Of a stretch of DNA of 64,000 nucleotides, positions 1-64,000 are shown in pieces. Each line of letters opens with the position of its first letter. Within the stretch, counting starts at the first letter, position 1. This stretch comes from an uncultured Candidatus Saccharibacteria bacterium. GTDB taxonomy: Bacteria > Patescibacteriota > Doudnabacteria > UBA920. The stretch is from positions 4,729-68,728 of the forward strand of contig CAYTCJ010000006.1 in assembly GCA_964436545.1 (NCBI GenBank), written 5' to 3'. A program made the position numbers and the translations under genes. The notes beneath the pieces are model-generated. The model saw nothing but the letters and a program-made list of their open reading frames with translations. It ran no database searches and was not told where the DNA came from.

Positions 1-240
1 CCCCCTCTTAATCTCCCCCATCAAGGGGGAGAAATAAAGCAGAGAAATTGATCTTCCCCATCAAGGGGGAGAAAACAAGCAAGAAAACCTTGCAATTTAT
101 CTCCCTCAGAGTGTATCTAATGTGCGGAAGGTTTAATTAGCTTATTCCCTCCTCTTTGTAGGGAGAGTTAGAGCTTGCCCCGTACTTGATACAGGGGGAG
201 GGGGATTTTGTAGTTTTCCTCCCATGGATATGGGGAGGAC
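1..240. repeat. cluster of short GC-rich hairpin repeats (TCCCCC-atcaa-GGGGGA type); near-identical 24-bp direct copies at 10-33 and 50-73; further hairpins ~217-239
   Basis: Inverted repeats of C-runs/G-runs read directly; GC-rich relative to AT-rich flanks; window edge may truncate. Confidence 0.6.
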
Positions 241-254
241 TAAGGAGGGGTTGA

Positions 255-581
255 CTATTTTAGATATCCCATTATTTTTAAAACTACACCCTCTCTATTT
301 TCTAACACTTCATTATTCCAAAACCTTAAAACTTTAAAACCTTGTTCTTCAAGCCATACATCCCTAACTTTATCATCCTCATTTTGATAATGCTGTCCGC
401 CGTCCAGTTCAATTATAAGCTTTTTTTCATAAGCTACAAAATCGACAATATAACTTCCTATTGGTTCCTGCCTTCGAAATTTATAACCTAAATTTTCCGC
501 CCGCAGTACATACCACAAATATTTTTCGGCATCTGTAAGATTATTTCTAAGCTTGCGTGATAAGATTGTTTTGTTATTCAT
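255..581 (-). CDS. DUF559 endonuclease-domain protein (Vsr-like fold)
   Basis: Motifs EKYLW..L....GYKFRRQ.PIG.YIVDF....KL.IELDGG.H.....D..R...L...G..VLRFWN.EV typical of DUF559. Confidence 0.8.
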   Translation of the reverse strand: MNNKTILSRKLRNNLTDAEKYLWYVLRAENLGYKFRRQEPIGSYIVDFVAYEKKLIIELDGGQHYQNEDDKVRDVWLEEQGFKVLRFWNNEVLENREGVVLKIMGYLK

Positions 582-586
582 TCTTA

Positions 587-618
587 CCCCTCCCTATCCC
601 TCCCCATAAAGGGGAGGG
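587..618. repeat. family-B GC hairpin element CCCTCCCTATCCCTCCCC-ataaa-GGGGAGGG (intergenic copy)
   Basis: Perfect 8-bp stem; same 33-bp motif recurs (rc) at 5838-5871 and 39834-39866. Confidence 0.7.
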
Positions 619-642
619 AACCAAGTAATAAAGATCTATTGA

Positions 643-1809
643 TTATTCAGACTTCACTTCTTCTTTTGCGACCTCCGATATTCCTTCTGACTGATCGGCT
701 GATTCGCTGATCGGCTGATTCGCTGATTCAATCTTCTCTCCATTAATATCTATTTTCCAGCCGGTAAGCCGAGCAGCGAGGCGGACATTTTGCCCCGCTT
801 TACCAATGGCTAAAGACAACTGATCTTCCATCACGCCCACTTTCGCTTCTTTGGTTTCTTCGTTTAATTGCACGTTTAAAATTTTTGCCGGAGACAAACT
901 ATTGGCAATAAATTTTACCGCATCGTCGCTATATTCAATAATATCAATTTTTTCCCCGCCCAATTCCGCCATAACCGTTTGCACGCGACTCCCTTTTTGC
1001 CCCACGCAAGCCCCAATGGGGTCTATGCCGTCTTGGTTGGCAATTACCGCAATCTTGCTTCGGCTACCGGCTTCCCGAGCAACAGATTTAATTTCCACAC
1101 TTCCGCTATAAATTTCCGGCACTTCAATTTCAAATAATTTTCGGACCATATCCGGATGGCAACGAGACAGAGTAATCTTTGGACCTTTTGCCGCCGGTTC
1201 CACATGCAAAATTAAAACTTTAAGTCTTTGTCCAATAGTATATCTTTCGCCTCGAATTTGTTCGGAAGGAAACAAAACTCCCACCGACTTACCCAAATCC
1301 ACCAGCACGGTATCGCCCTCAATTCTTTGAATAATGCCGTTTTGCAAAGTGCGTTCTTTGGCTTTAAAATCGGAAAATTGCATATTGCGTTCCGCTTCTC
1401 TTAATTTCTGAATAATTACTTGTTTAGCGGTTTGCGCGGCAATGCGACCAAAATTGGTGCCACTCTTGGGTGTAATGTCGGTTTTAATAACCTCGCCCAC
1501 TTTATAGCTTTTTTTAATTTTTCTGGCTTCTTCCAAAGCAATTTGCTTCTGCGGATCGAATACCACTTCTGCGTCCGGATTTTCCAAACTTGCTTGCACA
1601 AACTCATCACTTACCACTTCTTTGACATCAAAAACTTTAACCGATAAATTTTCCGGACTAAATTCTACCTGCACGTTTTGTTCTTTAGTGCCATAATCTT
1701 TTCTAAAGGCTGCGGCTAAAGAAATTTCTATCATACCTAAAATTTCGGCGCGGGAAATACCTTTTTCTTCTTCAATTTGTCTTAAGGCTTGTTCTAATTG
1801 ATCGTTCAT
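643..1809 (-). CDS. nusA: transcription termination/antitermination factor NusA
   Basis: N-terminal NusA domain, S1 and KH regions recognisable (e.g. QIALEEARKIK, GACVGQKGSRVQ); acidic C-tail with 16-bp tandem repeat at 695-730. Confidence 0.9.
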   Translation of the reverse strand: MNDQLEQALRQIEEEKGISRAEILGMIEISLAAAFRKDYGTKEQNVQVEFSPENLSVKVFDVKEVVSDEFVQASLENPDAEVVFDPQKQIALEEARKIKKSYKVGEVIKTDITPKSGTNFGRIAAQTAKQVIIQKLREAERNMQFSDFKAKERTLQNGIIQRIEGDTVLVDLGKSVGVLFPSEQIRGERYTIGQRLKVLILHVEPAAKGPKITLSRCHPDMVRKLFEIEVPEIYSGSVEIKSVAREAGSRSKIAVIANQDGIDPIGACVGQKGSRVQTVMAELGGEKIDIIEYSDDAVKFIANSLSPAKILNVQLNEETKEAKVGVMEDQLSLAIGKAGQNVRLAARLTGWKIDINGEKIESANQPISESADQSEGISEVAKEEVKSE

Positions 1810-1982
1810 AAGTTTAGTGATTAGTGCTTAGTAGTTAGTAAAATCTTATTTGTCGTATTAGATTTATTTGTCCTATCTGACCGATTGGTCTTATTATTTT
1901 TGTTTTCCCCTTTTCTCTCCCGCCTGCCATCGCCTACGGCTCAGGCCAATGGCGGGCAGGCTTTAATCCCATTCAACCTATT

Positions 1983-3056
1983 TTAATTAGTGAGTTTAAA
2001 TGTTGAGAGAATTTTTAAAACATCTCCAGAGTTATGTTCAGCGCCCCAAACTAAAACTGCAAAATAAACCCTATTATTATTGCCTGGAGCATAATAAATT
2101 TCAAATTGTCCGCCTGGGCCAGATAAAACTTTATTATAGTGGGTAAAATTTACAATTTTTTTACTTTCAATTTTTGTCTCCATCGCACCTTCCCAATTTA
2201 GCTGACCTTCAACAATACTCGCATTTAAATTCGTAATTTCTTTCTCATAAGTTACCGCAGTCAAGTTTCTTTTCTGAATCTGTATTTTAATACCTAACGG
2301 ATTACCTCGTTCATACTTGGCATCGTCAGCATTATAATTTACCAGATTATGTTCTCCCCAAACCCTAAAGTTTGTTGGGTATTTTATTTCATACCCATCC
2401 TTCATATTGGTATAAGTCTTCCAATTAGATGCTTCAGCTTGATCTGTAAATTTAAAAGTAGAAAGAATTTTGGGAATCTCAAAATTTATTTTACTTACAT
2501 CCTCAGGTAAAGCATTAAAATGAGTGTAAGTGCTGTAATAGTAAACCCTATCTTTATCTTCAGTAATTTTTCCATCAACTGTGCTGACATTACTTTTATC
2601 CTTATTTACCACCATAATGGAAAAGGGTGCCACGTACCCACAAACTTCATCGGTTACTTGCATAACACACTTAGTTTTATCAACCGTTGGCACCGCAAAC
2701 TGTAAAAACGTTGCCGAACCCACACCTTGACTGCCTTCAGAAGAAAAAACTTTATACCCTTTCCACGCATCGGTTAAAGTCAACTCAAAACCAAATTTCT
2801 CGTTTTGGTAAGTCTGCCAACTTTTAACAACATTCCGGTCACTCTCTTCTAAGCTTTCCGGTTTGGGTAATAATGGCTTGTTTTCTACCACCGGACTCAC
2901 CACCGGTTTGGCGGTTAATAAATACACAATTGCCACCAATAACATAACAATTACTCCCAAAAGGCTAATGATGATTGGTTTATTAATTGTAGCTTGGGCC
3001 TTAACTAAATTTTGCTCAACAGGATTTTGATTATCCATAAATTTTTTTAACTCCAA
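1983..3056 (-). CDS. hypothetical membrane-anchored secreted protein with internal domain duplication
   Basis: N-terminal TM helix; two homologous halves ending ILSTFKFT / ILSTFKLTN. Confidence 0.5.
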   Translation of the reverse strand: MELKKFMDNQNPVEQNLVKAQATINKPIIISLLGVIVMLLVAIVYLLTAKPVVSPVVENKPLLPKPESLEESDRNVVKSWQTYQNEKFGFELTLTDAWKGYKVFSSEGSQGVGSATFLQFAVPTVDKTKCVMQVTDEVCGYVAPFSIMVVNKDKSNVSTVDGKITEDKDRVYYYSTYTHFNALPEDVSKINFEIPKILSTFKFTDQAEASNWKTYTNMKDGYEIKYPTNFRVWGEHNLVNYNADDAKYERGNPLGIKIQIQKRNLTAVTYEKEITNLNASIVEGQLNWEGAMETKIESKKIVNFTHYNKVLSGPGGQFEIYYAPGNNNRVYFAVLVWGAEHNSGDVLKILSTFKLTN

Positions 3057-3202
3057 ATCTATCTAATCTTTCCAAATTTTTCCCTTCGGATTATTCGGAT
3101 ATAATTTTTCGGATTAGGATCGGTTAATTTAATAAAAAAGATGAGCACGCGCTCATCATTATACTCTTCAATCATCTGTGCTGTCTGTATAACCCTTCAA
3201 AC

Positions 3203-3703
3203 TCAATTCCAGTCCTCTACCACACTTGAGTAAATTTTAACAGATTCAAGAATCTTGTCAACCCCGTTAGAGGCAGGTTGCCCTAGAGCAACCGTAGACA
3301 TGCCAGAGACATGTCGGCCTCTAACGGGGTCAATACCCCTCATAATTACTACGCACACATCTATTTGAGGATTAAGCTCTTTATATTGCTGATTTTGGAT
3401 TAAAAATATTTTAACCGCTTTGAGTATTTTTCTTTGCTTATAAATATCTACGGCATCTAAAGCGTTGCCAAAAAAACCTTTTTCTTCCGCTCTTGTTTTT
3501 ACCTCAACAAATATTATCTTGTTTCCCTGCGTTGCAATAAAATCTATTTCACCTAACCGTTTACCTTTCTTATTATACTCGTTCTGTGCAATAATTTTAT
3601 ATCCTAATTTTTTATATTCTGCCTGAGCCAACTCTTCACCCAGTTGTCCTAAAGTTTTAGGCTTAGCTATGCCCTGAGGAGACTTTTTAAACCAATTTAA
3701 CAT
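3203..3703 (-). CDS. YraN family (UPF0102) endonuclease carrying an in-frame 77-bp palindromic insertion
   Basis: GEIDFIA..G..IIFVEVKTR motif; about 25 extra residues DPVRGRHVSGMSTVALGQPASNGVD encoded by the palindromic element. Confidence 0.75.
   Translation of the reverse strand: MLNWFKKSPQGIAKPKTLGQLGEELAQAEYKKLGYKIIAQNEYNKKGKRLGEIDFIATQGNKIIFVEVKTRAEEKGFFGNALDAVDIYKQRKILKAVKIFLIQNQQYKELNPQIDVCVVIMRGIDPVRGRHVSGMSTVALGQPASNGVDKILESVKIYSSVVEDWN
3257..3333. repeat. family-A palindromic element (GTCAACCCCGTTAGAGG...CCTCTAACGGGGTCAA), in-frame inside yraN-like gene
   Basis: 17-bp terminal inverted repeats plus internal GACATG..CATGTC hairpin; second copy at 10194-10271. Confidence 0.8.
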
Positions 3704-3712
3704 AAGAACAGC

Positions 3713-3790
3713 GTTTAGGCTTTAGCGTTTAGTAAGTAGCCAAAACTGTATAATATTCCGGCTAAACGCTACTTACTACTTACTAAATGC
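3713..3790. repeat. intergenic imperfect inverted repeat built from TAGTAAGTAG / CTACTTACTA and GCGTTTAG / CTAAACGC blocks
   Basis: Read directly; related GTAAGT/ACTTAC low-complexity blocks recur in other intergenic spacers. Confidence 0.5.
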
Positions 3791-4194
3791 TATTTTGGTA
3801 AGTACTTTATTTTTACCTGCTCTTTTTCCCACTGAAGTTTGTCTGTTTGGTAAGTTTTTATTCCTCTAAAAATTAAGGCCCCTAACCAAACTAAAAATAT
3901 TAAGAGTAATAAAATTGCCAAAAAATGCGAACCAAAAAATCTTACTAGCTGTACTCGCGCGCCATACCACACAATTTGCGCTAAACCTAAAAACAAAAAT
4001 GGACCAAACAACTTACCCCGCAATTTGGCATCAATGGGGCTTAGAGCAAATTTTTGGGCTAACTTTAAAATGCCGGCAATAATTAAAGCCACCAAACCTA
4101 AAAATAAAAATAATTTATCTATAGGCTCCACTTGAACTCGGTTAATTTGAAACAAAAATTGTGAAGTAAAAATTGTTTTTAACATAGTTTTCAA
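3790..4194 (-). CDS. hypothetical integral membrane protein (4 predicted TM helices)
   Basis: Hydrophobic segments in translation; no recognisable family. Confidence 0.4.
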   Translation of the reverse strand: MKTMLKTIFTSQFLFQINRVQVEPIDKLFLFLGLVALIIAGILKLAQKFALSPIDAKLRGKLFGPFLFLGLAQIVWYGARVQLVRFFGSHFLAILLLLIFLVWLGALIFRGIKTYQTDKLQWEKEQVKIKYLPK

Positions 4195-4299
4195 CTATAC
4201 AAATTAGTCAAATCAACAAATGTTTACAAATAAATTAAACAAAAACATTTGGTATCCGTAAGTATTTGTAAATTTGTTTTCATTCGCGGATTTGAAAAA

Positions 4300-4833
4300 T
4301 TATTTTAAAAATAACACAGCGTAATGATACCCATCGGCTTCTAAATCTTTCCCTTTTCTAAAGCCTGCTTTCATTAATACCATTTCCGCCATAGTTTGGT
4401 CAAGTCGGTTTTGCATAGGCGGACCAATGGGAGAAAGTTCCTTTTTCCATTCAATTACCACAATTTTCCCCCCGGTTTTAAGGATTCTATACGCATTCTT
4501 TAACAACATTTCTCTGCCTTGGCCAATTTCGTGCATAATATTACTTAACACCACCATATTAACGCTATCGGCTTCTATATCTAAAAGCGGTTTGGCTAAA
4601 TCCGCTCTTACCACTTTAATGTTTCTGTAACCATATTGGTTAGCAATAGAAATGGTGGCAGCGAGTTTACTCTCTTGCACATCTACAGCAATTACCGCAC
4701 CTTCCGGACCGGCTAATTGAGCCGAAGGCAAAACATAAAAGCCATTACCACAGCCGAGGTCAGCCACCACTTCCCCGCGCATGAGTCCGGTTTGGGCAAT
4801 GATTGAAGATGGGTTAATAAATTTTGTTAACAT
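4300..4833 (-). CDS. class I SAM-dependent methyltransferase
   Basis: Motif I VADLGCGNGFY and downstream methyltransferase fold motifs. Confidence 0.75.
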   Translation of the reverse strand: MLTKFINPSSIIAQTGLMRGEVVADLGCGNGFYVLPSAQLAGPEGAVIAVDVQESKLAATISIANQYGYRNIKVVRADLAKPLLDIEADSVNMVVLSNIMHEIGQGREMLLKNAYRILKTGGKIVVIEWKKELSPIGPPMQNRLDQTMAEMVLMKAGFRKGKDLEADGYHYAVLFLK

Positions 4834-4906
4834 TTTGATTTTATCTAAGTCTTATGAGCTCTATCCGACTTATTAGTCTTCAATTTAATTTGAACATATT
4901 GTGAAA

Positions 4907-5197
4907 TTATGTTTCTATATCTTCCTGAGCAGAAACTGCCATGTCAACAGCTAAACTTTCTAATCTACCATACTCGGACATAAGAGCTTGTTGTCTTTCT
5001 TCGAGACTGGCTTTAATAGATTTTCTTTTATATTCAGCTTCAGTTAAATCCTTAAAACTTGGCGCTACGCTCTGTCCAGAAAAAGCTAATTCACTTGCCA
5101 TCCTGGATTCACTAAACCGGCTAGCCAAAGGCATTGTGGAAATTTCGCCAATCAACTCACTAATTTTTTGAATAGCTTCCTGCAGAGGCCTTCCCAC
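4907..5197 (-). CDS. hypothetical small protein (GTG start); possibly 5'-truncated by a frameshift at a T9/A9 homopolymer 5215-5223
   Basis: ORF track; upstream ATG at 5288 in the -1 frame terminates within the homopolymer region. Confidence 0.35.
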   Translation of the reverse strand: MGRPLQEAIQKISELIGEISTMPLASRFSESRMASELAFSGQSVAPSFKDLTEAEYKRKSIKASLEERQQALMSEYGRLESLAVDMAVSAQEDIET

Positions 5198-5308
5198 AGG
5201 TCCTTCTTCAAATCTTTTTTTTTGCTTCTATAACATAAGGAGGTTCAATTTCCCTTACTCCTACTCCTATTTCTATTTTTGGAGTCATGTGATTTTTTAT
5301 TAATCAAA

Positions 5309-6199
5309 CTAATTTATTTCTTGATACAGTTTTTGTATAGCAATAGCCTTGCTGTCATTTCCAATTTCCACTAGCACCCCATTAATACCCATAGCCCCAG
5401 TCTCTTCCAGTTCATTCACAAATTTGGCATTAGGATCTAAAAATTTTACTAAAGCGTTTTCAAATTTTACACCCAAAGCGCTGTCCCGACTGCCAGTCAT
5501 GCCCACATCACTAACATAAGCAGTGCCGTTCTTCATTATATGCGCATCGGCAGTAGCCACATGCGTATGCGTCCCTACCACCACCGACACTCTACCATCT
5601 ACATAAAAACCCAGAGTCTTTTTTTCACTGGTAGCTTCGGCGTGGAAATCTATAAATATTATATCACCTTTTTGCGCTTCGTTCTTAAGTAACTTATCCA
5701 CTTCCCAAAACGGATTACCCAGCTTCCCATCAAAAAACTTTTCACAAAATACCTGCCCGTGAAGGTTAATAACTAGGAATTGTTGATTTTTCATCCTCCC
5801 CTCGCCCTGCTCATCAAGGAAGGGGGAAGATTTTTTTCCCTCCCCTTGGTGGGGAGGGATAGGGAGGGGGGTCAAATTTTTACTAAACCTATAGTACCCA
5901 AACCCGGGAAAACTACCTTCCAAATTAGCCGGACGAATCAGTTTTGGGTATTGTTCAAAACTGACTTTGGCTAATTCCGCTTTATCGAAAATATGATTGC
6001 CGGAAGTAAAACAATCTACTCCTAAGCTGTCAATTTCCGCTAAGGTGGAAGGCGTAACCCCTTTCCCGTGCGCAAGATTTTCTACGTTGATAATGGTGAC
6101 GTCTGGCTGATATTTTTCTTTCCACATAGGCAAAACCTGGGCGAGAATGTTTCGTCCAGGTTTACCCACCACATCACCGATGAATAAGATTTTTGCCAT
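5309..6199 (-). CDS. TIGR00282/YmdB-like metallophosphoesterase with in-frame GC-hairpin insertion
   Basis: MAKILFIGDVVG...GNH...THTHV motifs; extra segment PLPIPPHQGEGKKSSPFLDEQGEG encoded by 5795-5871. Confidence 0.8.
   Translation of the reverse strand: MAKILFIGDVVGKPGRNILAQVLPMWKEKYQPDVTIINVENLAHGKGVTPSTLAEIDSLGVDCFTSGNHIFDKAELAKVSFEQYPKLIRPANLEGSFPGFGYYRFSKNLTPLPIPPHQGEGKKSSPFLDEQGEGRMKNQQFLVINLHGQVFCEKFFDGKLGNPFWEVDKLLKNEAQKGDIIFIDFHAEATSEKKTLGFYVDGRVSVVVGTHTHVATADAHIMKNGTAYVSDVGMTGSRDSALGVKFENALVKFLDPNAKFVNELEETGAMGINGVLVEIGNDSKAIAIQKLYQEIN
5795..5871. repeat. composite family-B GC hairpin element inside ymdB-like CDS (core CCCTCCCC-ttggt-GGGGAGGG at 5838-5858)
   Basis: rc of 5838-5871 is near-identical to intergenic element 587-618. 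Confidence 0.75.
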
Positions 6200-6236
6200 T
6201 TATATTCCACTAATTCACCAATAATTACGAATCACA

Positions 6237-6617
6237 CTAATTTACTACCCTTTTCGTTAATACACCTTTTTTTGAAAAAATTAACAATATTCCTAATTTT
6301 ACACTATTTGACTTCAGATACCCGTAAACCTGCCTAATGTGTTGCGGATATATTTCATTAGCCACCTTAAGCTCTACAACTATTTTTGCATCATCCTTTA
6401 CTAACAAAAAATCTAAATAATATCTACCAATGGATTTTCCTCCTACTTCTAAAGGAGTCAAAAGTTGCTCAGTAACTTTAAACCCCAAATCGACAAAAGC
6501 ATTCTTTAATCCACGATAGTAATATTTCTCCTGATATCCATAACCTAATTCATTAAAAACTTTTATGGCAGCACCTACTATCTCATAACTTTTTTCTTTA
6601 TAAATAAGCTCTGCCAT
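6237..6617 (-). CDS. GxxExxY protein (PD-(D/E)XK-like)
   Basis: YEIVGAAIKVFNELG ... ELKVANEI...Y signature. Confidence 0.75.
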   Translation of the reverse strand: MAELIYKEKSYEIVGAAIKVFNELGYGYQEKYYYRGLKNAFVDLGFKVTEQLLTPLEVGGKSIGRYYLDFLLVKDDAKIVVELKVANEIYPQHIRQVYGYLKSNSVKLGILLIFSKKGVLTKRVVN

Positions 6618-6661
6618 TTTTCGTGTTATTAGTGTTAATTCGTGAATTAGTGGATTATCAA

Positions 6662-8239
6662 TTACCTCGCATATTCTATTACTCTAGTTTCCCTAATCAC
6701 ATGCACTTTAATTTCCCCAGGGAATTTGAGTTCGTTCTGAATTTGATTGGCAATATCTCTAGCCATTTTTTGTGCACCAAAATCATCAACTCTTTCCGGA
6801 AACACAAACACACGAAGCTCTCGCCCGCCTTGAATGGCATAAGTTTTTTGCACACCTTCGTAACCGTTGGCAATATTTTCCAAGTCCGTAAGCCGTTTAA
6901 TATAGTTTTCCAAACTGTCTTTACGAGCCCCCGGACGACTTCCGGAAATATTATCGCACACGTCCACAATTACCGCTTCAATACTGGTAGCTCTCTGGGC
7001 CTTCCCCGATACATCGGTATCGTGGTGATGGCTGGCAATGGCCTCTTTGATTCTTTCGTCTAAACTGAATTTCTCCGCAATCTTCACGCCTAATTCCACA
7101 TGACTACCTTCCAAATCTTGGTCCAAAGCTTTGCCAATATCGTGAAGGAGCGCGCCTTGTTTAACAATATTTACATCCGCGCCTAATTCTTCGGCGAGCA
7201 ATGCGCCAATTTTGGCCATTTCCACACTGTGCCTTAAAATATTTTGCCCATAAGAGGTTCTAAACAACATCCTCCCCACCAAATGCACTAATTTTGGAGG
7301 GAAATTGGTAATACCCAATTCGTAAACGGCTTGTTCGCCGGCTTGTTTAATTTGCTCATTAATTTCCGCCTTGCTCTTCTCATAAGCCTCTTCTATTCTG
7401 GCCGGATGAATTCTGCCATCTACTAATAACTTTTCTAAAGTTAATTTGGCAATATGCCTTCTAATGGCATTAAAGCCCGAGAGCACCACGGTGTCCGGCG
7501 AATCATCTATTAAAATCTCCACGCCCATCATTTGTTCAAAAGCGCGAATATTTCTGCCTTCTTTACCAATAATTCTCCCTTTCATTTCTTCGCTGGGAAT
7601 TTGCACTACCGTGGTAGTAACTTCATTCGTCACTTCGCTCGATACTCTTTCCAAAGCTTGAGCGACTAAATCCCTCGCTTCTTTGTCTGCGGTTTCATAA
7701 GCTTCATTGAGTAATTTCTTTTGCAGATCCGCCATTTCCTCTCTCACCAATTTTTCCGCATTTTCCAAAAGTACTTTTTTGGCGTCTTCTCTGGAAAGTC
7801 CGGCAATTTTTTCCAAATTTTCCAACTGTTTTTGCTTGACCTGTTTGATTTCTTCTTGCAAAACTTTAATTTCTTCTTGCTTGTGTTCAATGTCTTGCTT
7901 GGCTTTGTCCAAATTTAAAGATTTGGTTTCCAAATCTTTTTCTTTTCTATCGACTCTTTCTTCAAACCTTACCATTTGCGCTCGAAAATCCATTTCTTGC
8001 TTTTTGGCACTCTCCACCATTTCCAAAGACTTGGCTTTGGCCTCTAACAGCATTTCTTTTTCTTTATTTTTTGCCTCATCTAAAATTCTTTCAGCCTTGG
8101 CTTCCGCGCTTCCAATTTTTTTGCCTGCCAAATGCTGACGAATGGCATAGCCTATCCCAATCCCTAACACAGTACCAACCACTAAATACATAAGCATTAA
8201 CATAAAAAATACCTTACATCGGCAATGTAAAGCTGGCAA
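6662..8239 (-). CDS. rny: ribonuclease Y (alternative start at 8203)
   Basis: N-terminal TM, long coiled coil, KH domain (GRIIGKEGRNIR), HD domain (LLHDIGK...HH). Confidence 0.9.
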   Translation of the reverse strand: MPALHCRCKVFFMLMLMYLVVGTVLGIGIGYAIRQHLAGKKIGSAEAKAERILDEAKNKEKEMLLEAKAKSLEMVESAKKQEMDFRAQMVRFEERVDRKEKDLETKSLNLDKAKQDIEHKQEEIKVLQEEIKQVKQKQLENLEKIAGLSREDAKKVLLENAEKLVREEMADLQKKLLNEAYETADKEARDLVAQALERVSSEVTNEVTTTVVQIPSEEMKGRIIGKEGRNIRAFEQMMGVEILIDDSPDTVVLSGFNAIRRHIAKLTLEKLLVDGRIHPARIEEAYEKSKAEINEQIKQAGEQAVYELGITNFPPKLVHLVGRMLFRTSYGQNILRHSVEMAKIGALLAEELGADVNIVKQGALLHDIGKALDQDLEGSHVELGVKIAEKFSLDERIKEAIASHHHDTDVSGKAQRATSIEAVIVDVCDNISGSRPGARKDSLENYIKRLTDLENIANGYEGVQKTYAIQGGRELRVFVFPERVDDFGAQKMARDIANQIQNELKFPGEIKVHVIRETRVIEYAR

Positions 8240-8478
8240 TACAAAATTTAACTGAGAACCTCAGTTTAAATAATCTTTTTGAGAACTGGCTCGATTCGGA
8301 AAAATAAAGTTTTCACGGAACTAATCAATAAAAGATAAATTTTGTCTGCTTAAGCCTACCATTGCGGAATTAATCAATAATTACTACTAAAAATAGTATA
8401 CCTAAATTTGTGATTTTCGTCAAACCGGATTATAATAAAAATACTTTGATTCTTTATTCTTAATCTTAAATCTAGCTT

Positions 8479-9063
8479 ATGAAACATATCCTTCCCAAGC
8501 TCAACTACGCTTACTCTGACTTAGAGCCATACATCGATGCCAAAACTATGGAACTGCACCACACCAAACACCACCAAACTTATGTAGATAAATTAAATAC
8601 TGTTTTGGAAAAATATCCGGAACTACAAGGCAAGCCGGTTGAAGAGCTTTTGATGAACATTACCGGTTTAGATGTCCAAGAAGCGGACAAAATCCAGATT
8701 ATAAACCATGGCGGAGGGCACCACAATCACACACTTTTTTGGCAATACTTAAACCCTCAAAATAAAAAAGACGATATGCTTGTGAAAGAAATATCATCTC
8801 TTTTTGGATCTATTGAAGATTTTAAAAAACAATTTTCAGATTCTGCTCTAAAAGTTTTCGGCTCAGGCTGGACTTGGCTGGTTCGAAATGGTTCAAATTC
8901 CAAACTTGAGATTAAAAATTTTCCTAACCAAGACTCGCCTTTGATGTCGGGTTTTCAACCGATACTTGGACTAGATGTTTGGGAACACGCCTATTATTTA
9001 AAATATCAAAACAAAAGAGCGGAATATATTGAAAACTGGTGGAAGGTAATTAAGGCGCTCTGA
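8479..9063 (+). CDS. sodA: Fe/Mn superoxide dismutase
   Basis: LPKLNYAYSDLEPYIDAKTMELHHTKHHQTYV, DVWEHAYY motifs. Confidence 0.9.
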   Translation: MKHILPKLNYAYSDLEPYIDAKTMELHHTKHHQTYVDKLNTVLEKYPELQGKPVEELLMNITGLDVQEADKIQIINHGGGHHNHTLFWQYLNPQNKKDDMLVKEISSLFGSIEDFKKQFSDSALKVFGSGWTWLVRNGSNSKLEIKNFPNQDSPLMSGFQPILGLDVWEHAYYLKYQNKRAEYIENWWKVIKAL

Positions 9064-9104
9064 TATCAATGAATGTTTTATAAGTAAAAAAACTATTTAC
9101 TCAA

Positions 9105-9368
9105 TTAGATGTTAGGATTTGTGTGATTACCTGCTGTATATAGCCATTCACCCATATCAACTGTGACGTTGCTTAGTACATCTTTTTTCATTAAATGCTT
9201 AGTTTTACCATTGACCCAAAACTGAAAATCTCTTCCACTAATGTTGTGGTTAATAACCACGCCAAACAGACATCGCCTAAGAGCTGTCATTACTGATTCT
9301 GGGACTGTTTCTATACCTATTTCCAGAGAAGCAGGTATTGACTTAAATTCATCCGGATTTCTGTTCAT
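9105..9368 (-). CDS. hypothetical small protein
   Basis: ORF only; no recognisable domain. Confidence 0.3.
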   Translation of the reverse strand: MNRNPDEFKSIPASLEIGIETVPESVMTALRRCLFGVVINHNISGRDFQFWVNGKTKHLMKKDVLSNVTVDMGEWLYTAGNHTNPNI

Positions 9369-9432
9369 AAATTTTTTAATATTTTTTTTAACATACCTAA
9401 TTCTTTAACGCTTGTCAAAAACCTCACAATAT

Positions 9433-9472
9433 AAAACACCCTACTTAGTGTAAGTTTAAGCAGGGTGTTTTT
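9433..9472 (-). terminator. rho-independent terminator hairpin downstream of rplS
   Basis: AAAACACCCT...AGGGTGTTTT 10-bp stem flanked by T/A runs. Confidence 0.6.
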
Positions 9473-9499
9473 ATATTATTGAAACTATTAATCGCTCTA

Positions 9500-9853
9500 C
9501 TATTTTTTCACTACTTTAGTTTTTCTGATTCTCGGATTATTATCTTTTCTTTCTCGGACGTAATACAACTTGGCCTTCCGGACATTGTCTGCCTTTACCA
9601 CTTCTAATTTAGAAATATTAGGTGAATGCAGAGGAAAAATTCTTTCCACCCCCACTCCATGCGAGATTTTTCGCACCATAAAACTGGCGTTGGCACCACT
9701 ACCCCCTTTACGGGCAATTACTAAACCTTCAAAAATTTGAGTTCTCTCTTTACCCCCTTCTTTAATGAGTTGGTGAATTTTTACAGTATTACCCACTCGA
9801 AAATCGGGTAAAGTTTTAAGCTGAGCAGTATCTAAATGTTTTATATAAGGCAT
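9500..9853 (-). CDS. rplS: 50S ribosomal protein L19
   Basis: Full-length similarity to bL19 ([23 protein letters not shown]). Confidence 0.95.
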
Positions 9854-9923
9854 TGGATTATGAAGTATGAATTAAGAAGCAAGAATTATGAATAAGCAAA
9901 ACTTAATTCATAACTCACCCACT

Positions 9924-10961
9924 TTATAATTGATTAACTATTTTAGAATTTAAAGTTATTAGCACCTGTCGTAAATCTTCCGGTACTTGGCTTTCCGCTT
10001 CTATCCATGTGCCATCGGGCAACTGCACTTCAATTTTTTTAGCGTGGAGGAATTGGCGGTCCAGCCCGACTAATTTGGACAATTTTCCGCCATATAACTC
10101 ATCGCCCATTAACGGATGGCCTACAGATGCCATATGTACACGAATTTGGTGCGTTCTACCTGTGTGCAATTTTACCATAAGCAGAGTGCAAGTGTCAACC
10201 CCGTTAGAAGTATGGCGCGTTAACGCGCCAGCAGTCCCGACTCGACAGGACTGACTTCTAACGGGGTCAACCACCTCCAAATATTCCAAAACCTGATATT
10301 CGGTTAACGCTTCCTTGGGTTCCAAAATATTTTTAGTATCCTGCTTTCTAAAATCGGTTTGGCTCTTACCCAAGGGCTTGTCTATAAATCCATGCTGTTT
10401 TTCCACCTTACCTTTTACTAAAGCCAAATATTCTTTTTTAATTTTTCTCTCCGCAAAAGCATTTTTTAAAAACTCATACATAGCCTGCGAAGTAGCCACT
10501 AAAATTACCCCACTGGTGTCTTTGTCCAAACGGTGCACAATACCCGGCCTATGTTCTTCTCCAACCAAATGGATATTTTGAAATTGATAGAGCAACGCAC
10601 TCGCCAAAGTCTCGCCTTTAAACCCCGCCCCCGGGTGCACCACTAATCCGGGTGGTTTATCTATAATTAATAAATTATGATTATGGTATAAAACCTTAAG
10701 TGGAGTATTGGTTGGCTTAATGGCCGAAGATTGCTTAGAATGTTCAGACGCCTGATACTCAATGACATCTCCCAACCGCACCACATGCTTAGATTCCCAG
10801 ACCGGCTTACCGTTCACCATAACCAAACCAGCTTCAATTTCGCGTTGAATTTGTGACCGGCTCAGATTTTTGATGCTTTCCACCAAATATTTATCCAACC
10901 GAATTTTAAATTGTTCAACTGTAAATTTGTGGCTCATATTATCAACATACCACCCGAACAC
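9924..10961 (-). CDS. rluD: RluA-family 23S rRNA pseudouridine synthase (RluD-like, N-terminal S4 domain) with in-frame 78-bp palindromic insertion
   Basis: S4 domain, HRLDKDTSGVILVA and TGRTHQIRVH motifs; extra VDPVRSQSCRVGTAGALTRHTSNGVDT segment encoded by 10194-10271. Confidence 0.85.
   Translation of the reverse strand: MFGWYVDNMSHKFTVEQFKIRLDKYLVESIKNLSRSQIQREIEAGLVMVNGKPVWESKHVVRLGDVIEYQASEHSKQSSAIKPTNTPLKVLYHNHNLLIIDKPPGLVVHPGAGFKGETLASALLYQFQNIHLVGEEHRPGIVHRLDKDTSGVILVATSQAMYEFLKNAFAERKIKKEYLALVKGKVEKQHGFIDKPLGKSQTDFRKQDTKNILEPKEALTEYQVLEYLEVVDPVRSQSCRVGTAGALTRHTSNGVDTCTLLMVKLHTGRTHQIRVHMASVGHPLMGDELYGGKLSKLVGLDRQFLHAKKIEVQLPDGTWIEAESQVPEDLRQVLITLNSKIVNQL
10194..10271. repeat. family-A palindromic element (GTCAACCCCGTTAGAAG...CTTCTAACGGGGTCAAC) with internal perfect palindrome GGCGCGTTAACGCGCC, in-frame inside rluD-like gene
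   Basis: Terminal 17-bp inverted repeats are the same as in 3257-3333; both copies translate to DPVR...SNGVD. Confidence 0.85.
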
Positions 10962-11007
10962 TTTAATAAGCTAAATTATCCGTTAATAGAATGCTGTTAT
11001 GATAAAT

Positions 11008-11769
11008 TTAAAAATTATTTTTTATTAAATCCGGACGTCTTTTTGCCGTTCGCTTTACCGATTCTGCCTTTCGCCAAGCTTCAATGTTTTTGTGATGCCC
11101 GGTAAGCAAAACCTTTGGTACCGGTAAAATTTTATAATTTTTAATTTTTAATTTTTTCTCTGATCCTGCCTTGCCAACAGGCACTGTCCACTTCTCTGGC
11201 TTGGTATACTGTGGGTATTCTAATCCGCCGTCAGAAAAAGATTCCTTAACCGCTGACTCATCTTTTCCTAAAATTCCTTTACGAAGTCTCATGACCGCTT
11301 CGCTAATGACCAAAGCCGGCAATTCTCCCCCCATGAGCACATAATCACCAATACTGATTTCTTCATCCACAAATTTTCTAATTCTTTCATCGAACCCCTC
11401 ATACCGGCCACAAACCAAAACTAACTCATCATATTTTGCCAGTCTGTGAGCATCTTTTTGATGAAACTTTTTCCCTTGCGGAGTTAATAAAATAATTCTT
11501 TGTTTCTTTCTGTTTACTGACTGCTGTTTACTGACTGCTGATGTAACTGCTTTCAAAAGGACATCGGCCCTCAGCACCATTCCCACCCCGCCACCATAGG
11601 GCCTGCCATCTACTGTGCCTCTGGTATCCAAACCGAATTTTCTTAAATTAATCGCTTGGACGCCTAACAGCTTCAGTTGGATAGCTCGGCGCACAATGCC
11701 AAAATTTTCCACAAAATCTTCTACAAACTTGGGAAATAAGGTGATTATTTTTATAGAAAGTTTTTTCAT
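11008..11769 (-). CDS. trmD: tRNA (guanine37-N1)-methyltransferase TrmD
   Basis: SPOUT/TrmD motifs (GRYEG.DER, GGELPA); contains an exact 14-bp tandem duplication at 11514-11541. Confidence 0.9.
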   Translation of the reverse strand: MKKLSIKIITLFPKFVEDFVENFGIVRRAIQLKLLGVQAINLRKFGLDTRGTVDGRPYGGGVGMVLRADVLLKAVTSAVSKQQSVNRKKQRIILLTPQGKKFHQKDAHRLAKYDELVLVCGRYEGFDERIRKFVDEEISIGDYVLMGGELPALVISEAVMRLRKGILGKDESAVKESFSDGGLEYPQYTKPEKWTVPVGKAGSEKKLKIKNYKILPVPKVLLTGHHKNIEAWRKAESVKRTAKRRPDLIKNNF

Positions 11770-11770
11770 A

Positions 11771-11860
11771 AAAATTTTCTACTAAATACTAAAATCACGA
11801 AAATACGAAACAAGACAGATCTCAAATTTAGTAATTTAGCACTTTTCGTATTTAGTAGAG
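11771..11860. repeat. intergenic inverted repeat CTACTAAATAC...GTATTTAGTAG plus CGAAAATACGAAA/TTTCGTATTT
   Basis: Read directly in the trmD upstream spacer. Confidence 0.45.
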
Positions 11861-11975
11861 ACATTAGTATTCTAACAAAATAACCTCACTCTTCGCATAT
11901 TTAACGAATAAATGAGGTTATCTTTTGTAAATCTGTATTTATATCCGCGTAATAATCTGCGTGCAGATCCGCGTT

Positions 11976-12416
11976 CTAAAGCTTAAAGTCATCAATCGCA
12001 TCGGTGCTGGAAGTGGCAGGAGCCGAAGAATGACCCATACCGCCCATATACCCACCGGTTCTCGGGGCATATTCTCTTCTAGGACCGCGATGAGAACCTT
12101 CCGGTTCATAGATTTTTAAATTGACTCTGGCTTTGTGTTTAGCACCAACTACTCGCAAAAGAGTTCTTATAGATTTAGCAGTTTGACCGCTTCGACCAAT
12201 CACTTGGCCCATATCTTGAGGATTCAAATGCAAAGTAATGAGTACACCCATTTCGTCAACTGTTCTTTCGGTTTTTACATCATCAGGATGATCAACCAAA
12301 GCTTTGACGACAAATTCCACAAATTGCTGATCTTGTTCCATATATTCTAATATTTCTGATAGCTGATTTTCACTTCGACCTTTTGACCGACCTCTGTCTA
12401 ATTTTATAGAGGTCAT
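11976..12416 (-). CDS. KH-domain RNA-binding protein (KhpA/YlqC-like, extended C-terminus)
   Basis: VIGRSGQTAKSIRTLL KH motif; conserved position between rpsP and trmD. Confidence 0.75.
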   Translation of the reverse strand: MTSIKLDRGRSKGRSENQLSEILEYMEQDQQFVEFVVKALVDHPDDVKTERTVDEMGVLITLHLNPQDMGQVIGRSGQTAKSIRTLLRVVGAKHKARVNLKIYEPEGSHRGPRREYAPRTGGYMGGMGHSSAPATSSTDAIDDFKL

Positions 12417-12497
12417 CCCCGAAGCTTTAGCAAAGGGGGAGTATGAGATAGTGCTATCTTTACGTAATTATAACTTATTAATGTCCAATGTCAATTA

Positions 12498-12851
12498 TTA
12501 TTCGGCTTTTGGTGCTTCGGCTGGAGTTTCCGCTGGAGCTACGGCCTCGGTTTTAGCTTCAACTTTTTCTGCTTCCACAGGTTTTTTGGGTGTATTAAAC
12601 GCTTTCACTTTCTTCGCATCCAACAAACCTTTACTCACCAACAAATTATGAACTGTGGGGCTCATTTCCACTCTTTGCGAAATCCAATACTTAATTCTTT
12701 CTTCCACGGCTTTAAAAGTTTTTTTACGTGGGCTGTAAGCACCCAGCACTTCTAAATGCTTTTTTTTCACAGGCGCTTCTTTTTCGGCTAACACAATTTT
12801 AAAATCCGCCTGATTCTTTTTCCCGGCTCTTTGTAATCTTATTGTTAACAT
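12498..12851 (-). CDS. rpsP: 30S ribosomal protein S16 with Ala/Glu/Lys-rich C-terminal tail
   Basis: MLTIRLQRAGKKNQADFKIV... bS16 N-terminus. Confidence 0.9.
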   Translation of the reverse strand: MLTIRLQRAGKKNQADFKIVLAEKEAPVKKKHLEVLGAYSPRKKTFKAVEERIKYWISQRVEMSPTVHNLLVSKGLLDAKKVKAFNTPKKPVEAEKVEAKTEAVAPAETPAEAPKAE

Positions 12852-13122
12852 GAAATATGTATTCTAATATACAAATGCATCCGAAGCTACAGATGTCTAC
12901 AGATAAAAGATATCTGCGGTACTCGGTAAACTCTTTGCATTAATATATCTGGATAAGTTAATTTATCTTTTTTTGAGCGTGCAAATATTTTACCAGAATT
13001 TAATCTTTCCGTCAACGGCTCTTTTATCCCATTAGACCTAACAGAAATCTATGCTTTTTTTAAAAATCCTTAATTAGGGAACCATAGATACTCATAAAAA
13101 TTAATCCTTTTCATAATTCATA

Positions 13123-15738
13123 CTACTTGGCAAATTGTTTAGCCTGTTCCAATTTAACAGATAATAACTTACTGACTCCGTCATCGCCCATGGTTACTCC
13201 ATACAAAATATTGGCATGCGCCATGGTTTCTCGGTTGTGGGTAATGGTGACAAATTGGGTAGAATGCGACAAAGAAGACAAAATTTGGGCAAACCGAATA
13301 GTATTTGCATCATCCAAAGCGGCATCCACTTCGTCCAATACCACAAAAGGTGAAGGAAAACACGTTAACAGACTGCAGAGCAAAGCAATTGACGTTAAAG
13401 ATCTTTCCCCCCCGGAAAGCGCTTGAATGTTGGCTAATTTTTTACCCGGTGGCGTAGCCTTAATATCCACCCCAATAATTTTATGCGACGACTGCTCATA
13501 CTTTTTTACCATTTTTTCTTCCGGCCTGAGTTCGCCGGAAATTTCCCCTTCACCTTCGGTTATTTCCTGTGGCTCAAGATCTGTTTTATCGTCGGACTTT
13601 TGCAAACTCAAATAAGCTCTTCCGCCATTAAATAAGATTCTAAAGTAGTGTTCAAATTTTTCATTAATTTTGTCAAAGGCTTGGCTGAATTTTACTTTAA
13701 TTTGTCCGTCCAATTCGTCTAAAATATTTCTTAAATCTTGGGCGCTCTTTTTTAAATCTTCCACTTGCTCACCTAAAGCGGTGTATCTGGTTTCGGTCTC
13801 TTGATATTCTTTTAACGTCAAATCATCCATCCCGCCAATGGTATCCAATTGTTGTTTTAATCTTAAAATTTTGGCTTCCAAATCCTGAGTGGCGGAAGCT
13901 ACCGGTTTTTCTAACAATAAAGCATAAAGGGCTTCTCCTAATATCCCCACCACTTCTTGCTTTAAAACTTCGGCTTGAGTATCAAGTTTGGCTTTTTCAA
14001 TTTGCAAATTGGCAATTTTATCTTTGAGCTTAGAAACTTCCTCTTGAGCGCGTCTTAAGTGGCTCTCTAATTCGTGCAAATGTTTTTGTTTGGCTTCTTG
14101 CTCTGCGCTTTGTGTCTTATACACAGATTCCAACTTGGCAATTTCTTGACTTAAAGCTTCCACTTCTTGGTTGATTTTCTCTTCGTCCACAATTAACCCT
14201 TGAACAAACTCATCAAAACTCCCACTGGCCGTCTTCTTTAACTCTAAATCCAATTGTAATTGCTCTTGATGTAATTTTTGTTTCTCCTTTTCCAAAAATT
14301 CCAAAGTAATTTTATGTTTAGAGGCCGATAATTCTAAATTTTGAATTTTGGCGGTAAGCGTTTCTTTGTCTTTTAAGACTTGTTTTAATTCCGCCTGTAA
14401 GTGCCCGGCTGTGTGAGGATCATGAAAAGCCTTGCCGACAAAATTTTTAAAATTACCAAACCTGCCTCGGAAATGTTCAATAGCCGACCTAACCTCTTCC
14501 CAAGGTTTGCCCGAAGCTATCTTGCCATAAAAATCATTTACCGAATTTTCTAACAAATTCAATTCTCGGTTAAAACCTTCCCAGTCTACGGTATTGGGAT
14601 TCTGTAATAATTCATAGAGTTTATTCAACTGTTGGTTAAACTGGTCCAACACGCCAAGCGCTTGCTGTAAATCTTGCGATTCCGCTTGTTGTTCGCCAAT
14701 AACCGAAGCGATTTTTTTATTTACTTCCTCAAGTTTAATTTTCAGTTGATGCGCCTCCAATTGTAAAGTTTGGGCATCTACCAACCCAGTTTGCTTCTGA
14801 CTCTGCATTTTCCCCCGAATTAAACTTAAATCCTCCAATAACCGATTCTTTTTACTTTGGAAAACATTCAGTTCGCTTTGTAAAGTTTTAAACTGTGAAA
14901 AAATTCCACTCTTGTTTAATTCTTCTGTTTCCGCTTGTGCCTCTAAAACCTTCACCGCTTTAACTTGAGTTTCTTTGGTTACTTCCAATTCCGCAATCTC
15001 TCCGGCCAATTTGTCTATCCCTTGTTTTAAGTGCCACAACGTTTTACCAAAATATTCTTGTTGATAAATTTTTAATTCTTGCTCAAGCACCGCGCGTTCT
15101 TCCAACTTTTTGGCTTGTCTTCTTAAAGACCGAAGCCGAGGGGCGATTTCGGCAATTAAGTCTTCGGCCCGCATTAAATTTTGTGCGGTTTGCTCTAAAC
15201 GCCTTAAAGTTTTATCTCTCCGAATATAATAAGTTTTGACTCCACTGGCTTCGTCTAATAAATTTTTTACCTCACTCGGGCCCGCTAAAATCATTTGGTC
15301 AATGGTGCCTTGGCCAATTACCGTATAACGCGAAGTGCCAATATTGCTTTTTAACACCAAATCAATAATATCCAATAACCTTACGCTGGCCCCGTTAAGT
15401 AAGTACTCGCTATTCCCTGTCCGGTCCACCCGTCTGCCAATCGCCACTTCCGCCACATCTAAAGGAATTCGTTTATCGGTGTTATCAAATGTCGCCACCA
15501 CTTCACAAAACCCGAGTTTGGATTTTTTCTCACTCCCGGCAAAAATTACATCATCGGCTTTCTTTCCCCGAATCATTTTGGCAGACTGCTCCCCGAGCAC
15601 CCACCTTAAACTATCCGCCACATTACTTTTGCCACTCCCGTTAGGTCCTACAACGGCAATCATTCCTTGCGAAAACTCCATTACGGTTCGATTGGCAAAA
15701 GATTTAAAGCCTTGAATTTCTAAACGTTTTAAAAACAT
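13123..15738 (-). CDS. smc: chromosome segregation protein SMC (short, 871 aa)
   Basis: Walker A GPNGSGKSN, long coiled coils, signature LSGGE, Walker B VLDEVDAALD. Confidence 0.85.
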   Translation of the reverse strand: MFLKRLEIQGFKSFANRTVMEFSQGMIAVVGPNGSGKSNVADSLRWVLGEQSAKMIRGKKADDVIFAGSEKKSKLGFCEVVATFDNTDKRIPLDVAEVAIGRRVDRTGNSEYLLNGASVRLLDIIDLVLKSNIGTSRYTVIGQGTIDQMILAGPSEVKNLLDEASGVKTYYIRRDKTLRRLEQTAQNLMRAEDLIAEIAPRLRSLRRQAKKLEERAVLEQELKIYQQEYFGKTLWHLKQGIDKLAGEIAELEVTKETQVKAVKVLEAQAETEELNKSGIFSQFKTLQSELNVFQSKKNRLLEDLSLIRGKMQSQKQTGLVDAQTLQLEAHQLKIKLEEVNKKIASVIGEQQAESQDLQQALGVLDQFNQQLNKLYELLQNPNTVDWEGFNRELNLLENSVNDFYGKIASGKPWEEVRSAIEHFRGRFGNFKNFVGKAFHDPHTAGHLQAELKQVLKDKETLTAKIQNLELSASKHKITLEFLEKEKQKLHQEQLQLDLELKKTASGSFDEFVQGLIVDEEKINQEVEALSQEIAKLESVYKTQSAEQEAKQKHLHELESHLRRAQEEVSKLKDKIANLQIEKAKLDTQAEVLKQEVVGILGEALYALLLEKPVASATQDLEAKILRLKQQLDTIGGMDDLTLKEYQETETRYTALGEQVEDLKKSAQDLRNILDELDGQIKVKFSQAFDKINEKFEHYFRILFNGGRAYLSLQKSDDKTDLEPQEITEGEGEISGELRPEEKMVKKYEQSSHKIIGVDIKATPPGKKLANIQALSGGERSLTSIALLCSLLTCFPSPFVVLDEVDAALDDANTIRFAQILSSLSHSTQFVTITHNRETMAHANILYGVTMGDDGVSKLLSVKLEQAKQFAK

Positions 15739-15816
15739 AAATATTTAAACCTCTAAATTCTAAACCTTTAAAAACTAAACCAAAAAAAATCAAACCCGAA
15801 TAGTTTTAAGCAAAAA

Positions 15817-16185
15817 CTACTTACACTTTTGAATAATCGCTCCAAAAATTTTCATTAACTGCTCTGATTCCTGAATTAAACTTTGTTGTTCACTAATCTG
15901 TTTTTCAAGTGGTTGAGTTAAAATTAACCAATATCTACTTTCTTTTGTTTCTTTTTTGGAAATCTTAACTCTCATTATAAAATCTTTTTTACTTAATCCT
16001 TCATTTGCTTCTATATAATTTGCACCCACTGACCCAGATGACCTAACCAACTGTTTCCCATTTTCAAGATTACACAAATCTCTAGGTAATAATCTAACAT
16101 AATTTTGGCACCGATGAGCAAAACTTAAACACCTATTTTCTAATTCAAAAAATGGTTTTATATTTAATTTTGGTGTTTGTGTCAT
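15817..16185 (-). CDS. four-helix-bundle protein (23S rRNA intervening-sequence protein family, TIGR02436-like)
   Basis: SSGSVGANYIEA motif. Confidence 0.7.
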   Translation of the reverse strand: MTQTPKLNIKPFFELENRCLSFAHRCQNYVRLLPRDLCNLENGKQLVRSSGSVGANYIEANEGLSKKDFIMRVKISKKETKESRYWLILTQPLEKQISEQQSLIQESEQLMKIFGAIIQKCK

Positions 16186-16225
16186 TTATATTTTTTGATT
16201 TGTTTAGTAGTTTAGTCTTTAGAGT

Positions 16226-16918
16226 TTAGATATTAAGCTTCGTGAGTGCATCTTCCGCAGCGGAAATTTCCGCCTCTTGTTTTGAAGGCCCACTACCCCG
16301 CCCAACTTCCGTATTGCCCACAAACGCGGCTAACACAAAAGTTTTATTATGGTCCGGACCGGTTTCACTAATTACCCCATAATGGGGAGTAATTCCGCTT
16401 TTTTCTTGCACTAATTCTTGCAAACGGGATTTCGGGTCCATATATTTTCCATCTTCAATAATATTATCCAATTCCACTAAAATTTCTCTGGCAATAAAAT
16501 TAGTGCAGGTTTGATATCCGCTATCCAAATACATTGCCCCAATTACCGCTTCAATGCAATTGGCTAAAATTACTTGTCTCGCACGGCCCACATCTTTGGC
16601 TTCACCTCTGGACATTTGTAAAAATTTTTCAAACCCCAAACGACTGGCAATTAAAGACAACATTTTATAGTTTACCAAAGCACTTCTAAAATTGGTCAGC
16701 TCGCCTTCGGGGTGACTGTAATTTTTATACAAATACTCGGTGGCACACAATTCCAAAACCGCATCCCCTAAAAATTCCAGTCGCTCATTATGAGGCAAAT
16801 GAAAACTTCGGTTCTCGTTCAAATAAGACCGATGAGTAAACGCGGAAATAAAAAAGTCCAAGTTATTGATTTTAGTTTGAAGAATGGTTTCTAATTCTTC
16901 TTTATTGATTTTAGGCAC
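16226..16918 (-). CDS. rnc: ribonuclease III
   Basis: ERLEFLGDAVLEL RNase III signature plus C-terminal dsRBD. Confidence 0.9.
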   Translation of the reverse strand: MPKINKEELETILQTKINNLDFFISAFTHRSYLNENRSFHLPHNERLEFLGDAVLELCATEYLYKNYSHPEGELTNFRSALVNYKMLSLIASRLGFEKFLQMSRGEAKDVGRARQVILANCIEAVIGAMYLDSGYQTCTNFIAREILVELDNIIEDGKYMDPKSRLQELVQEKSGITPHYGVISETGPDHNKTFVLAAFVGNTEVGRGSGPSKQEAEISAAEDALTKLNI

Positions 16919-17075
16919 GGATTAGAGTTAGGAATATAGAATTATGAGTTATGAGTATTTGTTCTACTTTGCCAAGGCTTCGTAGGACATTTCTTCGCTC
17001 TATAAATTTAAGCCTCAAATGTCTGTAAGAATAAGATTTATTTGATGCTTGCACTTCGTAGCTTCCGCGAAGAAG

Positions 17076-17150
17076 TGGTGGGCAGTGAAGGGATTGAACC
17101 TTCGACCCTCTCTACGTCAAAGAGATGCTCTACCACTGAGCTAACTGCCC
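17076..17150 (-). tRNA. tRNA-Val (anticodon GAC)
   Basis: Manual cloverleaf: acceptor GGGCAGT, D arm GCTCAGTGGTAGAGC, anticodon loop TTGACGT, T arm GAAGGTTCAATCCCTTC, encoded CCA. Confidence 0.8.
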
Positions 17151-17279
17151 AATATTGCAATCTTATATTTTATAATCCATTCAACCAATGGTGCGGGCCA
17201 AACTAAGCTACGTTCCCTCTAACTTCGTCAAAACTTCTTAGGATAAGAGGAGACTATAAACATAATAGTTATCTTCTTG

Positions 17280-17316
17280 TCCTCCGTAGCCTTGACGGAG
17301 GAGGAAGCTAACTGCC
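17280..17316. other. hairpin TCCTCCGTAGCCTTGACGGAGGA followed by a 12-nt duplicate (AGCTAACTGCCC) of the tRNA-Val 5' end
   Basis: Exact 12-mer also at 17139-17150 inside tRNA-Val. Confidence 0.4.
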
Positions 17317-17404
17317 CTTAGGTATTTTAAAAAACAAAGAAATTGCCTTCTGATTGTATCAAAAATCGCGATTCTCTTCAAACCGCGATTTTTGCTCCTG
17401 TAAT

Positions 17405-19273
17405 TTATACCCCTTTCGGGTCACCAAACAAAATATGTTGTTGTAATTTTTCTTGGGGAATAATGTCTTTCACGAGCTCATGAAACTCTTCTTGTTCTAT
17501 AGTTTCTTTATCGATTAACTGCTGGGCGATTTTATTTAAATAATCTCGATATTTGGTTAAAATCTCCGTGGCTCGGTTAAAGCCTTCTGTCATAATCCGA
17601 TTAATTTCCGAATCGATCTTTCGGGCGATTTCCTCACTATAGTTTCTTTGTTCGTGCAAATCTTTACCTAAAAATACCATTTCTTGGTTATTACCTAAAG
17701 CCACCGGTCCCAATTCTTCGCTCATGCCATAAGCCATAATTAATTTTCTTGCCATACCGGTAGCCACTTTTAAATCATTACTGGCGCCGGTGGTGAGTTC
17801 GTTAAAAACCAATTTCTCCGCTGCATAACCACCCATTAAAGCTGCGATTTCATCCAAAAAACTGGATCGGGTATGCAAATGTTTATCTTCAAACGGCAAT
17901 TTCATAGTATAGCCCGCAGCTCTCCCTCGGGAAATTATCGACACTTTATGGACCGGATCGGAAAAAGCCAGCGCGCTACCCACTAAAGCATGCCCGCCTT
18001 CATGGAAAGCGGTAACTTCCTTTTCTTTCGGTGATAAAATATGACTCTTTCTTTCCGGTCCCAGCATCACTTTTTCCACGGCTTCCTTTAAATTTAGTTG
18101 GCTAATTTCTTTTTTATCTGCCCGAGCGGCTAAAATGGCCGCCTCATTCAAGATATTGGCTAAATCGGCGCCGGAAAAACCAGGCGTTCGCTCGGCGATT
18201 TTGCGCAAATTGGCATCTGTGGCCAAAGGTTTATTTTTGGCGTGAATTTGTAAAATCGCCTCTCTGTCCTTAATGTCCGGCAAATCCAAAACCACTTGTC
18301 TATCAAACCTACCCGGTCTAAGTAAAGCCGGATCTAACACATCGGGCCGGTTGGTGGCAGCCATCACAATCACATTGGTATCGTTCTCAAATCCATCCAT
18401 CTCCACTAAAATTTGGTTTAAGGTTTGTTCTCTTTCGTCATGCCCACCGCCTAAACCCGCCCCTCTTTGTCTGCCCACAGCGTCAATTTCATCTACAAAT
18501 ACAATGCAAGGCGCATTCTTTTTAGCTTTTTTAAATAAATCTCTCACTCTCGCAGCTCCCACCCCCACAAACATTTCTACAAATTCACTGCCGGAAATAT
18601 GAAAGAAGGGCACATTTGCCTCACCGGCTACGGCTCTCGCCAACAAAGTTTTACCCACGCCCGGACTACCCAACAACAACACGCCTTTGGGAATTTTAGC
18701 TCCCAGAGCTAAAAATTTTTGTGGGAATCTTAAAAAATCCACGACTTCTTTTAATTCTTCCTTAGCTTCCTTTACTCCGGCCACTTCGGAAAATTTTACT
18801 TTTATTTTATTCTCCTCGGTTAACCGAGCGCTAGATTGGCCAAAAGTTAACGCTCGATTATTGGCACCTTGCACGTTGCGCATTAAAAAATAAATAAATA
18901 AAGAAATTAATACAAAGGGCACTAAAAACGGCACAATGGAATCTAAAAATACCGCCCAACCGCTTTTATTAACATACCCGATTTGCAAATTTTTTAACTT
19001 TTCCGGTTCTACTCCGGTATTTTTAAAAAAATCCGTAATTTCCGTATATTTGCCCAAAATACTTACATACTTCACTTCCGTGTCTTTAATTTTTGCAGTG
19101 ACTTGGCTTTCACTTACTTCCACATACTCCACTTTACCTTGGTTAATTAGCTGACTTATTTCCGACATCTTCACATTTTTCACTTCATTTTTAGGCGAAA
19201 AAGCCTCAAACACAAAGGAGAGCAATAAAAATGCCAATAAAATATACAATAAATTTTTTATAATTTTACTCAT
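17405..19273 (-). CDS. ftsH: ATP-dependent zinc metalloprotease FtsH
   Basis: TM-periplasmic-TM N-term, AAA+ Walker A GPPGTGKT, SRH, HEGGHA zinc motif. Confidence 0.95.
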
Positions 19274-19439
19274 ACTTTAAATAAATTATGTGTCTGATGA
19301 TTATATAAAACTTCTTGTTTTTAATCAATAGCAATTAAACTGAGTTGTAAGTAGTAAGTGAGTAAGTTGTAAGTTTAAAAAATACCCTTGTCTGTTCTCC
19401 AACTTCAAGTAAAAAACAATCTTATACTTCAACTCCCAA

Positions 19440-19526
19440 TGGTGCCGGAGAGAGGATTTGAACCTCCAAGGGATTGCTCCCACTAGCTCCTAAGGCTAGC
19501 GCGTATGCCAATTCCGCCACTCCGGC
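19440..19526 (-). tRNA. tRNA-Leu (anticodon TAG), long variable arm
   Basis: Manual cloverleaf: anticodon loop CTTAGGA, variable arm TGGGAGCAATCCCTTG, T arm GAGGTTCAAATCCTC, encoded CCA. Confidence 0.8.
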
Positions 19527-19578
19527 AAGAAGCCTCCCTAATCTTACAGACTTTTAGGAGTTTTATCAATCTGAATAA

Positions 19579-19617
19579 CAAAGATGATCTTCGTAAGAAG
19601 AACGAAGATCATCTTTG
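19579..19617. terminator. perfect 16-bp-stem hairpin (bidirectional terminator) between tRNA-Leu and the pilin array
   Basis: CAAAGATGATCTTCGT-loop-ACGAAGATCATCTTTG with flanking A/T runs. Confidence 0.7.
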
Positions 19618-19640
19618 TTTCAAAAATATATAAGCAATGT

Positions 19641-20243
19641 TTACCCCAAAGGTCCGGTGGAACTTAACGTGTTGGTTACTATAGTTATTATTGTCATGGA
19701 CAGTAAAACAATTACTATGCCAATGACTGCATTAATTAAGGTTTGTTTGCCTTTCTCGCTTTGCTCTTCATTGCCTCCGGCAGTGATGTATTGGTAACCA
19801 CCTAAAATTAGAAATACCGTAGCAATCACCCCGGCTAAAGTTAACAGCCACTTAAGGACAATGGCAATTACTTCAAAAATAGACCCGGCGCCTCTTAAAC
19901 TTCCCTCTTTGGCTTCAGCTTCAGGAGCCGGCACGCACAAACCATTTATGTAGCAAAATTTAGGAGCCGGACAAAATTCATCTCCGGGCTTATCGCATTT
20001 ACTCTGATTACTTCCGGAATTAGAGCTTTCACCTCTACCACTGGCGCTATTAACCGAAGGGGCTGGGGGGTTTGGATCTTTTTTACACAAACTAGTTTCA
20101 GGATCACAAACTAACCCAGTATCACACTGATTAGAGGCATTTGTTATACAAGTACCACCTTCACTTATAGCTAAAACAGTTTTGACAGAAACAGAACAAA
20201 TAATCGTTATGAACAATATAAAAATAATAACTCTTTTGTACAT
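19641..20243 (-). CDS. secreted pilin-like protein 1: signal peptide, Cys-rich (about 10 Cys) ectodomain, conserved C-terminal VirB2/TrbC-like two-helix pilin module
   Basis: C-terminal LILGGYQYITAGGNEEQSEKGKQTLINAVIGIVIVLL shared with the next five genes. Confidence 0.7.
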   Translation of the reverse strand: MYKRVIIFILFITIICSVSVKTVLAISEGGTCITNASNQCDTGLVCDPETSLCKKDPNPPAPSVNSASGRGESSNSGSNQSKCDKPGDEFCPAPKFCYINGLCVPAPEAEAKEGSLRGAGSIFEVIAIVLKWLLTLAGVIATVFLILGGYQYITAGGNEEQSEKGKQTLINAVIGIVIVLLSMTIITIVTNTLSSTGPLG

Positions 20244-20246
20244 AAA

Positions 20247-20654
20247 TTAAAACCCAAAAGTACTTCCACTACCGGAAACGGTGTTTACCACGACATTAAT
20301 AATTACATAAGACATAATAATAACTACCACTCCAATTACCGCGTTAATTAAGGTAGTTTTACCTTTCTCGCTTTGTTCTTCGTTACCCGCCGCGGTGATG
20401 TATTGGTAACCGCCTAAAATTACAAAAAATACTGCCAAAGCTCCGGCAATAAACAAGAGTAAACTAATTACCCTGTAAATTAAACCGCTGGGGCCGGTTA
20501 AAGTTTGGGCTCCGCTTAAACCTCCCACCGGAAATAACAACCTAATGCTATTTAACCCTCGGTTAACATCCCCTTGTGCTAAAGCCAAAAAAGGAAAGCC
20601 GGTTAATAACCCCAGTATGGATAACTTAAGGAAAAAAAATATTTTTTTTAGCAT
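20247..20654 (-). CDS. secreted pilin-like protein 2 (short ectodomain)
   Basis: Signal peptide plus VILGGYQYITAAGNEEQSEKGKTTLINAVIGVVVIIMS module, near-identical to gene 1 module. Confidence 0.7.
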   Translation of the reverse strand: MLKKIFFFLKLSILGLLTGFPFLALAQGDVNRGLNSIRLLFPVGGLSGAQTLTGPSGLIYRVISLLLFIAGALAVFFVILGGYQYITAAGNEEQSEKGKTTLINAVIGVVVIIMSYVIINVVVNTVSGSGSTFGF

Positions 20655-20741
20655 TGTTTTATTTTAAATAAAATATTCAAACCTCAATAGAAAATTTTGA
20701 CTTCAAAAAATTAAAAATTATATAATTTTAAATTTTCTATT

Positions 20742-20770
20742 AAGGTTTGACCCCCAAAAAATAGTGGGGG
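20742..20770. repeat. GC hairpin TGACCCCC-aaaaaatagt-GGGGGTCA immediately downstream of pilin gene 3
   Basis: 8-bp perfect stem; same C-run/G-run class as family B. Confidence 0.55.
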
Positions 20771-20779
20771 TCAAAAATA

Positions 20780-21193
20780 TTACGGACCGGCACCAGTACC
20801 GGCGCTAGAAACGAAATTGGAAACCACATTGACAATTACGTAAGATAAAATAATTATCACAATACCAATTAACGCGTTGACGGCTGTGCCTTTGCCTTTT
20901 TCCGCTGCTTCTTCGTTACCGGCAGAAGTAATGTATTGGAACCCGCCAATAATTAAGAACAAAACCGCTACGGCAAAAGCTATGCCCAATAGCCAATTAA
21001 TTACTGTTCTAATTAAAGAATTCACATTAGTTCCGGCGTTACAGTTAAGACCACTGGAAGGATCGCATTGTAGTCCTCGGTTTAACTGAGCGTCAGCCAC
21101 TAACAACGGAGCAAATAGTAGCAAACTTACCAAAGCGATTTGCGCTACGGATAACCAATTAATCTTTTTTAATGTTTGTATCACTTGTGTCAC
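20780..21193 (-). CDS. secreted pilin-like protein 3
   Basis: Signal peptide, CDPSSGLNCNAG, then LIIGGFQYITSAGNEEAAEKGKGTAVNALIGIVIIILSY module. Confidence 0.7.
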   Translation of the reverse strand: MTQVIQTLKKINWLSVAQIALVSLLLFAPLLVADAQLNRGLQCDPSSGLNCNAGTNVNSLIRTVINWLLGIAFAVAVLFLIIGGFQYITSAGNEEAAEKGKGTAVNALIGIVIIILSYVIVNVVSNFVSSAGTGAGP

Positions 21194-21267
21194 CCCCTCT
21201 CTTATGCCCTCTTATGTCCTTCTCTTCCCTTTCTCTTCCATTAAGAGTTAGGAAAGAGGGGGTAAGA
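21192..21267. repeat. inverted repeat ACCCCCTCTCTT...AAGAGGGGGT flanking a CT-rich spacer between pilin genes 3 and 4
   Basis: Read directly; family-B-like. Confidence 0.5.
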
Positions 21268-21439
21268 AGACCAAAGAGTTTAATTTTAACTATTATACTA
21301 TATTTTTACTTTTTATGGAAATTAACTATGTTATACCATTCTCGCCTGCCTACGGTAGACAGGCGGAAGCGGAAATCCAGAACTAATCAGACATTCTTTC
21401 TTAAGAAACAGATGTTAATAGTGTATTTATTCTTTCTGT

Positions 21440-21988
21440 TTATCTCGGTGTTGACCTATTTTCCAAAGGAGGATTATTTACTGGTTCTGATTCTCCACCC
21501 TCACTCGGATTACTAGGGGCCTGCTTTGGAGTAGCCTGACCTTGATTAGGTTTACTCTTCCCAATACTCAAGGTATTGGCCACAATCCTTACCATTGCTC
21601 CGGCCAAAATAATTACTGCCAAACCTAACACCGCATTAACTAAAATCTTTTTGGCTTGTTCACTGGCCTCTTCTTGCCCGGCGGAAGTGACATATTTAAA
21701 TCCACCATAAGTAATGGTAATTAATGCCACGCTACCGGCCAAAGCCAAAAGTGCATTAATAATCCACAGTCCAATTTGTTGAACACTGCAAAACCTAGGC
21801 AAATCTTCCACAGCATTAATGGTGCCTTTTTCAGTTTTAATAGTAAACCATTTATAAAACTTATCGCACCGGCTTTCTTGTATGGTGGTTAAGCCTTCTT
21901 TTGGCTGAGCCAAAACCGGTTTAACCAAAAAGCCAAAAATTATAACTAAACTAAATAATCCAATCTTTAAAAAAAACTGTTTAGACAT
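21440..21988 (-). CDS. secreted pilin-like protein 4 with Pro-rich disordered C-terminal tail
   Basis: Signal peptide; TYGGFKYVTSAGQEEASEQAKKILVNAVLGLAVIILAG module; tail ...TPKQAPSNPSEGGESEPVNNPP. Confidence 0.65.
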   Translation of the reverse strand: MSKQFFLKIGLFSLVIIFGFLVKPVLAQPKEGLTTIQESRCDKFYKWFTIKTEKGTINAVEDLPRFCSVQQIGLWIINALLALAGSVALITITYGGFKYVTSAGQEEASEQAKKILVNAVLGLAVIILAGAMVRIVANTLSIGKSKPNQGQATPKQAPSNPSEGGESEPVNNPPLENRSTPR

Positions 21989-23357
21989 GTTTATTGGGTT
22001 TAATAATATTTATTGCTTCAGGCTCAGGGATATTTGCCCCTAACAAATTTTGCACAATCGCAATTATACTAAAAGATAGCAAAGCCACCACCACACCCAA
22101 AACTGCCCAAGTAATGGTTTTTTTGGCTGCGGTAATGGCTTCCTCGTTTCCATTGGCAATGACCATTTTAAATCCGCCAATCATGACAAACACCACACCC
22201 CATAGCCCTACTACAGCCAAAAACCCCTTCGCAATACCTAAAAGCGTACCGGTTAAACTATCTGAAGGCAAAGGGTTAAATAAAGTTTCTTTTAAACTGG
22301 TATCTACTGTGCCAGCTCCCGCACCGGAATTACCCGCCCCTGTATTTGCACCCACATTACCCCCAGCCCCTGCACCGGTTCCTGTGCTACCCCCACCGCC
22401 TGACTTCAACCCCTCTATATTTACTTTAGCATTTCCTTCCGCATATTTAACGGTTATATTATTTTTATTTAAGACCACAACTTTTACATCATTGAGCCCA
22501 TTTTTAAAATAACCATTTTCTTCCACATTAATTTTTTGAATTTGTCTGTAAGCTAATTCAGCTTTTGTTTTTTCCATCGAACCAACTTCTCTGCTACCCA
22601 CATAAGTCTTAACTAATAAATTTGGGGATAAATTATTCGTATTTTCTAATTTTATACCAACTTCTACAATACTCAAATTTATATTTGAAGCTGTTTCAGC
22701 AGATACATCACCACGAGATCCAGTTGGATTTAAATTATTTAAATAGGCTGGCGGATAATAAGTAGAAGCATTGAAATCAATTTTTACATTCGTTACTCCT
22801 GATAAAATAGTGGGCCCTGATGTACCTGAAATATTAATATTTTCTGTTGCTGAAACTGTTAAAATATTACTTGAAACAATCCGCCCAGCCAAGGCATTGG
22901 TTCCCACAACCTTCACAAATACTGGAAATTGGTTTGAGTTCTCCAAATCACCAAAAATAAAATTACTTAAATTAAACTGAAAATTATCACTCGCCAATTC
23001 TTCACTGCGTGCTCCAGAAGAAGTAAATCTTGCAAAATTGTTAAATTCTCCATTTAGTCTTTTTTCTCCAGTCCCTGGGGTATTTACCATCCCGTATTGG
23101 CTTGGGGTGGCAACATTTTTTACTTTTACAAAATATTGTAAATAAACACCTTCTTTACATTCTGTTCCACTTCTACTAACTTGTGTAAATAATGAAATTG
23201 AGTCTGTGCTTGTAATATTTTTAGGTTGTGCTTGAAATCTTACTATATAATTACAAGACGCCTGTGCCACATTCAAAAACCCAAGTCCCACATACGAACT
23301 GAGTATAAACACCAAACAAACTATGGAAAAATATTTTTTCATAAACTTATAAGTCAC
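21981..23357 (-). CDS. secreted pilin-like protein 5 (458 aa): large beta-rich N-terminal domain, Gly-rich linker, C-terminal pilin module
   Basis: Signal peptide; GGGGSTGTGAGAGGNVGANTGAGNSGAGAG linker; MIGGFKMVIANGNEEAITAAKKTITWAVLGVVVALLSF module; overlaps neighbours by 8 and 11 bp. Confidence 0.65.
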   Translation of the reverse strand: MTYKFMKKYFSIVCLVFILSSYVGLGFLNVAQASCNYIVRFQAQPKNITSTDSISLFTQVSRSGTECKEGVYLQYFVKVKNVATPSQYGMVNTPGTGEKRLNGEFNNFARFTSSGARSEELASDNFQFNLSNFIFGDLENSNQFPVFVKVVGTNALAGRIVSSNILTVSATENINISGTSGPTILSGVTNVKIDFNASTYYPPAYLNNLNPTGSRGDVSAETASNINLSIVEVGIKLENTNNLSPNLLVKTYVGSREVGSMEKTKAELAYRQIQKINVEENGYFKNGLNDVKVVVLNKNNITVKYAEGNAKVNIEGLKSGGGGSTGTGAGAGGNVGANTGAGNSGAGAGTVDTSLKETLFNPLPSDSLTGTLLGIAKGFLAVVGLWGVVFVMIGGFKMVIANGNEEAITAAKKTITWAVLGVVVALLSFSIIAIVQNLLGANIPEPEAINIIKPNKHV

Positions 23358-23832
23358 ACTTAGCGTGGTCTTTCGGATTGGAATGAATAATTAAATAATT
23401 TAACGGGTCGGTTAAATCTAACTTGCACTCTACTTCTTTACCATTTTCCAATTTTATTTTCTTGCCGGCTCCCCCGAGTAAAATATAATTGACTGCGGTA
23501 TTTACAAACATATAAGCAAATAAGACCATTACAAACCCCACGACTGCCTGACTAATTTGCTTTTTGTAATTAGTAATTTTTTCTTCATTTCCCATAGTTA
23601 CCACTAACCAAAAGCCAGCTCCAATAATTACGTATACCGCATAAATCCCTGCTAGTCCTATAAGTGTATTGGTAACTCTGGCCACCATCACAAAAATATC
23701 TTTTAACGTGCAGGCACTTTGCCCACTACCCCCGCAAGGCACCAACCCGCCTTTGGCTTGAGCCAAAACCAAATCCGGAAAAACCAAAAAGATTCCTATC
23801 ACCAAACTGAAAATTAAAATTTTTTGTTTCAT
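23347..23832 (-). CDS. secreted pilin-like protein 6 with Cys-containing C-terminal extension
   Basis: Signal peptide; IIGAGFWLVVTMGNEEKITNYKKQISQAVVGFVMVLFAY module. Confidence 0.65.
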   Translation of the reverse strand: MKQKILIFSLVIGIFLVFPDLVLAQAKGGLVPCGGSGQSACTLKDIFVMVARVTNTLIGLAGIYAVYVIIGAGFWLVVTMGNEEKITNYKKQISQAVVGFVMVLFAYMFVNTAVNYILLGGAGKKIKLENGKEVECKLDLTDPLNYLIIHSNPKDHAKCDL

Positions 23833-23922
23833 CTATATATTATTGCTAAATAATTATAGCATTTTTTCCCAACTTTAACACCTACTCCGCAATTTACCTG
23901 CCTTTTTAAAAAAATTACCGCC

Positions 23923-25221
23923 CTACTCTCTTACTAAAGTATTAATTTGCGCCTCAGCTTCATAAACCGCTTCGGTAAAATCTTTGCCTTTCAAATTTAC
24001 ATTGTCCAGCATATTCCCTACGATATTGTCATACTTAGCTTGCTCGGGGCGTTTAAAACTTCTGGCGGTTAAATTGGCTGTGGCAAAAACTCCCAAATCC
24101 ACATCTTGGGCTTGCAGTTCCACCAAATCTTTACGAGCAGATGGCACTTTATGGTTAGCGTAATATTTTTCCAAAGCATCTTTACTGGAAATAAACTTTA
24201 AAAAATCCCAAGCCGCCACTTTATTTTTACTCTGAATAGACACACCCTCTGCCCAATAATTGGCAAAATTGACGCTCGGCTCGTTTAAGTTAAATTGCGG
24301 GACAAAAGTCACATCAAATCTTAAATTGGGTGCTTTTTGCCTAAGGGTATCGGCTAAATAACTATATCCAAACACATACGCACTGCGACCATTTACAAAC
24401 GCATCTATGGAATAATCACTCCTGGCATTCCAAGTATAATTCTGACTTTTAGGATCGGCAAAAGAGCTGTAAAAATCCAAAGCCTCCACAGCCGGTTCTA
24501 AATTTTTATTATCTTTTTGAATATTTTGACCTAATTGCGCAAACCCCTCCTCATTACTCCCAATATTTTTAAAGCCTAATTGGAGCATAAATAAATAGTA
24601 AATATCCACGGCACGGTTAACATTCTTGGCTAACCCCAAAGCCACACCGCTATTCTGAAAATAACCTCGGCTATCTTGCTTGGTTAAAATTCTGGTGTGC
24701 TCAGCCAATTCCTGCCAACTTCTCGCCGGTACGGCAATCCCCGCACTGCCCAATAAATCTTTATTATAATAGAGAGCCAAAGAATCTACAGACAAGGGCA
24801 CGGCATACAGTTTATTTTTATTTACTAAATCTTCTTTGACTACCTCTACAAAATTATCATTAATATATTTCAGATTAATAACTTTTTCCGAAGCCGGTTC
24901 TAATTTGTCTATATACTTAGGCAACCACGTATTGTGAATGGAAAAAATATCCGGCCCCTTCCCCGAAGCTAAAGCGTTTAACAAATCGGTTTCGTAATTT
25001 TCTATATTCTTTTTTACGTAATTAATTTGCGCTCCGGGATGTTTGGCTATATACGCATCAATTAACGGCCTTATATTTTCGCTGTCTTCAAAAGTTTTCC
25101 AAATGGTTAAAGTCACCGGACCGGTGGGTCCGGCCGGATTACCATTCCCCCCACAACCCGCGGACACCAATACCAAGAGCCCGACTACCAACCATGTTTT
25201 GATTTTGCTTTTTATTTTCAT
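23923..25221 (-). CDS. extracellular solute-binding lipoprotein (ABC transporter family-1 SBP, sugar-type), orphan (no permease nearby)
   Basis: Lipobox LVSAGC; SBP_bac_1-like fold motifs. Confidence 0.75.
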   Translation of the reverse strand: MKIKSKIKTWLVVGLLVLVSAGCGGNGNPAGPTGPVTLTIWKTFEDSENIRPLIDAYIAKHPGAQINYVKKNIENYETDLLNALASGKGPDIFSIHNTWLPKYIDKLEPASEKVINLKYINDNFVEVVKEDLVNKNKLYAVPLSVDSLALYYNKDLLGSAGIAVPARSWQELAEHTRILTKQDSRGYFQNSGVALGLAKNVNRAVDIYYLFMLQLGFKNIGSNEEGFAQLGQNIQKDNKNLEPAVEALDFYSSFADPKSQNYTWNARSDYSIDAFVNGRSAYVFGYSYLADTLRQKAPNLRFDVTFVPQFNLNEPSVNFANYWAEGVSIQSKNKVAAWDFLKFISSKDALEKYYANHKVPSARKDLVELQAQDVDLGVFATANLTARSFKRPEQAKYDNIVGNMLDNVNLKGKDFTEAVYEAEAQINTLVRE

Positions 25222-25326
25222 AAGTTTAAACTTAGTTTAAACACGGCTATTTTTTTCTTGCTAAAAATTGATTGTAAAAAAATTTGTTTAAATTATTTGG
25301 AAATTTAAGTTCGGTTTACCCCTTTA

Positions 25327-26199
25327 CTATAACTGGATATTTTTTAAATATTCCCCAAAGTCCTTTTTGAGCTCCTCGTGCATTAAGCCAAACTCCACAA
25401 CTGCTTTTAAATATTCCAGTTTATTGCCGGTATCGTAATATTTTCCTTTTTGAATTTCCACGGCATAGACATCTTGCTCTTTGGCTAATTGAGAAATTGC
25501 CTCCGGAAGCCAAATTTCCCCGCCTTTGCCCGGCTTAGCCTCGGCTAAAATGTCAAAAATTCGGGGGGTTAATATATATGCTCCATGGGTGGCTAAATCC
25601 GAGGGCGCCTCGTTTAACTGGGGTTTTTCTACAATCTGGTTAATTTTATAAATGCCCGTTTCCACATTTGTCACTTCCGCAATGCCGTATTTAGACACCT
25701 CGGTTTTGGGCACTCTTACAGCCGAAACATTTGGCACGCCATACTTTTCCCATACCTGAATCATTTGTTTTAATCTGGGCGGGTTAGAATAAATAAATTC
25801 ATCTCCCCACAAAACCGCAAACGGTTCATCGCCAATTACTCGCCGGGCATTTAATACCGGCGTACCGTTGCCATAAGTACCTTTTTGACGAACGTAAATA
25901 AAATTGGCCATATCTGCAATCTTCCTTACTGCTTCGGCCTGTTCTTCTTTCCCGGCTTCCAAGAGTCGCTTTTCCAATTCAAACGGATAATCAAAATGGT
26001 CTTCAATCGTGCGTTTATGCCAACCGGTCACAATAATAATATCTTCAATCCCCGAAGCCACTGCTTCTTCCACCACATACTGAATAATGGGTTTATCCAC
26101 TATGGGGAGCATTTCTTTGGGCATGGCTTTGGTCGCAGGTAAAAACCTGGTTCCAAACCCGGCTGCGGGAATAATGGCTTTTCTAATTTTTTGGCTCAT
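25327..26199 (-). CDS. galU: UTP--glucose-1-phosphate uridylyltransferase
   Basis: KAIIPAAGFGTRFLPATKAMPKEMLPIVDKP N-terminus. Confidence 0.9.
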   Translation of the reverse strand: MSQKIRKAIIPAAGFGTRFLPATKAMPKEMLPIVDKPIIQYVVEEAVASGIEDIIIVTGWHKRTIEDHFDYPFELEKRLLEAGKEEQAEAVRKIADMANFIYVRQKGTYGNGTPVLNARRVIGDEPFAVLWGDEFIYSNPPRLKQMIQVWEKYGVPNVSAVRVPKTEVSKYGIAEVTNVETGIYKINQIVEKPQLNEAPSDLATHGAYILTPRIFDILAEAKPGKGGEIWLPEAISQLAKEQDVYAVEIQKGKYYDTGNKLEYLKAVVEFGLMHEELKKDFGEYLKNIQL

Positions 26200-26326
26200 A
26201 AAAATATTATAACAGAATTTTAAACTTTCTTAAATTGGTTAACTGTGATTTGGATATAGCTTATTTTCTCTTTCCCTGTTCTCTTAATCTCTATTGCACT
26301 AATTCTCTATTTCCCCGACTCTCTAT

Positions 26327-27832
26327 TTATTCTGCCTTAGGCCTATACTGAATGGCTTCGCTTAAATGCCTGGCGGTAATTTGCTCTACCCCGGCTAAAT
26401 CGGCAATGGTTTTCGCCACTTTTAAAATACGGTGCAAAGACCGTCCGGAAAAATTATAAATTTTAGAAGCTTGCTTAAGCATAGCCTCGCCTTCCGCATC
26501 TAATTTGCAAAAGACTTTTAATTCCAATAAATTCATTTCGCTGTTGGTTTTTGGGTTCCCAAATCTGACTTGTTGAATTTGTCTGGCGGTTTCCACTCGG
26601 TGCTTAATGTCCGCGGAAGTCTCCGCTCCGGTTTCGGAGGCGATTTTTTCATAAGGGAGCCGGGGCACTTCCACGTGTAAATCAATTCTATCCAACAAAG
26701 GTCCGGAAATTTTCTTTTGATATTTAAAAATTTGTCCGGGTAAGCATTGGCACTTCTTGCTCGCATCGCCATAATACCCACACGGACAAGGATTTTGAGC
26801 GGCCACTAAAGTAAATTTGGCGGGGAACGTCCAGCTACCACTGGCCCGCGCCACCGTGACTATGCCATCTTCCAAGGGTTGCCTTAAGGCTTCCAGCACA
26901 TTTCTGGGGAACTCGGGAAACTCATCTAAAAATAAAATCCCTCTGTGCGATAAAGTAATTTCTCCGGGTCTGGGGTTTGCACCCCCACCTACCAAAGCCA
27001 CATTGGAAGTCGTATGATGTGGACTTCTTACCGGCCGACTGGAAATAAAACTTTCTTTTAATTTTCCCGCAATGCTATAAATTTTGGTTAATTCTAAAAC
27101 TTCTTCCAGTTTTAAATCGGGCAGAATGCCGGCCATTGCTCTGGCTAATAAAGTTTTCCCGCTTCCCGGCGGACCGGATAATAACACATTGTGGCCACCG
27201 GCTGCTGCAATTTCCAAAGCCCGTTTCGCCAATTCTTGCCCGGCCACATCTTTCATGTCCAATATGCTCTGCGGATTTTTAAATAACTGGTCTTGGGACT
27301 GGGGCTTAAGCGGGGAAATCGGGTTTAGCATTAACAAATGCTCGACTAACTGTTTTAAATTTTTTACCGGAAAAATTTTTACTCCGGCCACCAACCCCGC
27401 TTCTTGCGCATTAGCTTCGGGAATGAATAATTCTGCAATCCCTTGCTTTTGGGCTTTAATTGCTACCGCCAAGACCCCCGGCACAGCTCTTAGTTGACCA
27501 TCTAAAGACAACTCCCCCAAAAATAATTTAGCTTGAGTGTCAAAACTTACTTGCTCATAAGCCAAGAGAATTGCCAAGGCAATAGGCAAATCAAAATGCG
27601 TGCCCAATTTAGGCAAATCTGCCGGTGCCAAATTTACCGAGACCCGAGTTACCGGATATTCAGCCCCGGAATTTTTTATGGCATTTTTCACTCTCTCCTT
27701 ACTTTCCTGAACTGCGGTGTCGGGCAAGCCGACAATAATCGTATTGGTTAAACCATTACTCACCCCGGCTTCCACTTCTATTATTTCCGCATCCAAACCC
27801 ACAATTGTCGCAGAGAAAATTTTTGCAATCAC
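26327..27832 (-). CDS. YifB/ComM family Mg-chelatase-like AAA+ ATPase
   Basis: Lon-protease-like N domain, Walker A GPPGSGKT, C-terminal Mg-chelatase domain. Confidence 0.9.
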   Translation of the reverse strand: MIAKIFSATIVGLDAEIIEVEAGVSNGLTNTIIVGLPDTAVQESKERVKNAIKNSGAEYPVTRVSVNLAPADLPKLGTHFDLPIALAILLAYEQVSFDTQAKLFLGELSLDGQLRAVPGVLAVAIKAQKQGIAELFIPEANAQEAGLVAGVKIFPVKNLKQLVEHLLMLNPISPLKPQSQDQLFKNPQSILDMKDVAGQELAKRALEIAAAGGHNVLLSGPPGSGKTLLARAMAGILPDLKLEEVLELTKIYSIAGKLKESFISSRPVRSPHHTTSNVALVGGGANPRPGEITLSHRGILFLDEFPEFPRNVLEALRQPLEDGIVTVARASGSWTFPAKFTLVAAQNPCPCGYYGDASKKCQCLPGQIFKYQKKISGPLLDRIDLHVEVPRLPYEKIASETGAETSADIKHRVETARQIQQVRFGNPKTNSEMNLLELKVFCKLDAEGEAMLKQASKIYNFSGRSLHRILKVAKTIADLAGVEQITARHLSEAIQYRPKAE

Positions 27833-27884
27833 AAAATTAATTTACAAAAATGACAGAATTTAATAAATAACAAAAATAAAATAT

Positions 27885-28319
27885 TTATGTCGATTTTGTC
27901 ATTTCCGTCGTTTTTGTCATTAATGAATAAACTAACAAAATTAAAATTCCTAAAATAATGTATCCATCGGCTAAATTAAAAACCCCATTAAAAAGATAAA
28001 TCCAATCTCTAACATAACCCAAAAATAATCTTTCCCCTACGTTAGACAGTCCGCCGGCCAAAATCAAACCCCATGCAATTGTTTCGCCAATGCGAAACTT
28101 AAAATAATTTTGCAAGATATAAACCGTCATAACACTCATTACCAAAAAATAAATTACATACATTAAACTTGTCGGCACCGGCAAACTAAAAGCAAACTGA
28201 TAATTTTTAAACTGATCGGGTGTCCAATGTTTGGTAATTTGATCCAATAAAATTAAACTAAAAAAAACACCCAACCCAGTTAAAAAAACTTTGGGTTTAG
28301 GTATTTGATTATTTCTCAT
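27885..28319 (-). CDS. lspA: lipoprotein signal peptidase II
   Basis: 4 TM helices; VRDWIYLFNG..FNLAD signature. Confidence 0.8.
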   Translation of the reverse strand: MRNNQIPKPKVFLTGLGVFFSLILLDQITKHWTPDQFKNYQFAFSLPVPTSLMYVIYFLVMSVMTVYILQNYFKFRIGETIAWGLILAGGLSNVGERLFLGYVRDWIYLFNGVFNLADGYIILGILILLVYSLMTKTTEMTKST

Positions 28320-28320
28320 T

Positions 28321-28378
28321 AGAAATTAGAAATTACTTGTCCCCCAAAGCCTTGGCGAAGGGGGAGAAATTAGAAATT
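28321..28378. repeat. GC hairpin TCCCCC-aaagccttggcgaa-GGGGGA (28340-28366) flanked by 14-bp direct repeats AGAAATTAGAAATT
   Basis: Direct repeats at 28321-28334 and 28365-28378 read directly; looks like a target-site duplication around a small inserted hairpin. Confidence 0.55.
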
Positions 28379-28391
28379 CATTTAGCCTTGG

Positions 28392-28709
28392 CTAAATGCT
28401 CCTATCTGCCCAAGGTAAAACTTCCAGTCTCTCTTTGGCAATTGGCTGTCCATCATCATCTGTGCCATAAGTTCCTTGCTCCATCTTTCGCAGTGCTTTA
28501 GCGATTTTTTCCAAATCTTGAGACACTTTGCTTTTTATGCTCAAATGTAATTCATCTTCTTCGGCTTCTTTGGCATTGTCATCATCCCGACTCCCCAGTT
28601 CGGTGTGTTCCGGTAACAACTCCAATTCCTGCGTTAATCGAGCTTGTTCACTTAACAAGTGAACTTTCATTTTTTCTAAAAATGTTTTGTCTAAATGTGT
28701 ATTTGTCAT
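28392..28709 (-). CDS. DksA/TraR-family protein lacking the C4 zinc-finger cysteines
   Basis: C-terminal region matches the DksA family pattern but has Asp in place of the zinc-finger Cys (GTYGTDDDGQPIAKERLEVLPWADRS). Confidence 0.5.
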   Translation of the reverse strand: MTNTHLDKTFLEKMKVHLLSEQARLTQELELLPEHTELGSRDDDNAKEAEEDELHLSIKSKVSQDLEKIAKALRKMEQGTYGTDDDGQPIAKERLEVLPWADRSI

Positions 28710-28740
28710 AAAAATATTATATGCTTTTCTCTTATAAAAT

Positions 28741-28990
28741 GCAAAAGCGCCCGGGTCACGGGCGTTCCAATAAAAAAATTATATGAACGGTGACACAGGG
28801 CGCTAAACCCGAAACCTCGGATCTTTCACCGCTCTACATTTTAAAGCTTAACTTTTAAGCGCTAAAACGTAGAGCAGTAAACGACACTTCACAGATTTCA
28901 GGCCTTCTCGATATAACATCGAGAGAAGCGTCTGAAGTCCAATCTGGTTTTCAAACAACACTCTAGGCTTTCCTTAAGGTCTTTCGACCA
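28741..28990 (-). ncRNA. candidate structured leader RNA or small RNA ending in an intrinsic terminator (28745-28765) about 35 nt upstream of the dksA-like start
   Basis: 250-nt non-coding stretch with several internal hairpins; terminator GCGCCCGTGACCCGGGCGC+TTTTGC on minus strand; identity not established. Confidence 0.25.
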
Positions 28991-29139
28991 TAAACATTAG
29001 TATTTTATTGTTTTGCTCCATAAATACTCAAAATGGAATTGATTTTTGTTTTTGTTTTTTCATACAGCTTTGGATTGGGCAAAGCTTTGACGGAAAGTCT
29101 AAAGGAAAAAATGGCTCAAACAAAGGCTTTTAAGCGAAA

Positions 29140-29420
29140 TTTTCCCAAGGTGTGGATAACTATGAATTTTTAAGGTGCTTACTTCTTTAACTTGTATATT
29201 TATTATATTAGGTATTTTTATTCTTGTCAACTCTATTCCATAATTTAGGCTAAATATGCTTTATTTATGCGGTTTACCTCTGCTTGAATCTACAAAAACC
29301 TGTTTTTAAGTAATAATAATAAACTGTGGATAAGTCAACTATATTTTATTTAAACCCCTTATACTGCTTGCCCCGTAGCCTGCCAATTTATTGGCTGTGC
29401 TACTGGGGTGGATAAGTCAG
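29140..29420. promoter_or_regulatory. cluster of DnaA-box-like 9-mers (TGTGGATAA x2 perfect, GTGGATAAG x1) in AT-rich non-coding DNA
   Basis: Perfect matches to the TTATCCACA consensus (rc) at 29148-29156 and 29326-29334; near match at 29409-29417. Confidence 0.35.
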
Positions 29421-31783
29421 GGATTTTGAACTATTTTCTCCAAATACCTAAGAAAAGGTTGCGCATAAGCTTTATTGAGCTTTTCTTCAAATACAATGAT
29501 GTGTTTTAGATTATCTGTCATAAACAGGCTTAAAATCTTATGTAAATTAAATAAAGCCTTCGGTACACTATATTGCTCAAAGGAATTACTAAAGCTTTTT
29601 GATACTGCCTCTAAATAGGGGTGAGTAAACTGCTCAAAGGGCAAATGGCCAATTATTAAAGTTTTAACCGCCAGTTTACCAATCACGCTGGGCGCATTGG
29701 GCATTGCGGTAGCCTTTAACACAAATTTATCTGATGCTAACAATAAACTATGCTGATGAATGGAAAAATTTCTTAAAATCTTATTACCGGAACTGCCTAA
29801 TTGCGGATGCAAAAAAGCAAAAGTTTGGAGATTGGAAAAATTATTGAAATAAAAATTTTTCACTTCCAAAGCATTCCCAAACAACACCGCTCCCGGCAAG
29901 GCTTTGGCGGAAATTAATGTCAAAATTTTACTTTCAGTTAGCGCTTGCGGATTGATTTCAACCTTAAACTTGGCTTTAGGTTTAAGAAAACTAAATAAGT
30001 CCTTCTGATTGGGAGTAAAGTTTTCTTGGTAACCATAGCCGGCCAAGCCTAACCGAGTTTGGTATAAATCCCAAACTGATTTGGCCGGTATGCTATCTAC
30101 CAAACTAACCGATTTAAAAACGTTAAAAATTTCCGCGGTCAATTGACTAATTTCAATTGGGCTTTTAATAAACACGCAAGCGGTGGCGGACATTTCCAAC
30201 CACTTGACCATATTCTCTTCGGGCAAAAAATAAGTGAGTAATTCCTCGGCTAAAGTGGCTAACTCCGAATGCTTAACTACTTCAGCTAAGTGTTTTAGTT
30301 TTTCGCTATAATTTTTGGCAGCCAAATGTATCTTGTCCCATTTCTCGGTTTCAATGTCGGAAATTTTTAAAGACAAAAAACCCGGCGGATTACTTTGCAA
30401 TAGCGCGTTAGTTAAACCAAAAAACAAATCGGCATCCGACAAACCGGCAATTACGACTTCCTTAAACTGAGCTTCTCCCACTGCGGTCTCGGGATTATAT
30501 ATATTTTTTAACAAGTAATTAATTTTACCCCAACTGATCTTCCGCCCAATACGAGCGGAAATGGCTTGCTCTAACTCATTTAAACCGCAAAAAATCACAT
30601 GAAATTTATGTTTCTCCGGATCTTTACTTAAGCTGGTAAAAGTCTCGTAGTCGCAAACATATTTGTGGTTGGCTGTTAAGCCGGTTAATTTTGCCCCGTT
30701 AATCAGATGTTTGTATTGCCCGCCAAAAAAAGACAAATTTAAATCTGCCAAAGTCGCAGTTTGCCAATTCGTTGCTTGCCAAACTAAAATTTTTAATATA
30801 AATTTTACTTCTTCTTTGCTTAATTCGGACTTCTGTTTTAAAGCTGTAAAGTTTTCTTGATTAAAACTATTTTCCTCCAAATAGCGTAAAGACAAGTTAG
30901 TGGTTTGGCTAATTTCCAAAGCGTGTAAATTGCCCGGCACCACTAAAATATAAGGCGGGTTTTGTTTGGACACGCTTTGGGCAACCCCCTGTATATACTG
31001 GGAAGATAACGGATAATTATTAAAAGTGTTGCGTTGGGGCAAATTTACTGTTCCAAAAGAAGTGGCTGGCTGTTTTTTGCTCTTAAGTTTACCTGCACCT
31101 CTCCCTGCAAAATTTTTTAAACTTTCTGTCCAAAAAAAATTTTGCTTTTCCGACCACTTAATAATTTCCTGCTTTAAACCTGCCGGAAAACTGGCAAACC
31201 TGTCCAGTAACCCCGCCAAAACTTTAACCGTGGCTTTGGCATCTGCCAAAGCTCGGTGAGCTTCGGTATGAGGCACACCAAAATAGTGCATTAAATTTTC
31301 CAAATTGTATGACTGGTGAGTGGGTAAAATAAATTGAGCTAAATCCAAAGTATCAATTTCGCCCGGCTCAAATTGCAGTCCTAAACTTTTTAAAAATCCT
31401 AAATCAAAATTAATGTTATGCCCAACGATTATGGCATTTTTAAGTAAGGCCTGAATTTCGGGTAAACACTCTTGGAGGTTGGCTCCGGTATCCAATTCGG
31501 TTTGCGTAATGCCTGTTAATCCTAAAATAATTTGTGTAACCGCTTGTTGGGGTTTAAACAACCAAGTGTATTCTTTGCCTAACTTAATTTTATTTTTTTC
31601 CAAAGTAAAAAACACAAAACCGATTTCTAAAATTTCGTCTTTTTGCGGATCAAACCCCGTCGTCTCAATATCTAAACTGCAATAAACCCGCCCAGCCTTA
31701 CCCAATGACAATTTGGGGTCTTTTAAAACCGATTGTGGGTTAGATGGCAACGCGGAAGCGGAAATTTTTTCTTTTTTAGGCAT
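29417..31783 (-). CDS. DnaQ-like DEDDh 3'-5' exonuclease domain fused to a ~580-aa uncharacterized C-terminal region
   Basis: Exo I DIETTG, Exo II HNINFDLGFL, Exo III HRALADA; C-terminal region without recognisable helicase Walker motifs. Confidence 0.7.
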   Translation of the reverse strand: MPKKEKISASALPSNPQSVLKDPKLSLGKAGRVYCSLDIETTGFDPQKDEILEIGFVFFTLEKNKIKLGKEYTWLFKPQQAVTQIILGLTGITQTELDTGANLQECLPEIQALLKNAIIVGHNINFDLGFLKSLGLQFEPGEIDTLDLAQFILPTHQSYNLENLMHYFGVPHTEAHRALADAKATVKVLAGLLDRFASFPAGLKQEIIKWSEKQNFFWTESLKNFAGRGAGKLKSKKQPATSFGTVNLPQRNTFNNYPLSSQYIQGVAQSVSKQNPPYILVVPGNLHALEISQTTNLSLRYLEENSFNQENFTALKQKSELSKEEVKFILKILVWQATNWQTATLADLNLSFFGGQYKHLINGAKLTGLTANHKYVCDYETFTSLSKDPEKHKFHVIFCGLNELEQAISARIGRKISWGKINYLLKNIYNPETAVGEAQFKEVVIAGLSDADLFFGLTNALLQSNPPGFLSLKISDIETEKWDKIHLAAKNYSEKLKHLAEVVKHSELATLAEELLTYFLPEENMVKWLEMSATACVFIKSPIEISQLTAEIFNVFKSVSLVDSIPAKSVWDLYQTRLGLAGYGYQENFTPNQKDLFSFLKPKAKFKVEINPQALTESKILTLISAKALPGAVLFGNALEVKNFYFNNFSNLQTFAFLHPQLGSSGNKILRNFSIHQHSLLLASDKFVLKATAMPNAPSVIGKLAVKTLIIGHLPFEQFTHPYLEAVSKSFSNSFEQYSVPKALFNLHKILSLFMTDNLKHIIVFEEKLNKAYAQPFLRYLEKIVQNP

Positions 31784-31855
31784 ACACCCATATTACACTA
31801 AAATTTACAAAATAAAAACGCCCTCATAATGAGGACGTTTTTATTTTGTAAAAAA

Positions 31856-32929
31856 CTATTCAGTTTTCTCTTCGCTTTCCGTAATACTTACCGGCACTGT
31901 ATCGCCGGCTTTGACTTTGGCCCTTACTGCTACATCTATCTCCTTAAATACCTCTCCGTTATCTTTTAAAAAGGCCTTGGCATTTTCTCTACCCACCCCC
32001 AATTTTACTTGTCCAAACATATGCGTATTACCCGATTTTTCTATAACTCCGAGCAGTAAACCCGTATCTAACAAATCCCCCACCGCCGAAATACCTTCGT
32101 TATACATAATATCAAACTCTGTGGTTCGAAACGGAGGCGCGACTTTATTTTTAACCACTTTAATTTTTACCCGATTGCCAACAATTTTTTCTCCATTTTT
32201 GATTTGAGCCGTTCGCCTCACTTCAATTCTTACGCTGGCATAAAACTTTAAAGCATTACCTCCGGTAGTCGTTTCGGGGTTGCCAAACATTACCCCAATC
32301 TTCATTCTAATCTGGTTAATAAAGATTACTGTGGTTTGGCTCTTGGAAATAATCCCGGTGAGTTTTCTTAAAGCCTGAGACATTAACCGAGCCTGCAGTC
32401 CCATATGACTATCACCCATTTCCCCTTCAATTTCATTTCTCGGAGTCAAGGCTGCCACAGAATCAATCACAATTAAATCTAACGCATTACTTCTTACCAA
32501 AGTCTCACAAATATCTAACGCCTGTTCTCCGTTATCGGGTTGAGAAATTAATAAATCTTCCAACTTAACCCCGATTTTTTTTGCATACTCAGGGTCCAAA
32601 GCGTGCTCGGCATCTATAAAGGCCGCAAGTCCGCCCTTTTTCTGAGCTTCCGCAATCATATGCAAAGTTAAAGTGGTTTTACCCGAACTTTCCGGACCAT
32701 AAATTTCAATAATTCTACCTTTAGGAATCCCTCCCACACCTAAAGCCAAATCTAAACTAATGCTCCCCGTGGGAATCGCCTCAATATTTAAAGCTTTGGA
32801 ATCAGACAACTTCATAATACTGCCATCACCAAACTTGTCTTTAATTTGGTCCAAAGCCGACTCCACAGCTTTCCACCTGCCCGGATTAACCTTGTCAGTG
32901 CCGGTAATTTTTAAATTGGTTTTTGCCAT
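31856..32929 (-). CDS. recA: recombinase RecA (start at MAKTNLKI; C-terminal extension)
   Basis: Walker [10 protein letters not shown], full-length RecA similarity. Confidence 0.95.
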
Positions 32930-33057
32930 ATTTTTATAGTTACAGAACTTACACACTGAGCCGATATATAGGTTGGGCTGGGCTCAACCTAACAGGGACG
33001 GTATGAAAATTCCGATTTAATATTCAACCCAAATTCTAAAGTCATCATAACACATTT

Positions 33058-33996
33058 TCACTGTTTGCTAAAAATTAAATTTTCAATTTTTTCGCCTTCT
33101 CTACCTAAAATCCCCAAATTTTTGCCATTAAAACTAGCCTTCACCATTCCGGCGTTACTCACCGACAAGGTCAGCTGATTAAACTGTTCAAACATAGCCG
33201 TTTGTCCCGCTGAGTAAACTTTCTTTACTTGAGCTTGACCCTCTAAGCTATAACCCAACTCCACATTGCCTAAAAATTCCAAATCCAATACGGTGCGATT
33301 AGTCTCCGCTCCCGATTCGCTATGCTTGCCTTGACCAATTACTGTAAGCTGTTTGGTCAAACTTCGCCTAAACCGATTGGTGGCCACAATCACCAATTCT
33401 TTGGGCCCGGCCGATAACCCCACATTGGTAAAAAATTTACCTTCGCTGTTTACAAACACCGGTTCATTATTTACCGTGACAGTCGCGCTCGGATCGGTTC
33501 GGCCTTCCACGGCAATAAAAGTTTTATCGGTGGCGGTAAGATTTTGTGGAGAGATAATTTCCAATAAAGGGGTTTGGGCGATCGCAAAAACTTGCCAAAT
33601 AATATAGATTAAAGTAAACGCAATAAACAACACGCTTACCCCAAGGGTAATAACTTTCGGCGTTAAAGTGAAATTTTCCCAAAATAAAAAACGTTTTTGA
33701 GCATGTTTATTTTTTGCTTGAATTATTTGCTGGCTAACGGTTTGTTCCAATTCATACTGATCAATTAACACTTGACTGTCTAACCCATAGACTTTGGCTA
33801 ATTTTTGCAAAAATCCTTTTACATAAACTTTGGCCGGCAAATGACCGTAATCGCCCTTTTCCAATAACATCAATGCCTTGGCCGGAATTCCGGTTTGTTT
33901 TACCAAATCCGAAATAGACAATTTAAAACTTTGCCGAACATTACATAAATATTCAGATAAAGTTTCTACTTTAATTTTTTGTTGTAGAAAAGCCAC
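33058..33996 (-). CDS. RodZ-like cytoskeleton protein (N-terminal HTH, single TM, C-terminal domain)
   Basis: HTH near the N-terminus, TM helix ~110-135. Confidence 0.6.
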   Translation of the reverse strand: MAFLQQKIKVETLSEYLCNVRQSFKLSISDLVKQTGIPAKALMLLEKGDYGHLPAKVYVKGFLQKLAKVYGLDSQVLIDQYELEQTVSQQIIQAKNKHAQKRFLFWENFTLTPKVITLGVSVLFIAFTLIYIIWQVFAIAQTPLLEIISPQNLTATDKTFIAVEGRTDPSATVTVNNEPVFVNSEGKFFTNVGLSAGPKELVIVATNRFRRSLTKQLTVIGQGKHSESGAETNRTVLDLEFLGNVELGYSLEGQAQVKKVYSAGQTAMFEQFNQLTLSVSNAGMVKASFNGKNLGILGREGEKIENLIFSKQ

Positions 33997-34060
33997 GTTA
34001 CAAATTCCTCATAGCTCGTAAACTCTAAAAAAAACCCTTGCCTAAAAATTGTTAAAATTA

Positions 34061-36298
34061 TTAAACCGTTTCCTGAGAATTTTCTGCAGTGTCGTCTGTA
34101 CTTTCGGCGCCATACTCCTCTCTCTCTTCATTCGATACCCCAAAAACTTCTCTGGGTTTGGCACCTTCTCCCGGACCAATAATCCCTTTGGCTTCCAAAA
34201 TGTCCAACAGCCTTGCAGCCCGAGCATAACCGACTCTTAAACGTCTTTGTAATAAACTGGCGGAAGCCTTGCCCGCCCGCCTCACTTCTTCTGTAGCTTC
34301 TAATAACAAAGGGTCATCCTCGCCTTCATCTTCAAAACCCGGCACTCCTAGAGCCCTTTTTGGTTTTTCGATAATAGTGTCATCGTAAATTGGCGAACCG
34401 GCTTGTTGCTTAAAGAAGTCCACAACTTTTTTAACTTCTTTTTCATTTATATAGGCGCCTTGAACGCGTTTGGGTTTATTAAATTCCGCGGAAGTATATA
34501 GCATATCGCCATTACCTAAAAGCTTTTCCGCTCCCGAGGAATCTAAAATGGTTCGGCTATCTACCTGACTGGCAACCGCAAAAGCAATGCGGGAAGTAAT
34601 ATTCGCTTTAATTAAACCGGTAATAATATCCACGCTCGGTCTTTGCGTCGCGACTACCAAGTGAATCCCTACGGCCCTAGCCATTTGCGCTAACCTGACA
34701 ATAGCGGCTTCTACATCGGCCTGAGCCACTGCCATTAAATCCGCAAGCTCATCAACCAAAATGACAATGTAAGGCATTGAGAGTTCTGTGGACTCGTTAT
34801 ATTCCAAAAGATTTCTCTTCCCCACTTCAGCCAATAACTTATATCGTCTATCCATTTCCGCCACCGCCCACTTTAAAGAATTCACAGCCTTTTCGTGGTC
34901 AGTAATGACCGGCGTCAATAAATGCGGAATACCATTATATAAATTTAGCTCCACTCTTTTCGGATCAATCACAATAAATTTTACATCTTGAGGCGTATTT
35001 CTATATAACAAAGAAATAAACAAACTATTAATTGCCACGCTTTTTCCGGTTCCGGTGGCTCCGGCAATTAATAAGTGGGGCATTTTTGCCAAATCCGCCA
35101 CCATGGGCAGACCAGCCACATCTCGGCCAATCGATAAAGCCAACTTAGATTTATGATCCACAAACTGAGTGGTCTGCATAACATCTCTAATTCGCACAAT
35201 GGCCGTAGATTTATTCGGCACCTCAATACCAACCAAAGCTTTCCCCGGAATCGGCAATTCCATACGTAACGAATGCGCCGATAACGCTAAAGCCAAGTTG
35301 TCTTGTAAAGCGGCAATCTGCGAAAGTCGTATGCCGGCAGCGGGCCTTAAAGTATATTGGGTAACCGTCGGGCCCACGTTCACTTCTCCCATATCCACTT
35401 CTAAACCAAAATCAGCCAAAGTTTTTTTAATAATCGCCACATTGGCTTCTATATTGCCACTATCCACGCTAGCCTCAGCACTGTCTAATAAATCAAAGGG
35501 AGGCAATTTCCAATCTTTTCTATCTTTAATGGTAATGGCTTCCAATTGAATTTGAGCGGTTTTACCCAAACTGTTAACCGCGATAGTGGTTTTGGTGTTT
35601 GGGGTATTTGGGGTATCGGTTTCATCATCTTCGTCCGAAGTTTTCAGTTTAACATTACTACTCGGCACCTTATCTTTACTAAACCCCAAACTTCCCAAAC
35701 TGTTAATTTTTAATTTCTCCTTATCGGCTTTGGGGGTTTCCACTTCTTTGGCAGTACTCGGCCACAATAAATGTAGCGCAATATCAAAAGCCACTAAAAT
35801 GCCAATTACACATAAAGCCACGAGCACAATCTCACTCGCAATAAAACCCAAAAACCGAAAAGCCAAACCGCCAAAAATTGCCCCCAAAAAACCGCCGGCT
35901 TGGCCGGCTTTGGCTAAAGCAAAAGCATTATAACCATTATTCAAATAAAACGCGTGAATAATTCCGGCCAAAGCTCCGACAAACAATAAAGCGCCAAAAT
36001 AAATTCTAAAATAAAAAGTGGTTTCTTTATTTTCCGGCATTTGTTGCTTATTCAGCAAGACTGCCACCACTAAAAAAAATAGAGGTACGGCATAAGCCAA
36101 CACGCCACTAATCCAAGACAGCCCTTGCATAAAACCCCGGCCAAAACTTCCGGCCAAGTTAAATACCGCCAAACAGGCAATTAATGCCATCACACCAAAA
36201 ATTACTACGGCGACTCCTCGTTTGGTATCGGCTGACAAGTTTAATTTAGGAGTTTCAAATTTTATTTCTTCTTTATCGATTTTTTTTCTTCTCCCCAT
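34061..36298 (-). CDS. ftsK: DNA translocase FtsK/SpoIIIE
   Basis: 4-5 N-terminal TM helices, linker, motor domain Walker A GATGTGKS, C-terminal winged-helix gamma domain. Confidence 0.9.
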   Translation of the reverse strand: MGRRKKIDKEEIKFETPKLNLSADTKRGVAVVIFGVMALIACLAVFNLAGSFGRGFMQGLSWISGVLAYAVPLFFLVVAVLLNKQQMPENKETTFYFRIYFGALLFVGALAGIIHAFYLNNGYNAFALAKAGQAGGFLGAIFGGLAFRFLGFIASEIVLVALCVIGILVAFDIALHLLWPSTAKEVETPKADKEKLKINSLGSLGFSKDKVPSSNVKLKTSDEDDETDTPNTPNTKTTIAVNSLGKTAQIQLEAITIKDRKDWKLPPFDLLDSAEASVDSGNIEANVAIIKKTLADFGLEVDMGEVNVGPTVTQYTLRPAAGIRLSQIAALQDNLALALSAHSLRMELPIPGKALVGIEVPNKSTAIVRIRDVMQTTQFVDHKSKLALSIGRDVAGLPMVADLAKMPHLLIAGATGTGKSVAINSLFISLLYRNTPQDVKFIVIDPKRVELNLYNGIPHLLTPVITDHEKAVNSLKWAVAEMDRRYKLLAEVGKRNLLEYNESTELSMPYIVILVDELADLMAVAQADVEAAIVRLAQMARAVGIHLVVATQRPSVDIITGLIKANITSRIAFAVASQVDSRTILDSSGAEKLLGNGDMLYTSAEFNKPKRVQGAYINEKEVKKVVDFFKQQAGSPIYDDTIIEKPKRALGVPGFEDEGEDDPLLLEATEEVRRAGKASASLLQRRLRVGYARAARLLDILEAKGIIGPGEGAKPREVFGVSNEEREEYGAESTDDTAENSQETV

Positions 36299-36456
36299 AC
36301 AATTTTATATTGCTTTCGCTATTTACTACTTACTCAACGCTACTTACTAATATTATTCTACCATTTTTCAACCAAATTTAAAACCCCTCCAATCACGATT
36401 GGAGGGGTTTTGGATCAGCGTTATATCAGCGTATCCATCAGCGACGATCGGCTTTG

Positions 36457-37032
36457 CTACAAACCTTTAACCTTAACTTTTTTGGTTTTGGCTTTGGCCG
36501 CCTTGGGAATAATTACGGTTAAAATTCCATCTTTCAAATCCGCTTCAATTTCTTCGCTATCAATATCCACGGGAATTATGACACTTCTGGAAAAGTTTCC
36601 CCAATAACATTCCTGATAAAAATAATCGTCCTGGCTTATATTATCTTCTTTCTTTCTGGCTCCTTTAATAGTCAGCATGTCATTAGCCACCGTAATATCT
36701 ATATCTTCCGGTCTTACTCCCGCAATGGTGGATTTAATAATTACATTATCCTTAGTCTGAAACATGTCTATGTTTAACTGACCTTCGTAATCATTGAGCC
36801 AATCCTCGCCTTCTTTGGCTTTAGTAGGAGTTGCTACTTTGGCACTGGCCACAGCCACTTCTACCTCCGGTTCTTCCCCCCCCTCTTCGGTTTCTTCCAC
36901 TTCTTCCACAATTAACTCCTCAACTTCTTCCATATCTTCTACGGGTTGCTGTGAAACTGCCACCGGACTGGCGGATTCTTCGGTTACATTACCTCCCATG
37001 ATTTTTCCAAAAAATGAACTTTTTTTTGCCAT
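36457..37032 (-). CDS. Hsp20/alpha-crystallin family small heat-shock protein with acidic Glu/Val-rich N-terminal segment
   Basis: ACD motifs (IDMFQTKD, GILTVIIPKA). Confidence 0.8.
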   Translation of the reverse strand: MAKKSSFFGKIMGGNVTEESASPVAVSQQPVEDMEEVEELIVEEVEETEEGGEEPEVEVAVASAKVATPTKAKEGEDWLNDYEGQLNIDMFQTKDNVIIKSTIAGVRPEDIDITVANDMLTIKGARKKEDNISQDDYFYQECYWGNFSRSVIIPVDIDSEEIEADLKDGILTVIIPKAAKAKTKKVKVKGL

Positions 37033-37128
37033 ATATGTTATATCTTTTCACCCTCTAAATAATTGTCTAAAATCATCATAAACCATAAACTTAGACTCGT
37101 CAATTCCGTGAAGCACTTAAGTTGGCAG

Positions 37129-37833
37129 TCAAATTTTACCCGCTAAAAGCATTTTAAAATAACTCACTACATACTTATAGACAGTCTGAAACATGCCATA
37201 CTGCTGATATCGTCTCCCGCTGGTATAAACCCAAAGTTTGGGTGAAACAATTATTTTACCCCAAGCATACAATTTTTTTACCACACTGATTTCATCGCCA
37301 TAAAATTGTGTCTCGTTTCCAAAACCCCCAATGCGATTTAAAGCCGAATGTTTTATCGCCATCATCCCTCCCACCATATGAGAAGTTTTTTTAAAAACTT
37401 TATCCGCAAAAAATATCCACGGATAAATACAGAAATAAGTCCCAAAAGTCTGAATAACTTTAACGAGAAAACTCATTTCGTAATATTTGTAATGAGTGGA
37501 TACTGCCACCACTTGATGTGGCTGAATTATGCCTAATAGATTTTTCAGCCAAAACCGATGCGGTAAACGCACGTCAGCATCTAAAAAAATCAATAGCTCA
37601 CCTTGGGCATTTTTAAACCCGGCTTGTCTGGCACTTACCACCCCGGGCTCGGTTTCCACAATAATTTTGGCTTGGGGACACTGTGCTTTTGCCTTTAGCA
37701 CGGTTTTGTCTGTAGACTGATTATCTACCACTAAAATTTCTATAGGCTCTTCGGTTACCTGTGAAGCCACGGAAGCCAAACACTCCGCAATATACTCCGC
37801 TTCATTTTTGGCTGAAATAATAAAAGATATCAT
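37129..37833 (-). CDS. family-2 glycosyltransferase
   Basis: ISFIISAKNEAEYI...VVDNQSTD...DAD motifs. Confidence 0.75.
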   Translation of the reverse strand: MISFIISAKNEAEYIAECLASVASQVTEEPIEILVVDNQSTDKTVLKAKAQCPQAKIIVETEPGVVSARQAGFKNAQGELLIFLDADVRLPHRFWLKNLLGIIQPHQVVAVSTHYKYYEMSFLVKVIQTFGTYFCIYPWIFFADKVFKKTSHMVGGMMAIKHSALNRIGGFGNETQFYGDEISVVKKLYAWGKIIVSPKLWVYTSGRRYQQYGMFQTVYKYVVSYFKMLLAGKI

Positions 37834-38447
37834 AAAATTTTAGCCACCACTCGGCACAGACCGGCCTCTGCTTCCAGCTTAGCGGGTAAGGCAACAATTT
37901 CCCAATTTGGATAGGCGAATAGTGTTTCTAAATTGGTTAAATTTTCAATAATTAAAATATCTTGTTTCAATAAAATTTTATGCACGCCATAAGGTGCTTT
38001 GTCCGGACTGGGAGTATCCATACCCACCATAGCAACACCCAATTCCACTAACTTTTTGGCAAACCCTTCACTGATTACCGGATAATTTAAATAATACTCA
38101 TCGTTATGAAATACCTCAGACCAGCCAAAACAAATTAGCACAACATCTCCCGACTTAATATCCATACCGGATAATAATTCTGCCCCCACCGATGTTTTGC
38201 CCCGCGCGTCTATAACCACCCCTCGTCCAAAAAATTTTTCTACCGGATATTCGTTTAATAACTTGCCACCCATAAGCATATGACTGGGCGCGTCCATATG
38301 CGTGCCCACATGCAAACTGGTGTTTAAATGAAAATGACTAAAACCGTCTTTTTCTACAAAAGTCGTTTGTTTAAGCTCAGAGGCCGGATCCCCGGGGAAC
38401 ACCGGCATTTGTCCATTAAAAGTGTGAGTTAAATCTATATATCTCAT
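37830..38447 (-). CDS. cyclase-family protein (kynurenine formamidase-like)
   Basis: HVGTHMDAPSH metal-binding motif. Confidence 0.75.
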   Translation of the reverse strand: MRYIDLTHTFNGQMPVFPGDPASELKQTTFVEKDGFSHFHLNTSLHVGTHMDAPSHMLMGGKLLNEYPVEKFFGRGVVIDARGKTSVGAELLSGMDIKSGDVVLICFGWSEVFHNDEYYLNYPVISEGFAKKLVELGVAMVGMDTPSPDKAPYGVHKILLKQDILIIENLTNLETLFAYPNWEIVALPAKLEAEAGLCRVVAKIL

Positions 38448-39526
38448 TTGATTGCGATCCCAACTGCTTCCTTAATATTTTTAAACCCATCACGCGCTAA
38501 AAGCTTTACCAAACCCTGATTAATTTTTTTTACCACAGAGGGTCCTTCGTAAACCAGCCCGGTATAAATTTGCACTAAACTGGCTCCGGCCTGAATTTTT
38601 TCATAAGCACTTTCCGCGCTATCTACTCCACCCAGTCCAATTAGGCAAGGTCGCTTGAGTAATTTATAGGCATGACTAATCAGATCATTTGATTGGCTAT
38701 AAATTGGCTTACCCGAGAGCCCCCCTTTGCCAATCCGGTCTAATTCCTCTTGAGGAGTTTTAAGTCCTGCTCGATGTTTAGAGGTATTGGTTAACACATA
38801 CCCATTAACTTTATGAGCTTCGCATACTTCTAAAATTTTTTCCAGTTCCGCGAAACTTACATCGGGTGAAATTTTTACCAAAATGGGTTTATGTTCATGA
38901 AACTGAGCTTGCACTTTATTTATTTCTCCCAATAGCGTATTTAAGGCTACCGGATCTTCAAAAGTTTTACCTTCTAGGGTATTGGGACAACTGACATTTA
39001 TGGTAATGTATTGTCCAAACGGATACATTTTTTTAAAAGTATATAAAAAATCAGCTACTGCCTTGTCGCCTAAAATCTGCGGATCGTGGGTTTTGGCAAT
39101 ATTTATACCAAACGGCAAAGACGAAATAAAGTTTTGGAGTTTTTTTTCCATTGCATCGGCGCCAATATTTGCTAACCCCACTCGATTGATTACAGCTCTG
39201 TCTTTAGGCAGTCTAAAAATTCTCGGCTTAGGGTTGCCTGTGCTAAATTTGGCGGTAATGTTTCCACATTCCATAAAGCCAAACCCTAAAGCCTGCCAAA
39301 AACTTAATGCCTGAGCGCTTTTATCAAACCCGGCAGCCAGACCAATGGGGTTTAATAAATCCATACCTAAAAAGTTGGTGCGCAGAGCCTGGTGTTCAAA
39401 ATGAAAAAAAGTTTTAACTAAAAAAGACAGCCGGGCTTGGCTTAACCCAGTGGCCAACTGGAGGGTGGTCTCATGAACTTTTTCCGAATCAAATTGAAAT
39501 AAAACTGGCCGAATTAATTTATACAT
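38444..39526 (-). CDS. pyrD: dihydroorotate dehydrogenase (class 2-like)
   Basis: GLAAGFDK, GF.EVGT-like and FMN-binding motifs. Confidence 0.85.
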   Translation of the reverse strand: MYKLIRPVLFQFDSEKVHETTLQLATGLSQARLSFLVKTFFHFEHQALRTNFLGMDLLNPIGLAAGFDKSAQALSFWQALGFGFMECGNITAKFSTGNPKPRIFRLPKDRAVINRVGLANIGADAMEKKLQNFISSLPFGINIAKTHDPQILGDKAVADFLYTFKKMYPFGQYITINVSCPNTLEGKTFEDPVALNTLLGEINKVQAQFHEHKPILVKISPDVSFAELEKILEVCEAHKVNGYVLTNTSKHRAGLKTPQEELDRIGKGGLSGKPIYSQSNDLISHAYKLLKRPCLIGLGGVDSAESAYEKIQAGASLVQIYTGLVYEGPSVVKKINQGLVKLLARDGFKNIKEAVGIAIK

Positions 39527-40360
39527 TTATCGATATTGATTAATTTCATCTCGGAGTTTTTTTGCTTCTTCTTGAGGGTTATTTGCAAAAATTATCCCGC
39601 GGGAGGAGTTAATAATCATGCCTAATTTTTGTGAATTGATGCCCGCTTTAACCACCGCTTCTACATCTCCACCTTGGGCGCCCACTCCCGGCACTAACAA
39701 AGTCATATCACCCACTATTGCCCGAACCACCTTCATTTCCTCAGGGTAAGTGGCGCCCACCACCAGCATACAATTGTGGTTATAATTCCAGTCTTGGGAT
39801 ACTTTTTCTGCCACCATTTGCCAAATGGATTTCACCCCTCCCTTACCCTCCCCATCTAGGGGAGGGAACGGCACACAAAGATCTTGCAATTCTCCGGCTC
39901 CGGGATTAGAAGTCCGACAGAGAATAATCGATGCTTTATCTGCCCTGTCTAAAAATGGTTTTAAGGCTTCTTTGCCTAAGTACGGATGTAAAGTAATCGC
40001 ATCAAAACCCATTTCATCAAATACCGCTTTCACATAACCTAAATTAGTATTGCCAATATCCGCCCGTTTGGCATCACATATGGTTAAAACATCCGGATAT
40101 TTATTCTGCAAATAATTTATGGTCATTTTTAACTCTTTTAAACCCTGTTCACCTCTGGCTTCATAAAATGCCATGTTGGGCTTAAAGGCAGAAACAAATT
40201 CTACAGTCTCATCTATTATCCATTTATTAAACTCAAACTGAGGAAACTCTTTGGCTTTAAAATCGGCAGGAATTTTTTCAAACTCACTATCTAAACCCAC
40301 ACACACTAAAGAATTAACTTTTTTGGCTCTTAAATTATATTTTTCAATATTTTGATGCAT
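39527..40360 (-). CDS. pyrF: orotidine 5'-phosphate decarboxylase (long type) with in-frame GC-hairpin insertion
   Basis: LVCVGLDSE, MAFYEA motifs; inserted PFPPLDGEGKGG encoded by 39834-39866. Confidence 0.85.
   Translation of the reverse strand: MHQNIEKYNLRAKKVNSLVCVGLDSEFEKIPADFKAKEFPQFEFNKWIIDETVEFVSAFKPNMAFYEARGEQGLKELKMTINYLQNKYPDVLTICDAKRADIGNTNLGYVKAVFDEMGFDAITLHPYLGKEALKPFLDRADKASIILCRTSNPGAGELQDLCVPFPPLDGEGKGGVKSIWQMVAEKVSQDWNYNHNCMLVVGATYPEEMKVVRAIVGDMTLLVPGVGAQGGDVEAVVKAGINSQKLGMIINSSRGIIFANNPQEEAKKLRDEINQYR
39834..39866. repeat. family-B element CCCCTCCCTTACCCTCCCC-atcta-GGGGAGGG, 33 bp, in-frame in pyrF
   Basis: Near-identical to 587-618; length divisible by 3. Confidence 0.8.
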
Positions 40361-40365
40361 AAAAA

Positions 40366-40995
40366 TTATTTTAATCCTTTTGCTTCCAAATATTTTTTCC
40401 CATGGCCGACTTGAGTGTTAATGGGCACCCCGGCCTCACACAAGGGGCATTCGCCATCTTTAAAAGTGGGTACCTCAAACTCATCTAAAGGTAAAAATTT
40501 TGTCCCGAAGAATTCCGCATTCACAATTTTCGGACTGCGGTTAACCATCACCGACACCGCCACCACTTCCCCGCCGACTACCTTAACCGCTTCCACCACT
40601 TTTTTGGCTGACTCGCCGGTAGTAGTTAAATCTTCTACCACATAAACTTTCTTACCGGTGATGAATTTATCGTACCCTCTGGTAAAAGCCATACCCCCTT
40701 CTGCGGTTTTTTCCGTATACACTCCGAAAACTTCTCGATTGGTTAAAAGAGTTAAGTGATGCGCGGTCCAAGTAGAAAGAATAATTCCTCCCAAAGCTGG
40801 ACCCACAACAACTTCCACCCCTAAATCCTTGACCTTTTCTGCAAATAATTTACACACTTCTGAGGTGTCCTCAGTATGCGGGTAAAGCGCATCTTTATTT
40901 ATGTAAGTGGCAAAATGCGCGCCACTGGTGCCCACAAAATGACTGTCCGTTATCACTGCCCCACTTTTTTTTAACAAATCTAAGACTTTACTCAT
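40366..40995 (-). CDS. pyrE: orotate phosphoribosyltransferase-like PRTase
   Basis: PRPP-binding motif KVYVVEDLTTTGES; operon context pyrD-pyrF-pyrE. Confidence 0.75.
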   Translation of the reverse strand: MSKVLDLLKKSGAVITDSHFVGTSGAHFATYINKDALYPHTEDTSEVCKLFAEKVKDLGVEVVVGPALGGIILSTWTAHHLTLLTNREVFGVYTEKTAEGGMAFTRGYDKFITGKKVYVVEDLTTTGESAKKVVEAVKVVGGEVVAVSVMVNRSPKIVNAEFFGTKFLPLDEFEVPTFKDGECPLCEAGVPINTQVGHGKKYLEAKGLK

Positions 40996-41042
40996 AAATT
41001 TTTTATATTTAGGACTTACTGGTGCGTAAGTCCTAGTATTAA

Positions 41043-41438
41043 TTACTTTGCATTTTTATCATCTTGAATCATCCCAAAAATATTCCCCTCTATATCTTTA
41101 TAGTACCCGAGCCACGCCATGCCGGGAATGGGCATAATGGGCAGAGCTTCGCTCCCACCTAAACTTTTTACTTTTTCCGCCATAGCTTTAATGTCCGCCA
41201 CCGTGATAGTGCATACATAAGCATTCACGGCTTGACCCTCAGTTGGTTTCGCCCCCATCCTTTTTACCATCCCCCCGTTTATCCCCCCAGCTTCAGTTTG
41301 CGGTCCGGTCATTATTACCCAATAATCCATTTTATCACTTTCCCACTTTTTTATTTCCCAACCAAAAACTTCCCTATAAAACCCAGCTAACTTTTCTATA
41401 TCTTCGGCATGGATTTCGAAATGTGCAACTCTATTCAT
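41043..41438 (-). CDS. VOC (glyoxalase/bleomycin-resistance) family protein
   Basis: HFEIHAED...GG paired beta-alpha-beta-beta-beta pattern. Confidence 0.65.
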   Translation of the reverse strand: MNRVAHFEIHAEDIEKLAGFYREVFGWEIKKWESDKMDYWVIMTGPQTEAGGINGGMVKRMGAKPTEGQAVNAYVCTITVADIKAMAEKVKSLGGSEALPIMPIPGMAWLGYYKDIEGNIFGMIQDDKNAK

Positions 41439-41467
41439 AAATTAGTTAATCTTAATGATAAAAAACT

Positions 41468-42418
41468 TTATTTTAATTTCCAACTGTGCGATTTATAAAA
41501 AATAAAAATAATGGCGACCGCATAAATTAACAAATCTTCCACTTCCCACACTCCCGATTGAATCGCCATAGTGGTAACTGAGGTGGCAAAGAAACCGGCC
41601 ATCACCACTGTGTTAATTCTAATTATAAAACCCAAAACATACAACAGACCAAATATGGTTTCCATAAAACCGGCACTCAGCACAAAAAGCTGATTAGAAA
41701 AATTAAACCCCAACATTTTTACAAAATTCCAATTATGTTCGTTTAAAAACTGCAAAGCCAATTCCGGGTGTAACAATTTTTCGGTAAAGGCTAAAACCAC
41801 TAAAGACACCCCGGCGCCCGTGCGTAATATGGGCACTGCCCAAGCTTGGTAAACGAATAATTTATGAGTTTCGGACAACTCACTTAAATATATAAACAGG
41901 GCAATGGCTAAAAGCAATAAATTTTCCAAATAAAATTCTATACCTCCCAACCCACCGGCCACTAAATACAAACCACCTAGAGCCAGACCTGCCCATTTTG
42001 GGTAAACATTAACAATTAACATTACCCCAATTATGCCTTGTGCAACTTGCAAAACTTGTTGCCATAAACCACTCACGGGAATTTGTGGCACTAAAATAAT
42101 TTGCCAAAACCCACTGATTACCACTAAAAATATTCCCACTAAAATTTTAAAAATTCTATAAATGGCCTTTTGGTTTTTCTCCCCAAACTCTAAAATTTTT
42201 TTCGGTTCCTTTAACTTATGGTTCAAAACTTTCGCTAAGCCAATCAGCAATAACGTTACCACCACCCAAACTCCCACGGGCTTAGACCACCAACTAAAAA
42301 ACTCTATGGTCTGATTGGAGGCTTTGACTGCCTCTACATCCACAAACCATTTAATGTGTGCCAAAGCCACTTGCGGTAAACTGAAGGCGAGAACTAAACC
42401 TAAAAAAAACTTTTTCAT
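41468..42418 (-). CDS. hypothetical integral membrane protein (signal peptide plus about 7 TM)
   Basis: Hydrophobicity pattern only. Confidence 0.45.
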   Translation of the reverse strand: MKKFFLGLVLAFSLPQVALAHIKWFVDVEAVKASNQTIEFFSWWSKPVGVWVVVTLLLIGLAKVLNHKLKEPKKILEFGEKNQKAIYRIFKILVGIFLVVISGFWQIILVPQIPVSGLWQQVLQVAQGIIGVMLIVNVYPKWAGLALGGLYLVAGGLGGIEFYLENLLLLAIALFIYLSELSETHKLFVYQAWAVPILRTGAGVSLVVLAFTEKLLHPELALQFLNEHNWNFVKMLGFNFSNQLFVLSAGFMETIFGLLYVLGFIIRINTVVMAGFFATSVTTMAIQSGVWEVEDLLIYAVAIIFIFYKSHSWKLK

Positions 42419-42436
42419 ATTTTTATTTTAAAAAAT

Positions 42437-42482
<46 letters not shown>

Positions 42483-42523
42483 TACTGGTTTTTTCAACCC
42501 CGCACCAAAATCATATTATTAGA

Positions 42524-42616
42524 TGGCGGAAGGGGTGGGATTTGAACCCACGGTCCCGATAATCTCGGGACAGCGCGTTTCGAGTGCGCCGCACTAGACC
42601 ACTATGCGACCCTTCC
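42524..42616 (-). tRNA. tRNA-Ser (anticodon CGA), long variable arm
   Basis: Anticodon loop CTCGAAA; variable arm TGTCCCGAGATTATCGGGAC; T arm CGTGGGTTCAAATCCCACC; encoded CCA; one A-C mismatch in anticodon stem. Confidence 0.75.
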
Positions 42617-42770
42617 TATTTTACTAACATATAACTAACTTACTGTCAGCTGATTACTTATTATAGTATAAACAAAAACCCAAAGCTTGTCAGCTTTGGG
42701 GTGTTTAATAAAAAACACTCGCCCGCATTACTGTGTTTCACCTACAGAGTTATTAAAAATTAATGAAACA

Positions 42771-43961
42771 CTATAATTTATTAGATTTAAACTTAGATCC
42801 ATTTAAATTACTCAAAACGCTAGATTCAAAATACCGATTAGCTTGTCTGGTTTGTTGATGTTTTTCCTGAGCCAACTTAATTAAGCTATTCAACAATTCC
42901 GGTAAATCCACTCCGCTAGCTTGCCATAAATGATGATAAAGCGTACCGGGCAAAGGATTCACTTCGTTAGCAAAAAATTCTTGAGTTTGTCGGTTAATTA
43001 AAAAATCCACTCTGGCAATCCCGCTACACTCTAATAATTTATAAACCGCAATGGCTGTCTGTTTAATTTTTTCCGTCATTGCCTCACTTACCCTTGCAGG
43101 GATAACCACGCTCCTTTGGCTTTTGCCGGTTTGCGCCCCGCCATCGGTTAAATATTTATCTTCAAAGCTAAACAAATCCATACTATATAAAGACTCCTGA
43201 AGCTCCGAGGGTTTAACCTCCCTATTACCCATTAAACAACAAGTAACATCCATTAAATTTTCCACCACCTCCTCTACGACCACTTTTTCATCGTAATAAA
43301 AAGCTACTTCTAATTTTTGAACCAATTGCTGTTCGTCTTTCGCCTTACCAATCCCAATAGACGAACCCAAATGCGCCGGCTTCACCATAAGTGGAAACTT
43401 TAATGATTGGCTGATTTTCTGATGCACTGCTTGCTGATGTGTTTGCCAGTCATGTTTATTAAAATACACAAATTTAGTCGTGGGAATTCCGGCATCTCGC
43501 ATTAAAATTTTGGTCAAAGCTTTATCCATAGCAATGGCCGAGGCTGGCACCCCACAACCTACATACGGCACCCCTAACATTTCCAACATGCCTTGTATGG
43601 TGCCATCTTCCCCGTATGTTCCATGAAACGCCGGAAACGCCAAATCAATGGTAATGGTTTTTCCCAAGATGCCTTTTTTCTTAAACACCAACTTACCCAG
43701 AGACTCTTGCATATCCAAATAATATTCCGCGTATTGAGAATTTTCTTCAACTTTATTATTCGGATCCGCAAACATTTTTAAATTTCCCAATTCCTCCCCG
43801 AGCATCCATTTTCCGGCTTTGGAAATATACACCGGAACTACCGAATAGTTTAACCCCTTAAGGCCACCAATAATTAACTGGGCGGTAATTATGGAAATAT
43901 CATGTTCCACACTTCCGGAGCCAAAAAACACACCAATATTTTTGAATGAATTATGAGTCAT
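42771..43961 (-). CDS. ddl: D-alanine--D-alanine ligase
   Basis: ATP-grasp motifs; N-terminal GVFFGSGSVEHDISI... Confidence 0.85.
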   Translation of the reverse strand: MTHNSFKNIGVFFGSGSVEHDISIITAQLIIGGLKGLNYSVVPVYISKAGKWMLGEELGNLKMFADPNNKVEENSQYAEYYLDMQESLGKLVFKKKGILGKTITIDLAFPAFHGTYGEDGTIQGMLEMLGVPYVGCGVPASAIAMDKALTKILMRDAGIPTTKFVYFNKHDWQTHQQAVHQKISQSLKFPLMVKPAHLGSSIGIGKAKDEQQLVQKLEVAFYYDEKVVVEEVVENLMDVTCCLMGNREVKPSELQESLYSMDLFSFEDKYLTDGGAQTGKSQRSVVIPARVSEAMTEKIKQTAIAVYKLLECSGIARVDFLINRQTQEFFANEVNPLPGTLYHHLWQASGVDLPELLNSLIKLAQEKHQQTRQANRYFESSVLSNLNGSKFKSNKL

Positions 43962-44020
43962 AAATTTTGAATTTGGCTTTAAAAATTTTTGTCATTTTTA
44001 TTATTTTAAACTTTTGTCAT

Positions 44021-45835
44021 TTATATATACTGGTCGCCCCAATCGTTTTGAAACAAAATAACATCATTCGGCTGTAAAAGATTTTTTAATTCCGCATGAG
44101 CTTGTTCTGCACTATTAAACCATATAATAATTGGTAAGTTGTAAGTTGTAAGTTGTAAGTTCTCTCTCTTGCTTAATTCATAATTCTTAATTCCTAATTC
44201 TATGTATCCAGTTACGCTATTCCTAATAAGTATAACCACATCTGCCACCTTTGCCAACTGCTTGCCAATCTCTAAATGGACTGTTTTTACTTCACTCCCT
44301 GTTTCCACCAACCCCGGAGTAATATAAATTTTTCTTCGGTTAGGAAACTGAGCCAAAGTTTTTATGGCTTCTTTGACCCCAACTGAATTCCCATTATACG
44401 CATCATCAATCACCAAAATATTTCCCGGTCTTAAAATAGGTTCTAAACGATGCTTCACAGGTTGAATTTTTTCTATACCTTGTTTGATTGCTTCGTTACT
44501 CATACCCAACTCTCTCGCTATGCTTATAGCGCAGTCCACATCTCCAAGTGCATACTCTCCAAGTAATTTTACAAAAATTTTCACTCCCTTTCCTTCTTCT
44601 CCTGAATTAAAGTTTCCTCTTTCTCCTTCTTCTCCTGAATTAAAGTCTCCTCTTTCTCCTTCCCGCCGTGAATTAGAGCTTTCTCTTTCTCCTTCTTTTT
44701 CTGAATTAAAGTTTCCTCTTTCTCTTTCTTCTCCTGAATTAGAGCTTTCTCTTTCTCCTTCCCCTCCTATATTAGTGTTGCCCCTCGCTTCTTCCCCCCC
44801 TATATTAGGGGGGGTTAGGGGGGGTATTTCCAATTCCCAACCTAATCTCACTGCATCAAACTTTGCATGTTTGATATTTGATATTTGATATTTGATATTT
44901 TTTTGCTTGGGTAAAATATAATTTTGATAATTCTCCACAACATTTTCATCGTCCCCATTTAATAAACAGAGTGCATCCGCTTTGGCATTTTGCACAATTT
45001 CAAAAATGGTTTGCGTAACTGCTTTTATACTGCCCATTCTTTCCAAATGCGCTTCGCTAATCCCTGTCACTACCGCCATATCCGGTTTCACCAAACTGCA
45101 AATGGCTTTTATGTCGCCTTTGTAGTGCTCCCCCATTTCGATAATAGCAATTTCAATATTTTCTTCTCCCTTTAGGGGAGAAGGTGCCTGCGGGGCAGAT
45201 GAGGGGTTGGGGGCATTAAAATTTTTCAACACCCACCTCGCTATCCCGACCGGCGTATTCACACTCTCCGGTGTGGCAAACACCTGAAACCTCAAACCCA
45301 AAACCGCTTTCAAAACTTCCTTCATAGTCGTCTTACCATAACTTCCGGCAATCCCAATAATCGACAGCTCTTTACGGGCTGTCGCCCCGGGCGAGTGCAT
45401 CCGAGACCCGAGATCCGGTGCCACAGTCAAACTTTGAATTTTTGATTTAGCCTTATAAATAATTACCTGTTTTAATAACCAATCCACTGGCCATAAAATT
45501 ACTATCCCGATTAAATAAAAAATAAAAAATAAAAAATAAAAAATTAACAAATAAACAAACCCTAAAAACCATAATTCATAATTCTTAATTCCTAATTCTG
45601 GCAAGCGGTCTAAAAACTTCCAGAAAATTAACCATGGCAGAGTTAGATAAAGCCCGATTGCCAATAACAAAATTAGGGTCGCTTTTCCTGTCCAGACTAA
45701 ACTCTTTCTCATGGGCGCCTTGGGTGGAAAATACCCTTTTTGCCGGAGTAACTTTAAATACCGTCCCAGCTCGTAATTTTCCAGCTGTAAAAGATAAAGT
45801 TGATATTTAATGATTTTTATAAGATTTACTAACAT
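44021..45835 (-). CDS. Mur ligase family protein (MurF-like by ddl adjacency) with atypical N-terminal TM extension, internal 13-aa tandem repeats and GC-hairpin insertions
   Basis: GIAGSYGKTTMKE P-loop, Mur ligase middle and C domains; N-terminal 150 aa hydrophobic; true start uncertain. Confidence 0.65.
   Translation of the reverse strand: MLVNLIKIIKYQLYLLQLENYELGRYLKLLRQKGYFPPKAPMRKSLVWTGKATLILLLAIGLYLTLPWLIFWKFLDRLPELGIKNYELWFLGFVYLLIFYFLFFIFYLIGIVILWPVDWLLKQVIIYKAKSKIQSLTVAPDLGSRMHSPGATARKELSIIGIAGSYGKTTMKEVLKAVLGLRFQVFATPESVNTPVGIARWVLKNFNAPNPSSAPQAPSPLKGEENIEIAIIEMGEHYKGDIKAICSLVKPDMAVVTGISEAHLERMGSIKAVTQTIFEIVQNAKADALCLLNGDDENVVENYQNYILPKQKNIKYQISNIKHAKFDAVRLGWELEIPPLTPPNIGGEEARGNTNIGGEGERESSNSGEERERGNFNSEKEGERESSNSRREGERGDFNSGEEGERGNFNSGEEGKGVKIFVKLLGEYALGDVDCAISIARELGMSNEAIKQGIEKIQPVKHRLEPILRPGNILVIDDAYNGNSVGVKEAIKTLAQFPNRRKIYITPGLVETGSEVKTVHLEIGKQLAKVADVVILIRNSVTGYIELGIKNYELSKRENLQLTTYNLPIIIWFNSAEQAHAELKNLLQPNDVILFQNDWGDQYI
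44105..44132. repeat. GTAAGTT x4 tandem heptamer inside the Mur ligase 3' region
   Basis: Read directly. Confidence 0.7.
44172..44203. repeat. 28-bp direct repeat TAATTCATAATTCTTAATTCCTAATTCT, copy 1 (copy 2 at 45568-45598); both inside the Mur ligase ORF, both encode LGIKNYEL
   Basis: Exact 28-mer identity read directly. Confidence 0.85.
44581..44830. repeat. about five tandem ~39-bp repeats encoding 13-aa GE(E/R)G.R..(N/S)(F/S)NS units, followed by C7/G7 hairpin CCCCCCCTATATTAGGGGGGG
   Basis: Read directly; in-frame in Mur ligase. Confidence 0.8.
45163..45183. repeat. family-B-like hairpin CTTCTCCC-ttta-GGGGAGAAG in-frame in Mur ligase (encodes SPLKGEE)
   Basis: 8-bp stem. Confidence 0.6.
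45568..45598. repeat. 28-bp direct repeat copy 2 (see 44172-44203)
   Basis: Exact identity. Confidence 0.85.
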
Positions 45836-45871
45836 ATCTTTTTCGAGTGGACAATTCGCGCGAATTGTCCA

Positions 45872-46801
45872 CTAAATAAATTTAGCTAAAATTTTTACAA
45901 ACTCCTCAGGCTGATCCAAAAAACTATAATGTCCGGCATTCTTTAAAATTAGCAATTGGGAATTGGGAATTAAAAAATTCATTCGCTTCCCAAAAGCAAT
46001 TGGCGTATCCTTGTCGTCCTCGCCGGTAATTATCAAAGTTGGGATTGTAATATCCTTCATATCCTTACTTAAATCTTCGTTCACCACTTTTAAAAAAGTT
46101 TCCTTTAACGCGGGTAGAGCTAAATAATCTTCTGCCCCCAGGCTATGATAAATTTTTTTTCTCAAACCTTGCATGAATCCCGGTTTAAAAATCGGTTTAA
46201 TAATTTTAGCCACAACGCCCATTAAATTTTTTTTCCAGGCTGATGTAACAAACCCAGCGCTATCAACTAAAACCAATTTTAATATCACCCCCTGTCCCCC
46301 TCTTATTTTAAGAGGGGGGAACGGATTCGGGAGATTTGACATAGCGCACAGCTTAATTCCTACCCGCCCACCAAAACTGTGCCCCACTATAATGACATTT
46401 TTTAATGCCAACTTTTCTATAAACGCTTTGACAATTTCCGCGTAATCCCCCACACTCATTCCGTATTTTATTTCCTCTCCCTTGTGGGGAGGGTTAGAGC
46501 CTGCCCTGAGCGATAGCCGAATGGGGAGGGGGGAATCTCCAAACCCCGGCAAATCCAAAGCATAAATTGTGTACTGCTGATTTACTGACTGGCTAATTAA
46601 CTTACTAACTTCCCCCCACACTTCCTTACTACTCCCCCAACCATGCAAAAACAACAAACACTTATCGCCTGTCGATTGTGTGCCTACATAACTAATTAAT
46701 TGGTTATTGATAATTATTTGATTTTTTTCCATAAACATATAATACATTGCCCAATAGCTATTTACAATATATAATATCCAAGTAAAAATGGAATGTAGCA
46801 T
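45872..46801 (-). CDS. alpha/beta-hydrolase-fold protein with two in-frame GC-hairpin insertions
   Basis: HGWGSS, GHSFGG nucleophile elbow, C-terminal GHYSF; insertions at 46287-46324 and 46474-46540. Confidence 0.75.
   Translation of the reverse strand: MLHSIFTWILYIVNSYWAMYYMFMEKNQIIINNQLISYVGTQSTGDKCLLFLHGWGSSKEVWGEVSKLISQSVNQQYTIYALDLPGFGDSPLPIRLSLRAGSNPPHKGEEIKYGMSVGDYAEIVKAFIEKLALKNVIIVGHSFGGRVGIKLCAMSNLPNPFPPLKIRGGQGVILKLVLVDSAGFVTSAWKKNLMGVVAKIIKPIFKPGFMQGLRKKIYHSLGAEDYLALPALKETFLKVVNEDLSKDMKDITIPTLIITGEDDKDTPIAFGKRMNFLIPNSQLLILKNAGHYSFLDQPEEFVKILAKFI
46287..46324. repeat. GC hairpin CCCCCTCTT-atttt-AAGAGGGGGG in-frame in hydrolase (encodes NPFPPLKIRGGQG)
   Basis: 9-bp stem. Confidence 0.7.
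46474..46540. repeat. composite GC hairpins CCTCTCCC-ttgt-GGGGAGGG ... GGGGAGGGGGG in-frame in hydrolase (encodes ...NPPHKGEEI...)
   Basis: Read directly. Confidence 0.65.
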
Positions 46802-46824
46802 ACTGGGGGGTACACACGCCCTGT

Positions 46825-46970
46825 CCCATTAAATATTTTTCATTATTCATGATATTCTGCTGGTGCACTACGGGATGTAGTATACCGGTAGTACGCGCGC
46901 TTCGGGTGCGCGAAGACAGGGTTCAATTCCCTGCATCCCGACCAGCAGAATATAATGAATATTTAATGGG
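46825..46970. repeat. long imperfect inverted repeat (CCCATTAAATATT...ATTCTGCTGGT / ACCAGCAGAAT...AATATTTAATGGG) enclosing tRNA-Pro
   Basis: Outer 13-bp and inner 11-bp arms perfectly complementary. Confidence 0.7.
46871..46944 (+). tRNA. tRNA-Pro (anticodon CGG)
   Basis: Acceptor CGGGATG/CATCCCG, anticodon stem-loop CGCGC-TTCGGGT-GCGCG, T arm CAGGGTTCAATTCCCTG, encoded CCA. Confidence 0.8.
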
Positions 46971-47027
46971 ATATAGATGCGTGAAAACTTAGGGGTTTCC
47001 GCCAAAAGTGGATCCCGCTTTGCAGGA

Positions 47028-47048
47028 CAATTCCCTGCATCCCGACCA
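47028..47048 (+). other. 21-nt exact duplicate of the tRNA-Pro 3' end (T loop to CCA)
   Basis: Identical to 46924-46944. Confidence 0.8.
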
Positions 47049-47086
47049 AAGAAAAAGACCTTAAATTATTTAAGGTCTTTTTCTTT
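47048..47086. terminator. perfect 16-bp-stem hairpin AAAGAAAAAGACCTTA-loop-TAAGGTCTTTTTCTTT (bidirectional terminator)
   Basis: Read directly. Confidence 0.7.
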
Positions 47087-47112
47087 GCAATACTCAGTAT
47101 TGAATACATATG

Positions 47113-47186
47113 TGGTGGACCTGGGGGGAATCGAACCCCCGACTAATCCATGCCATGGATCCGTATTACCATTATACTACAGGCCC
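47113..47186 (-). tRNA. tRNA-Ala (anticodon GGC) with G3:U70
   Basis: Anticodon loop ATGGCAT, T arm GGGGGTTCGATTCCCCC, acceptor GGGCCTG/CAGGTCC, encoded CCA. Confidence 0.85.
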
Positions 47187-47241
47187 TTAATTAACTGGTA
47201 GCTACTTACAACTCACTAATCCCTAAATGCTATCCCCTATT

Positions 47242-47502
47242 TTACCTTACTTTTCTTACCTGTTCAAGTGTCTCTTGCCACATAGTTTGAAATTGCACAG
47301 CTTGTTTTTTAAAACCCGGAATCACTCCCATAGTGTTTAATAGCCACCCCACTAAGGCCACGGCAATTACCACTCCCAAAATACTGCCAATCCCATGGAG
47401 CACTCCCCTAACAAAAGCGCGCCACAAGCTTTCGGTTTTATGGAAAATGCCCACTAAACTGCGGTTAATTTTTTCTAATTCGGTTTTTAATTCAGGGTCC
47501 AT
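47242..47502 (-). CDS. hypothetical small protein with C-terminal TM helix
   Basis: ORF plus hydrophobic segment. Confidence 0.4.
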   Translation of the reverse strand: MDPELKTELEKINRSLVGIFHKTESLWRAFVRGVLHGIGSILGVVIAVALVGWLLNTMGVIPGFKKQAVQFQTMWQETLEQVRKVR

Positions 47503-47515
47503 TTTATTTTCTTTA

Positions 47516-47929
47516 TTAATTTTGTCTTTCTAAAATTTGTGAATATTTTGTTTTATGTTTCCACAATAAATACAAATTAATTAGCCAAAATACATTTCCC
47601 AACAAGGCACCAGAAGTAAAGGCTCCACCATCAATCACCCAATGAAACGCTACAATATTTACAGTAATTGGTAAAACTAAAATGGCAGACAAGGCTTCTC
47701 TACGAGTCCAAAGCGCCCACAACGCTAAAGCGTTTACTACTGCCATTATAACATTAATATATTGAATTTCAGCTAAAATCTTAATAAACTCAAACGCCTT
47801 TGGGGTGTTATACATATCCGGCGCAGGTGCTGGGACAAAGCCTAAATGACTACCCACAATCCCAACCAATGACATAAGTAAAATGAGACTAAAAACTATT
47901 TTTAAAGCCACGTATATTTTTTGATTCAT
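47516..47929 (-). CDS. hypothetical integral membrane protein (4 TM)
   Basis: Hydrophobicity. Confidence 0.45.
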   Translation of the reverse strand: MNQKIYVALKIVFSLILLMSLVGIVGSHLGFVPAPAPDMYNTPKAFEFIKILAEIQYINVIMAVVNALALWALWTRREALSAILVLPITVNIVAFHWVIDGGAFTSGALLGNVFWLINLYLLWKHKTKYSQILERQN

Positions 47930-47993
47930 AATATTACTACTATATTAGTTATTAATTCTGGTGCCCTCGGAGGGAATTTCACCTCGACACTTA

Positions 47994-48068
47994 TGGTATC
48001 CTCACCAGGAGTCGAACCTGGATCTAAACGTTAGGAGTGTTTTGTTCTATCCGTTGAACTATGAGGAC
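47994..48068 (-). tRNA. tRNA-Arg (anticodon CCT)
   Basis: D arm GTTCAACGGATAGAAC, anticodon loop CTCCTAA, T arm CAGGTTCGACTCCTG, encoded CCA. Confidence 0.8.
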
Positions 48069-48690
48069 AAATAATACTAGCAACTTGTTTATTTATAGCA
48101 AAGATAGTCTTTAATATCAAACCACTTTTTTTTACTCTAACTCTACACATACCATATTTTAACTTTCCTATTTTTTTGCCTTTTAAAATATTAATACTTA
48201 CCCTCTCTTTTAAATTTAATCCGGTAACTAATGACCAGAAATTTATGCAATTGTCTTGATTCAAATCCTCATAAACCCTAATTGATACTTTAAAATCACT
48301 GTTAGACACATTAAAATCTTTACGCAAAATTTGCATAAAAGTCTCAACCATCACCGGGTCTGTGTTAGTAAAACTTAAATCTTTCTTGTTGCCTTCCGCC
48401 CAATACAGCGCACAAGCGACCAAGATCCTATCTTTAGCATCTAGAGTGGAAATCAAACGCTTAGCCTTTTCATGTGCGATAACCCAAGCCTTTTCTGATA
48501 TAATCCTACTAGGTTTCCTTCGTTCCAGCCAACGATTTAAAAATTCAGGCAATATCTCAACCATTCTTGAATATCTTAATGCTGTTGATTTTGATATCCC
48601 TAAAATACGACTAATCTCCGGAATACTATGACCGGTCTTCCTTAATTCAAAAATTTTATCTTTTGTTTCTATCTTTAGTAGTCTTGGCAT
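48031..48690 (-). CDS. HTH-domain protein abutting tRNA-Arg, possibly a LAGLIDADG-like endonuclease fold
   Basis: N-terminal HTH GHSIPEISRILGISKSTALRY; weak LAGLIDADG-like ALYWAEGNK; last ~12 codons overlap the tRNA so the true stop is uncertain. Confidence 0.4.
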   Translation of the reverse strand: MPRLLKIETKDKIFELRKTGHSIPEISRILGISKSTALRYSRMVEILPEFLNRWLERRKPSRIISEKAWVIAHEKAKRLISTLDAKDRILVACALYWAEGNKKDLSFTNTDPVMVETFMQILRKDFNVSNSDFKVSIRVYEDLNQDNCINFWSLVTGLNLKERVSINILKGKKIGKLKYGMCRVRVKKSGLILKTIFAINKQVASIICPHSSTDRTKHS

Positions 48691-48732
48691 AAGTCAATCT
48701 TAACAAATAATTTAAAATCGTTCCGGTATTAT

Positions 48733-50214
48733 ATGATTATATCTAAAAGAATTAATCTAATTAATCTCTGCCGAATATTTTTTTTATTATTTCTATTCTC
48801 AATCTTTTTTCCTATTCGTTATGTCTTCCCTACCTCGGAAAGCTATATTACTGGGCTTTATTCAGACTTTACTACTTTTTCCTTATATTTAAGCGATATA
48901 TTCTTATTTATTGCTTTTTTCTTTATTTTGTGGTATAATTATAAATATTTTATTGAATTCATTGTTAATTGTAAATTGCTAGTTGCTTTATGGATTTGGC
49001 TTATATTAGCCATTTTTATTTTTAATCCGCATATCTCAGGTTTAAATTTTTGGTCATTTTTTAAGTTTTTTGAACTCATTGTTGTTGCATATGGAACAAT
49101 TAAGGCAATTTTCAATTATCAATTTTCAATTTCGAAATCTTGGTTTTTAGGCATGTTCATATTATTAGGCACGGTTCAATCAATAATTGGGCTAATGCAA
49201 TTTCTTAAACAAGCGCCAATTGGCCTAAGTAAATTAGGAGAGCAACAAATTTACCCTTATTTAAGCGGAGTAGCCAAAATAGTTTCAGGTGGAACAATCT
49301 ATATTCGTGCCTATGGCACCTTTCCTCATCCTAATATTTTGAGTGTTTTTTTGTTAGTTGCAATATTTTTGCTTATTCATCTTTCGTTAAATCAGCAAAA
49401 ACCTAATTTAACAAGCAACTTATTCTCTAAGCACTACTCTCTCATCACTAAAATTATCCTTAATTTAGCGCTTTTTATAAATATCCTTGGTTTGACTGTC
49501 ACTTTTTCACGTGGAGCATTCTTAGCTTTAGGGTTAGGATTATTGGTATTTTTTGGACTACTGGCTTATTGGCTCAAAAAGCCTGTCATTCTGAACTCGT
49601 TTCAGAACCTAGATTCCAGATCGGTCCGCCCACTGGCAGACAGCATGACAAAAAACCTAAAAGTAGTTGCCATTAATATACTTTTAGCTTTAGCTGTGGC
49701 ATTTTTAATTTTCAAACCTTTTCTCCTTTCACGTGCCACAATTTCCGATCAAGCTACAATAGAAAGAAAAATTTACAACCAAACAGCCAGAAACATGATT
49801 AAAGCTAATCCGGTTATTGGCAAGGGAGCAGGGGAGAGTCTGCTTCATATGGAACAATATAGCCCAGTTAAACTAAAACCGTGGCAAATTCAGCCGATTC
49901 ATAACTATTTTTTGCTATCTGCCTCAGAGATTGGAATATTTGGGTCTCTAATTTTAATTTTGGTATTTCTCTCTCATCTGTTTGGAATTTGGAATTTAAA
50001 AATTTGGGATTTATTTAAAAATTGGAAATTAGAAATTAGAAATTTAAAAACCAGCTTTTACCGCCTAACTCTTTTTACCATCTTAATATGTTTTATAATA
50101 TTAATGCTCTTTGACCATTACTTTTATACCATTCAATCTACCCAAATGCTCTTATGGATGACTTTGGGAATAATTGCATCCACAAAAGAAAATGAAATTA
50201 ATCAAAATCCTTGA
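48733..50214 (+). CDS. O-antigen ligase/polymerase-like (Wzy_C) polytopic membrane protein
   Basis: About 12 TM helices, periplasmic loop with SRGAF.ALGLG motif. Confidence 0.6.
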   Translation: MIISKRINLINLCRIFFLLFLFSIFFPIRYVFPTSESYITGLYSDFTTFSLYLSDIFLFIAFFFILWYNYKYFIEFIVNCKLLVALWIWLILAIFIFNPHISGLNFWSFFKFFELIVVAYGTIKAIFNYQFSISKSWFLGMFILLGTVQSIIGLMQFLKQAPIGLSKLGEQQIYPYLSGVAKIVSGGTIYIRAYGTFPHPNILSVFLLVAIFLLIHLSLNQQKPNLTSNLFSKHYSLITKIILNLALFINILGLTVTFSRGAFLALGLGLLVFFGLLAYWLKKPVILNSFQNLDSRSVRPLADSMTKNLKVVAINILLALAVAFLIFKPFLLSRATISDQATIERKIYNQTARNMIKANPVIGKGAGESLLHMEQYSPVKLKPWQIQPIHNYFLLSASEIGIFGSLILILVFLSHLFGIWNLKIWDLFKNWKLEIRNLKTSFYRLTLFTILICFIILMLFDHYFYTIQSTQMLLWMTLGIIASTKENEINQNP

Positions 50215-50617
50215 GGGCACACGAACAGACGCCCTCATAATAGCAATTTTAATATTTTATGGATTTTATTCGCATCCACATTTTAATTTGTGGACAATCT
50301 TAAGTATTTTTTGTTTTACCACAGGTGCTGGACTAGGTTTAATGGCTCGGCATCAATTAGGTAAAGCATTTTCCGTTAAACCAAAAGCCACCATATTGGT
50401 AAAACATGGGGTCTACGCCAAAATTAAGCATCCAATATATTTGGCCGGAATGATCATTAACTTGGGCTTTTGTTTTCTTTATCAACACTGGATTATTTAT
50501 ATAATTTCATTTTTCTTTTTAATTTTACAAATCTTTAGAGCAACGAAGGAAGAAAAAATCTTAACCAATACCTTTGGACAAGAGTATATAACTTACAAAA
50601 AATCAACTTGGTTTTAA
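50174..50617 (+). CDS. isoprenylcysteine carboxyl methyltransferase (ICMT)/PEMT-family membrane methyltransferase
   Basis: LVKHGVYAKIKHPIYLAG motif. Confidence 0.7.
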   Translation: MHPQKKMKLIKILEGTRTDALIIAILIFYGFYSHPHFNLWTILSIFCFTTGAGLGLMARHQLGKAFSVKPKATILVKHGVYAKIKHPIYLAGMIINLGFCFLYQHWIIYIISFFFLILQIFRATKEEKILTNTFGQEYITYKKSTWF

Positions 50618-50702
50618 AAATCCCCATCCGCCAACTGGCGGAAGGGGATTGAATTTTATAAAACATCCGTGTTATCTGTGATTGTCTGTGTATCTGTGAT
50701 AT

Positions 50703-51170
50703 TTACTTATGATACTGCTTCCCAGCTAAAATTGCACAAGCTCTATATATCTGTTCTTCCAATACTACTCTTGCCAAATTATGAGGAAAAGTAAGCGGGG
50801 AGAGAGAAACCGAATAATTACTGTATTGCTTTAAAGATTCGTGAAGTCCTACACCACTGCCAATTACAAACACCAGTTCTTTACCCAAACCTCCGGTGCG
50901 TTGTAAAAATTCCGCAAAAACCGAACTATCTCTTAAAGTGCCTTTTTCTTCCAAAAGAATTACCAGCGCATCGGCCGGTAAATTTTTTATAATACTTTCC
51001 GCTTCCTTTTCTTTTACTCTCTCAATGGAATCATTTTTCCGATACGGTTCTTCGGGCAATTCCACTATTTTAACCTTGGCAAAAGGGGAGAGACGTTTTA
51101 AAAATTCTTTTTCCAATTCCAAATACGCATTTTCTTTAAACTTCCCTAAACAAATAATTCTTATCTTGAG
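50703..51170 (-). CDS. rlmH: 23S rRNA (pseudouridine1915-N3)-methyltransferase RlmH
   Basis: SPOUT RlmH full-length similarity starting MLKIRIICLGK. Confidence 0.85.
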   Translation of the reverse strand, partial: LKIRIICLGKFKENAYLELEKEFLKRLSPFAKVKIVELPEEPYRKNDSIERVKEKEAESIIKNLPADALVILLEEKGTLRDSSVFAEFLQRTGGLGKELVFVIGSGVGLHESLKQYSNYSVSLSPLTFPHNLARVVLEEQIYRACAILAGKQYHK

Positions 51171-51180
51171 CATAAACCAA

Positions 51181-51229
51181 TTATACAAAAAATAAGGGGG
51201 TCGTCGCAAGCTATCTTGCAACGACCCCG
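51181..51229 (-). terminator. strong rho-independent terminator (GC stem plus T-run) for the 64-aa high-GC ORF
   Basis: Minus strand GGGTCGTTGCAAGATAGCTTGCGACGACCCCC followed by TTATTTTTTG. Confidence 0.75.
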
Positions 51230-51248
51230 ACGAATCCTCACCAGTTTA

Positions 51249-51443
51249 TCATCGCCTAAGATCAGATTTGAACAAAACTTCTTCATTCATGTCGTCGCCG
51301 ACATGAATGCTTTTTACGACACGCGCAGAGCGCGCATCTACGAGCTCCTTTGCACGTTTAGCATTTTCTGCCACGACGATGGCAGTACCGTGTGTGGTAA
51401 CCCACATGGCACCGCCCGTAATTTCCATAACAAACAGTTTCAT
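51249..51443 (-). CDS. small (64 aa) protein encoded with conspicuously high-GC codon usage; function unknown
   Basis: Local GC far above the window background; own terminator; AT-rich promoter region upstream. Confidence 0.5.
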   Translation of the reverse strand: MKLFVMEITGGAMWVTTHGTAIVVAENAKRAKELVDARSARVVKSIHVGDDMNEEVLFKSDLRR

Positions 51444-51581
51444 AAAACCTCCTTACTTTTAAAATTTACTTGTTTACCAAAATATGGTAAACTTATTTTG
51501 AATAATTATTTAATATATATTATTTTTCTTTTATTTAAGCCCAAATTTATGAAATTTTTCGTCAAAAATAATTGACAATTT

Positions 51582-52331
51582 ATGAAAAATAACATTTTAT
51601 CGTGGTTGAAATCTTCGGGACTGGACGAACAAAGGGCAAGTATTTTTTTAGCTCTTTTGAGTTTAGGAGAATCTACTGCCAAACAGATTTCTGAAAAAGT
51701 TAAGCTGGGTAGAACAGCGGTTTACGACAATTTAAGAATTTTAGAAGAAAAAGGTTATGTAAAATCTATAAGGCTTGGTAAAAGGCAAAAATTTGTTCCC
51801 ACACACCCCAACGAACTTTACAAACAATACGAAAGCAAAAAACAACAGTTAAAAGAACTGCTTCCGGATTTTTTGGCATTATACGCAGAAAAAAATTCTA
51901 AACCTTTTGCGCAATTATTTGAGGGCCCATACGCAGCAAGAGAAATTTACGAAGATATATTAAGAGTTGAAGAGAAAGAATATGTTTACTTTTCACCATC
52001 TGAATTAACTCTACAAGTGGTCAATCGTAAATTTATAGAAGACTGGATAAAACGTAGGGTAGCAACAGGCATACGCTCTCGTTCTTTACGAGTAAAATCT
52101 AAAACAGTGCCCAATGCCCCGATTTTTAACGAAGAAACTACATATCTTAGACAAATTCGATATTTAAACGGCTTTGTGGATTTAAAAGCAGCTATTTATA
52201 TTTACGGAAATAATATTGGGGTAATTTCCACCATAAGAGAAAACAGTGCGTTTATTATACACTCGCATGACTTAGCATTTAGTCTAAAACAAATTTTTGA
52301 ATTTATGTGGCAATTATCTTTAAAATCATAG
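51582..52331 (+). CDS. TrmB-family transcriptional regulator
   Basis: N-terminal TrmB HTH (ASIFLALLSLGESTAKQISEKVKLGRTAVYDNLRILEEKGYV). Confidence 0.75.
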   Translation: MKNNILSWLKSSGLDEQRASIFLALLSLGESTAKQISEKVKLGRTAVYDNLRILEEKGYVKSIRLGKRQKFVPTHPNELYKQYESKKQQLKELLPDFLALYAEKNSKPFAQLFEGPYAAREIYEDILRVEEKEYVYFSPSELTLQVVNRKFIEDWIKRRVATGIRSRSLRVKSKTVPNAPIFNEETTYLRQIRYLNGFVDLKAAIYIYGNNIGVISTIRENSAFIIHSHDLAFSLKQIFEFMWQLSLKS

Positions 52332-52382
52332 AGACTTTACACATAAAACTTATTTATATAAAATTATTCAGTGTAAACCTTT

Positions 52383-52433
52383 GGGCCTGTAGTAAAGTGG
52401 TCCACCAAAGGCGGATAAATATTACACGGCATT
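52383..52433 (+). pseudogene. scrambled tRNA-Ala remnants: internally deleted Ala(GGC) minihelix GGGCCTGTAGTAAAGTGGTCCACCA plus a 14-nt exact piece of Ala(CGC)
   Basis: Manual comparison with intact tRNAs at 47113-47186 and 52521-52594. Confidence 0.6.
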
Positions 52434-52520
52434 TTCACCCCGTTACTCAAAATTCAACTAGGGCTCATGGTCCAGTGGTAAGAAGTGGCATTTTTATCTC
52501 GTATTAAATTTTAATTTTCT

Positions 52521-52594
52521 GGGGGTATAGTAAAGTGGTATTACACGGCATTCGCATTGCCGGGGCTCGGGTTCGATTCCCGATACCTCCACCA
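52521..52594 (+). tRNA. tRNA-Ala (anticodon CGC) with G3:U70
   Basis: Anticodon stem-loop CGGCA-TTCGCAT-TGCCG, T arm TCGGGTTCGATTCCCGA, encoded CCA. Confidence 0.8.
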
Positions 52595-52691
52595 TAAAAA
52601 TTTTAATACTGGAATGCATTGCCGACTTGTCCGACGAAGCTTTAGCGAAGTCAGAGGCGGGGGTTCGACTGCAGTCCTCCGTAGCTTTCTT

Positions 52692-52773
52692 GTCCACCAT
52701 AGCTTTCTCGTCCGATGAAGTCACTTAGGTGACGAAGTTGGAAGCGAAGGATGGATTCCCCCCAGGTCCACCA
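52692..52773 (+). other. additional tRNA-Ala(GGC) 3'-end fragments (GTCCACCA at 52692-52699; GATTCCCCCCAGGTCCACCA at 52754-52773)
   Basis: GTCCACCA occurs three times within 400 bp; last copy matches 20 nt of the Ala(GGC) 3' end. Confidence 0.6.
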
Positions 52774-52783
52774 AATTTACTTA

Positions 52784-53494
52784 ATGAAAAATATTACTCA
52801 CCAAAAACAAAAAAAACTTTGGAACCTAGAACACCAAAAGCCTTTTATGCTTTTACCTATGGACTCACAGACACCCTCAAAAGGTGTCGTTTTTTTTTAT
52901 AACTGGTTAAAGAAAAACTATAAACAGAAAAGCCTCAAAGGCTTAGAAATGGGCTCGGGTAAAGGTAGGAACTCTATTTGGCTAACTCAGCAAGGGGTTA
53001 ATATGACTGGATTTGATTTTTCCAAAATTGCAATTAATCACGCAAAAAATAGAATGAAAACTTTAAACTTAAAACACCATATAAAATTTTTGGTTGGGGA
53101 TGCGACTAAAACTTGGCCGTTCAAAAATAATCAATTTGACTTTGGAATTGACTGCTTTGCTTCAACTGACATAGAAACATCTAAAGGCAGAGATTTTGCC
53201 AACAAAGAGTTTTGGCGGGTATTAAAACCACAGGGCGTATTATTTCTGTATTTACTTTCTACTGAAGACCAGTTTCATCGGCAAATGATCCAAACATCAC
53301 CCGCTAACGAACCCAATGCTTTTTTGCATCCCAAGACCGGTAAATATGAAAAGGTGTTTAACCAAAATGAAATAAAAAAACTCTATAAAGACTGGAAATT
53401 TATTCAAATCAAACGGATTACCAAAACCGCCACCTTTTTTGGCAAAAAGTATAACTGTAAACATTTTTGGATAATTCTTGAAAAAACAAAATAA
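52784..53494 (+). CDS. class I SAM-dependent methyltransferase (ORF-track start 52751 lies inside a tRNA fragment, so the 52784 ATG is preferred)
   Basis: Motif I LEMGSGKGRNSIWL, motif post-I GFDFS. Confidence 0.7.
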   Translation: MKNITHQKQKKLWNLEHQKPFMLLPMDSQTPSKGVVFFYNWLKKNYKQKSLKGLEMGSGKGRNSIWLTQQGVNMTGFDFSKIAINHAKNRMKTLNLKHHIKFLVGDATKTWPFKNNQFDFGIDCFASTDIETSKGRDFANKEFWRVLKPQGVLFLYLLSTEDQFHRQMIQTSPANEPNAFLHPKTGKYEKVFNQNEIKKLYKDWKFIQIKRITKTATFFGKKYNCKHFWIILEKTK

Positions 53495-53530
53495 AATAAC
53501 TTTTAAAGCCCTGTAACATTTCAGGGCTTT

Positions 53531-54082
53531 TTGCATTATACTTATGCTAGCAATAATTCATATATGAAAACCGACGAAAAATTACTTGTAAAACAAGCGC
53601 AAAGCGGGGACAGGGAAGCCTTAGGAAAACTTTGGGATCTTATTACCCCAAAACTTTTTGGCTACCTTATAAACACTCTGCGCAATAAACAATTAGCCGA
53701 AGATATTTTACAAACCACTTGGCTAAAAGCCATAAAAGCACTGCACACTTTTCAAAACAGGGAAGCGGGAATTAGTCCGTGGCTGTTTGCCATTGCCAAA
53801 AACGAATGCAAACAACATTGGCGAAAAAAAACTCCCAATACTGAACTTAACGATGAAACTATTAGCATAAATTCATCCAATATAGAAATAAATAAAAATA
53901 ACTTATTAGTTGAACAAATCTTAAATAAGTTAGAGGAAACAGACCGCGAACTTATCCGCCTTCGCTACATTGCCGATCTCTCACCCAACGACATTGCCAA
54001 AATTTTAAATATTAATTTTGTAGCTGTGCGCGTGAGGCTCCACCGAGCCATTAAACGCGCACAAATCATTGCCAATCAATAA
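53531..54082 (+). CDS. ECF-type sigma-70 family RNA polymerase sigma factor
   Basis: Region 2 and region 4 motifs (LSPNDIAKILNINFVAVRVRLHRA). Confidence 0.85.
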   Translation: MHYTYASNNSYMKTDEKLLVKQAQSGDREALGKLWDLITPKLFGYLINTLRNKQLAEDILQTTWLKAIKALHTFQNREAGISPWLFAIAKNECKQHWRKKTPNTELNDETISINSSNIEINKNNLLVEQILNKLEETDRELIRLRYIADLSPNDIAKILNINFVAVRVRLHRAIKRAQIIANQ

Positions 54083-55313
54083 CTTTATGAAAAATATTAA
54101 TACCTTGTTAACCACTTGGGGTAAAAGCCAAGAGCAAACACCACCTAATAATTTGGCTTTAAAAAACCAACTCTTAGCACACTGGGACACGCTACCCAAA
54201 CCGTATAACCAAAAAACTTTTACTTTCCCTTGGCTGTCTATGGCTTTTGCCAGTTTAGCCATTATTCTGGTTATTGCCCAAGCTTCTCCCATTAACCAGA
54301 CATCTAATTTTACTCAATCTGATAATCAATTTGGAAAGAGTCCAATGCCGAATGAGTTGATGCAAGAAGAAATAAAAACCAAAGCCATAAATGAACAAGA
54401 CAGTAGTCTTTCCAATTCCGCTCCAGCTCTTAACAATAATTTTGCTAAAGAAAAATTGGATACTTCAGAAACACTTGCAAGAAGATCCCATTCCACTTTT
54501 GCCCCAGATTTTTATTTACCAAATCCAGCCTCACCGCCAATTACCGATAACCGCCAATTCTTAAGAACCGCTTATAGCGCACTGGTAAAAACCAGACACA
54601 CCTCTAAACTTACCACGCAAATTCAAATGACCATAAAAGGCTTAGATGGCCGAGTAGATACGATTAATAACTTACCCACCAGCGGGTATATAAGCTTTGT
54701 CATTCCCAGCAGTCGGTTAGAAAATTTTAAACAAGCATTAATTAATTTGGTAGACAAAAAATTTGTTCTTGAAACTATTACAGCAGAAAATCTGCTTCCC
54801 GAAAAACAAAGTATAGAAAAACAACAAACCCAAACCAGTAATGCCATTAACTCGCTTAATTTAGATAGGGAAAATTTAACTAAAGCACACAACCAGAAAA
54901 CTGCCAACTTACAAGCTCAAATTAATAATCTTACCCAAGAGCTTAAAGCTTTAGACAGTCAATACCCTGCGTGGTCAGCAGAGTATCAGGAGCAACAAAA
55001 AACCTTGCTCAAGGCTCGCGCTTCACTTCAACAACAACTGAATGCGGAAAATTTTAATTATCAAAATAGTTTAAATAATTTAAACGAGCAAATAAAATAT
55101 AACGAAAACCAATTAACCAACTTAAGCGAACAAGACCAAACTTTACTAGACACCGTAGCTACCGTAAGAGGGGAGATTGCCATTCAAAGCATAAACTGGC
55201 TTCAAGCTCTACACACCTATTTTTCAGTTTATTGGCTAGCTTTGATCTTGCTTTGTCTTGCCGGACTTACTTTCTTCTTCCGCCAAAACAAAACCAATAT
55301 GGTTTTACCGTAA
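54069..55313 (+). CDS. putative anti-sigma factor: cytoplasmic N-term, single TM, large Q/N-rich coiled-coil extracytoplasmic domain, C-terminal TM
   Basis: Overlaps sigma gene by 14 bp; TM at ~60-80; heptad-like Q/N/L-rich region. Confidence 0.5.
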   Translation: MPINNFMKNINTLLTTWGKSQEQTPPNNLALKNQLLAHWDTLPKPYNQKTFTFPWLSMAFASLAIILVIAQASPINQTSNFTQSDNQFGKSPMPNELMQEEIKTKAINEQDSSLSNSAPALNNNFAKEKLDTSETLARRSHSTFAPDFYLPNPASPPITDNRQFLRTAYSALVKTRHTSKLTTQIQMTIKGLDGRVDTINNLPTSGYISFVIPSSRLENFKQALINLVDKKFVLETITAENLLPEKQSIEKQQTQTSNAINSLNLDRENLTKAHNQKTANLQAQINNLTQELKALDSQYPAWSAEYQEQQKTLLKARASLQQQLNAENFNYQNSLNNLNEQIKYNENQLTNLSEQDQTLLDTVATVRGEIAIQSINWLQALHTYFSVYWLALILLCLAGLTFFFRQNKTNMVLP

Positions 55314-55558
55314 TTTAAATCTTGCTGTTAAATCATTCTCATATTCTCAAGAATATGAGAATGATTTATTTTATTAAAACCAACCCAAACTCTCTATGGT
55401 CTTATTCGCGCGAATAATACCATAGAGGCTTCAACAATAATTTTTTACAACCCCGTCCTTTACTAAAGGCAGGATTATTTTTTTATTTGACTAAAAACAT
55501 AAAGGCTGGTAAGTTAGCAAAAGTCGGTAAATTTCAAAACGAAAAGGAGGCCAAAAAA

Positions 55559-56671
55559 ATGGCCATGAAAATTGACGGTTTGGAAATCGAATACACAAAT
55601 CACCGCATGGTTACCCCTTTACAAATCGGCGACAAGCCCCCGATGAAAGACATCACCCGTCTGGTGGTTAACGCCACCGTGGACGGAGTGCGAGGAGTCG
55701 GAGAAGCCACTCTTGCCGATGTCTGGGCAGGGGCAGACTTGGAGGAGATGAAGGCTTACGCCTCAGCTCTGCAAGCCCGAATGCGAGGAATGGATACGGA
55801 AAACCCCCTTGAATTATATAAGAAAATGGTGCCGACCATGCTAGCTGACTCGGACATCAACAAAGTTGCACAATTGATCGTCTGGGCGGGGTTCTACAAC
55901 GCACTGTGGGATGCGTACGGCAAAATGCACGAGAAGCATCCCTGCCTCATGCTGGGCGAAGTTGATAAGAGATACGCTGGCATTTTTCTCCCTATGCCTC
56001 GCAAGAAGGTGTACTTGGAGTACACCTATGGGGGCGCAAGCAAATTACTTGGTGAGAGGGGACTGCTTGCGGCAAAGCACCAACGAGGCTACCGGGTAGT
56101 CAAAGTGAAGTGCGGAGGGGACCCCGAAGAGGACTTCAAGAAAATGATGGCGATCTACGCAGCCACCGGCTGCCAACTGTGGCCGGACTTCAACGGATCG
56201 GGAACACCTGAGGGAGTCAAACAACTCTGCAACGCCCTCAAGGCGTGCCTCCGTCAGGGAGAATTGCTCGCCGTGGAGCAACCCTTCTCGGTGGCGGAGA
56301 CCTTCAAAATCGACATCCACGGCATGGGCCACGTTCCCTTTTTCTTAGACGAGTCCGCGGTCATGCCTGAGGACATCCTTGCCGCCAAAGCGCTGGGCTA
56401 CCTGGGAATAGTGGTGAAGGCAGACAAGGGCGGTCTGTCCCACGTGGCAGAGATGGTGCGGGTTGCCAAAGAGCACAGAATGTTGGTGTCGGTCCAGGAC
56501 CTGACCAGTGACCCCTGGCCGTCGCTCGGAATCGCCGCCTACCTCCGCGATCTCCACGGACACATAGCCGAGATGAACCAAATCGAGCTTCTGGTGACCC
56601 CGAAGCCCGTCGTTATCCAGAACGGGTGCGTTGACACAAGCCAGCTGACAGGTCCAGGGTTCTACCCGTAG
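55559..56671 (+). CDS. enolase-superfamily (MR/MLE-like) enzyme encoded with foreign high-GC codon usage; start at the ATG 8 nt after AAGGAGG
   Basis: KVKCG (KxK), metal ligands D..E(QP)..D(ES), capping domain; GC clearly above window background. Confidence 0.7.
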   Translation: MAMKIDGLEIEYTNHRMVTPLQIGDKPPMKDITRLVVNATVDGVRGVGEATLADVWAGADLEEMKAYASALQARMRGMDTENPLELYKKMVPTMLADSDINKVAQLIVWAGFYNALWDAYGKMHEKHPCLMLGEVDKRYAGIFLPMPRKKVYLEYTYGGASKLLGERGLLAAKHQRGYRVVKVKCGGDPEEDFKKMMAIYAATGCQLWPDFNGSGTPEGVKQLCNALKACLRQGELLAVEQPFSVAETFKIDIHGMGHVPFFLDESAVMPEDILAAKALGYLGIVVKADKGGLSHVAEMVRVAKEHRMLVSVQDLTSDPWPSLGIAAYLRDLHGHIAEMNQIELLVTPKPVVIQNGCVDTSQLTGPGFYP

Positions 56672-56774
56672 AATAGAAAACACCTTTGCCCTAAAATAAA
56701 AAAACAACAATCAAGGGGCAGGGTGTAAAATGGCCAGTGGCGGGCTGAAAGGAGGCAGTTTGCCACACAAACAA

Positions 56775-56817
56775 AACGGCGCTTGGAGTGCGAACTCTCG
56801 AGCGCCGTTATTTTTTT
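56775..56817 (+). terminator. rho-independent terminator closing the high-GC segment
   Basis: AACGGCGCT...AGCGCCGTT stem followed by T8. Confidence 0.7.
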
Positions 56818-56858
56818 AATCTCTTTCTCTATCTATCTCTTTCTCTAACTCTCTCCCC

Positions 56859-57428
56859 CTACAACCACCTCTGCAAATATTTACCCGCCACTCGCTCTAC
56901 GAGTAAAAAGAAAACTATCATAACAAAAGGCAAAACATCTACAAACCGAGAATAGTGCACAAATTTAAATAAATACTCACTAAACGAATAACTCAAAAGG
57001 CCAATAACGCTTAACCAAAACACGACGGAAATTATTGAGGCGCGAACAAATTTTTGCATAGGTAAATTTAACATTCCGGTGCGAATTAATATGGCTCTAT
57101 GCACGCCGTAGATAAATTTGGAAACTACAAAAATATGGGTAGTTTTATTTTGAATATGTGGGTCAAACCGACTGGCAATTTTATTTACCCAAGCATTAAT
57201 TTTGGGAAAGCGGGTCAAGCGCTTGCCCGTGTAATACAATAACCACTGTTCAAGCATGGCACCAAACAGCACGCAGAGCAGAGAGGGCACAGCCGGCACC
57301 GAACCCACGGAAATTAAAAAAATCACCGTTAAAGCAAACAACAAACCTTCCACTAACATTCCGAGCACAAAAAAAGTGTAAACTAAGACGTCTAAATTGT
57401 GAGCTAATAAATAATTAAAAATTTCCAT
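56859..57428 (-). CDS. DedA/VTT-family membrane protein
   Basis: TM pattern and conserved G..R motifs. Confidence 0.6.
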   Translation of the reverse strand: MEIFNYLLAHNLDVLVYTFFVLGMLVEGLLFALTVIFLISVGSVPAVPSLLCVLFGAMLEQWLLYYTGKRLTRFPKINAWVNKIASRFDPHIQNKTTHIFVVSKFIYGVHRAILIRTGMLNLPMQKFVRASIISVVFWLSVIGLLSYSFSEYLFKFVHYSRFVDVLPFVMIVFFLLVERVAGKYLQRWL

Positions 57429-57441
57429 TGATCAAAATAAT

Positions 57442-58965
57442 TTAATTAACATCTACCACTAATTCAATTTCCGCGCCTAACTGTTTTAACCGGCTGGCTA
57501 AATCTTCGTAACCTCGGTTAATGGAATAAACATTTCTTAAAATCGATTCACCCTGAGCCGAAAGCATACCAATGAGAATTATAGCCGCTGGCCTTAAAGC
57601 CGGAGGACACACCATATCTGCTCCTTTTAGTTCAGTTTTACCGTCTACATACACTCGGTGAGGATCGGCTAAAATAATTTTCGCTCTCAACTTATTTAAT
57701 TCCGTATAGTAGATAGCTCGGTTTTCATACACCCAATCGTGAATCAAAGTTTGGCCTTGGCTTTGCGTGGCTATGGGCACAAAAAATGGCAAGTTATCTA
57801 TATTAATACCCAAATTAGAGGGTAGAGGATGAAGTTTCTCTTCTAAAGCCACAAGCTTAGAGGGCAAAGTTTGTATATCCACTAAATTCATCCAACCATT
57901 GGTGGATTTATAGGTCTTTAACACTTTATATTTAAAGCCCATTTTTTCCAGTTTGAGTAATTCTAAACGTAAAAAATCTATGGGACATCCTTCTATAACC
58001 ATACCGGAATGAGTGGTAATGGCAATCGATAAAAACATCATGGCTTCAATGGGATCTTCGCCAATATTATATTCCACTCGCTTATTTATTTCCCTGACTC
58101 CTCTAATTTTTAGCGTTTGACTGCCCAATCCTTCTATTTTTACACCCAATTTTATTAAGAACTGGCATAAATCTTGGACCATATAATTAGCCGAGGCTAA
58201 TTGAATGGTAGTTTCGCCCACAATTTTGGAGGCCGTAATTAATGCGTTCTCCGTAACCGTATCGCCGGTTTCATAAAGCACTATGTCTGCAGGGTGTAAC
58301 TCCTTAGCCGTAATTTTATACTCATCATGAATGGTTTGAATCTTTACACCTAATTTTTCCAAAGCAAACATATGGGGCCTAACTGTTCTCGCTCCCAATT
58401 TACAACCACCGCTTAACGGCCAAGAAAAAGTTTTAAATAAATGCGCCAAAGGCCCAATCATCATTAAGGCAGCTCTGGTTTTAGTGACGGCTAATCGGTC
58501 AACTTTTTTTGGATCTAAAGTTTCGCATTTAATTTCCAAATCATTCGGCCCGAGCCAATTAACCTCTGCTCCCAAACTGGTTAACACCTCTATCATTCTA
58601 AACACTTCTTCAATTTTGGGCACACCCCGCAAAATGGTTTTGCCCGCATTTAACAAACTCGCGGACATAATGGCAATCGCGGAATTTTTTGAAGCATTGA
58701 CCTTAATATTACCGTGTAATTTTTTACCCCCCTGGATTTTAAAATTCAGTGCTTGCCCGCCTAAGGTGATGATTTCACGGTTTAAAACTTTACTCAGCTT
58801 TAACAGTAAGGCCGTAGAAAAATTTTGTTCGCCCTTTTCCATTCTAGCCACGGCCGATTGGCTGGTTTTTAGTCGTTTGGCAAATTCTTGTTGTGTCCAA
58901 GCCTTTTGTTCCCGCAAACTACTAATTAATTGGGCTAACTTCAAGTTTTTAGTCTTTATTTCCAT
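57442..58965 (-). CDS. murA: UDP-N-acetylglucosamine 1-carboxyvinyltransferase MurA with N-terminal XRE-type HTH domain fusion
   Basis: HTH LAQLISSLREQKAWTQQEFAKRLKTSQSAVARMEKGE; MurA body NIKVNASKNSAIAIMSASLL with active-site Cys in SGGCKLGARTV. Confidence 0.85.
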   Translation of the reverse strand: MEIKTKNLKLAQLISSLREQKAWTQQEFAKRLKTSQSAVARMEKGEQNFSTALLLKLSKVLNREIITLGGQALNFKIQGGKKLHGNIKVNASKNSAIAIMSASLLNAGKTILRGVPKIEEVFRMIEVLTSLGAEVNWLGPNDLEIKCETLDPKKVDRLAVTKTRAALMMIGPLAHLFKTFSWPLSGGCKLGARTVRPHMFALEKLGVKIQTIHDEYKITAKELHPADIVLYETGDTVTENALITASKIVGETTIQLASANYMVQDLCQFLIKLGVKIEGLGSQTLKIRGVREINKRVEYNIGEDPIEAMMFLSIAITTHSGMVIEGCPIDFLRLELLKLEKMGFKYKVLKTYKSTNGWMNLVDIQTLPSKLVALEEKLHPLPSNLGINIDNLPFFVPIATQSQGQTLIHDWVYENRAIYYTELNKLRAKIILADPHRVYVDGKTELKGADMVCPPALRPAAIILIGMLSAQGESILRNVYSINRGYEDLASRLKQLGAEIELVVDVN

Positions 58966-59269
58966 AAATTTATATCAAATATGATATAAAAAGTGTATCA
59001 TATTTGCTAAGGCAAGTCAAAACTTACTTAAAATATGGAAGTAAACCACTGTTCTAAAAACTGGGTTTGGCGATTATAAAAAAATAATCCGAGCAATAAA
59101 CCCAAAATTACCGTATTCACAAACAACAAGTGCCATAAGTCGCTTTTGGTATGTGTTTTGTTAGCTTCGTTGATTTCCATAATTCAAATTAGTGCTTAAT
59201 AATTTTGTTCAGTATACCATAATTTTTTGGTTTGTGCATAACCATAAACAGTGCTAAAATATTTCAGCT

Positions 59270-59758
59270 ATGCACACTTTTAACCTCACAACTTGGTTAA
59301 TTTTAACCGGTCTCATTAGCGGTTTATGCCTGCTGGGTTTAGGTTATATGTTTTGGAAATTTCAAAGCACCCAGAGAAAACTTAACTCCTTTTTACTGGG
59401 CAAAAGCGGAGCAGACTTAGAAAGTCTCATTCTGGCCATTCAAGAAAATCTCAAAAGTATTGAAGCCGAAAATCTTACCGCTTCCAATGAAATCAAAGAG
59501 CTCCAACAACTAAGCCGATTGGCAATTCAGAAAATCGGTCTGGTAAGATACAGTCCCTTTGCCGACGGGGGAGGCAACTATAGTTTTTCCTTAGCTTTGT
59601 TAAACCATACGCAATCGGGCATTCTAATTACCAACATGTATGGTCGGCAACAAAGTCGAGTCTATGTAAAAGAAATCTTGCAGGGCAAAAGCGATATCGT
59701 TTTAACCCAAGAAGAACAAACTGCCATTCATAACGCACAATATTATATCAATCATTAA
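59270..59758 (+). CDS. DUF4446-family membrane protein
   Basis: N-terminal TM; GLVRYSPFADGGGNYSFSLALLN motif typical of DUF4446. Confidence 0.65.
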   Translation: MHTFNLTTWLILTGLISGLCLLGLGYMFWKFQSTQRKLNSFLLGKSGADLESLILAIQENLKSIEAENLTASNEIKELQQLSRLAIQKIGLVRYSPFADGGGNYSFSLALLNHTQSGILITNMYGRQQSRVYVKEILQGKSDIVLTQEEQTAIHNAQYYINH

Positions 59759-59770
59759 GTATAAAAATTT

Positions 59771-60178
59771 ATGGAAAAAGATCTCTCCAACTTTGAAGGT
59801 CCGGCAGAAACCATTGTCGGACCCAGCGTAAAAATTCAAGGCGATTTAAACAGCGAAGGCAACATTAACATAGAAGGCCAAGTTGCCGGTAAAGTGGCCA
59901 CCAGCCAAAGCGTGTTTGTTAAAGCCGGAGCTAAAATTACCGCAGATATTTTGGCGGTTAATGCCATTATTGGGGGCGAAGTCTTGGGCAATATTAAAAT
60001 TTCCGGCCACTTAATTATGCAATCTTCCGCCAAAATTAACGGCGATATTTCTTGCAGTATTTTAAGAGTGGAAGATGGCGCCCAATTTACCGGCAAGTGC
60101 AATATGAAAGGCGCTACAAACGGCAATGGTAAAAAAACTTCTGCCCATAACGGCGTTGAACTGGAAACCGAAGAATAA
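59771..60178 (+). CDS. bactofilin (polymer-forming cytoskeletal protein)
   Basis: Beta-helical repeat pattern I.G.V.G.V...V......A.I.GEV.G.I. Confidence 0.8.
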   Translation: MEKDLSNFEGPAETIVGPSVKIQGDLNSEGNINIEGQVAGKVATSQSVFVKAGAKITADILAVNAIIGGEVLGNIKISGHLIMQSSAKINGDISCSILRVEDGAQFTGKCNMKGATNGNGKKTSAHNGVELETEE

Positions 60179-60280
60179 AATAATTGAGCAAAATTGACAT
60201 AAATGACAAAAGTGAACAAAAACTGATGCACTTAAATTTTTGGCATTTTTATTTATTTATTAATTTTTGTCATTACTATT

Positions 60281-61123
60281 GTGTATTATTATATTTTTGA
60301 CCAAGGGAATTTACCCGCAGACAAATACGAAGCTCTCCAAACCCAAACCACTGGTCTATTAGCTGAATTTAAAATTGCCGGCGAAACCGGTCGTGTCACG
60401 CCCTTAAGGTCCATAGCCGACCTAATTGACACTGCCAGCCAAAGAGGCGCCAAAACTTTAATCGCCTGTGGCTCCGACGACACTTTTAACCAAATGCTGG
60501 TGGCCTTAAAGGGTAGAGATTTTGTATTGGGTTTTATTCCGTTTGATCCGCAATCATTTTTAGCCAAAATTTTAGGCTTGGATTCCGTCTTTACCGGAGT
60601 AAAAACCATTGCCGGCCGAAGAATTGAAAAAATTGATTTGGCTAAAATCGCCGACAACTACTTTTTAAGTTTTTTAGAGTTTGGCGTCATGAGTAAAGAC
60701 ATTAAAACCGCGGGGTTTTTTTCCGGCTTAAAACTGCTTTCCGGAGAAGTTAAAAATATTCAAATTAAAATCGATAACGCCTATGTGCTCAAACTGGAAG
60801 CCTTGGGAGGTATGTTAATTAATGCTCGGGCCACCACCTCCAAGAACCGAGCAATTGCCAACCCCACAGACAGCCATTTAGATTTGCTGATTTTAGAAAA
60901 ACTTTCTAAAACTGAAATCCTCAGATATCGCAATCTCATTGCTCAGGGCTTTTTAGAACAAGTGCCCAAAACCACGGTTATTAAGTGTAGAAAAGTGGAA
61001 TTTTTAGAACCCCGAGGTATGAACTTAACCATCTTAGGCCGGATTGTAGCTAAATTACCCAGCACAGTAGAAATTATTCCCCAGCGCCTAAGACTTATTG
61101 TCGGAAAAAACCGAACCTTTTAA
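60281..61123 (+). CDS. diacylglycerol-kinase-catalytic-domain (YegS/DAGK_cat-like) lipid kinase homolog with degenerate GGDG motif (GSDD)
   Basis: LIACGSDDTFNQML. Confidence 0.55.
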   Translation: MYYYIFDQGNLPADKYEALQTQTTGLLAEFKIAGETGRVTPLRSIADLIDTASQRGAKTLIACGSDDTFNQMLVALKGRDFVLGFIPFDPQSFLAKILGLDSVFTGVKTIAGRRIEKIDLAKIADNYFLSFLEFGVMSKDIKTAGFFSGLKLLSGEVKNIQIKIDNAYVLKLEALGGMLINARATTSKNRAIANPTDSHLDLLILEKLSKTEILRYRNLIAQGFLEQVPKTTVIKCRKVEFLEPRGMNLTILGRIVAKLPSTVEIIPQRLRLIVGKNRTF

Positions 61124-61164
61124 GTTTAGTATAAAACTATTACTAATTATTAAAAATAAAATTT

Positions 61165-61377
61165 ATGTCAGAAAATCCATCGGGGTTAGATTCGACTACC
61201 GAAGAGTTAGACCCAATTACTAAACACAATGCTTACCTTGAGCTTTTAGAAAAACGACTTGAAGACGCCCAAGCTTTACCACCCACACCAACAAATCAAA
61301 AACTAATTGAAGATCTCAGAAAAAAAATTGCCGATGCAGAATACAACCGGCCAACACTGCCCCCCAGTAGCTGTTAA
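61165..61377 (+). CDS. hypothetical small protein
   Basis: ORF only. Confidence 0.3.
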   Translation: MSENPSGLDSTTEELDPITKHNAYLELLEKRLEDAQALPPTPTNQKLIEDLRKKIADAEYNRPTLPPSSC

Positions 61378-61607
61378 TTAAATTTACCCATAAAATTAAG
61401 GCGTAAATAACGCCACTGGTTTAAATCTTCTAACTTTACCCGGCTTTTAGGTTTGGTCTATAACCATAAACAATGAATTGATTTTTCTCTGCAAATCAAG
61501 TATAATCAATCAATCCCGTTAGAAGTTTATTCTAAAAAATTAGATACTACGGGGTAAATAAAAAAGGACGAGAATTTTAATAACATTGATAAATAACCTC
61601 TAACAGG

Positions 61608-63539
61608 ATGGATATTTCCAGCTTATCATCGCAATTAAATATTTCCACTCAAGATCTCCGCGCCAAAGCTAAAGAGAAGGGTTTTTTTATATCCCCGAGA
61701 GCCAATAAAATTGACAACCAGTTGGCTAAACAAATTTTAGAAGCTTTACAAACCGCGGTGGTAGCAAAAGTTCAAGCTCCGGCGGACACAGTGACCAAAA
61801 AACAAATTAAACTACCCGCTTATATTAAAGTTAGAGATTTTGCCACCTTAATTAATTTACCGGTTACGGACATCATCAAAAACTTAATCCATAACGGGAT
61901 TATGGCAACGCTTAACGAAGAGATTGATTTTGAAACGGCGTCCATCGTGGCATCGGATTTGGGTTTTGAAGCCGAAACTCAAGTGGATAACACCGAAGCG
62001 GAATTTGGGATGGCGTTTTTACAAAAAGTGATTACCAACGAAAAACCGGAAACTTTAAAAACCCGGCCTCCGATTGTCGCCATTATGGGACACGTGGACC
62101 ATGGCAAAACCACTTTGCTTGATACTCTCAGAAAAACCAAAATCGCCGAAGGCGAAAGCGGAGGCATTACTCAGCACATTGGCGCTTACCGAGTTAAACA
62201 TAACGGCAAATGGATTACTTTTTTAGATACTCCGGGTCATGAAGCCTTTAGCGAAATGCGCGCCAGAGGTGCTAACGTAACCGACATTATTGTTTTAGTC
62301 GTCTCGGCCGATGACGGCGTTAAACCTCAGACCTTGGAAGTAATTAACCGAGCTAAATTTACCGACACGCCTTTAATAGTGGCCATAAATAAAATCGATA
62401 AACCCGAAGCGAACATTTTGCGCGTTAAACAAGAATTGGCCAGCGCCAATGTCTTAACCGAAGAATGGGGCGGTAAAACCATTGCTTGCGAAATCAGCGC
62501 CAAACAAAATATTGGCTTAGATAATTTATTGGAAATGATTTTGCTCACTGCGGAATTAGAAACCTTTAAAGCCAACCCCGAAGGTCAAACCGTGGGCACT
62601 GTGATTGAATCTAAAGTTATGCAAGGTAAAGGCCCTACCGCGACTATTCTTATTCAGAACGGCACCCTTAAATTAGGCGATATTGTTTCAGCCGGACCGG
62701 CGTTTGGCCGAATTCGTTCCTTGGAAGACGAACATGGTAAAAAATTAAAAGAAGTTTTACCCAGTATGCCGGCACAAGTTTCCGGCCTCTCCGAACTTCC
62801 GCATGCCGGAGACGTCATTCAGGTTTTTACTGACTTAGACAAAGCCAAACAAGTCGCCATTATTACTCAAAAGAAATTAAAAACTCATAAACTCTCGGCG
62901 CGCAAACTCAGTGGCGATTTAACCAGCAAAACTTTAAACCTGATTATTAAAGCCGATGTGGCCGGCTCACTGGAAGCCATTAAACAATCGATTGCCAAAT
63001 TAAAAAACGACGAGGTAAAAATTAACATTTTATCGGAAGGCATTGGCGAGGTGAACGAGTCCGATTGTTTGCTGGCCTCCAGCAGTAAAGCTACTGTGAT
63101 AGCTTTTCGAACCAAAGTAAACCCCAAAGCCGTTAGTCTGGCTAAACTCAAACAAGTTACCATAGATTCCTACGATGTCATCTACGAATTAATTGAAGCG
63201 GTAACCAAAGCAGTAATTGAAATGTTTACTCCGGAAACGGAAAAATTTATTTTAGGCAAAGCCAAAGTTTTAGCGGTCTTTATGACCGAAAAAAACCATA
63301 TGATTGTCGGAGGCCGAGTGGAAGAAGGGGAGCTAAAAAAAATCAGTCATATTAATATCATCCGAGAAGATAAAGAATTGGGTCGGGGGGATATCATGGA
63401 ATTACAACAAAATAAAGTTGCCAGCAAGGGCGTACTGGCTGGCAGTGAATTTGGCATTAAACTTAAAACTCCGGTGAAAATTAAAGTGGGCGATGTGCTG
63501 GAAAGTTTTGAAGAAAAAATTAAAACCAAAACCTTATAA
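61608..63539 (+). CDS. infB: translation initiation factor IF-2
   Basis: G domain GHVDHGKTTLLD, DTPGHEAF, NKID; C-terminal IF2 domains. Confidence 0.95.
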   Translation: MDISSLSSQLNISTQDLRAKAKEKGFFISPRANKIDNQLAKQILEALQTAVVAKVQAPADTVTKKQIKLPAYIKVRDFATLINLPVTDIIKNLIHNGIMATLNEEIDFETASIVASDLGFEAETQVDNTEAEFGMAFLQKVITNEKPETLKTRPPIVAIMGHVDHGKTTLLDTLRKTKIAEGESGGITQHIGAYRVKHNGKWITFLDTPGHEAFSEMRARGANVTDIIVLVVSADDGVKPQTLEVINRAKFTDTPLIVAINKIDKPEANILRVKQELASANVLTEEWGGKTIACEISAKQNIGLDNLLEMILLTAELETFKANPEGQTVGTVIESKVMQGKGPTATILIQNGTLKLGDIVSAGPAFGRIRSLEDEHGKKLKEVLPSMPAQVSGLSELPHAGDVIQVFTDLDKAKQVAIITQKKLKTHKLSARKLSGDLTSKTLNLIIKADVAGSLEAIKQSIAKLKNDEVKINILSEGIGEVNESDCLLASSSKATVIAFRTKVNPKAVSLAKLKQVTIDSYDVIYELIEAVTKAVIEMFTPETEKFILGKAKVLAVFMTEKNHMIVGGRVEEGELKKISHINIIREDKELGRGDIMELQQNKVASKGVLAGSEFGIKLKTPVKIKVGDVLESFEEKIKTKTL

Positions 63540-63560
63540 CGGAAATTTCTCCTTACGCGT

Positions 63561-63590
63561 AAAACCCTGTAAATCCTTACAGGGTTTTAC
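63561..63590 (+). terminator. rho-independent terminator after infB
   Basis: AAAACCCTGTAA-atcc-TTACAGGGTTTT. Confidence 0.7.
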
Positions 63591-63688
63591 TATTGCTTAA
63601 AACTCACAATCTCAGTATAATGTTTAGCTGGTATAATCATATCAGAGCTTCCGCACGGCGTAGCTCCTTGACTATTAAATCGATATTT

Positions 63689-64000
63689 ATGAAAACCATA
63701 AAAAAAGCTACCAATCGAATCGCTAAAGTTAATTCACTCATTCAAACAGAGCTAGGCCCAATTTTGCATAATTTTTTAGATTGGCAAACCGGTTTGGTAA
63801 CCATTACTAAAGTGGAAACCAGCAAAGATATGAAGTGGGCCAAAGTGTGGTTATCGATTTTTAATGGTGATGATGATAAAATTTTAAATTTTCTCAACAA
63901 ACACATTTACCAAATTCAAGGGGAATTAAACGAGCACTTTGCTACCAAAATTATTCCACGCATCAGTTTTCACTTGGACACGAGTCCGCGGTATGTGGAA
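63689..64000 (+). CDS. rbfA: ribosome-binding factor A (3'-partial at window edge)
   Basis: MKTIKKATNRIAKVNSLIQTELGPIL... KH-like RbfA N-terminus; no stop before window end. Confidence 0.8.
   Translation, partial: MKTIKKATNRIAKVNSLIQTELGPILHNFLDWQTGLVTITKVETSKDMKWAKVWLSIFNGDDDKILNFLNKHIYQIQGELNEHFATKIIPRISFHLDTSPRYVE

Follow-up and report, generated by a model that had tools for sequence, protein, structure and literature searches.

A 30-nt insertion upstream of lspA in an uncultured Patescibacteria genome is very probably a copy of a dispersed hairpin element

INTRODUCTION

What do two exact direct repeats on either side of a hairpin reveal about the way in which the hairpin arrived? The question is raised by the DNA immediately upstream of lspA in an uncultured member of the Patescibacteria. 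Within the stretch that we analysed (64,000 nt, hereafter the window), the 14-mer AGAAATTAGAAATT occurs exactly at 28321–28334 and again at 28365–28378, and the interval between the two copies, 28335–28364, is occupied by the 30-nt sequence ACTTGTCCCCCAAAGCCTTGGCGAAGGGGG. The original prediction regarded the 14-mers as the target-site duplication left by a recently inserted MITE-like element in the 5′ UTR of lspA. MITEs carry terminal inverted repeats that match those of a parent insertion sequence, are accompanied by target-site duplications and usually measure at least 50 nt (roughly 50–500 bp). Here, we set the locus beside orthologous sites in related genomes, beside a wider family of similar sequences and beside known repeat systems.

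RESULTS

Architecture of the lspA locus

The features of the locus, all on the minus strand, are listed below; L082, L083 and L084 are contigs carrying related lspA loci.

26327–27832, minus strand: ComM-like gene.
27885..28319, minus strand: lspA (signal peptidase II, 144 aa), directly downstream of the array; Pfam PF01252 Peptidase_A8, E 4.6e-16; NCBIfam lspA, E 3.9e-15.
28321..28334, minus strand: proximal half of the putatively split heptamer array, AATTTCT x2 (sense); the array is unsplit in relatives.
28335..28364, minus strand: 30-nt inserted element; no counterpart at the orthologous site of L082, L083 and L084.
28365..28378, minus strand: distal half of the putatively split heptamer array, AATTTCT x2 (sense).
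28379..28398, minus strand: older AT-rich hairpin, CATTTAGC-CAAG-GCTAAATG, that covers the stop codon of the DksA-like gene (28392–28394); terminator-like scan match.
28392..28709, minus strand: DksA/YteA-like gene (105 aa), directly upstream; NCBIfam yteA, E 7e-13, and dksA, E 1e-10, both under the curated cut-offs; synteny kept in L082, L083 and L084.
28716..28764, minus strand: terminator-like hairpin at 28764..28748, then a sigma-70-like promoter at 28745..28716, both preceding the DksA-like gene; consensus scan only.

Read on the plus strand from 28317, the order is ...CAT|TAGAAATTAGAAATT|ACTTGTCCCCCAAAGCCTTGGCGAAGGGGG|AGAAATTAGAAATT|CATTTAGCCTTGGCTAAATG..., and in the sense of lspA the 72-nt spacer is TAG-CCAAGGCTAAATG / AATTTCT AATTTCT / CCCCCTTCGCCAAGGCTTTGGGGGACAAGT / AATTTCT AATTTCT / A-ATG. 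The proximal half runs into the start of lspA as ...TTTCTAATG, with a stop TAA overlapping the ATG; TRF reports a period of 7 and 2.6 copies at 28318–28335. The locus is identical in a second sequencing run (L001). The 14-mer has three exact copies in the window, the two in the lspA spacer and one at 50031–50044; when up to two mismatches are allowed, 13 matches are found against 3.3 expected, a count of at least 13 being reached in 0 of 100 shuffles. The 30-mer at 28335–28364 is unique in the window with up to three mismatches allowed. Our coordinates for the repeats agree with the original prediction, and so does the 30-bp length of the unit, although the string quoted for it has 32 letters and extends 2 nt into the second repeat. 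Its placement upstream of lspA is equally sound. However, the DksA-like gene has a promoter-like site (28745..28716) upstream of it. The spacer therefore probably separates two cistrons of one transcript and does not form a 5′ UTR of its own, and transcription of the unit with the insert is likely to begin at the hairpin/promoter-like pair at 28716..28764.

The older AT-rich hairpin that adjoins the distal heptamers folds as RNA at −8.5 kcal/mol (z −4.5); it is present in L082 and L083 as GCTAAGGCT and missing in L084. It has the 9-mer GCCAAGGCT in common with the insert. The idea that it is a decayed copy of the family described below is left as speculation, the match being confined to the core (nhmmer E 45). 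A shorter candidate motif, GCCWWGGC, occurs 11 times in the window against 3.6 expected, yet its other sites are ordinary coding sequence without hairpin context and it was rejected as a family motif.

Related genomes carry the array but not the hairpin

A search for LspA homologues among 5.8 billion proteins returned L082 and L083 as the closest loci (68% and 66% identical). Both keep the order from the DksA-like gene to lspA and have a 35-nt spacer, TAG-CTAAGGCTAAATG-AATTTCT-AATTTTT-AATTTCT-A-ATG, that holds three heptamers and no GC hairpin. In L084, where LspA is 53% identical and the gene order is again kept, the spacer is TAA-AATTTCA-AATTCCA-AATTTCT-AATTTCA-AATT-ATG, with about 4.6 heptamers and likewise no hairpin, while at two loci more distant than L084 the heptamers are absent. 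L082 and L083 are nearly identical at the empty site and count as one, so that the independent lineages number two. A ComM query against GTDB species genomes had a best match of 58% identity and yielded no close relative or empty site. Alignment of the window with its nearest relative leaves one clean gap of 37 nt, corresponding to 30 nt plus one heptamer, and not of 44 nt. The 30-nt unit at lspA is a true insertion relative to these related genomes. Since relatives without the hairpin hold 3 to about 4.6 tandem heptamers, the array is older than the hairpin and its copy number has drifted; since the outgroup L084 is without the hairpin, the hairpin was gained in the lineage of the window. On this comparison of spacers, the two 14-mers are best read as halves of a pre-existing AATTTCT array split by the insertion, not as a duplication that the insertion made, and the net duplication at lspA would be 0 to 7 bp, not 14.

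Could the hairpin instead be ancestral and have been precisely deleted in the relatives? Slippage deletion is favoured by direct repeats around a hairpin, and the empty sites stand for two independent lineages only. Yet two independent precise losses would be needed, one of them in the outgroup, and deletion between the 14-mers would leave two heptamers, not 3 or 4.6. Moreover, the family has a nested copy and is patchily present in typA genes that are 86–92% identical (see below), which shows that gains occur. We consider an ancestral hairpin very unlikely.

Tandem heptamers are a general feature of this DNA. Exact runs of period 7 number seven in the window, where 0.05 would be expected, and runs with periods of 8–15 are absent; period-7 arrays are also present in other Patescibacteria loci. 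Of the intergenic arrays, 10 of 11 contain TAA or TAG when read in the direction of the gene that follows, and in 6 of 11 the array ends no more than 23 nt from the start of that gene. The heptamer itself differs from array to array (AATTTCT, TCATAAT, TCTAAAC and others). A heptamer array is associated with 8 of 138 copies of the family and with 41 of 2700 random positions, a difference that is suggestive only. Clear cases of a split array are the window and one further contig, L213. In genomes rich in tandem heptamers, direct repeats beside an insert must not pass as a target-site duplication.

The insert is a member of a dispersed 30-nt family

We searched JGI metagenome contigs with the pattern CCCCCNNNGCCAAGGCNNNGGGGG and obtained matches in at least 120 contigs. 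The consensus among the matches listed is CCCCC-TTC-GCCAAGGC-T[T/A]C-GGGGG-[A/G]CA[A/G]G, in contigs of 31–77% GC. On its minus (sense) strand the window copy reads CCCCC-TTC-GCCAAGGC-TTT-GGGGG-ACAAGT, in which a 5-bp clamp of C and G encloses a conserved interior and the 3′ tag ACAAG is unpaired; it equals the consensus at 10 of the 11 positions that the search pattern left free. Across 118 distinct copies among the matches listed, the information content is at background upstream, climbs at the first C and is at background again past position 29. Because the profile starts and ends at the same boundaries, the population-level unit is the segment inserted at lspA, ACAAG tail included. The matches form a family and are not chance hits, because chance would leave random letters at the N positions and beyond. 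A family HMM (nhmmer) recovers the window copy with an E-value of 1.4e-10, a figure that is partly circular as the search pattern was derived from that copy.

The window holds a second member of the family:

17275..17304, minus strand: second, diverged family copy, CCTCC-TCC-GTCAAGGC-TAC-GGAGG-ACAAGA; nhmmer E 0.034; pattern and arm analysis.

This copy is intergenic, lying between an ORF at 17405–19273 and a tRNA at 17079–17150, has a compensatory change in both arms and folds as DNA at −7.6 kcal/mol (z −4.5). With two copies in 64 kb, one good and the other diverged, copy number in the source genome looks low. Elsewhere, family copies occupy intergenic DNA as well as ORFs, the latter in each of the six frames and with YchF, the C-terminal tail of DnaK and Fmt among them. 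Viral contigs with the unit number 15; in PLSDB plasmids, a query with the 30-nt consensus found no full-length copy. Among the matches listed, four copies that share an outer palindrome lie on four contigs of one sample. The unit is stop-free in all six frames, but this is not evidence of adaptation, because a random 30-mer of the same composition is estimated to have about a 23% chance of the same property.

Which genes accompany the family? Clustering of the ORFs within 4 kb of 135 copies revealed no recurrent neighbour family, only ABC ATPases, response regulators and EF-G-like GTPases recognised by their motifs, and no parent element was found next to these copies. A phmmer search of the window and the family loci with an approximate IS200 TnpA query, a weak test, detected no TnpA-like ORF. 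A limited literature search encountered the core sequence or its peptide translations in no paper and no link between a palindromic element and the Candidate Phyla Radiation. The family is seemingly undescribed.

The family consensus also bears on a purely local origin, in which a 44-nt block comprising the older hairpin and two heptamers was duplicated in tandem and the hairpin part then diverged. Such an event would account for the presence of GCCAAGGCT in both hairpins, each followed by AATTTCTAATTTCT on the sense strand. It would have left the flanks identical at 14 of 14 positions and the hairpin parts at only about 12 of 21, however, and the insert fits an external consensus down to its ACAAG tag, which is missing from the older hairpin. 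In addition, the older hairpin of the relatives already has GCTAAGGCT with no second copy. The probability of a 44-nt duplication is in our judgement minimal.

Filled and empty sites in ychF and typA

Does the family insert elsewhere in the same manner? In ychF of Berkelbacteria-like genomes, a 10-aa insert, xLRQG[Y/F]GGQA, is present in 5 of 20 homologues and the other 15 show a clean gap of 10 columns. The empty DNA site is AAT CCC|GAG GAA; filled sites are longer by 30 nt and their flank is not duplicated. As these copies may descend from one old insertion, they were counted as one event. In typA of Alphaproteobacteria and Rickettsiales-like MAGs, proteins that are 86–92% identical differ by exactly DLSPEALAKG (10 aa). 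Here the empty site is ACC GAT GCG and the filled site ACC G[ACTTGTCCCCCGAAGCCTTGGCGAAGGGGG]AC GAA, again with no duplication of the flank, and the typA 30-mer equals that of the window except for two letters of the internal loop. One typA allele (L227) carries a second 30-nt family copy nested at the centre of the first, GAAGCC|...|TTGGCA. At ychF and typA, then, the unit gained is 30 nt long and the target stays unduplicated. The four known targets, TTTCT^AATTT, AATCC^CGAG, TTCGT^CGGT and CCAAG^GCTTC, have no motif in common.

These sites, together with the empty lspA spacers, allow the direct repeats of the window to be interpreted. Had a MITE-like element entered a single AGAAATTAGAAATT and duplicated 14 bp, the result would indeed be two exact 14-mers abutting a unit that is an insertion relative to relatives. 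Nevertheless, the empty sites hold 3 to 4.6 heptamers and not two, the length difference is 37 nt and not 44, the family's insertions elsewhere lengthen the site by exactly 30 nt and duplicate nothing, and the 30-nt unit has a terminal inverted repeat limited to its 5-bp clamp. A 14-bp target-site duplication is therefore highly improbable. What of a smaller duplication, in which an array of three heptamers received the element and its middle heptamer was doubled (7 bp)? The nearest relatives do have three heptamers where the window has 2+2, and the net gain is 30+7 nt. Against this, heptamer number varies in any case, reaching about 4.6 in L084, as slippage would give; furthermore, 30+7 nt breaks frame, while the ychF and typA inserts are exactly 10 codons long with unduplicated flanks. 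We regard a 7-bp duplication as unlikely. Given the ychF and typA inserts, which measure exactly 30 nt and have no duplicated flank, slippage of the array is our explanation for the additional heptamer at lspA.

The original prediction thus stands as regards insertion, and its proposal that this site defines the mobile unit is borne out by the family-wide boundaries, which coincide with those of the lspA insert. It had anticipated a single 14-mer in orthologous lspA upstream regions and short duplications around other copies; the former hold 3 heptamers in L082/L083 and about 4.6 in L084, and the gains in ychF and typA are exactly 30 nt with no duplication. It had also named tandem copies in hairpin-less relatives as the sign of a pre-existing tandem motif, and the heptamer arrays of L082/L083 and L084 are essentially that sign. 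The target-site duplication is accordingly abandoned, and with it the MITE-like label, given a 30-nt unit that has a 5-bp clamp as its sole terminal inverted repeat.

The stem is maintained by compensatory changes

In the predicted fold of the unit, a 3x3 internal loop separates the 5-bp C/G clamp from a short inner stem (GC/GC). Compared with shuffles of the same composition, the window hairpin has no extra stability, either as DNA (−4 kcal/mol, z ~0) or as RNA (−13 kcal/mol, z −1.3). In copies with other arms, the two sides nevertheless change jointly: CCTCC/GGAGG, CCGCC/GGCGG and CCACC/GGTGG. At arm position 3 of a 23-sequence alignment the pairs are U-A (9), C-G (6), G-C (6) and A-U (1). 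Paired cells amount to 98.8% against 89.3% in shuffles (0 of 500 reach 98.8%) and fall to 55–60% when the partner is slid by one column, in an alignment that was partly hand-picked, variants having been kept if at least 4 of 5 arm pairs formed and some rows having been chosen with the pairing known. An unbiased subset comprises 11 sequences chosen by their loops and tail alone; 4 or more of the 5 pairs form in 11 of 11, and all 5 pairs form with non-C5 arms in 8 of 11. These substitution patterns show that the stem is maintained by compensatory changes. In the unpaired interior and in the tag it is the sequence itself that is conserved, an indication that a hairpin is recognised together with particular bases.

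Might the insert be no selfish DNA at all but a regulatory RNA hairpin of the host, which arose or was co-opted at this site to attenuate lspA or to process or stabilise its transcript? Its position inside a probable operon, just upstream of the start codon, would suit such a role, as would the family-wide covariation of the stem and the fold of the spacer with the insert, which at −18.6 kcal/mol is stronger than that of shuffles (z −2.5). As an intrinsic terminator it fails: the stem is followed by ACAAGUAAUUUCU and not by a U-tract, and the terminator scan reports the neighbouring AT-rich hairpin, not the insert. Rfam 15 at the gathering threshold identified only tRNAs in the window, and at a permissive E-value no match in 28200–28500 was better than E 0.4. 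The same 30-mer occurs in all six frames of unrelated genes and in unrelated intergenic contexts, a distribution for which a locus-specific function gives no account, and relatives are without the hairpin. A regulatory origin has, in our view, little to recommend it.

DISCUSSION

Based on these observations, we propose that 28335–28364 is very probably one member of a family of short, non-autonomous hairpin elements dispersed over many unrelated bacteria and some phage contigs, and that this copy landed in the middle of a pre-existing AATTTCT array whose halves are the two 14-mers. The proposal builds on what the comparisons demonstrate: the insertion and the older array at lspA, the family and the boundaries of its unit, gains of 30 nt without duplication at two other sites, one case of nesting and compensation in the stem. 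At lspA itself, the insert would most likely be neutral, or would add a modest structured block to an otherwise unstructured leader with no Shine-Dalgarno sequence. As the unit is 30 nt long and stop-free in six frames, it can persist inside essential genes as a 10-residue insert.

How might such a unit move? We envisage that it travels as a hairpin-forming single strand. An enzyme whose gene lies elsewhere would carry out the cutting and joining in trans, the manner of movement proposed for REP elements and HUH/Y1 transposases. An HUH-type route specifically, drawn from analogy with these systems, is possible but doubtful; at odds with it are the four targets without a common motif and the outcome of a weak search of the window and the family loci, in which no enzyme was found. 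HUH/Y1 (IS200/IS605-type) transposition leaves no duplication and takes place 3′ of a fixed tetra- or pentanucleotide target. The family resembles IS200/IS605 in the former respect; its four known targets, unlike those of IS200/IS605, show no common motif.

Among known systems, the closest parallel is in architecture. REP families are typically species- or genus-specific and abundant. A REP is an imperfect palindrome of 20–40 nt, and the family, with 30 nt, a 5-bp stem subject to compensatory changes, an unpaired tag at one end, a dispersed distribution, some copies inside protein genes and a non-autonomous character, is much alike. A survey of REPs describes GTAG- and CGTC-tagged superfamilies, intragenic REPs such as RPE-4 and RPE-6 of Rickettsia, the proposed RAYT/HUH-type mobilisation of GTAG REPs and CGTC REPs without a dedicated transposase; the sequence of the present family is not mentioned in it (Di Nocera et al. 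2013, PMC3733652). The unpaired end of the family is [A/G]CA[A/G]G, not GTAG or CGTC. GTAG appears in the family only within the internal loop of TAC variants, on the reverse strand. The family also differs from REPs in that nearly the same 30-mer is found in contigs of 31–77% GC and in both Patescibacteria and Alphaproteobacteria, and individual genomes appear to hold few copies. Neighbour clustering and the weak phmmer test detected no RAYT near family copies. We classify the family as REP-like in architecture and as neither a MITE, an intrinsic terminator nor an Rfam family. Like MITEs it is short, non-autonomous and dispersed, but its unit measures 29–30 nt, its sole inverted repeat is the 5-bp clamp and a duplication is absent.

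Other parallels are looser. The palindromic elements of Rickettsia are also palindromic selfish DNA carried in frame in housekeeping genes, as are the inserts of the family in YchF, TypA (10 aa), the DnaK tail and Fmt. RPE-1 elements are about 100–150 nt long, AT-rich and known only from Rickettsia, whereas the family is 30 nt long, GC-rich and cross-phylum (Patescibacteria and Alphaproteobacteria MAGs). One host lineage of the family is Rickettsiales-like. GC clusters and GC-rich palindromes of yeast, fungal, placozoan and algal mitochondria are likewise short hairpins rich in GC that are spread over AT-rich DNA, vary in presence from one relative to another and sometimes lie within coding regions; some yeast GC-cluster classes carry short AT-rich target duplications. 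The family is similar to them in these features of dispersal, polymorphism and position, and differs in being bacterial and of unrelated sequence. As for the lspA 14-mers, TAACTGA heptamer repeats have been described in Beggiatoaceae, Cyanobacteria and Bacteroidetes, with split sets tabulated (MacGregor 2015, PMC4679880). The likeness to these repeats, and to the STRR sequences of cyanobacteria, lies in tandem heptamers a few nt upstream of a start, with stops in all three frames of the forward orientation and mostly without a Shine-Dalgarno sequence; at lspA, AATTTCT x4 ends in TAATG. By contrast, the arrays of the window each use a heptamer of their own and not one genome-wide word, and its host belongs to the Patescibacteria, a group not mentioned in PMC4679880.

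What are the implications of such a family? Taken as a whole, the observations raise the possibility of an undescribed, cross-phylum family of 30-nt mobile hairpins tagged with ACAAG, still active, which enters intergenic DNA, essential genes and its own copies, with neither a target duplication nor a linked transposase. We advance this broader view tentatively, as one that stands slightly short of an even chance. If it is correct, the near-constant sequence across hosts of 31–77% GC would imply either frequent horizontal spread, for which the phage copies would be relevant, or a widely conserved enzyme that recognises the unit. Together with a second in-frame hairpin family in the window and the heptamer arrays, the family would then act as a general supply of 10-residue, lineage-specific inserts for proteins of the Patescibacteria and of other uncultured bacteria. 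The family is an easily searchable case of very small selfish DNA that crosses phyla, resides in frame as 10 residues in essential genes, nests in itself and has its stem kept by compensation. It makes three questions testable: which enzyme mobilises tagged hairpins without a linked transposase, a question that applies equally to CGTC-type REPs; where the short lineage-specific inserts in housekeeping proteins of uncultured bacteria originate; and how many of the small ‘hypothetical proteins’ of metagenomes, with peptides such as LRQGYGGQA, SPFAKASGDK and PRSLGEGG, are translated elements.

Heptamer arrays and insertion of the 30-nt hairpin

In the window, short spacers directly upstream of start codons are filled by tandem heptamer arrays, whose repeat unit differs from array to array. 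The array at 28318-28378 lies ahead of lspA, where no Shine-Dalgarno sequence is evident.

Tandem heptamer arrays upstream of genes (window coordinates)
1814-1832, tandem heptamer array
3710-3785, tandem heptamer array
9857-9893, tandem heptamer array
16202-16230, tandem heptamer array
16942-16956, tandem heptamer array
20706-20720, tandem heptamer array
28318-28378, tandem heptamer array

Ten of the 11 intergenic arrays of the window carry TAA or TAG when read in the sense direction, and three copies of such a heptamer therefore provide a stop in all frames. The same pattern of start-codon-proximal arrays is displayed by the TAACTGA repeats of Beggiatoaceae (PMC4679880). Further copies of the 30-nt family, the dispersed hairpin unit found upstream of lspA, adjoin or interrupt heptamer arrays at loci on other contigs; the L213 copy is flanked on either side by (GAACAGA)n.

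Further 30-nt family copies at heptamer arrays
L213, 3220-3249, 30-nt family copy
L105, 308-337, minus orientation, 30-nt family copy
L192, 984, 30-nt family copy
L188, 1958, 30-nt family copy

A period-7 run is present in the flank of 8 of 138 family copies, as against 41 of 2700 random positions, and the family may favor heptamer arrays as targets. The lspA insert shares TT-GCCAAGGCT with an AT-rich hairpin (28379-28398) that spans the stop codon of the DksA-like gene and is missing from the outgroup L084, a more distant relative with the same gene order. This hairpin may be what is left of an ancient copy of the 30-nt family, although the match is limited to the core.

Wider forms of the family

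In some high-GC organisms the 30-mer lies at the center of a longer palindrome that is itself repeated. The arrangement AGCGCGCCCGC-[unit]-GCAGGGAGGTCGCGCT recurs on four separate contigs of one sample (L114, L119, L145 and L163). Locus L117 holds two copies (7460 and 7798) with common flanks ending in GGCCTAACG, which may resemble an integron attC core. Upstream of a gene in L128 (8798-8861) two units stand in tandem, and the family is broader than our search pattern because the first of them has a different palindromic core, CCCCCTTCGTTAAAACTACGGGGGACAAGG as opposed to ...GCCAAGGC...

Hairpins and heptamers within coding sequences

A second hairpin family in the window has the layout [C-rich arm][2-4 nt][C-rich arm][loop][G-rich arm], as in CCCTCCCTATCCCTCCCCATAAAGGGGAGGGA.

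Copies of the second hairpin family (window coordinates)
1-32, hairpin copy
51-72, hairpin copy
196-239, hairpin copy
588-619, hairpin copy
5837-5868, hairpin copy
39836-39866, hairpin copy
44794-44824, hairpin copy
46288-46318, hairpin copy

Several copies lie in frame within housekeeping genes: PyrF (39527-40360) has an 11-residue insert, PFPPLDGEGKG, relative to PDB 3qw3, and the YmdB-like phosphoesterase (5309-6199) has about 29 residues more than PDB 4b2o, LTPLPIPPHQGEG among them. One alpha/beta hydrolase-like ORF and one Mur-ligase-like ORF also harbor the family, and in the latter a 33-nt repeat of 5.4 copies (44591-44768), coding for GEGERESSNSGEE-like units, adjoins a hairpin. In a GTDB Patescibacteria genome (L002, 890-1010) the DNA that separates atpE from atpF holds a double-C-arm hairpin, CCCCCTCTAACTCCCCCTAATCTAGGGGG, enclosed by a longer imperfect inverted repeat of ACGACTAAC-like units.

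Long ORFs of the window contain heptamer arrays as well, which read through to give, for example, NIKYQISNIK and WKLEIRNLK. In the YchF alignment, other CPR lineages carry comparable inserts derived from heptamers (NPKSEILNPKQIQNSKSEIRN).

Heptamer arrays inside ORFs (window coordinates)
44134-44200, array in ORF 44021-45835
44870-44900, array in ORF 44021-45835
45513-45598, array in ORF 44021-45835
49106-50044, arrays in ORF 48733-50214

The ychF insert (L222, L223, L224 and L181), a 30-nt family copy adding 10 codons in Berkelbacteria-like bacteria, varies at base 2 of its first codon, CCC/CAC/CTC/CGC (Pro/His/Leu/Arg), and, 18 nt downstream, in a Gly codon whose third base differs synonymously (GGG/GGC/GGA/GGC). 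By changing together, the two positions keep the stem paired in three of the four lineages. Structure at the nucleotide level thus seems to act as a constraint on a segment that encodes protein.

Follow-up and report, generated by a model that had tools for sequence, protein, structure and literature searches.

Heptanucleotide arrays and GC-rich inserts in a murF-type gene of a Doudnabacteria-like Patescibacteria bacterium

As a rule, non-triplet microsatellites are eliminated from within essential genes. The ORF at 44021-45835 of the 64-kb stretch of DNA analysed here (the window) is a Mur ligase gene with tandem repeats inside it and an exact 28-bp direct repeat near both of its ends. This raises the question of whether the gene has been remodelled through its repeats, and of what these repeats are.

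44021-45835, minus strand: murF-type Mur ligase coding sequence, 604 aa (ORF, Pfam, TIGR01143 as best model, PDB matches, adjoining ddl).
45326-45355, minus strand: P-loop GIAGSYGKTT, aa 161-170 (invariant columns in the ortholog alignment).
42771-43961, minus strand: ddl (D-Ala-D-Ala ligase), free of arrays, directly downstream of murF.
45371-45835, minus strand: conserved N-terminal membrane module, aa 1-155, in place of MurF domain 1 (alignment, phmmer, hydropathy, AF2 helices).

The Mur ligase body proposed in an earlier sequence-only reading was confirmed by Mur_ligase_M (PF08245; aa 162-318, E 4.6e-22) and Mur_ligase_C (PF02875; aa 462-595, E 5.2e-10) in Pfam. The best NCBIfam model was the murF model TIGR01143, for which the 177.6 bits obtained fall short of the curated cutoff of 288.6. 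It was followed by MurE/F fusions and other MurF models, and the top seven PDB matches were all MurF, with 1gg4 and 3zl8 as the best chains. By these comparisons, the ORF appears to be closer to MurF than to MurC, MurD, MurE or MurT. Its neighbours are ddl and a hydrolase gene. The product of Ddl is the substrate of MurF, and the murF-then-ddl order was also found in ortholog L002. The Rfam scan of the window returned tRNAs only, and the GC skew, which did not change sign, gave no indication of a replication origin near murF. As far as homology and gene order can tell, the ORF is best explained as a functional murF from a Doudnabacteria-like member of the Patescibacteria.

The same reading had noted about 150 hydrophobic residues replacing the N-domain of MurF and had taken them as a remodelling of the gene. 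Our analysis showed that the region is present and that MurF models do not match it. The murF model aligns only from model position 72 onwards and does not match canonical domain 1, and the PDB alignments cover only query aa 157-546, so that the N-terminal ~155 aa are unmatched. Hydropathy revealed two hydrophobic segments, at aa 45-75 (45611-45703) and aa 86-127 (45455-45580). However, the remodelling was not upheld, since the YQLYLLQLENYEL motif, which is invariant within the module, and the membrane region recur in every full-length ortholog compared, a set drawn from Doudna-, Magasanik-, Buchanan-, Jackson- and Berkelbacteria and CPR2. A phmmer search with the N-terminal 135 aa gave matches at the N-terminus only, and the full-length matches were MurF-sized. 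The module appears to be a family trait of a MurF subfamily and not a rearrangement in a single gene, and it is best explained as a predicted membrane anchor that substitutes for canonical domain 1 in this subfamily. Such an anchor would suggest that in these organisms the final cytoplasmic step in making peptidoglycan precursors is tethered to the membrane. Literature searches on transmembrane MurF returned nothing relevant.

This enzyme shares with canonical MurF (E. coli 1gg4, T. maritima 3zl8) the ATPase domain with its GxxGKT P-loop, the C-terminal Mur ligase domain and the pairing with ddl. However, canonical MurF has domain 1 where this one has the ~155-aa module with two hydrophobic segments, and three disordered inserts are present in addition. 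The CapB/PgsB-type amide ligases also combine the Mur ligase fold with an N-terminal membrane anchor, as the MurF studied here does. Unlike in that group, the best profile and structure matches were all MurF, and ddl adjoins the gene.

Five heptanucleotide arrays were found in the murF ORF, including both 28-mers, and another lies at the end of the upstream gene.

45572-45599, minus strand: 28-mer copy 2, (A)GAATTA-G/A/T x4, encoding ELGIKNYEL in the loop between the hydrophobic segments (site A); lineage-specific.
45513-45555, minus strand: imperfect array of TTTATTT (sense; AAATAAA forward) x6, encoding LLIFYFLFFIFYL in the second hydrophobic segment (site B).
44870-44900, minus strand: perfect array of AAATATC (TTTGATA forward) x4.4, encoding KNIKYQISNIK (site E).
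44174-44201, minus strand: 28-mer copy 1, (GAATTAN)x4, encoding ELGIKNYEL (site F); ancestral copy, with orthologous arrays in L027, L013, L002 and L001.
44134-44161, minus strand: perfect array of AACTTAC (GTAAGTT forward) x4.0, encoding NLQLTTYNLP (second array of site F).
45954-45971, minus strand: AATTCCC-type array x2.6 in the alpha/beta-hydrolase gene upstream, at its 3' end, in a heptamer-rich neighbourhood.

The exact 28-mer TAATTCATAATTCTTAATTCCTAATTCT occurs at 44174-44201 and 45572-45599, in direct orientation, in frame and with a spacing of 1398 nt. Both copies translate as (E)LGIKNYEL. An exact 28-bp repeat read as LGIKNYEL near both ends, and a fourfold GTAAGTT inside the 3' end, had been seen earlier; both observations stand, with the coordinates of the 28-bp repeat corrected by a few bases. 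These are the only two copies in the window even with three mismatches allowed (0 expected), which rules out a dispersed repeat within the window. The alternative of a dispersed repeat fails at this scale, but the 28-mer does recur in other genomes: it was found, identical and with sharp borders, in about 17 unrelated metagenome contexts, and it is read in frame as ELGIKNYEL in MurB, DprA, TsaD, MurT, RNR, GT2 and a HhH-GPD glycosylase. This frame is the sole stop-free frame of the 28-mer, which is itself a heptamer array, (TAATTCN)x4 on the forward strand and (GAATTAN)x4 on the sense strand.

The two copies differ in their distribution. The C-terminal array is common to the ~50% identical orthologs L027, L013 and L002, and on this comparison it appears to be an old heptamer array. 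The site-A copy is missing in the other full-length orthologs compared, the closest full-length relatives included, and the segment of sites A and B is, with 41 aa, the longest among the orthologs (medians 36-37). At site F, array-free relatives carry ATT GAA GAA GGA ATT AAA, the native IEEGIK codons, while arrayed relatives carry GAATTAG GAATTA(A/G) GAATTAT GAATTA. The string GAA TTA GGA ATT holds GAATT twice, 7 nt apart, and the C-terminal GAATTAN array probably grew from native I-E-E-G-I codons. The N-terminal 28-mer would have arisen either by ectopic copying from the C-terminal one or by convergence.

Heptamer arrays recur among the orthologs of this gene. In 53 orthologous coding sequences we found 101 period-7 arrays, where synonymous-codon shuffling gave 15.4 (maximum 19) and codon-order shuffling 1.4, and no other period exceeded 22 arrays. 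All but about three of the 101 fall at six recurrent alignment sites. Two of these are in the membrane module, in TM2 and in the loop leading to it from TM1; the others are the linker ahead of the ATPase domain, the strand that follows the P-loop helix, a beta-hairpin and a loop of the C-domain. A typical array has 4-5 units and spans ~28-37 nt. The density per kb was 0.81 in murF, 0.12 in other coding sequences and 0.18 in intergenic DNA. In the window, four of the five stringent lag-7 segments lie within murF, and none was found in SMC, FtsK, FtsH, IF-2, RNase Y or the other large genes. At other murF loci, arrays of TAATTCN or AATTCCN occur in the upstream genes, just 5' of murF. Several intergenic arrays of the window lie directly upstream of start codons. 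A Wzy_C ORF carries three arrays.

The unit at a given site varies. At site E, which is a beta-hairpin in the AF2 model, the orthologs show AAATTTC and other units. At the second array of site F, L002 also has AACTTAC, while L020, L025 and L031 have AACTACC or ACTACCC. Proteins 76-81% identical may have different units, or no array, at a given site. The length of the segment is left unchanged by the arrays at the sites tested, C, D and E: the medians with and without an array were near-identical, 19 vs 18 aa at site C, 19 vs 19 at D and 27 vs 32 at E, and 27 aa is also the length at site E in close array-free relatives such as L019, L020 and L032. The DNA of the arrays is highly conserved. At identical residues, codon identity was 0.92 in the AAATTTC array of site E vs 0.47 in the rest of the gene, and in three DprA genes whose flanks are ~70% identical, 32 of 32 array bases are identical.

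Column identity was 0.13-0.25 at sites A, B and E and 0.35-0.42 at C, D and F, with a gene mean of 0.46. TM1 is the least conserved stretch, yet arrays are rare there. Relaxed constraint, which fits A, B and E only, was rejected as a full account of site choice. Twenty array-free orthologs showed no lag-7 excess at the six sites, which rules out native 7-nt periodicity as a universal seed, and because of this a native seed is documented for site F only. The orthologous ORFs are intact in 53 of 55 cases. The two disrupted ones, L057 with a 1-nt indel and L048 with a deletion between 10-nt repeats, were rejected as evidence of heptamer slippage, as neither is a unit change.

The second kind of repeat DNA in the gene is GC-rich.

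45362-45424, minus strand: GC-rich insert b, aa 138-158, TVAPDLGSRMHSPGATARKE, 60% GC, missing from the orthologs (fold z -0.2, unexceptional).
45152-45217, minus strand: GC-rich insert c, aa 207-228, APNPSSAPQAPSPLKGEEN, with the 8-bp hairpin CUUCUCCC/GGGAGAAG (fold z -3.85).
44794-44830, minus strand: C7 / C7 / G7 hairpin element with which insert d begins (IPPLTPPNIGGEEA; -27.7 kcal/mol, z -1.4).
44591-44793, minus strand: 33-bp (11-aa) tandem array, 5.4 clean copies and two degenerate founder units.

Regions of pLDDT below 50 were predicted at aa 140-154, 209-224 and 342-414, and these coincide with the three inserts. In the alignment, the inserts vary in presence and absence among orthologs; insert c has a copy in some orthologs, doubled in P0004, and is missing from most. 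In the loops that bear inserts here, peptides of palindromic-element type, such as SVIARSEATKQS...LAMT, are found in other orthologs. The hairpin, C7-TATATTA-G7, lies at 44794-44814, as had been noticed before, and a second G7 follows at 44819-44825. Tandem repeats had been read as 39-bp units of 13 aa. They are present, but TRF gave a period of 33 bp, with 5.4 copies at 44591-44768 and the consensus G-E-E-G-E-R-G-N-F-N-S. Counting the two degenerate first units, which overlap the G-rich arm of the hairpin element, there are seven units. In the contig L001, which is ~97% identical and begins at ~aa 170, this array is shorter by exactly 99 bp, or three units, and the hairpin element differs by 1 nt. 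In this single comparison the three comparable heptamer arrays are identical, so no copy-number polymorphism of heptamers between close strains was seen, and the check on repeat copy number across strains suggested earlier was positive for the 33-bp array. The view of a gene altered by repeats stands for the lineage-specific inserts and for the 33-bp and heptamer arrays that are absent from orthologs, but not for the N-terminal module or for a recombination pair.

We consider that these observations are somewhat better explained than not by heptamer homogenisation through slippage, filtered by protein function, with the GC-rich inserts layered on murF and the 28-bp pair as a by-product. Two kinds of repeat DNA, heptanucleotide arrays and GC-rich hairpin-type inserts, would have been laid over the gene. 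A slippage-type process with a preferred 7-nt offset would act on it, in which units are overwritten by their neighbours again and again, through transient misalignment or through conversion within the array. Such copying could sharpen local sequence into arrays and maintain their homogeneity, and selection at the protein level would then admit a unit only if it lacks stop codons and the structure can accept it. Three 7-nt units span all three frames, and therefore an array encodes a peptide with a period of 7 aa. Under homogenisation and purifying selection, the DNA of the arrays would be frozen because a change in the unit is non-synonymous in some frame. The GC-rich inserts occupy three loops predicted to be disordered, and the G-rich arm of one of them may have expanded into the in-frame 33-bp array, whose copy number is strain-variable. 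The slippage or templated-homogenisation step is one that we infer and did not observe. Slippage does not account for the ~6-fold excess of arrays in murF over neighbouring genes, nor for arrays that extend into the spacer downstream and into the last part of the gene upstream.

Previous studies, as summarised in PMC4692102 and PMC4679880, describe heptanucleotide SSRs as the most over-represented long SSRs in many bacteria (Mrazek et al. 2007), with a 7-nt bias of polymerase slippage proposed as the cause (Mrazek, Guo & Shah 2007). The arrays of murF resemble them, so far as these summaries go, in being head-to-tail heptamers over-represented relative to other periods. However, most of the SSRs in those summaries are intergenic, and their length differs from strain to strain. 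Those of murF lie in frame in a core gene, at positions fixed across species, and unlike them they keep the segment length at the tested sites and have frozen codons. Within coding regions, SSRs are usually kept out of the central parts of proteins (PMC3315296). This core cell-wall enzyme tolerates 7-nt arrays at six positions shared across dozens of species, and the arrays encode structured parts of the protein, such as a TM helix and a beta-hairpin, with almost no synonymous drift. If homogenisation by slippage is true, this would be a clear natural case in which a mutational bias over-writes protein sequence in place, and in which convergent peptides (ELGIKNYEL, KFQISNFKFQ) arise in unrelated proteins. 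It would then bear on homology searches, on dN/dS analyses and on the annotation of Patescibacteria proteomes. Our literature searches on heptamer repeats in Patescibacteria gave nothing relevant.

A different explanation, which we regard as improbable, is that the heptamer arrays have a function as nucleic acid and are under selection as DNA or RNA. Possible roles are as sites for single-strand-binding or cold-shock-type proteins, or as unstructured mRNA that tunes translation or membrane targeting of the murF-ddl transcript. The frozen synonymous sites (0.92 vs 0.47, and all 32 nt in three diverged dprA genes) agree with such a function, as do array positions conserved over many species and the clustering around the murF locus, with arrays also in the spacer past the stop codon and in the upstream gene at its 3' end. 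Folding predicts no RNA structure for the arrays, whose fold energy is near 0, several intergenic ones in the window abut start codons, and CspB is known to bind heptamer direct repeats with one protein per heptamer (PMC4679880). However, the units differ between species at one and the same site, even in 79-81% identical proteins, with no shared motif, and similar arrays occur in unrelated genes. Homogenisation equally predicts frozen synonymous sites, as each position of the unit is read in three codon positions. The G/A/T pattern of the imperfect arrays is kept across species and fits nucleic-acid selection as well as homogenisation. If the arrays are selected as nucleic acid, they would form an undescribed regulatory layer. 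It is similarly doubtful that in a clade of Patescibacteria heptanucleotide arrays are written and kept up at fixed coding positions by some mechanism or selective need, with murF and its neighbourhood as the main target. The arrays would then act as functional nucleic-acid elements, for example as a regulatory or binding code on the mRNA or DNA of murF-ddl, or would be made by a dedicated templating activity, and would not be a passive by-product of slippage. Neither the heptamer arrays nor the GC-rich inserts are assigned a function here, and any role is only putative.

Heptamer repeats are also known from the STRR of cyanobacteria and from TAACTGA in Beggiatoaceae, cyanobacteria and Bacteroidetes (PMC4679880). 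As here, these are scattered direct repeats of 2-6 copies, with one unit in unrelated lineages and no evident mechanism of transfer, and some lie just 5' of start codons. TAACTGA differs in that it contains stop codons, is intergenic and is the one favoured unit of a genome, whereas the arrays described here have many stop-free units and are mostly coding.

The repeats could alternatively be footprints of small in-frame mobile elements, MITE-like or RPE-like, with the 28-mer as a horizontally spread cassette. We find this unlikely as an explanation of the repeats as a whole, and reasonable for the GC-rich inserts only. Rickettsia palindromic elements (RPEs) are selfish DNA inserted in frame in protein-coding genes. 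Like inserts b, c and d, they are short DNA of variable presence in orthologs that adds a surface peptide to housekeeping enzymes, and a hairpin-forming nature may be a further likeness. The putative hairpins of the inserts, for which only insert c gave a low fold z, and their presence or absence among orthologs point in this direction, and so do the SVIARSEATKQS...LAMT peptides in the corresponding loops and the 18 GC-rich hairpins of the window vs 0.95 in shuffled sequence, among which is the CCCTCCCC/GGGGAGGG family. For the 28-mer, the sharp borders in ~17 unrelated contexts would fit a cassette. However, RPEs are a recognisable multi-copy family, while inserts b, c and d gave self matches only with blastn-short in the 64-kb window, which rules them out as copies of a dispersed element at this scale. 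The mobile-element label for them is unjustified because no other copies are present in the window. The heptamer arrays are not palindromic, and at sites C, D and E they leave segment length unchanged. The site-F array is derivable from native codons, the 28 nt of a cassette are not divisible by 3, and the GAT pattern is predicted by stop-codon avoidance and AT bias.

It is far less probable that the arrays are contingency switches, in which the gain or loss of one 7-nt unit reversibly shifts the frame of murF or other envelope genes. Non-triplet SSRs within coding sequences would suit phase variation, other envelope genes are arrayed as well (the Wzy_C ORF with three, GT2, MurB and MurT), and two orthologs, L048 and L057, are disrupted. 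However, MurF is a core peptidoglycan enzyme, 53 of its 55 orthologous ORFs are intact, and neither the 1-nt indel of L057 nor the 10-nt-repeat deletion of L048 is a gain or loss of a unit. No frameshifting gain or loss was found among the orthologs and L001, whose three comparable arrays are identical at ~97% identity. The copy number is low (~4-5 units), and arrays of different units retain the exact segment length.

Equally remote is the earlier proposal that the 28-bp repeats bracket the catalytic region for recombinational deletion or duplication: the two copies are exact, direct and in frame 1398 nt apart, 28 bp is close to the minimum length for homologous recombination, and L048 did lose DNA between short direct repeats elsewhere in the gene, but we found no sign of such a device, as the C-terminal copy is old, the N-terminal one is missing from the other full-length orthologs compared so that the pair is not a conserved design, a deletion would give a 138-aa stub without the catalytic core, no recombinase was noted near murF, whose immediate neighbours are ddl and the hydrolase gene, and the 28-mer is a generic heptamer array of many unrelated genes. 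The 28-bp pair is best explained as a by-product and not as a recombination device, and its two copies are a possible substrate for accidental deletion.

Domain search placed two Mur ligase domains in the 604-aa protein, one central (aa 162-318) and one C-terminal (aa 462-595). The top curated model was murF TIGR01143; the match covers the model only from position 72 on, which leaves the score under the trusted cutoff. The closest solved structures were all MurF, the aligned region being limited to aa 157-546. Homolog names pointed to Patescibacteria, with Candidatus Doudnabacteria as the nearest. The gene ddl (D-Ala-D-Ala ligase) lies directly 3' of murF. Elsewhere in the window, a 507-aa ORF (57442-58965, minus strand) has an N-terminal HTH_3 and an EPSP_synthase/MurA-type domain.

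The murF-type ORF and its upstream neighbour
44021..45835, minus strand: murF-type ORF, 604 aa, by ORF translation
45872-46801, minus strand: alpha/beta-hydrolase gene, upstream of murF

The hydrophobic N-terminal region had been taken in the sequence-only reading for a remodelling of murF, which is contradicted by its presence in orthologs. Our comparison, in which 17 orthologs were aligned first and then 52 more from species-representative genomes, showed that the first ~155 aa are common to all full-length orthologs compared. This region carries a YQLYLLQLENYEL motif that hardly varies, and aa 45-75 and aa 86-127 in it are hydrophobic segments. When aa 1-135 were used as a phmmer query against 1.84 billion representatives, 79 proteins were matched, N-terminally every time, and the full-length ones were MurF-sized (430-575 aa). 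Lineages with the module are Doudna-, Magasanik-, Buchanan-, Jackson- and Berkelbacteria and CPR2. A conserved membrane module takes the place of MurF domain 1 across the subfamily. No paper on such a transmembrane MurF module was found in our literature search.

The GTAAGTT x4 microsatellite noted earlier is present at 44134-44161, and we identified two more heptamer arrays in murF that had been missed, TTTGATA x4.4 (44870-44900) and AAATAAA x6 (45513-45555). TRF on 55 murF CDSs gave 104 rows of period 7, with every other period at 22 or fewer. After de-duplication, 101 arrays remained in 33 genes among the 53 aligned orthologs, all but ~3 of them at six sites.

Recurrent alignment positions of 7-nt arrays in murF (window residue numbers)
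Site A: aa 78-97
Site B: aa 87-114
Site C: aa 129-160
Site D: aa 177-188, strand after the P-loop helix, confident AlphaFold prediction
Site E: aa 311-326, beta-hairpin, confident AlphaFold prediction
Site F: aa 545-570

Shuffling synonymous codons with the protein sequences kept gave 15.4 arrays (maximum 19) and shuffling codon order 1.4, against the 101 observed. The periodicity is a DNA-level property beyond the protein sequence. No lag-7 signal was found at the six sites in the 20 array-free orthologs, which belong to more distant clades. Array density was 0.81 per kb in murF, compared with 0.12 in other coding DNA of these loci and 0.18 in intergenic DNA, and many arrays outside murF directly adjoin it. 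Four of the five stringent lag-7 segments in the 64-kb window lie within murF, and none was found in the window's large housekeeping genes.

Several less prominent arrays were also seen. The hydrolase gene holds AATTGGG x2.6 at 45954-45971 (translated IPNSQLLIL) and a 20-bp tandem repeat at 46600-46639; at other murF loci, upstream genes carry TAATTCN or AATTCCN arrays at the equivalent position, a short way 5' of murF. Three period-7 arrays (at 49106, 49981 and 50015) occur in a Wzy_C (O-antigen ligase-like) ORF (48733-50214, plus strand), and one at 11128 (KLKIKNYKI) in TrmD (11008-11769, minus strand). Intergenic ones lie directly 5' of start codons at 1814-1832, 3710-3732, 9857-9893, 16202-16230, 19343-19375 and 28318-28335; that at 19343, 5' of ftsH, is GTAAGTN, the unit family of the murF array at 44134.

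Where segment lengths were compared (sites C, D and E), the arrays substitute for sequence rather than being inserted. Median lengths with and without an array were 19 vs 18 aa (C), 19 vs 19 aa (D) and 27 vs 32 aa (E); at site E, 27 aa is also the length in close relatives free of arrays. The key hydrophobic positions are retained, as KFQISNFKFQKF aligned with EYKVSDLGDKIF shows. In the AAATTTC array found at site E of nine species, codon identity at identical residues was 0.92 inside the array vs 0.47 elsewhere. Turnover is quick: proteins 76-81% identical have different units, or none, at one site.

The 28-mer TAATTCATAATTCTTAATTCCTAATTCT, reported earlier as an exact pair, was confirmed at 44174-44201 (site F, C-terminal) and 45572-45599 (site A, N-terminal). 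Both copies are translated ELGIKNYEL, with 1398 nt between them, in frame. No third copy was found in the window at up to 3 mismatches, with 0 matches expected by chance. Its own make-up had gone unnoticed: it is a heptamer array, (TAATTCN)x4. The site-F array is common to orthologs of ~50% identity; the ortholog at L027 has GAATTAG GAATTAG GAATTAT GAATTAG, and in those at L013 and L002 it is shortened or decayed. Array-free relatives have native ATT GAA GAA GGA ATT AAA (IEEGIK) there. Since GAA TTA GGA ATT has GAATT twice at 7-nt spacing, the site-F array is derivable from murF's own codons. The site-A copy lies in the loop between the two hydrophobic segments. The nearest full-length relatives lack it, and with it this segment is longer than in any other member of the family; it may have been copied ectopically from site F or have arisen by convergence.

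A contig scan found the exact 28-mer in 26 metagenome contigs, in ~17 distinct contexts with unrelated flanks. In 14 of these it lies in a long ORF and is translated ELGIKNYEL, the only stop-free frame. These ORFs encode MurB, DprA, TsaD, MurT, ribonucleotide reductase, a family-2 glycosyltransferase and an HhH-GPD glycosylase. In three diverged dprA genes the 32 array bases are identical, with flanks ~70% identical. In the remaining contexts the 28-mer is part of a long (GAATTAG GAATTAA)n array outside coding sequence; the arrays in contigs L066, L071 and L086 (35-51% GC) have a 14-nt super-period. GAATTAR heptamers are therefore a widespread family, not confined to the window's genome. The possibility, named at the outset as one that would count against the reading, that the 28-mer is a dispersed repeat with no special tie to the gene was partly borne out: the sequence is generic and recurs in unrelated genes, but within the window it is confined to murF.

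We suggest that the arrays would arise by a process akin to slippage, in which an offset of 7 nt is favoured and neighbouring units are copied onto one another by transient misalignment or intra-array conversion. A 7-nt bias of bacterial DNA polymerase has been proposed to account for the surplus of heptamer SSRs in general (Mrazek et al. 2007, as cited in PMC4692102 and PMC4679880). Over successive copies, each position of the unit falls in every codon position, and therefore no unit change is silent; homogenisation together with purifying selection would conserve the array DNA. The ~4.4 copies would simply reflect the length of the tolerant segment, ~10-11 codons.

That the arrays are functional and selected as nucleic acid seems improbable to us. 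We retain this explanation because slippage leaves unaccounted for both the ~6-fold excess of arrays in murF and its immediate surroundings over neighbouring genes and the choice of sites, the moderately conserved C, D and F being hit and the least conserved first hydrophobic segment (TM1) rarely. Phase variation through the heptamer arrays is unlikely, as the three that can be compared are identical in the close relative L001 and 53 of the 55 murF ORFs are intact, neither broken one being a unit change. In the ORF at L057 a 1-nt indel, which may be a long-read error, falls in GTGAAGTGAAGTG shortly before site D (2909-2960). That at L048 is broken (3368-3460) by a deletion between two 10-nt direct repeats TTATTGGGAG (GYWE / LLGEY); its MAG also has an intact murF copy, L008.

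The L048 deletion, in a part of the gene away from the 28-mers, indicates that accidental repeat-mediated deletion happens in the murF family, as damage, not design. The two 28-bp repeats could recombine occasionally, the predicted deletion product being a 138-aa stub without the ligase. As a device for deletion or duplication, the role first proposed for them, they are poor candidates, since orthologs do not conserve the pair and its immediate neighbours, ddl and the hydrolase gene, are not recombinases. The sequence-only reading was largely right in observation; in interpretation, repeats did reshape parts of the gene, but its account of the N-terminus and of the 28-bp pair did not stand.

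The nearest known kinds are heptanucleotide long SSRs and STRR/TAACTGA-type heptamer repeats. The heptamer SSRs described before lie mainly between genes and vary in length, whereas the murF arrays are in frame, with length kept (sites C, D and E) and codons frozen. Mid-protein SSRs are generally suppressed by coding sequences (PMC3315296). Our literature search found no description of in-frame, length-preserving heptamer arrays in a core enzyme, and arrays at conserved positions with frozen codons inside such an enzyme look like a new form of a familiar type of repeat.

Three GC-rich segments, inserts b (aa 138-158), c (aa 207-228) and d (aa 336-414), are missing from most orthologs in the alignment and coincide with long low-confidence AlphaFold stretches (aa 140-154, 209-224 and 342-414). 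No further copies of them were found within the 64-kb window. Insert c has a significant 8-bp hairpin (fold z -3.85). Insert d includes a tandem array, earlier given a 39-bp period, whose real period is 33 bp (11 aa; TRF 5.4 copies at 44591-44768), and the C7/G7 hairpin, seen again at 44794-44814 and followed by a second G7 run. There are seven 11-aa units once two degenerate founder units, overlapping the G-rich hairpin arm, are included. Variation in repeat copy number is real for this array: the contig L001, ~97% identical over 1.2 kb, is shorter here by exactly 99 bp (three units) and otherwise collinear. Other orthologs have different palindromic-element peptides in these loops, e.g. SVIARSEATKQS...LAMT; the loops are insertion-tolerant sites. 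The nearest known kind for the GC-rich inserts is RPE-like in-frame palindromic elements.

In-frame palindromic inserts were also seen at site E (L004, a perfect 30-nt palindrome TCCGCCAAAGGCGGATCCGCCTTTGGCGGA), at site F (one group of L003, L005, L007, L015, L016 and L043, another of L024 and L026) and in loop d (ortholog proteins P0013 and P0014); the peptide types encoded by those other than L004 are SVIARSEATKQS...SDALGLAMT and RRHSE...EILHPSEAFGVQDDA. GC-rich 7-bp-stem hairpins number 18 in the window vs 0.95 in shuffles. One dispersed C-run/G-run family, of type CCCCTCCCTATCCCTCCCCATAAAGGGGAGGGAAC, occurs at 597-631, 5837-5870 (reverse complement) and 39846-39880, and also at 12-32, 217-239 and 46296-46318, the last in the hydrolase gene; several members are inside ORFs. 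Every unit of a 40-bp tandem repeat (x1.9) at 11-86 holds a TCTCCCCC/GGGGGAGA hairpin.

Follow-up and report, generated by a model that had tools for sequence, protein, structure and literature searches.

Working tRNA-Ala and tRNA-Pro genes nested within split halves of older tRNA genes in a Patescibacteria contig

Integrases that target tRNA genes leave downstream 3' pieces that begin in the anticodon loop or the T-loop (PMC9897764), and the junction between positions 35 and 36 is a known intron site in the tRNAs of Patescibacteria (PMC13011429). A description of the nested layout reported here was not found in our literature searches. For the 64,000-nucleotide stretch of DNA analyzed here (the window), the original prediction was that fragments around tRNA-Ala(GGC) are remnants of repeated integration or rearrangement. 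Indeed, the reported pieces are all present at the stated coordinates, genuine and non-random, and the Ala pieces exceed shuffles and controls in ordered coverage. A tRNA origin of the pieces and repeated insertion at tRNA genes are supported; they form nests, however, rather than debris scattered round tRNA-Ala(GGC). The fragments are split halves of older tRNA-Ala and tRNA-Pro genes with a working tRNA inside, the older genes being broken in the anticodon loop by a short, hairpin-armed insert with a complete replacement tRNA. Pieces of the 5' part are confined to the upstream side, and those of the 3' part to the downstream side, of an intact tRNA of matching type. We favor, with a probability of roughly 0.6, that small cassettes, each with a whole tRNA, were repeatedly inserted into the anticodon loop of the resident gene, and that the outer shells then decayed. 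ARAGORN and Rfam confirm four intact tRNAs, Pro(CGG), Ala(GGC), Arg(CCT) and Ala(CGC), and reading of the sequence gives G3:T70 in both tRNA-Ala genes, as predicted.

tRNA-Pro(CGG) sits on a long leader/trailer helix within a split and decayed tRNA-Pro, with the following elements:

46747..46775, plus strand: promoter-like site TTGCCC-17-TATAAT, just 5' of the outer tRNA-Pro 5' shell (consensus scan, 10/12 matches)
46789..46823, plus strand: outer dead tRNA-Pro 5' shell, running from the acceptor 5' strand through the D-arm to the 5' strand of the anticodon stem (CACGC) and stopping within the anticodon loop
46824..46864, plus strand: left arm (leader) of the Pro insert, pairing with 46941-46971 (inverted repeat I25)
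46871..46944, plus strand: inner intact tRNA-Pro(CGG), CCA encoded (ARAGORN; Rfam tRNA, 57.4 bits)
46941..46971, plus strand: right arm (trailer) of the Pro insert, beginning inside the ACCA of the tRNA (inverted repeat, duplex, covariation)
46972..47048, plus strand: outer tRNA-Pro 3' shell, with GCGTG (46979-46983), a 34-nt variable-region insertion, a degenerate T-arm and the 3' end
47049..47088, no strand: palindrome forming a terminator-like hairpin where the Pro nest and tRNA-Ala(GGC) converge (sequence reading)

The 5' shell at 46789-46823, which the original prediction had missed, aligns locally with the 5' half of tRNA-Pro (p = 0.007), and in its homolog in the related contig L048 23 consecutive positions match the inner tRNA (z = 19). 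On the other side, GCGTG represents the anticodon-stem 3' strand, and 47028-47048 is a 21-nt exact copy of the tRNA-Pro 3' end (z = 15); the L048 3' shell begins at position 36 and is nearly intact, with 38/40 positions matching the inner tRNA. The leader/trailer duplex is significant (z = -5.8). Compared with L048, the leader carries one compensatory and two G.U-preserving changes and the outer anticodon stem a compensatory change, so that the helix of anticodon stem and arms shows 2 compensatory, 2 G.U-preserving and 0 pair-breaking changes, a covariation drawn from these two lineages only. The inner tRNA-Pro is 100% identical in L048 and L049; around it, indels that arose independently and the insertion of a palindrome set the window shell apart from that of L048. 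The promoter-like sequence is also kept in both relatives and may, judging from its consensus match, be a functional promoter. The consensus scan did not flag the hairpin at 47049..47088; L048 has a different hairpin and a T-run in its place. The Pro nest is ancestral, common to the related lineage L048/L049. The original prediction had named an identical, stable arrangement in related genomes as evidence against itself, and for the Pro part this is what we find.

tRNA-Ala(CGC) is similarly located within remnants of two or more older tRNA-Ala copies, with at least two and probably three layers:

52336..52364, plus strand: promoter-like site TTTACA-17-TAAAAT, 19 nt 5' of the outermost Ala shell (consensus scan only, 10/12 matches)
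52383..52460, plus strand: unit A, the outermost layer
52461..52520, plus strand: unit B, the middle layer (sequence reading)
52521..52594, plus strand: inner intact tRNA-Ala(CGC), G3:U70, CCA encoded (ARAGORN; Rfam tRNA, 65 bits)
52595..52614, plus strand: right arm of the inner Ala insert, AT-rich, pairing with 52499-52516 (sequence reading)
52615..52773, plus strand: outer Ala 3' shell, pieces in tRNA order

Read together, these pieces account for 64 nt of a tRNA-Ala and follow its order, those from the 5' part preceding the intact tRNA and those from the 3' part following it; the highest value was 25 nt among 2000 shuffled sequences and 18 nt among 1801 controls taken from real sequence. 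The 5' shell of unit A is found at 52383-52401, including GGGCCTGTAGTA at 52383-52394, and at 52420-52433, a 14-nt exact piece of Ala(CGC) (TATTACACGGCATT); its D-loop is interrupted by the 15-nt hairpin element TCCACCAAAGGCGGA (52401-52415), and the left arm, starting with TTCACCCCGTTA, follows at 52434-52460. The internally deleted minihelix reported earlier is thus a misreading of 19 nt of a tRNA 5' end, the hairpin element and more tRNA sequence. Unit B comprises a degenerate 5' shell, GGGCTCATGGTCC...GTGGCATT (52461-52492), and a left arm (52493-52520); all 7 pairs (one of them G:U) can form between its acceptor strand and TGAGTCC, which is the outer 3' end in the relative L013. The outer 3' shell consists of TGCATTGCCG (52615-52624), a 33-nt filler, CGGGGGTTCGA (52658-52668), an 85-nt filler and GATTCCCCCCAGGTCCACCA (52754-52773). 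The octamer GTCCACCA occurs at 52400, at 52692 (in the 85-nt filler) and at 52766; counting the one inside the Ala(GGC) gene, the window contains 4 copies, where 0.65 would be expected. Three further pieces had escaped the original prediction: GCATTGCCG at 52616-52624, CGGGGGTTCGA, and the second 5' unit at 52461-52492. The inner-layer arms are AT-rich and their duplex is not significant alone (z = -1.5).

The other tRNA genes of this region lack such organization:

47113..47186, minus strand: tRNA-Ala(GGC), intact, un-nested, no flanking pieces (ARAGORN)
47994..48068, minus strand: tRNA-Arg(CCT), intact, un-nested (ARAGORN, Rfam, flank tests)
48031..48690, minus strand: HTH protein gene encoding a LAGLIDADG-like domain, overlapping tRNA-Arg by its last 38 nt

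Four tests for pieces in the flanks of tRNA-Ala(GGC) were all non-significant. Its first 12 nt and last 20 nt are identical to the outer Ala shell ends (for the 20-mer at 52754-52773, E = 2e-5), but in inverted orientation, and the 20-mer can therefore not be an att duplicate of that gene. The remnants do not belong to tRNA-Ala(GGC), as originally proposed; the 20-mer and the other end of the outer shell match the old resident Ala(CGC) type, which is intact in L048, L011 and L012, and whose 12-nt 5' and 20-nt 3' end pieces in the window are the same as those of the Ala(GGC) gene. The inner tRNA-Ala(CGC) is unlike this resident type and represents an incoming type, with acceptor stem GGGGGTA/TACCTCC and T-stem core CGGG/CCCG; the T-arm common to the inner tRNAs of L009, L010 and the window differs from that of the resident type. 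The adjacency of tRNA-Arg and the HTH gene, previously listed among the signs of integration, is conserved in all related contigs checked, and is hence not a scar.

Comparison of relatives showed that the expected variability holds for the Ala(CGC) locus, as opposed to the shared Pro nest. The Ala nest is missing in L048, where a plain tRNA-Ala(CGC) of resident type is present, and it is not uniform between close strains: L002, a 91%-identical relative, is without unit A, unit B is found in L002, L003 and L004, and the 3' shell of L013 is about 97% identical to that of the window except for a 12-nt duplication and the final acceptor strand.

Clean one-layer nests are also present in unrelated contigs. 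In L043, tRNA-Ile positions 1-35 are followed by a left arm, an identical whole tRNA, a right arm and position 36 to the 3' end, a split at exactly 35/36 with zero duplication or loss; the identity of inner and outer copies could reflect gene conversion instead of a recent event. The 3' half of a tRNA-Glu in L019 likewise starts from position 36, and the Ala nests of the window and L010 fit the anticodon-loop pattern. L010, which otherwise matches the window at tRNAs only (83-89% identity), has the 16-mer CATTTTCACCCCGTTA, followed by GGGC(C/T)CATGGT, at its Ala nest junction, as is found in unit A/B of the window. The arms are not conserved between L009 and L010, the inner tRNAs of which are nearly identical, and the arms may hence evolve after insertion rather than travel with the tRNA. 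Among the first 54 tRNAs surveyed, complementarity of leader and trailer was significant only in 4: L043 Ile (z = -6.2), window Pro, L010 Ala (-4.3) and an un-nested tRNA-Phe (-4.2). The same sample yielded about 14-15 own-type fragments in the nested orientation and four opposite-orientation matches, which are attributable to neighboring tRNA genes or copies, two clearly, one as the 5' piece of the next tRNA, and one ambiguously. Counting against our main reading, the junction positions are not uniform (12/13, 33-36, 43/44 and 56/57), and several cases are one-sided, with a sole 3' piece of 17-21 nt from the T-loop onward, which classical integration or anchored illegitimate recombination explain equally well. 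Nor was any enzyme, circular intermediate or free cassette copy found, and viral contigs gave no match.

In the cassette model, an insert of left arm, complete tRNA and right arm would enter the anticodon loop of a resident tRNA of the same kind, leaving the 5' half upstream and the 3' half downstream. The outer 5' shells are closely preceded by promoter-like sites, and the outer Pro 3' shell is closely followed by a terminator-like hairpin; as the insert seems to be without its own promoter and terminator, its transcription appears to start from the promoter of the old gene and to end at that gene's terminator. The two arms and the old anticodon stem would pair into a long helix with the new tRNA at its tip, preventing mispairing with the old halves and offering a plausible substrate for RNase III, which, like RNase Y and RecA, is encoded in the window (Pfam). 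The tRNA would next be freed by RNase P and trimming of its 3' end, a processing route predicted from the sequence. Since the new tRNA offers the next target, further rounds are possible, and the outer shells, no longer needed, decay by point changes, by small palindromic hairpin elements inserting into loops and by deletions between direct repeats made by the nest itself. We infer that the insert arrives as one unit and is mobile or horizontally spread, and the responsible enzyme may be a homing-type nuclease or a recombinase that targets hairpin loops.

Alternatively, in line with the original prediction, integrase-bearing phages or islands may have entered the anticodon loop or T-loop, bringing partial tRNA copies, and have been mostly deleted, leaving attL/attR. 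Patescibacteria have a strong deletion bias, and 3' pieces of the expected kind are seen at window Pro 47028-47048, L043 Pro, L043 Gly and, two in series, after L023 Arg(CCG). We nonetheless consider this unlikely, as upstream 5' pieces are about as frequent as downstream 3' pieces, complementary halves abut at one position and have no common core repeated at the two junctions, the arms pair with each other, the inserted tRNA is whole, the repeats are only 84-240 nt apart with no island between them, and the Ala 20-mer is inverted relative to tRNA-Ala(GGC). As predicted, Pfam detected no integrase, nor any transposase or recombinase, in 59/61 non-overlapping ORFs of at least 110 aa across the 64 kb. 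Of the proposed past integration, the insertion scars and strain variability hold, whereas attL/attR direct repeats bounding an island do not, the geometry being nested (5' half, insert with whole tRNA, 3' half) and the inserts measuring only about 100-240 nt. Neither are there adjacent high-GC genes, with GC at 0.31-0.41 across 46-55 kb and only 56-57 kb reaching 0.53.

Recombination with no dedicated element, through tandem tRNA duplication and internal deletions, or through transformed foreign DNA anchored at a tRNA and closed by an illegitimate joint, could account for the one-sided fragments, whose end points vary; by either route, partial duplicates would be left beside a selected intact copy. 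Between distant genomes, no anchors are better conserved than tRNA genes, RecA is encoded here, direct-repeat deletions clearly occur (L002 versus the window), and remnant survival would be biased by the promoter and the terminator lying on opposite sides. Deletions or joints arising independently would however not repeatedly give exactly complementary halves (L043 Ile 35/36, L048 Pro 36), tandem-array spacers would be direct repeats and not mutually complementary arms, and the identical junction 16-mer in two unrelated contigs is unexpected, making such an origin quite unlikely.

We regard it as very improbable that the outer tRNA is still a gene, the insert being a new kind of intron or split tRNA that gives two tRNAs, or that its halves act as a tRNA-like scaffold for processing. 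In the outermost Ala shell, the four stems are all still pairable, with each interruption within a loop, the L043 outer tRNA-Ile is intact save for its insert, split at the known intron site, the outer anticodon stem co-varies, and downstream of the nest the window and L013 are 97% identical, compared to 69-89% for the neighboring gene (100-column blocks). Older shells, on the other hand, are clearly degenerate: the window Pro shell has acceptor and D-stem mismatches and the 34-nt insertion, the L010 shell has lost the D-loop GG and 2/5 T-stem pairs, a palindrome interrupts the L048 shell, and the window and L048 shells diverge by independent indels around an unchanged inner tRNA. Moreover, Rfam revealed no group I intron core, the L043 junctions form no bulge-helix-bulge motif by eye, and the 3' region, taken by itself, shows no unusual stability (z = +0.45).

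A circularly permuted (two-piece) tmRNA, or other alanine-accepting RNA, in the Ala region is effectively refuted: Rfam tmRNA_permuted matches 52567-52665 (29.2 bits, E = 0.005), pairing the tRNA 3' end with a downstream GGGGGTT, and the outer acceptor stem, with its G3:U70 pair, terminates in ACCA, but the score is under the gathering threshold of 47, the match spans only model positions 36-93 of 213, the T-arm it includes is that of the full tRNA scoring 65 bits, ARAGORN finds no tmRNA, no plausible tag reading frame is seen by eye in three frames, and the outer 3' end is without an adjoining T-arm.

Two further pieces were detected elsewhere in the window:

42439..42500, minus strand: tRNA-Ser-like 3' half with variable arm, T-arm with compensatory changes, and CCA (family D3; z = 12.3)
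17306..17317, minus strand: exact 12-nt duplicate of the 5' end of tRNA-Val (17076-17150), lying upstream of that gene (z = 5.8)

The former begins 24 nt downstream of tRNA-Ser(CGA) (42524-42616), and the latter is directly followed by a hairpin, CCTCCGT...ACGGAGG.

The tRNA remnants in this part of the window are real, and they recur across Patescibacteria in a form for which the best description is nested tRNA gene replacement with shells in decay: an intact tRNA gene, flanked by leader and trailer sequences (arms), lies within the split remains of an older tRNA gene of the same kind, the 5′ shell upstream and the 3′ shell downstream. ARAGORN and Rfam agree on four intact tRNA genes in the region, all the fragments named in the original prediction were recovered in place, and the repetition of GTCCACCA is genuine (four copies in the window vs 0.65 expected). 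Further pieces were also found, including GCATTGCCG, CGGGGGTTCGA, a second 5′ unit and a 5′ remnant of tRNA-Pro.

Features of the tRNA-Pro and tRNA-Ala(CGC) nests and their surroundings
16226-16918, RNase III gene
46747-46775, promoter-like site of the Pro nest
46789-46823, 5′ remnant of tRNA-Pro (5′ shell), ending in the anticodon loop
46871-46944 (+), intact tRNA-Pro(CGG)
47028-47048, 21-nt copy of the tRNA-Pro 3′ end
47049-47088, terminator-like hairpin of the Pro nest
47113-47186 (-), intact tRNA-Ala(GGC)
47994-48068 (-), intact tRNA-Arg(CCT)
48031-48690 (-), HTH gene
52336-52364, promoter-like site of the Ala nest
52383-52460 (+), unit A, outermost layer
52461-52520 (+), unit B, middle layer, with the second 5′ unit at 52461-52492
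52521-52594 (+), intact tRNA-Ala(CGC)
52616-52624 (+), GCATTGCCG
52658-52668 (+), CGGGGGTTCGA
52754-52773 (+), 20-mer identical to the tRNA-Ala(GGC) 3′ end

The Ala pieces are all on the plus strand and flank the intact tRNA-Ala(CGC) in the order expected of a tRNA. Upstream, positions 1-19 are followed by a 15-nt hairpin, positions 19-32, an arm, the second, degenerate 5′ unit, another arm and the intact gene; downstream come an arm, positions 34-42, a 33-nt filler, positions 46-56, an 85-nt filler and positions 55-74. The interruption falls at positions 33-35, in the anticodon loop, without target duplication. Correctly ordered tRNA-Ala coverage amounts to 64 nt, against a maximum of 25 in 2000 shuffles and of 18 at 1801 control positions in the window. 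The closing 20-mer (E = 2e-5) lies downstream of the inner tRNA in direct orientation, separated from it by 159 gene-free nt and with the 5′ pieces upstream as its counterpart. A 3.6-kb stretch across the locus is identical in an independent Logan assembly, thus the arrangement is not an artefact of a single assembly. The sequence GGGCCTGTAGTAAAGTGGTCCACCA, formerly read as an internally deleted minihelix, instead consists of the tRNA-Ala 5′ end (19 nt) and a small hairpin, TCCACCAAAGGCGGA (52401-52415), after which tRNA homology picks up again at 52420. Its reading as a microhelix-Ala was likewise discarded, as the CCACCA belongs to the 15-nt hairpin element and the likeness to a 3′ end is a coincidence. 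This hairpin, situated in the unit A D-loop, is of the type TCCRCC-N3-4-GGCGGA, which is also found, terminator-like, at 50627-50642 after an ICMT-like gene, and as two tandem copies adjoining a displaced tRNA-Glu 3′ half in the compared locus L019 (1020-1049).

The original prediction tied the remnants to tRNA-Ala(GGC). However, in two related contigs, L048 and L049, which share the neighbouring genes (the HTH protein at 80% identity), tRNA-Ala(CGC) is plain, GGGCCTATAGTCAAGTGG...TAGGTCCACCA. This resident type is plain in L011 and L012 too and matches the outer shell of the window, whereas the inner tRNA, with GGGGGTA/TACCTCC and the T-stem core CGGG/CCCG, clusters with its counterparts in contigs L009 and L010. 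Thus, the shell represents the old resident tRNA-Ala(CGC) and is not derived from tRNA-Ala(GGC). The surviving ends of the outer shell in the window, 12 nt on the 5′ and 20 nt on the 3′ side, also equal those of tRNA-Ala(GGC); since the 20-mer is inverted relative to that gene, it is not its att duplicate.

The Ala nest is young and variable. In L002-L004, relatives at 91% DNA identity, the TrmB flank leads to a single unit-B-like 5′ piece and then to the tRNA, with the 78-nt unit A missing. In a further contig, L013, the downstream half is ~97% identical to the window, next to a methyltransferase gene of 69-89% identity in 100-column blocks. The final acceptor strand of L013, TGAGTCC, pairs perfectly with unit B (GGGCTCA), and that of the window, CAGGTCC, with unit A (GGGCCTG). 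A three-layer ancestor, followed by deletions between its direct repeats, would explain both states. The L013 identity to 52635-53500 is a mosaic, with the first half of the methyltransferase gene at 69-76% and the second at 88-89%, a pattern pointing to recombination among members of the population or to constraint on the intergenic sequence. Between the window (51249-52773) and L048 (757-1977), a block made up of a 64-aa gene and TrmB is turned round with respect to rlmH; tRNA-Ala(CGC) is found on its other flank, oriented opposite to TrmB, and the synteny break thus sits at the nest. The L002, L003 and L004 contigs all stop inside or just before it, and nests do break short-read assemblies. 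An exact tRNA-Ala(CGC) 23-mer had no match in the GTDB representative genomes and was present in four metagenome contigs. At the loci of 77%-identical TrmB homologues the downstream neighbourhood is not conserved and holds no tRNAs.

The Pro nest is old. Behind its 5′ shell follow a left arm of 41 nt, the intact tRNA and a right arm that can pair with the left one (inverted repeat I25; duplex z = -5.8). The 3′ shell opens with the anticodon-stem strand GCGTG, pairing with an upstream CACGC, and closes with the exact 21-mer, which is indeed the tRNA-Pro 3′ end (z = 15), in direct orientation and 83 gene-free nt downstream of the gene. The nest is also present in L048 and L049, where the inner tRNA is identical and the shell much better preserved: it agrees with the inner tRNA over 23 consecutive positions on the 5′ side and at 38 of 40 on the 3′ side. 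The 3′ shell of L048 begins at position 36. Their shell is interrupted by a 20-nt palindrome, CCTGCCTGTCGGCAGACAGG, that of the window by other lesions (substitutions, an indel in the D-loop and 34 inserted nt), and as the lesions differ, the shells evolve like pseudogenes. In the helix of the outer anticodon stem and arms, the window and L048 differ by two compensatory and two G.U-keeping changes and by none that breaks a pair, a covariation which, in these two lineages, suggests selection on an RNA helix.

Comparable architectures are found elsewhere. An unrelated metagenome contig, L010, displays a clean one-layer Ala nest with perfectly complementary 13-nt arms, and its outer ends equal the plain tRNA of L012. 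The L010 junction and window unit A have a 16-mer in common, CATTTTCACCCCGTTA, continued by GGGC(C/T)CATGGT in both, and elsewhere the two match at tRNAs only. In a 20-kb locus, L043, a tRNA-Ile(GAU) is nested in an identical tRNA-Ile whose break lies precisely at 35/36, no nucleotide being repeated or missing; the arms are complementary (z = -6.2), with ends CCTGCCCGCC...GGCAGGCGGG, and each of the four tRNAs of the locus has own-type pieces close by. In L019 a tRNA-Glu is followed by a 3′ half beginning at position 36, and in L023 a 42-nt 5′ piece precedes tRNA-Arg(CCT), while tRNA-Arg(CCG) is trailed by two 3′ pieces in series. Our survey covered 54 tRNAs in 616 kb of related loci. About 14-15 fragments have the nested orientation; four matches have the opposite one and stem from neighbouring tRNA genes or copies, one of them ambiguous. 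Significant complementarity of leader and trailer was detected for three nests and one un-nested tRNA-Phe only, thus it is not a general property of tRNAs here.

Among the seven tRNAs of the window, 5′ halves match upstream flanks only and 3′ halves downstream flanks only, significantly for Val, Ser, Pro and Ala(CGC), and with no significant match for Ala(GGC), Arg and Leu. In the region 17076-17330 (minus), a 12-nt copy of the tRNA-Val 5′ end and a hairpin lie ~155 nt upstream of tRNA-Val. In the region 42439-42616 (minus), a 3′ half from another tRNA-Ser, carrying CCA and compensatory changes in the T-stem, begins 24 nt beyond tRNA-Ser(CGA). A repeat family common to the tRNA-Val and tRNA-Ala flanks is not significant, consisting of 12-mers only (E about 1.4). 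Although they occupy equivalent positions downstream of the DUF5665 gene, the tRNA-Ala(GGC) sequences of L048 (5098-5173) and the window (47113-47186) are very different, with D-arms GCTC...GAGC and GTAT...ATAC, respectively; the difference looks like an in-place replacement without a visible shell.

The nested architecture, its polymorphism among relatives, the decay of the shells and the covariation are observed, whereas one-step insertion, mobility, RNA processing and the enzyme are inferred. In the best-supported account, an insert of arm, whole tRNA and arm would enter the anticodon loop of a resident tRNA of the same kind, whose promoter and terminator, for which the promoter-like sites and the terminator-like hairpin are candidates, would then act for the incoming tRNA. 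Together with the old anticodon stem, the arms could build a long helix that carries the tRNA at its end, a possible substrate for the RNase III encoded in the window. The outer shells would decay, trimmed by deletions between the direct repeats of the nest itself, and repeated rounds would generate the layers at the Ala locus. In its full form, to which we assign a probability of roughly one in three (0.35), this reading states that Patescibacteria possess miniature tRNA replacement cassettes without an integrase: hairpins with a whole tRNA gene in their loop that home, often at 35/36, to the anticodon loop of a resident gene for the same kind of tRNA, take over its promoter and terminator, spread between distant lineages and re-invade their own copies, with Russian-doll nests and repeated in-place turnover as the outcome.

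Among known systems, the nearest are integrative elements that target tRNA genes (phages, ICEs, islands), which restore the interrupted tRNA and leave a partial copy at the far end; integration-derived partial tRNA genes have been reviewed (PMC9897764). The original prediction of past integration is partly supported: the remnants are real and the Ala nest varies among relatives, but the 20-mer is not an att duplicate of tRNA-Ala(GGC). There is likeness in the target (anticodon loop or T-loop), in tRNA function being kept by the sequence of the incomer, in displaced pieces remaining as scars and in the stacking of serial events. The nest insert, however, is ~100-240 nt, without integrase or cargo, and carries a whole rather than a partial tRNA; it splits the old gene into two non-overlapping halves without a duplicated core, its ends pair mutually, and the copies are nested, not tandem. 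In line with the original prediction, in which no intact integrase was seen, Pfam found no integrase, recombinase or transposase domain in 59 of the 61 non-overlapping window ORFs of at least 110 aa, and the gene-free 83 and 159 nt between the repeats are not the kilobases of cargo of an integrase-element scar. The 'adjacent high-GC genes' invoked for such elements do not exist, GC being 0.31-0.41 over 46-55 kb, and in viral contigs neither the inner tRNAs nor the junction motif were found. One-sided 3′ pieces (17-21 nt, starting in the T-loop) may be of different origin, for instance from integration of the classical type or from illegitimate recombination with one end anchored.

Tandem duplication with random deletion, which would also leave partial copies, was rejected as the main cause, the halves being exactly complementary and the arms inverted rather than direct. 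A DDE-transposon MITE would account for the terminal inverted repeats, as the arms pair, but a target-site duplication is absent; the L043 Ile junctions read CTGA|insert|TAAT at the target CTGATAAT, with no duplication. REP/REPIN- and MITE-like elements are nevertheless similar in that the short palindromes CCTGCCYGYC...GGCAGRCRGG and TCCRCC-N3-4-GGCGGA recur across genomes and inside shells, and in that the L043 Ile arms share palindrome termini. They differ by the missing target-site duplication, by low copy numbers in the sampled DNA, by no RAYT or transposase being seen, and by some copies holding a tRNA in the hairpin loop. The first of these palindromes occurs in distant genomes: once in the window, in an intergenic stretch (1919-1960, minus), and in L043 (9547-9566 and 14690-14856) and L048 (7969-7988), where it takes the form of 20-nt palindromes within dead shells or of the arms flanking the nested L043 tRNA-Ile.

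Group I introns interrupt the anticodon loop of tRNA genes in Patescibacteria, position 35/36 being among their sites (Nakagawa et al. 2026, PMC13011429), and the nests of the same phylum share the precise break there, several at 35/36, without target duplication. Such introns were rejected, as no Intron_gpI match was returned for 46000-53500 (E up to 10) or for L009, L010, L019, L043 and L048 (E up to 0.1). Unlike introns, the inserts lack the core according to Rfam, fall short of the required length and are made up of a helix and a tRNA, and the interrupted gene decays, which suggests that it is not spliced back. The shared 35/36 hints at a common vulnerable or targeted site, but the nests have no ribozyme.

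Disrupted tRNA genes are otherwise familiar from archaea, with split tRNAs in Nanoarchaeum and multiple, transposing introns in Thermoproteales. The loop interruptions and the leader and trailer helices that bring halves together are alike, but here the host is bacterial, as sigma-70, Mur ligases and RNase III/Y indicate, an intact copy sits inside and the outer halves are degenerate. Unlike an archaeal-type intron or split tRNA, the L043 Ile junctions, inspected by eye, show no bulge-helix-bulge (3-nt bulges separated by 4 bp) and instead have a 4 x 3 internal loop between anticodon stem and arm helix. The RNase III-cleaved leader/trailer stems of rRNA operons resemble the nests in the long helix around a stable RNA, the G.U-including covariation and the RNase III gene in the window; the nest helix, in contrast, flanks single tRNAs, only nested ones and one other among the 54, and extends into the anticodon stem of a dead tRNA. 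A tmRNA or permuted tmRNA is readily dismissed, as the Rfam score is 29.2 bits against a threshold of 47 with a partial model match confined to the T-arm and acceptor of a genuine tRNA, ARAGORN reports none, and no plausible tag frame is seen by eye. Full-text literature searches found no description of nested tRNA genes, an absence that is no proof of novelty.

If the cassette reading holds, tRNA genes in these reduced genomes would not just be inherited but would be exchanged in situ for small copies arriving from outside, and tRNA gene trees may not follow the organisms. Shells and halves would be open to miscalling as pseudo-tRNAs, as tmRNA-like (nearly so by Rfam here) or as att sites by island-finding tools, and assembly would be affected, the contigs of relatives breaking exactly at nests. 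The cassettes would possibly represent a new mobile-element strategy, carrying the whole target gene and inserting into the target gene, and a natural example of a tRNA on a long helix, possibly RNase III-dependent.

A nearby nuclease as the responsible enzyme was considered and rejected, since the HTH/LAGLIDADG-like gene, PDDEXK_3 and a GIY-YIG-like ORF of L019 do not co-occur with nests at other loci. The HTH gene is free-standing and, in all seven lineages or contigs examined, holds the same place with its 3′ end overlapping tRNA-Arg(CCT); the adjacency, once suspected to be a scar, is thus ancestral. In L056-L058, tRNA-Ala(CGC) lies just upstream of this gene. Considered as a LAGLIDADG homing endonuclease, it is neither inside an intron or intein nor variably present, Foldseek returned no significant match for the protein model and a PDB sequence search found nothing; an action of the protein on tRNA genes is speculation. 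The L019 ORF (1164-1415, minus) is small and ends 11 nt upstream of the tRNA-Glu with the displaced 3′ half. The PD-(D/E)XK nuclease gene of the window (PF13366, 126 aa; 6237-6617), between ymdB and the RNase Y gene, is bracketed exactly by 43-nt inverted repeats (6198-6240 and 6620-6662), an arm-cargo-arm layout as at the tRNA inserts.

The window is otherwise an ordinary Patescibacteria (CPR) chromosome, encoding NusA, IF-2, RNase Y, RNase III, TrmD, SMC, FtsH, RecA, FtsK, Ddl and a MurF-like Mur ligase, and the nearest named relatives of its TrmB-like protein are from Candidatus Doudnabacteria MAGs (77% and 69% identity). The MurF-like ORF contains, at 44551-44814, an in-frame array of about eight periods of a 33-nt unit (six listed copies), encoding a repetitive Gly/Glu-rich segment in which GE(E/R)G and NS residues recur. 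Six T4SS-pilin-domain (PF18895) genes follow in succession at 19641-23832 (minus). An MR_MLE (enolase superfamily) gene at 55487-56671 (plus) lies in the only GC-rich kilobase of the window (0.53 vs ~0.38) and may have been horizontally acquired.
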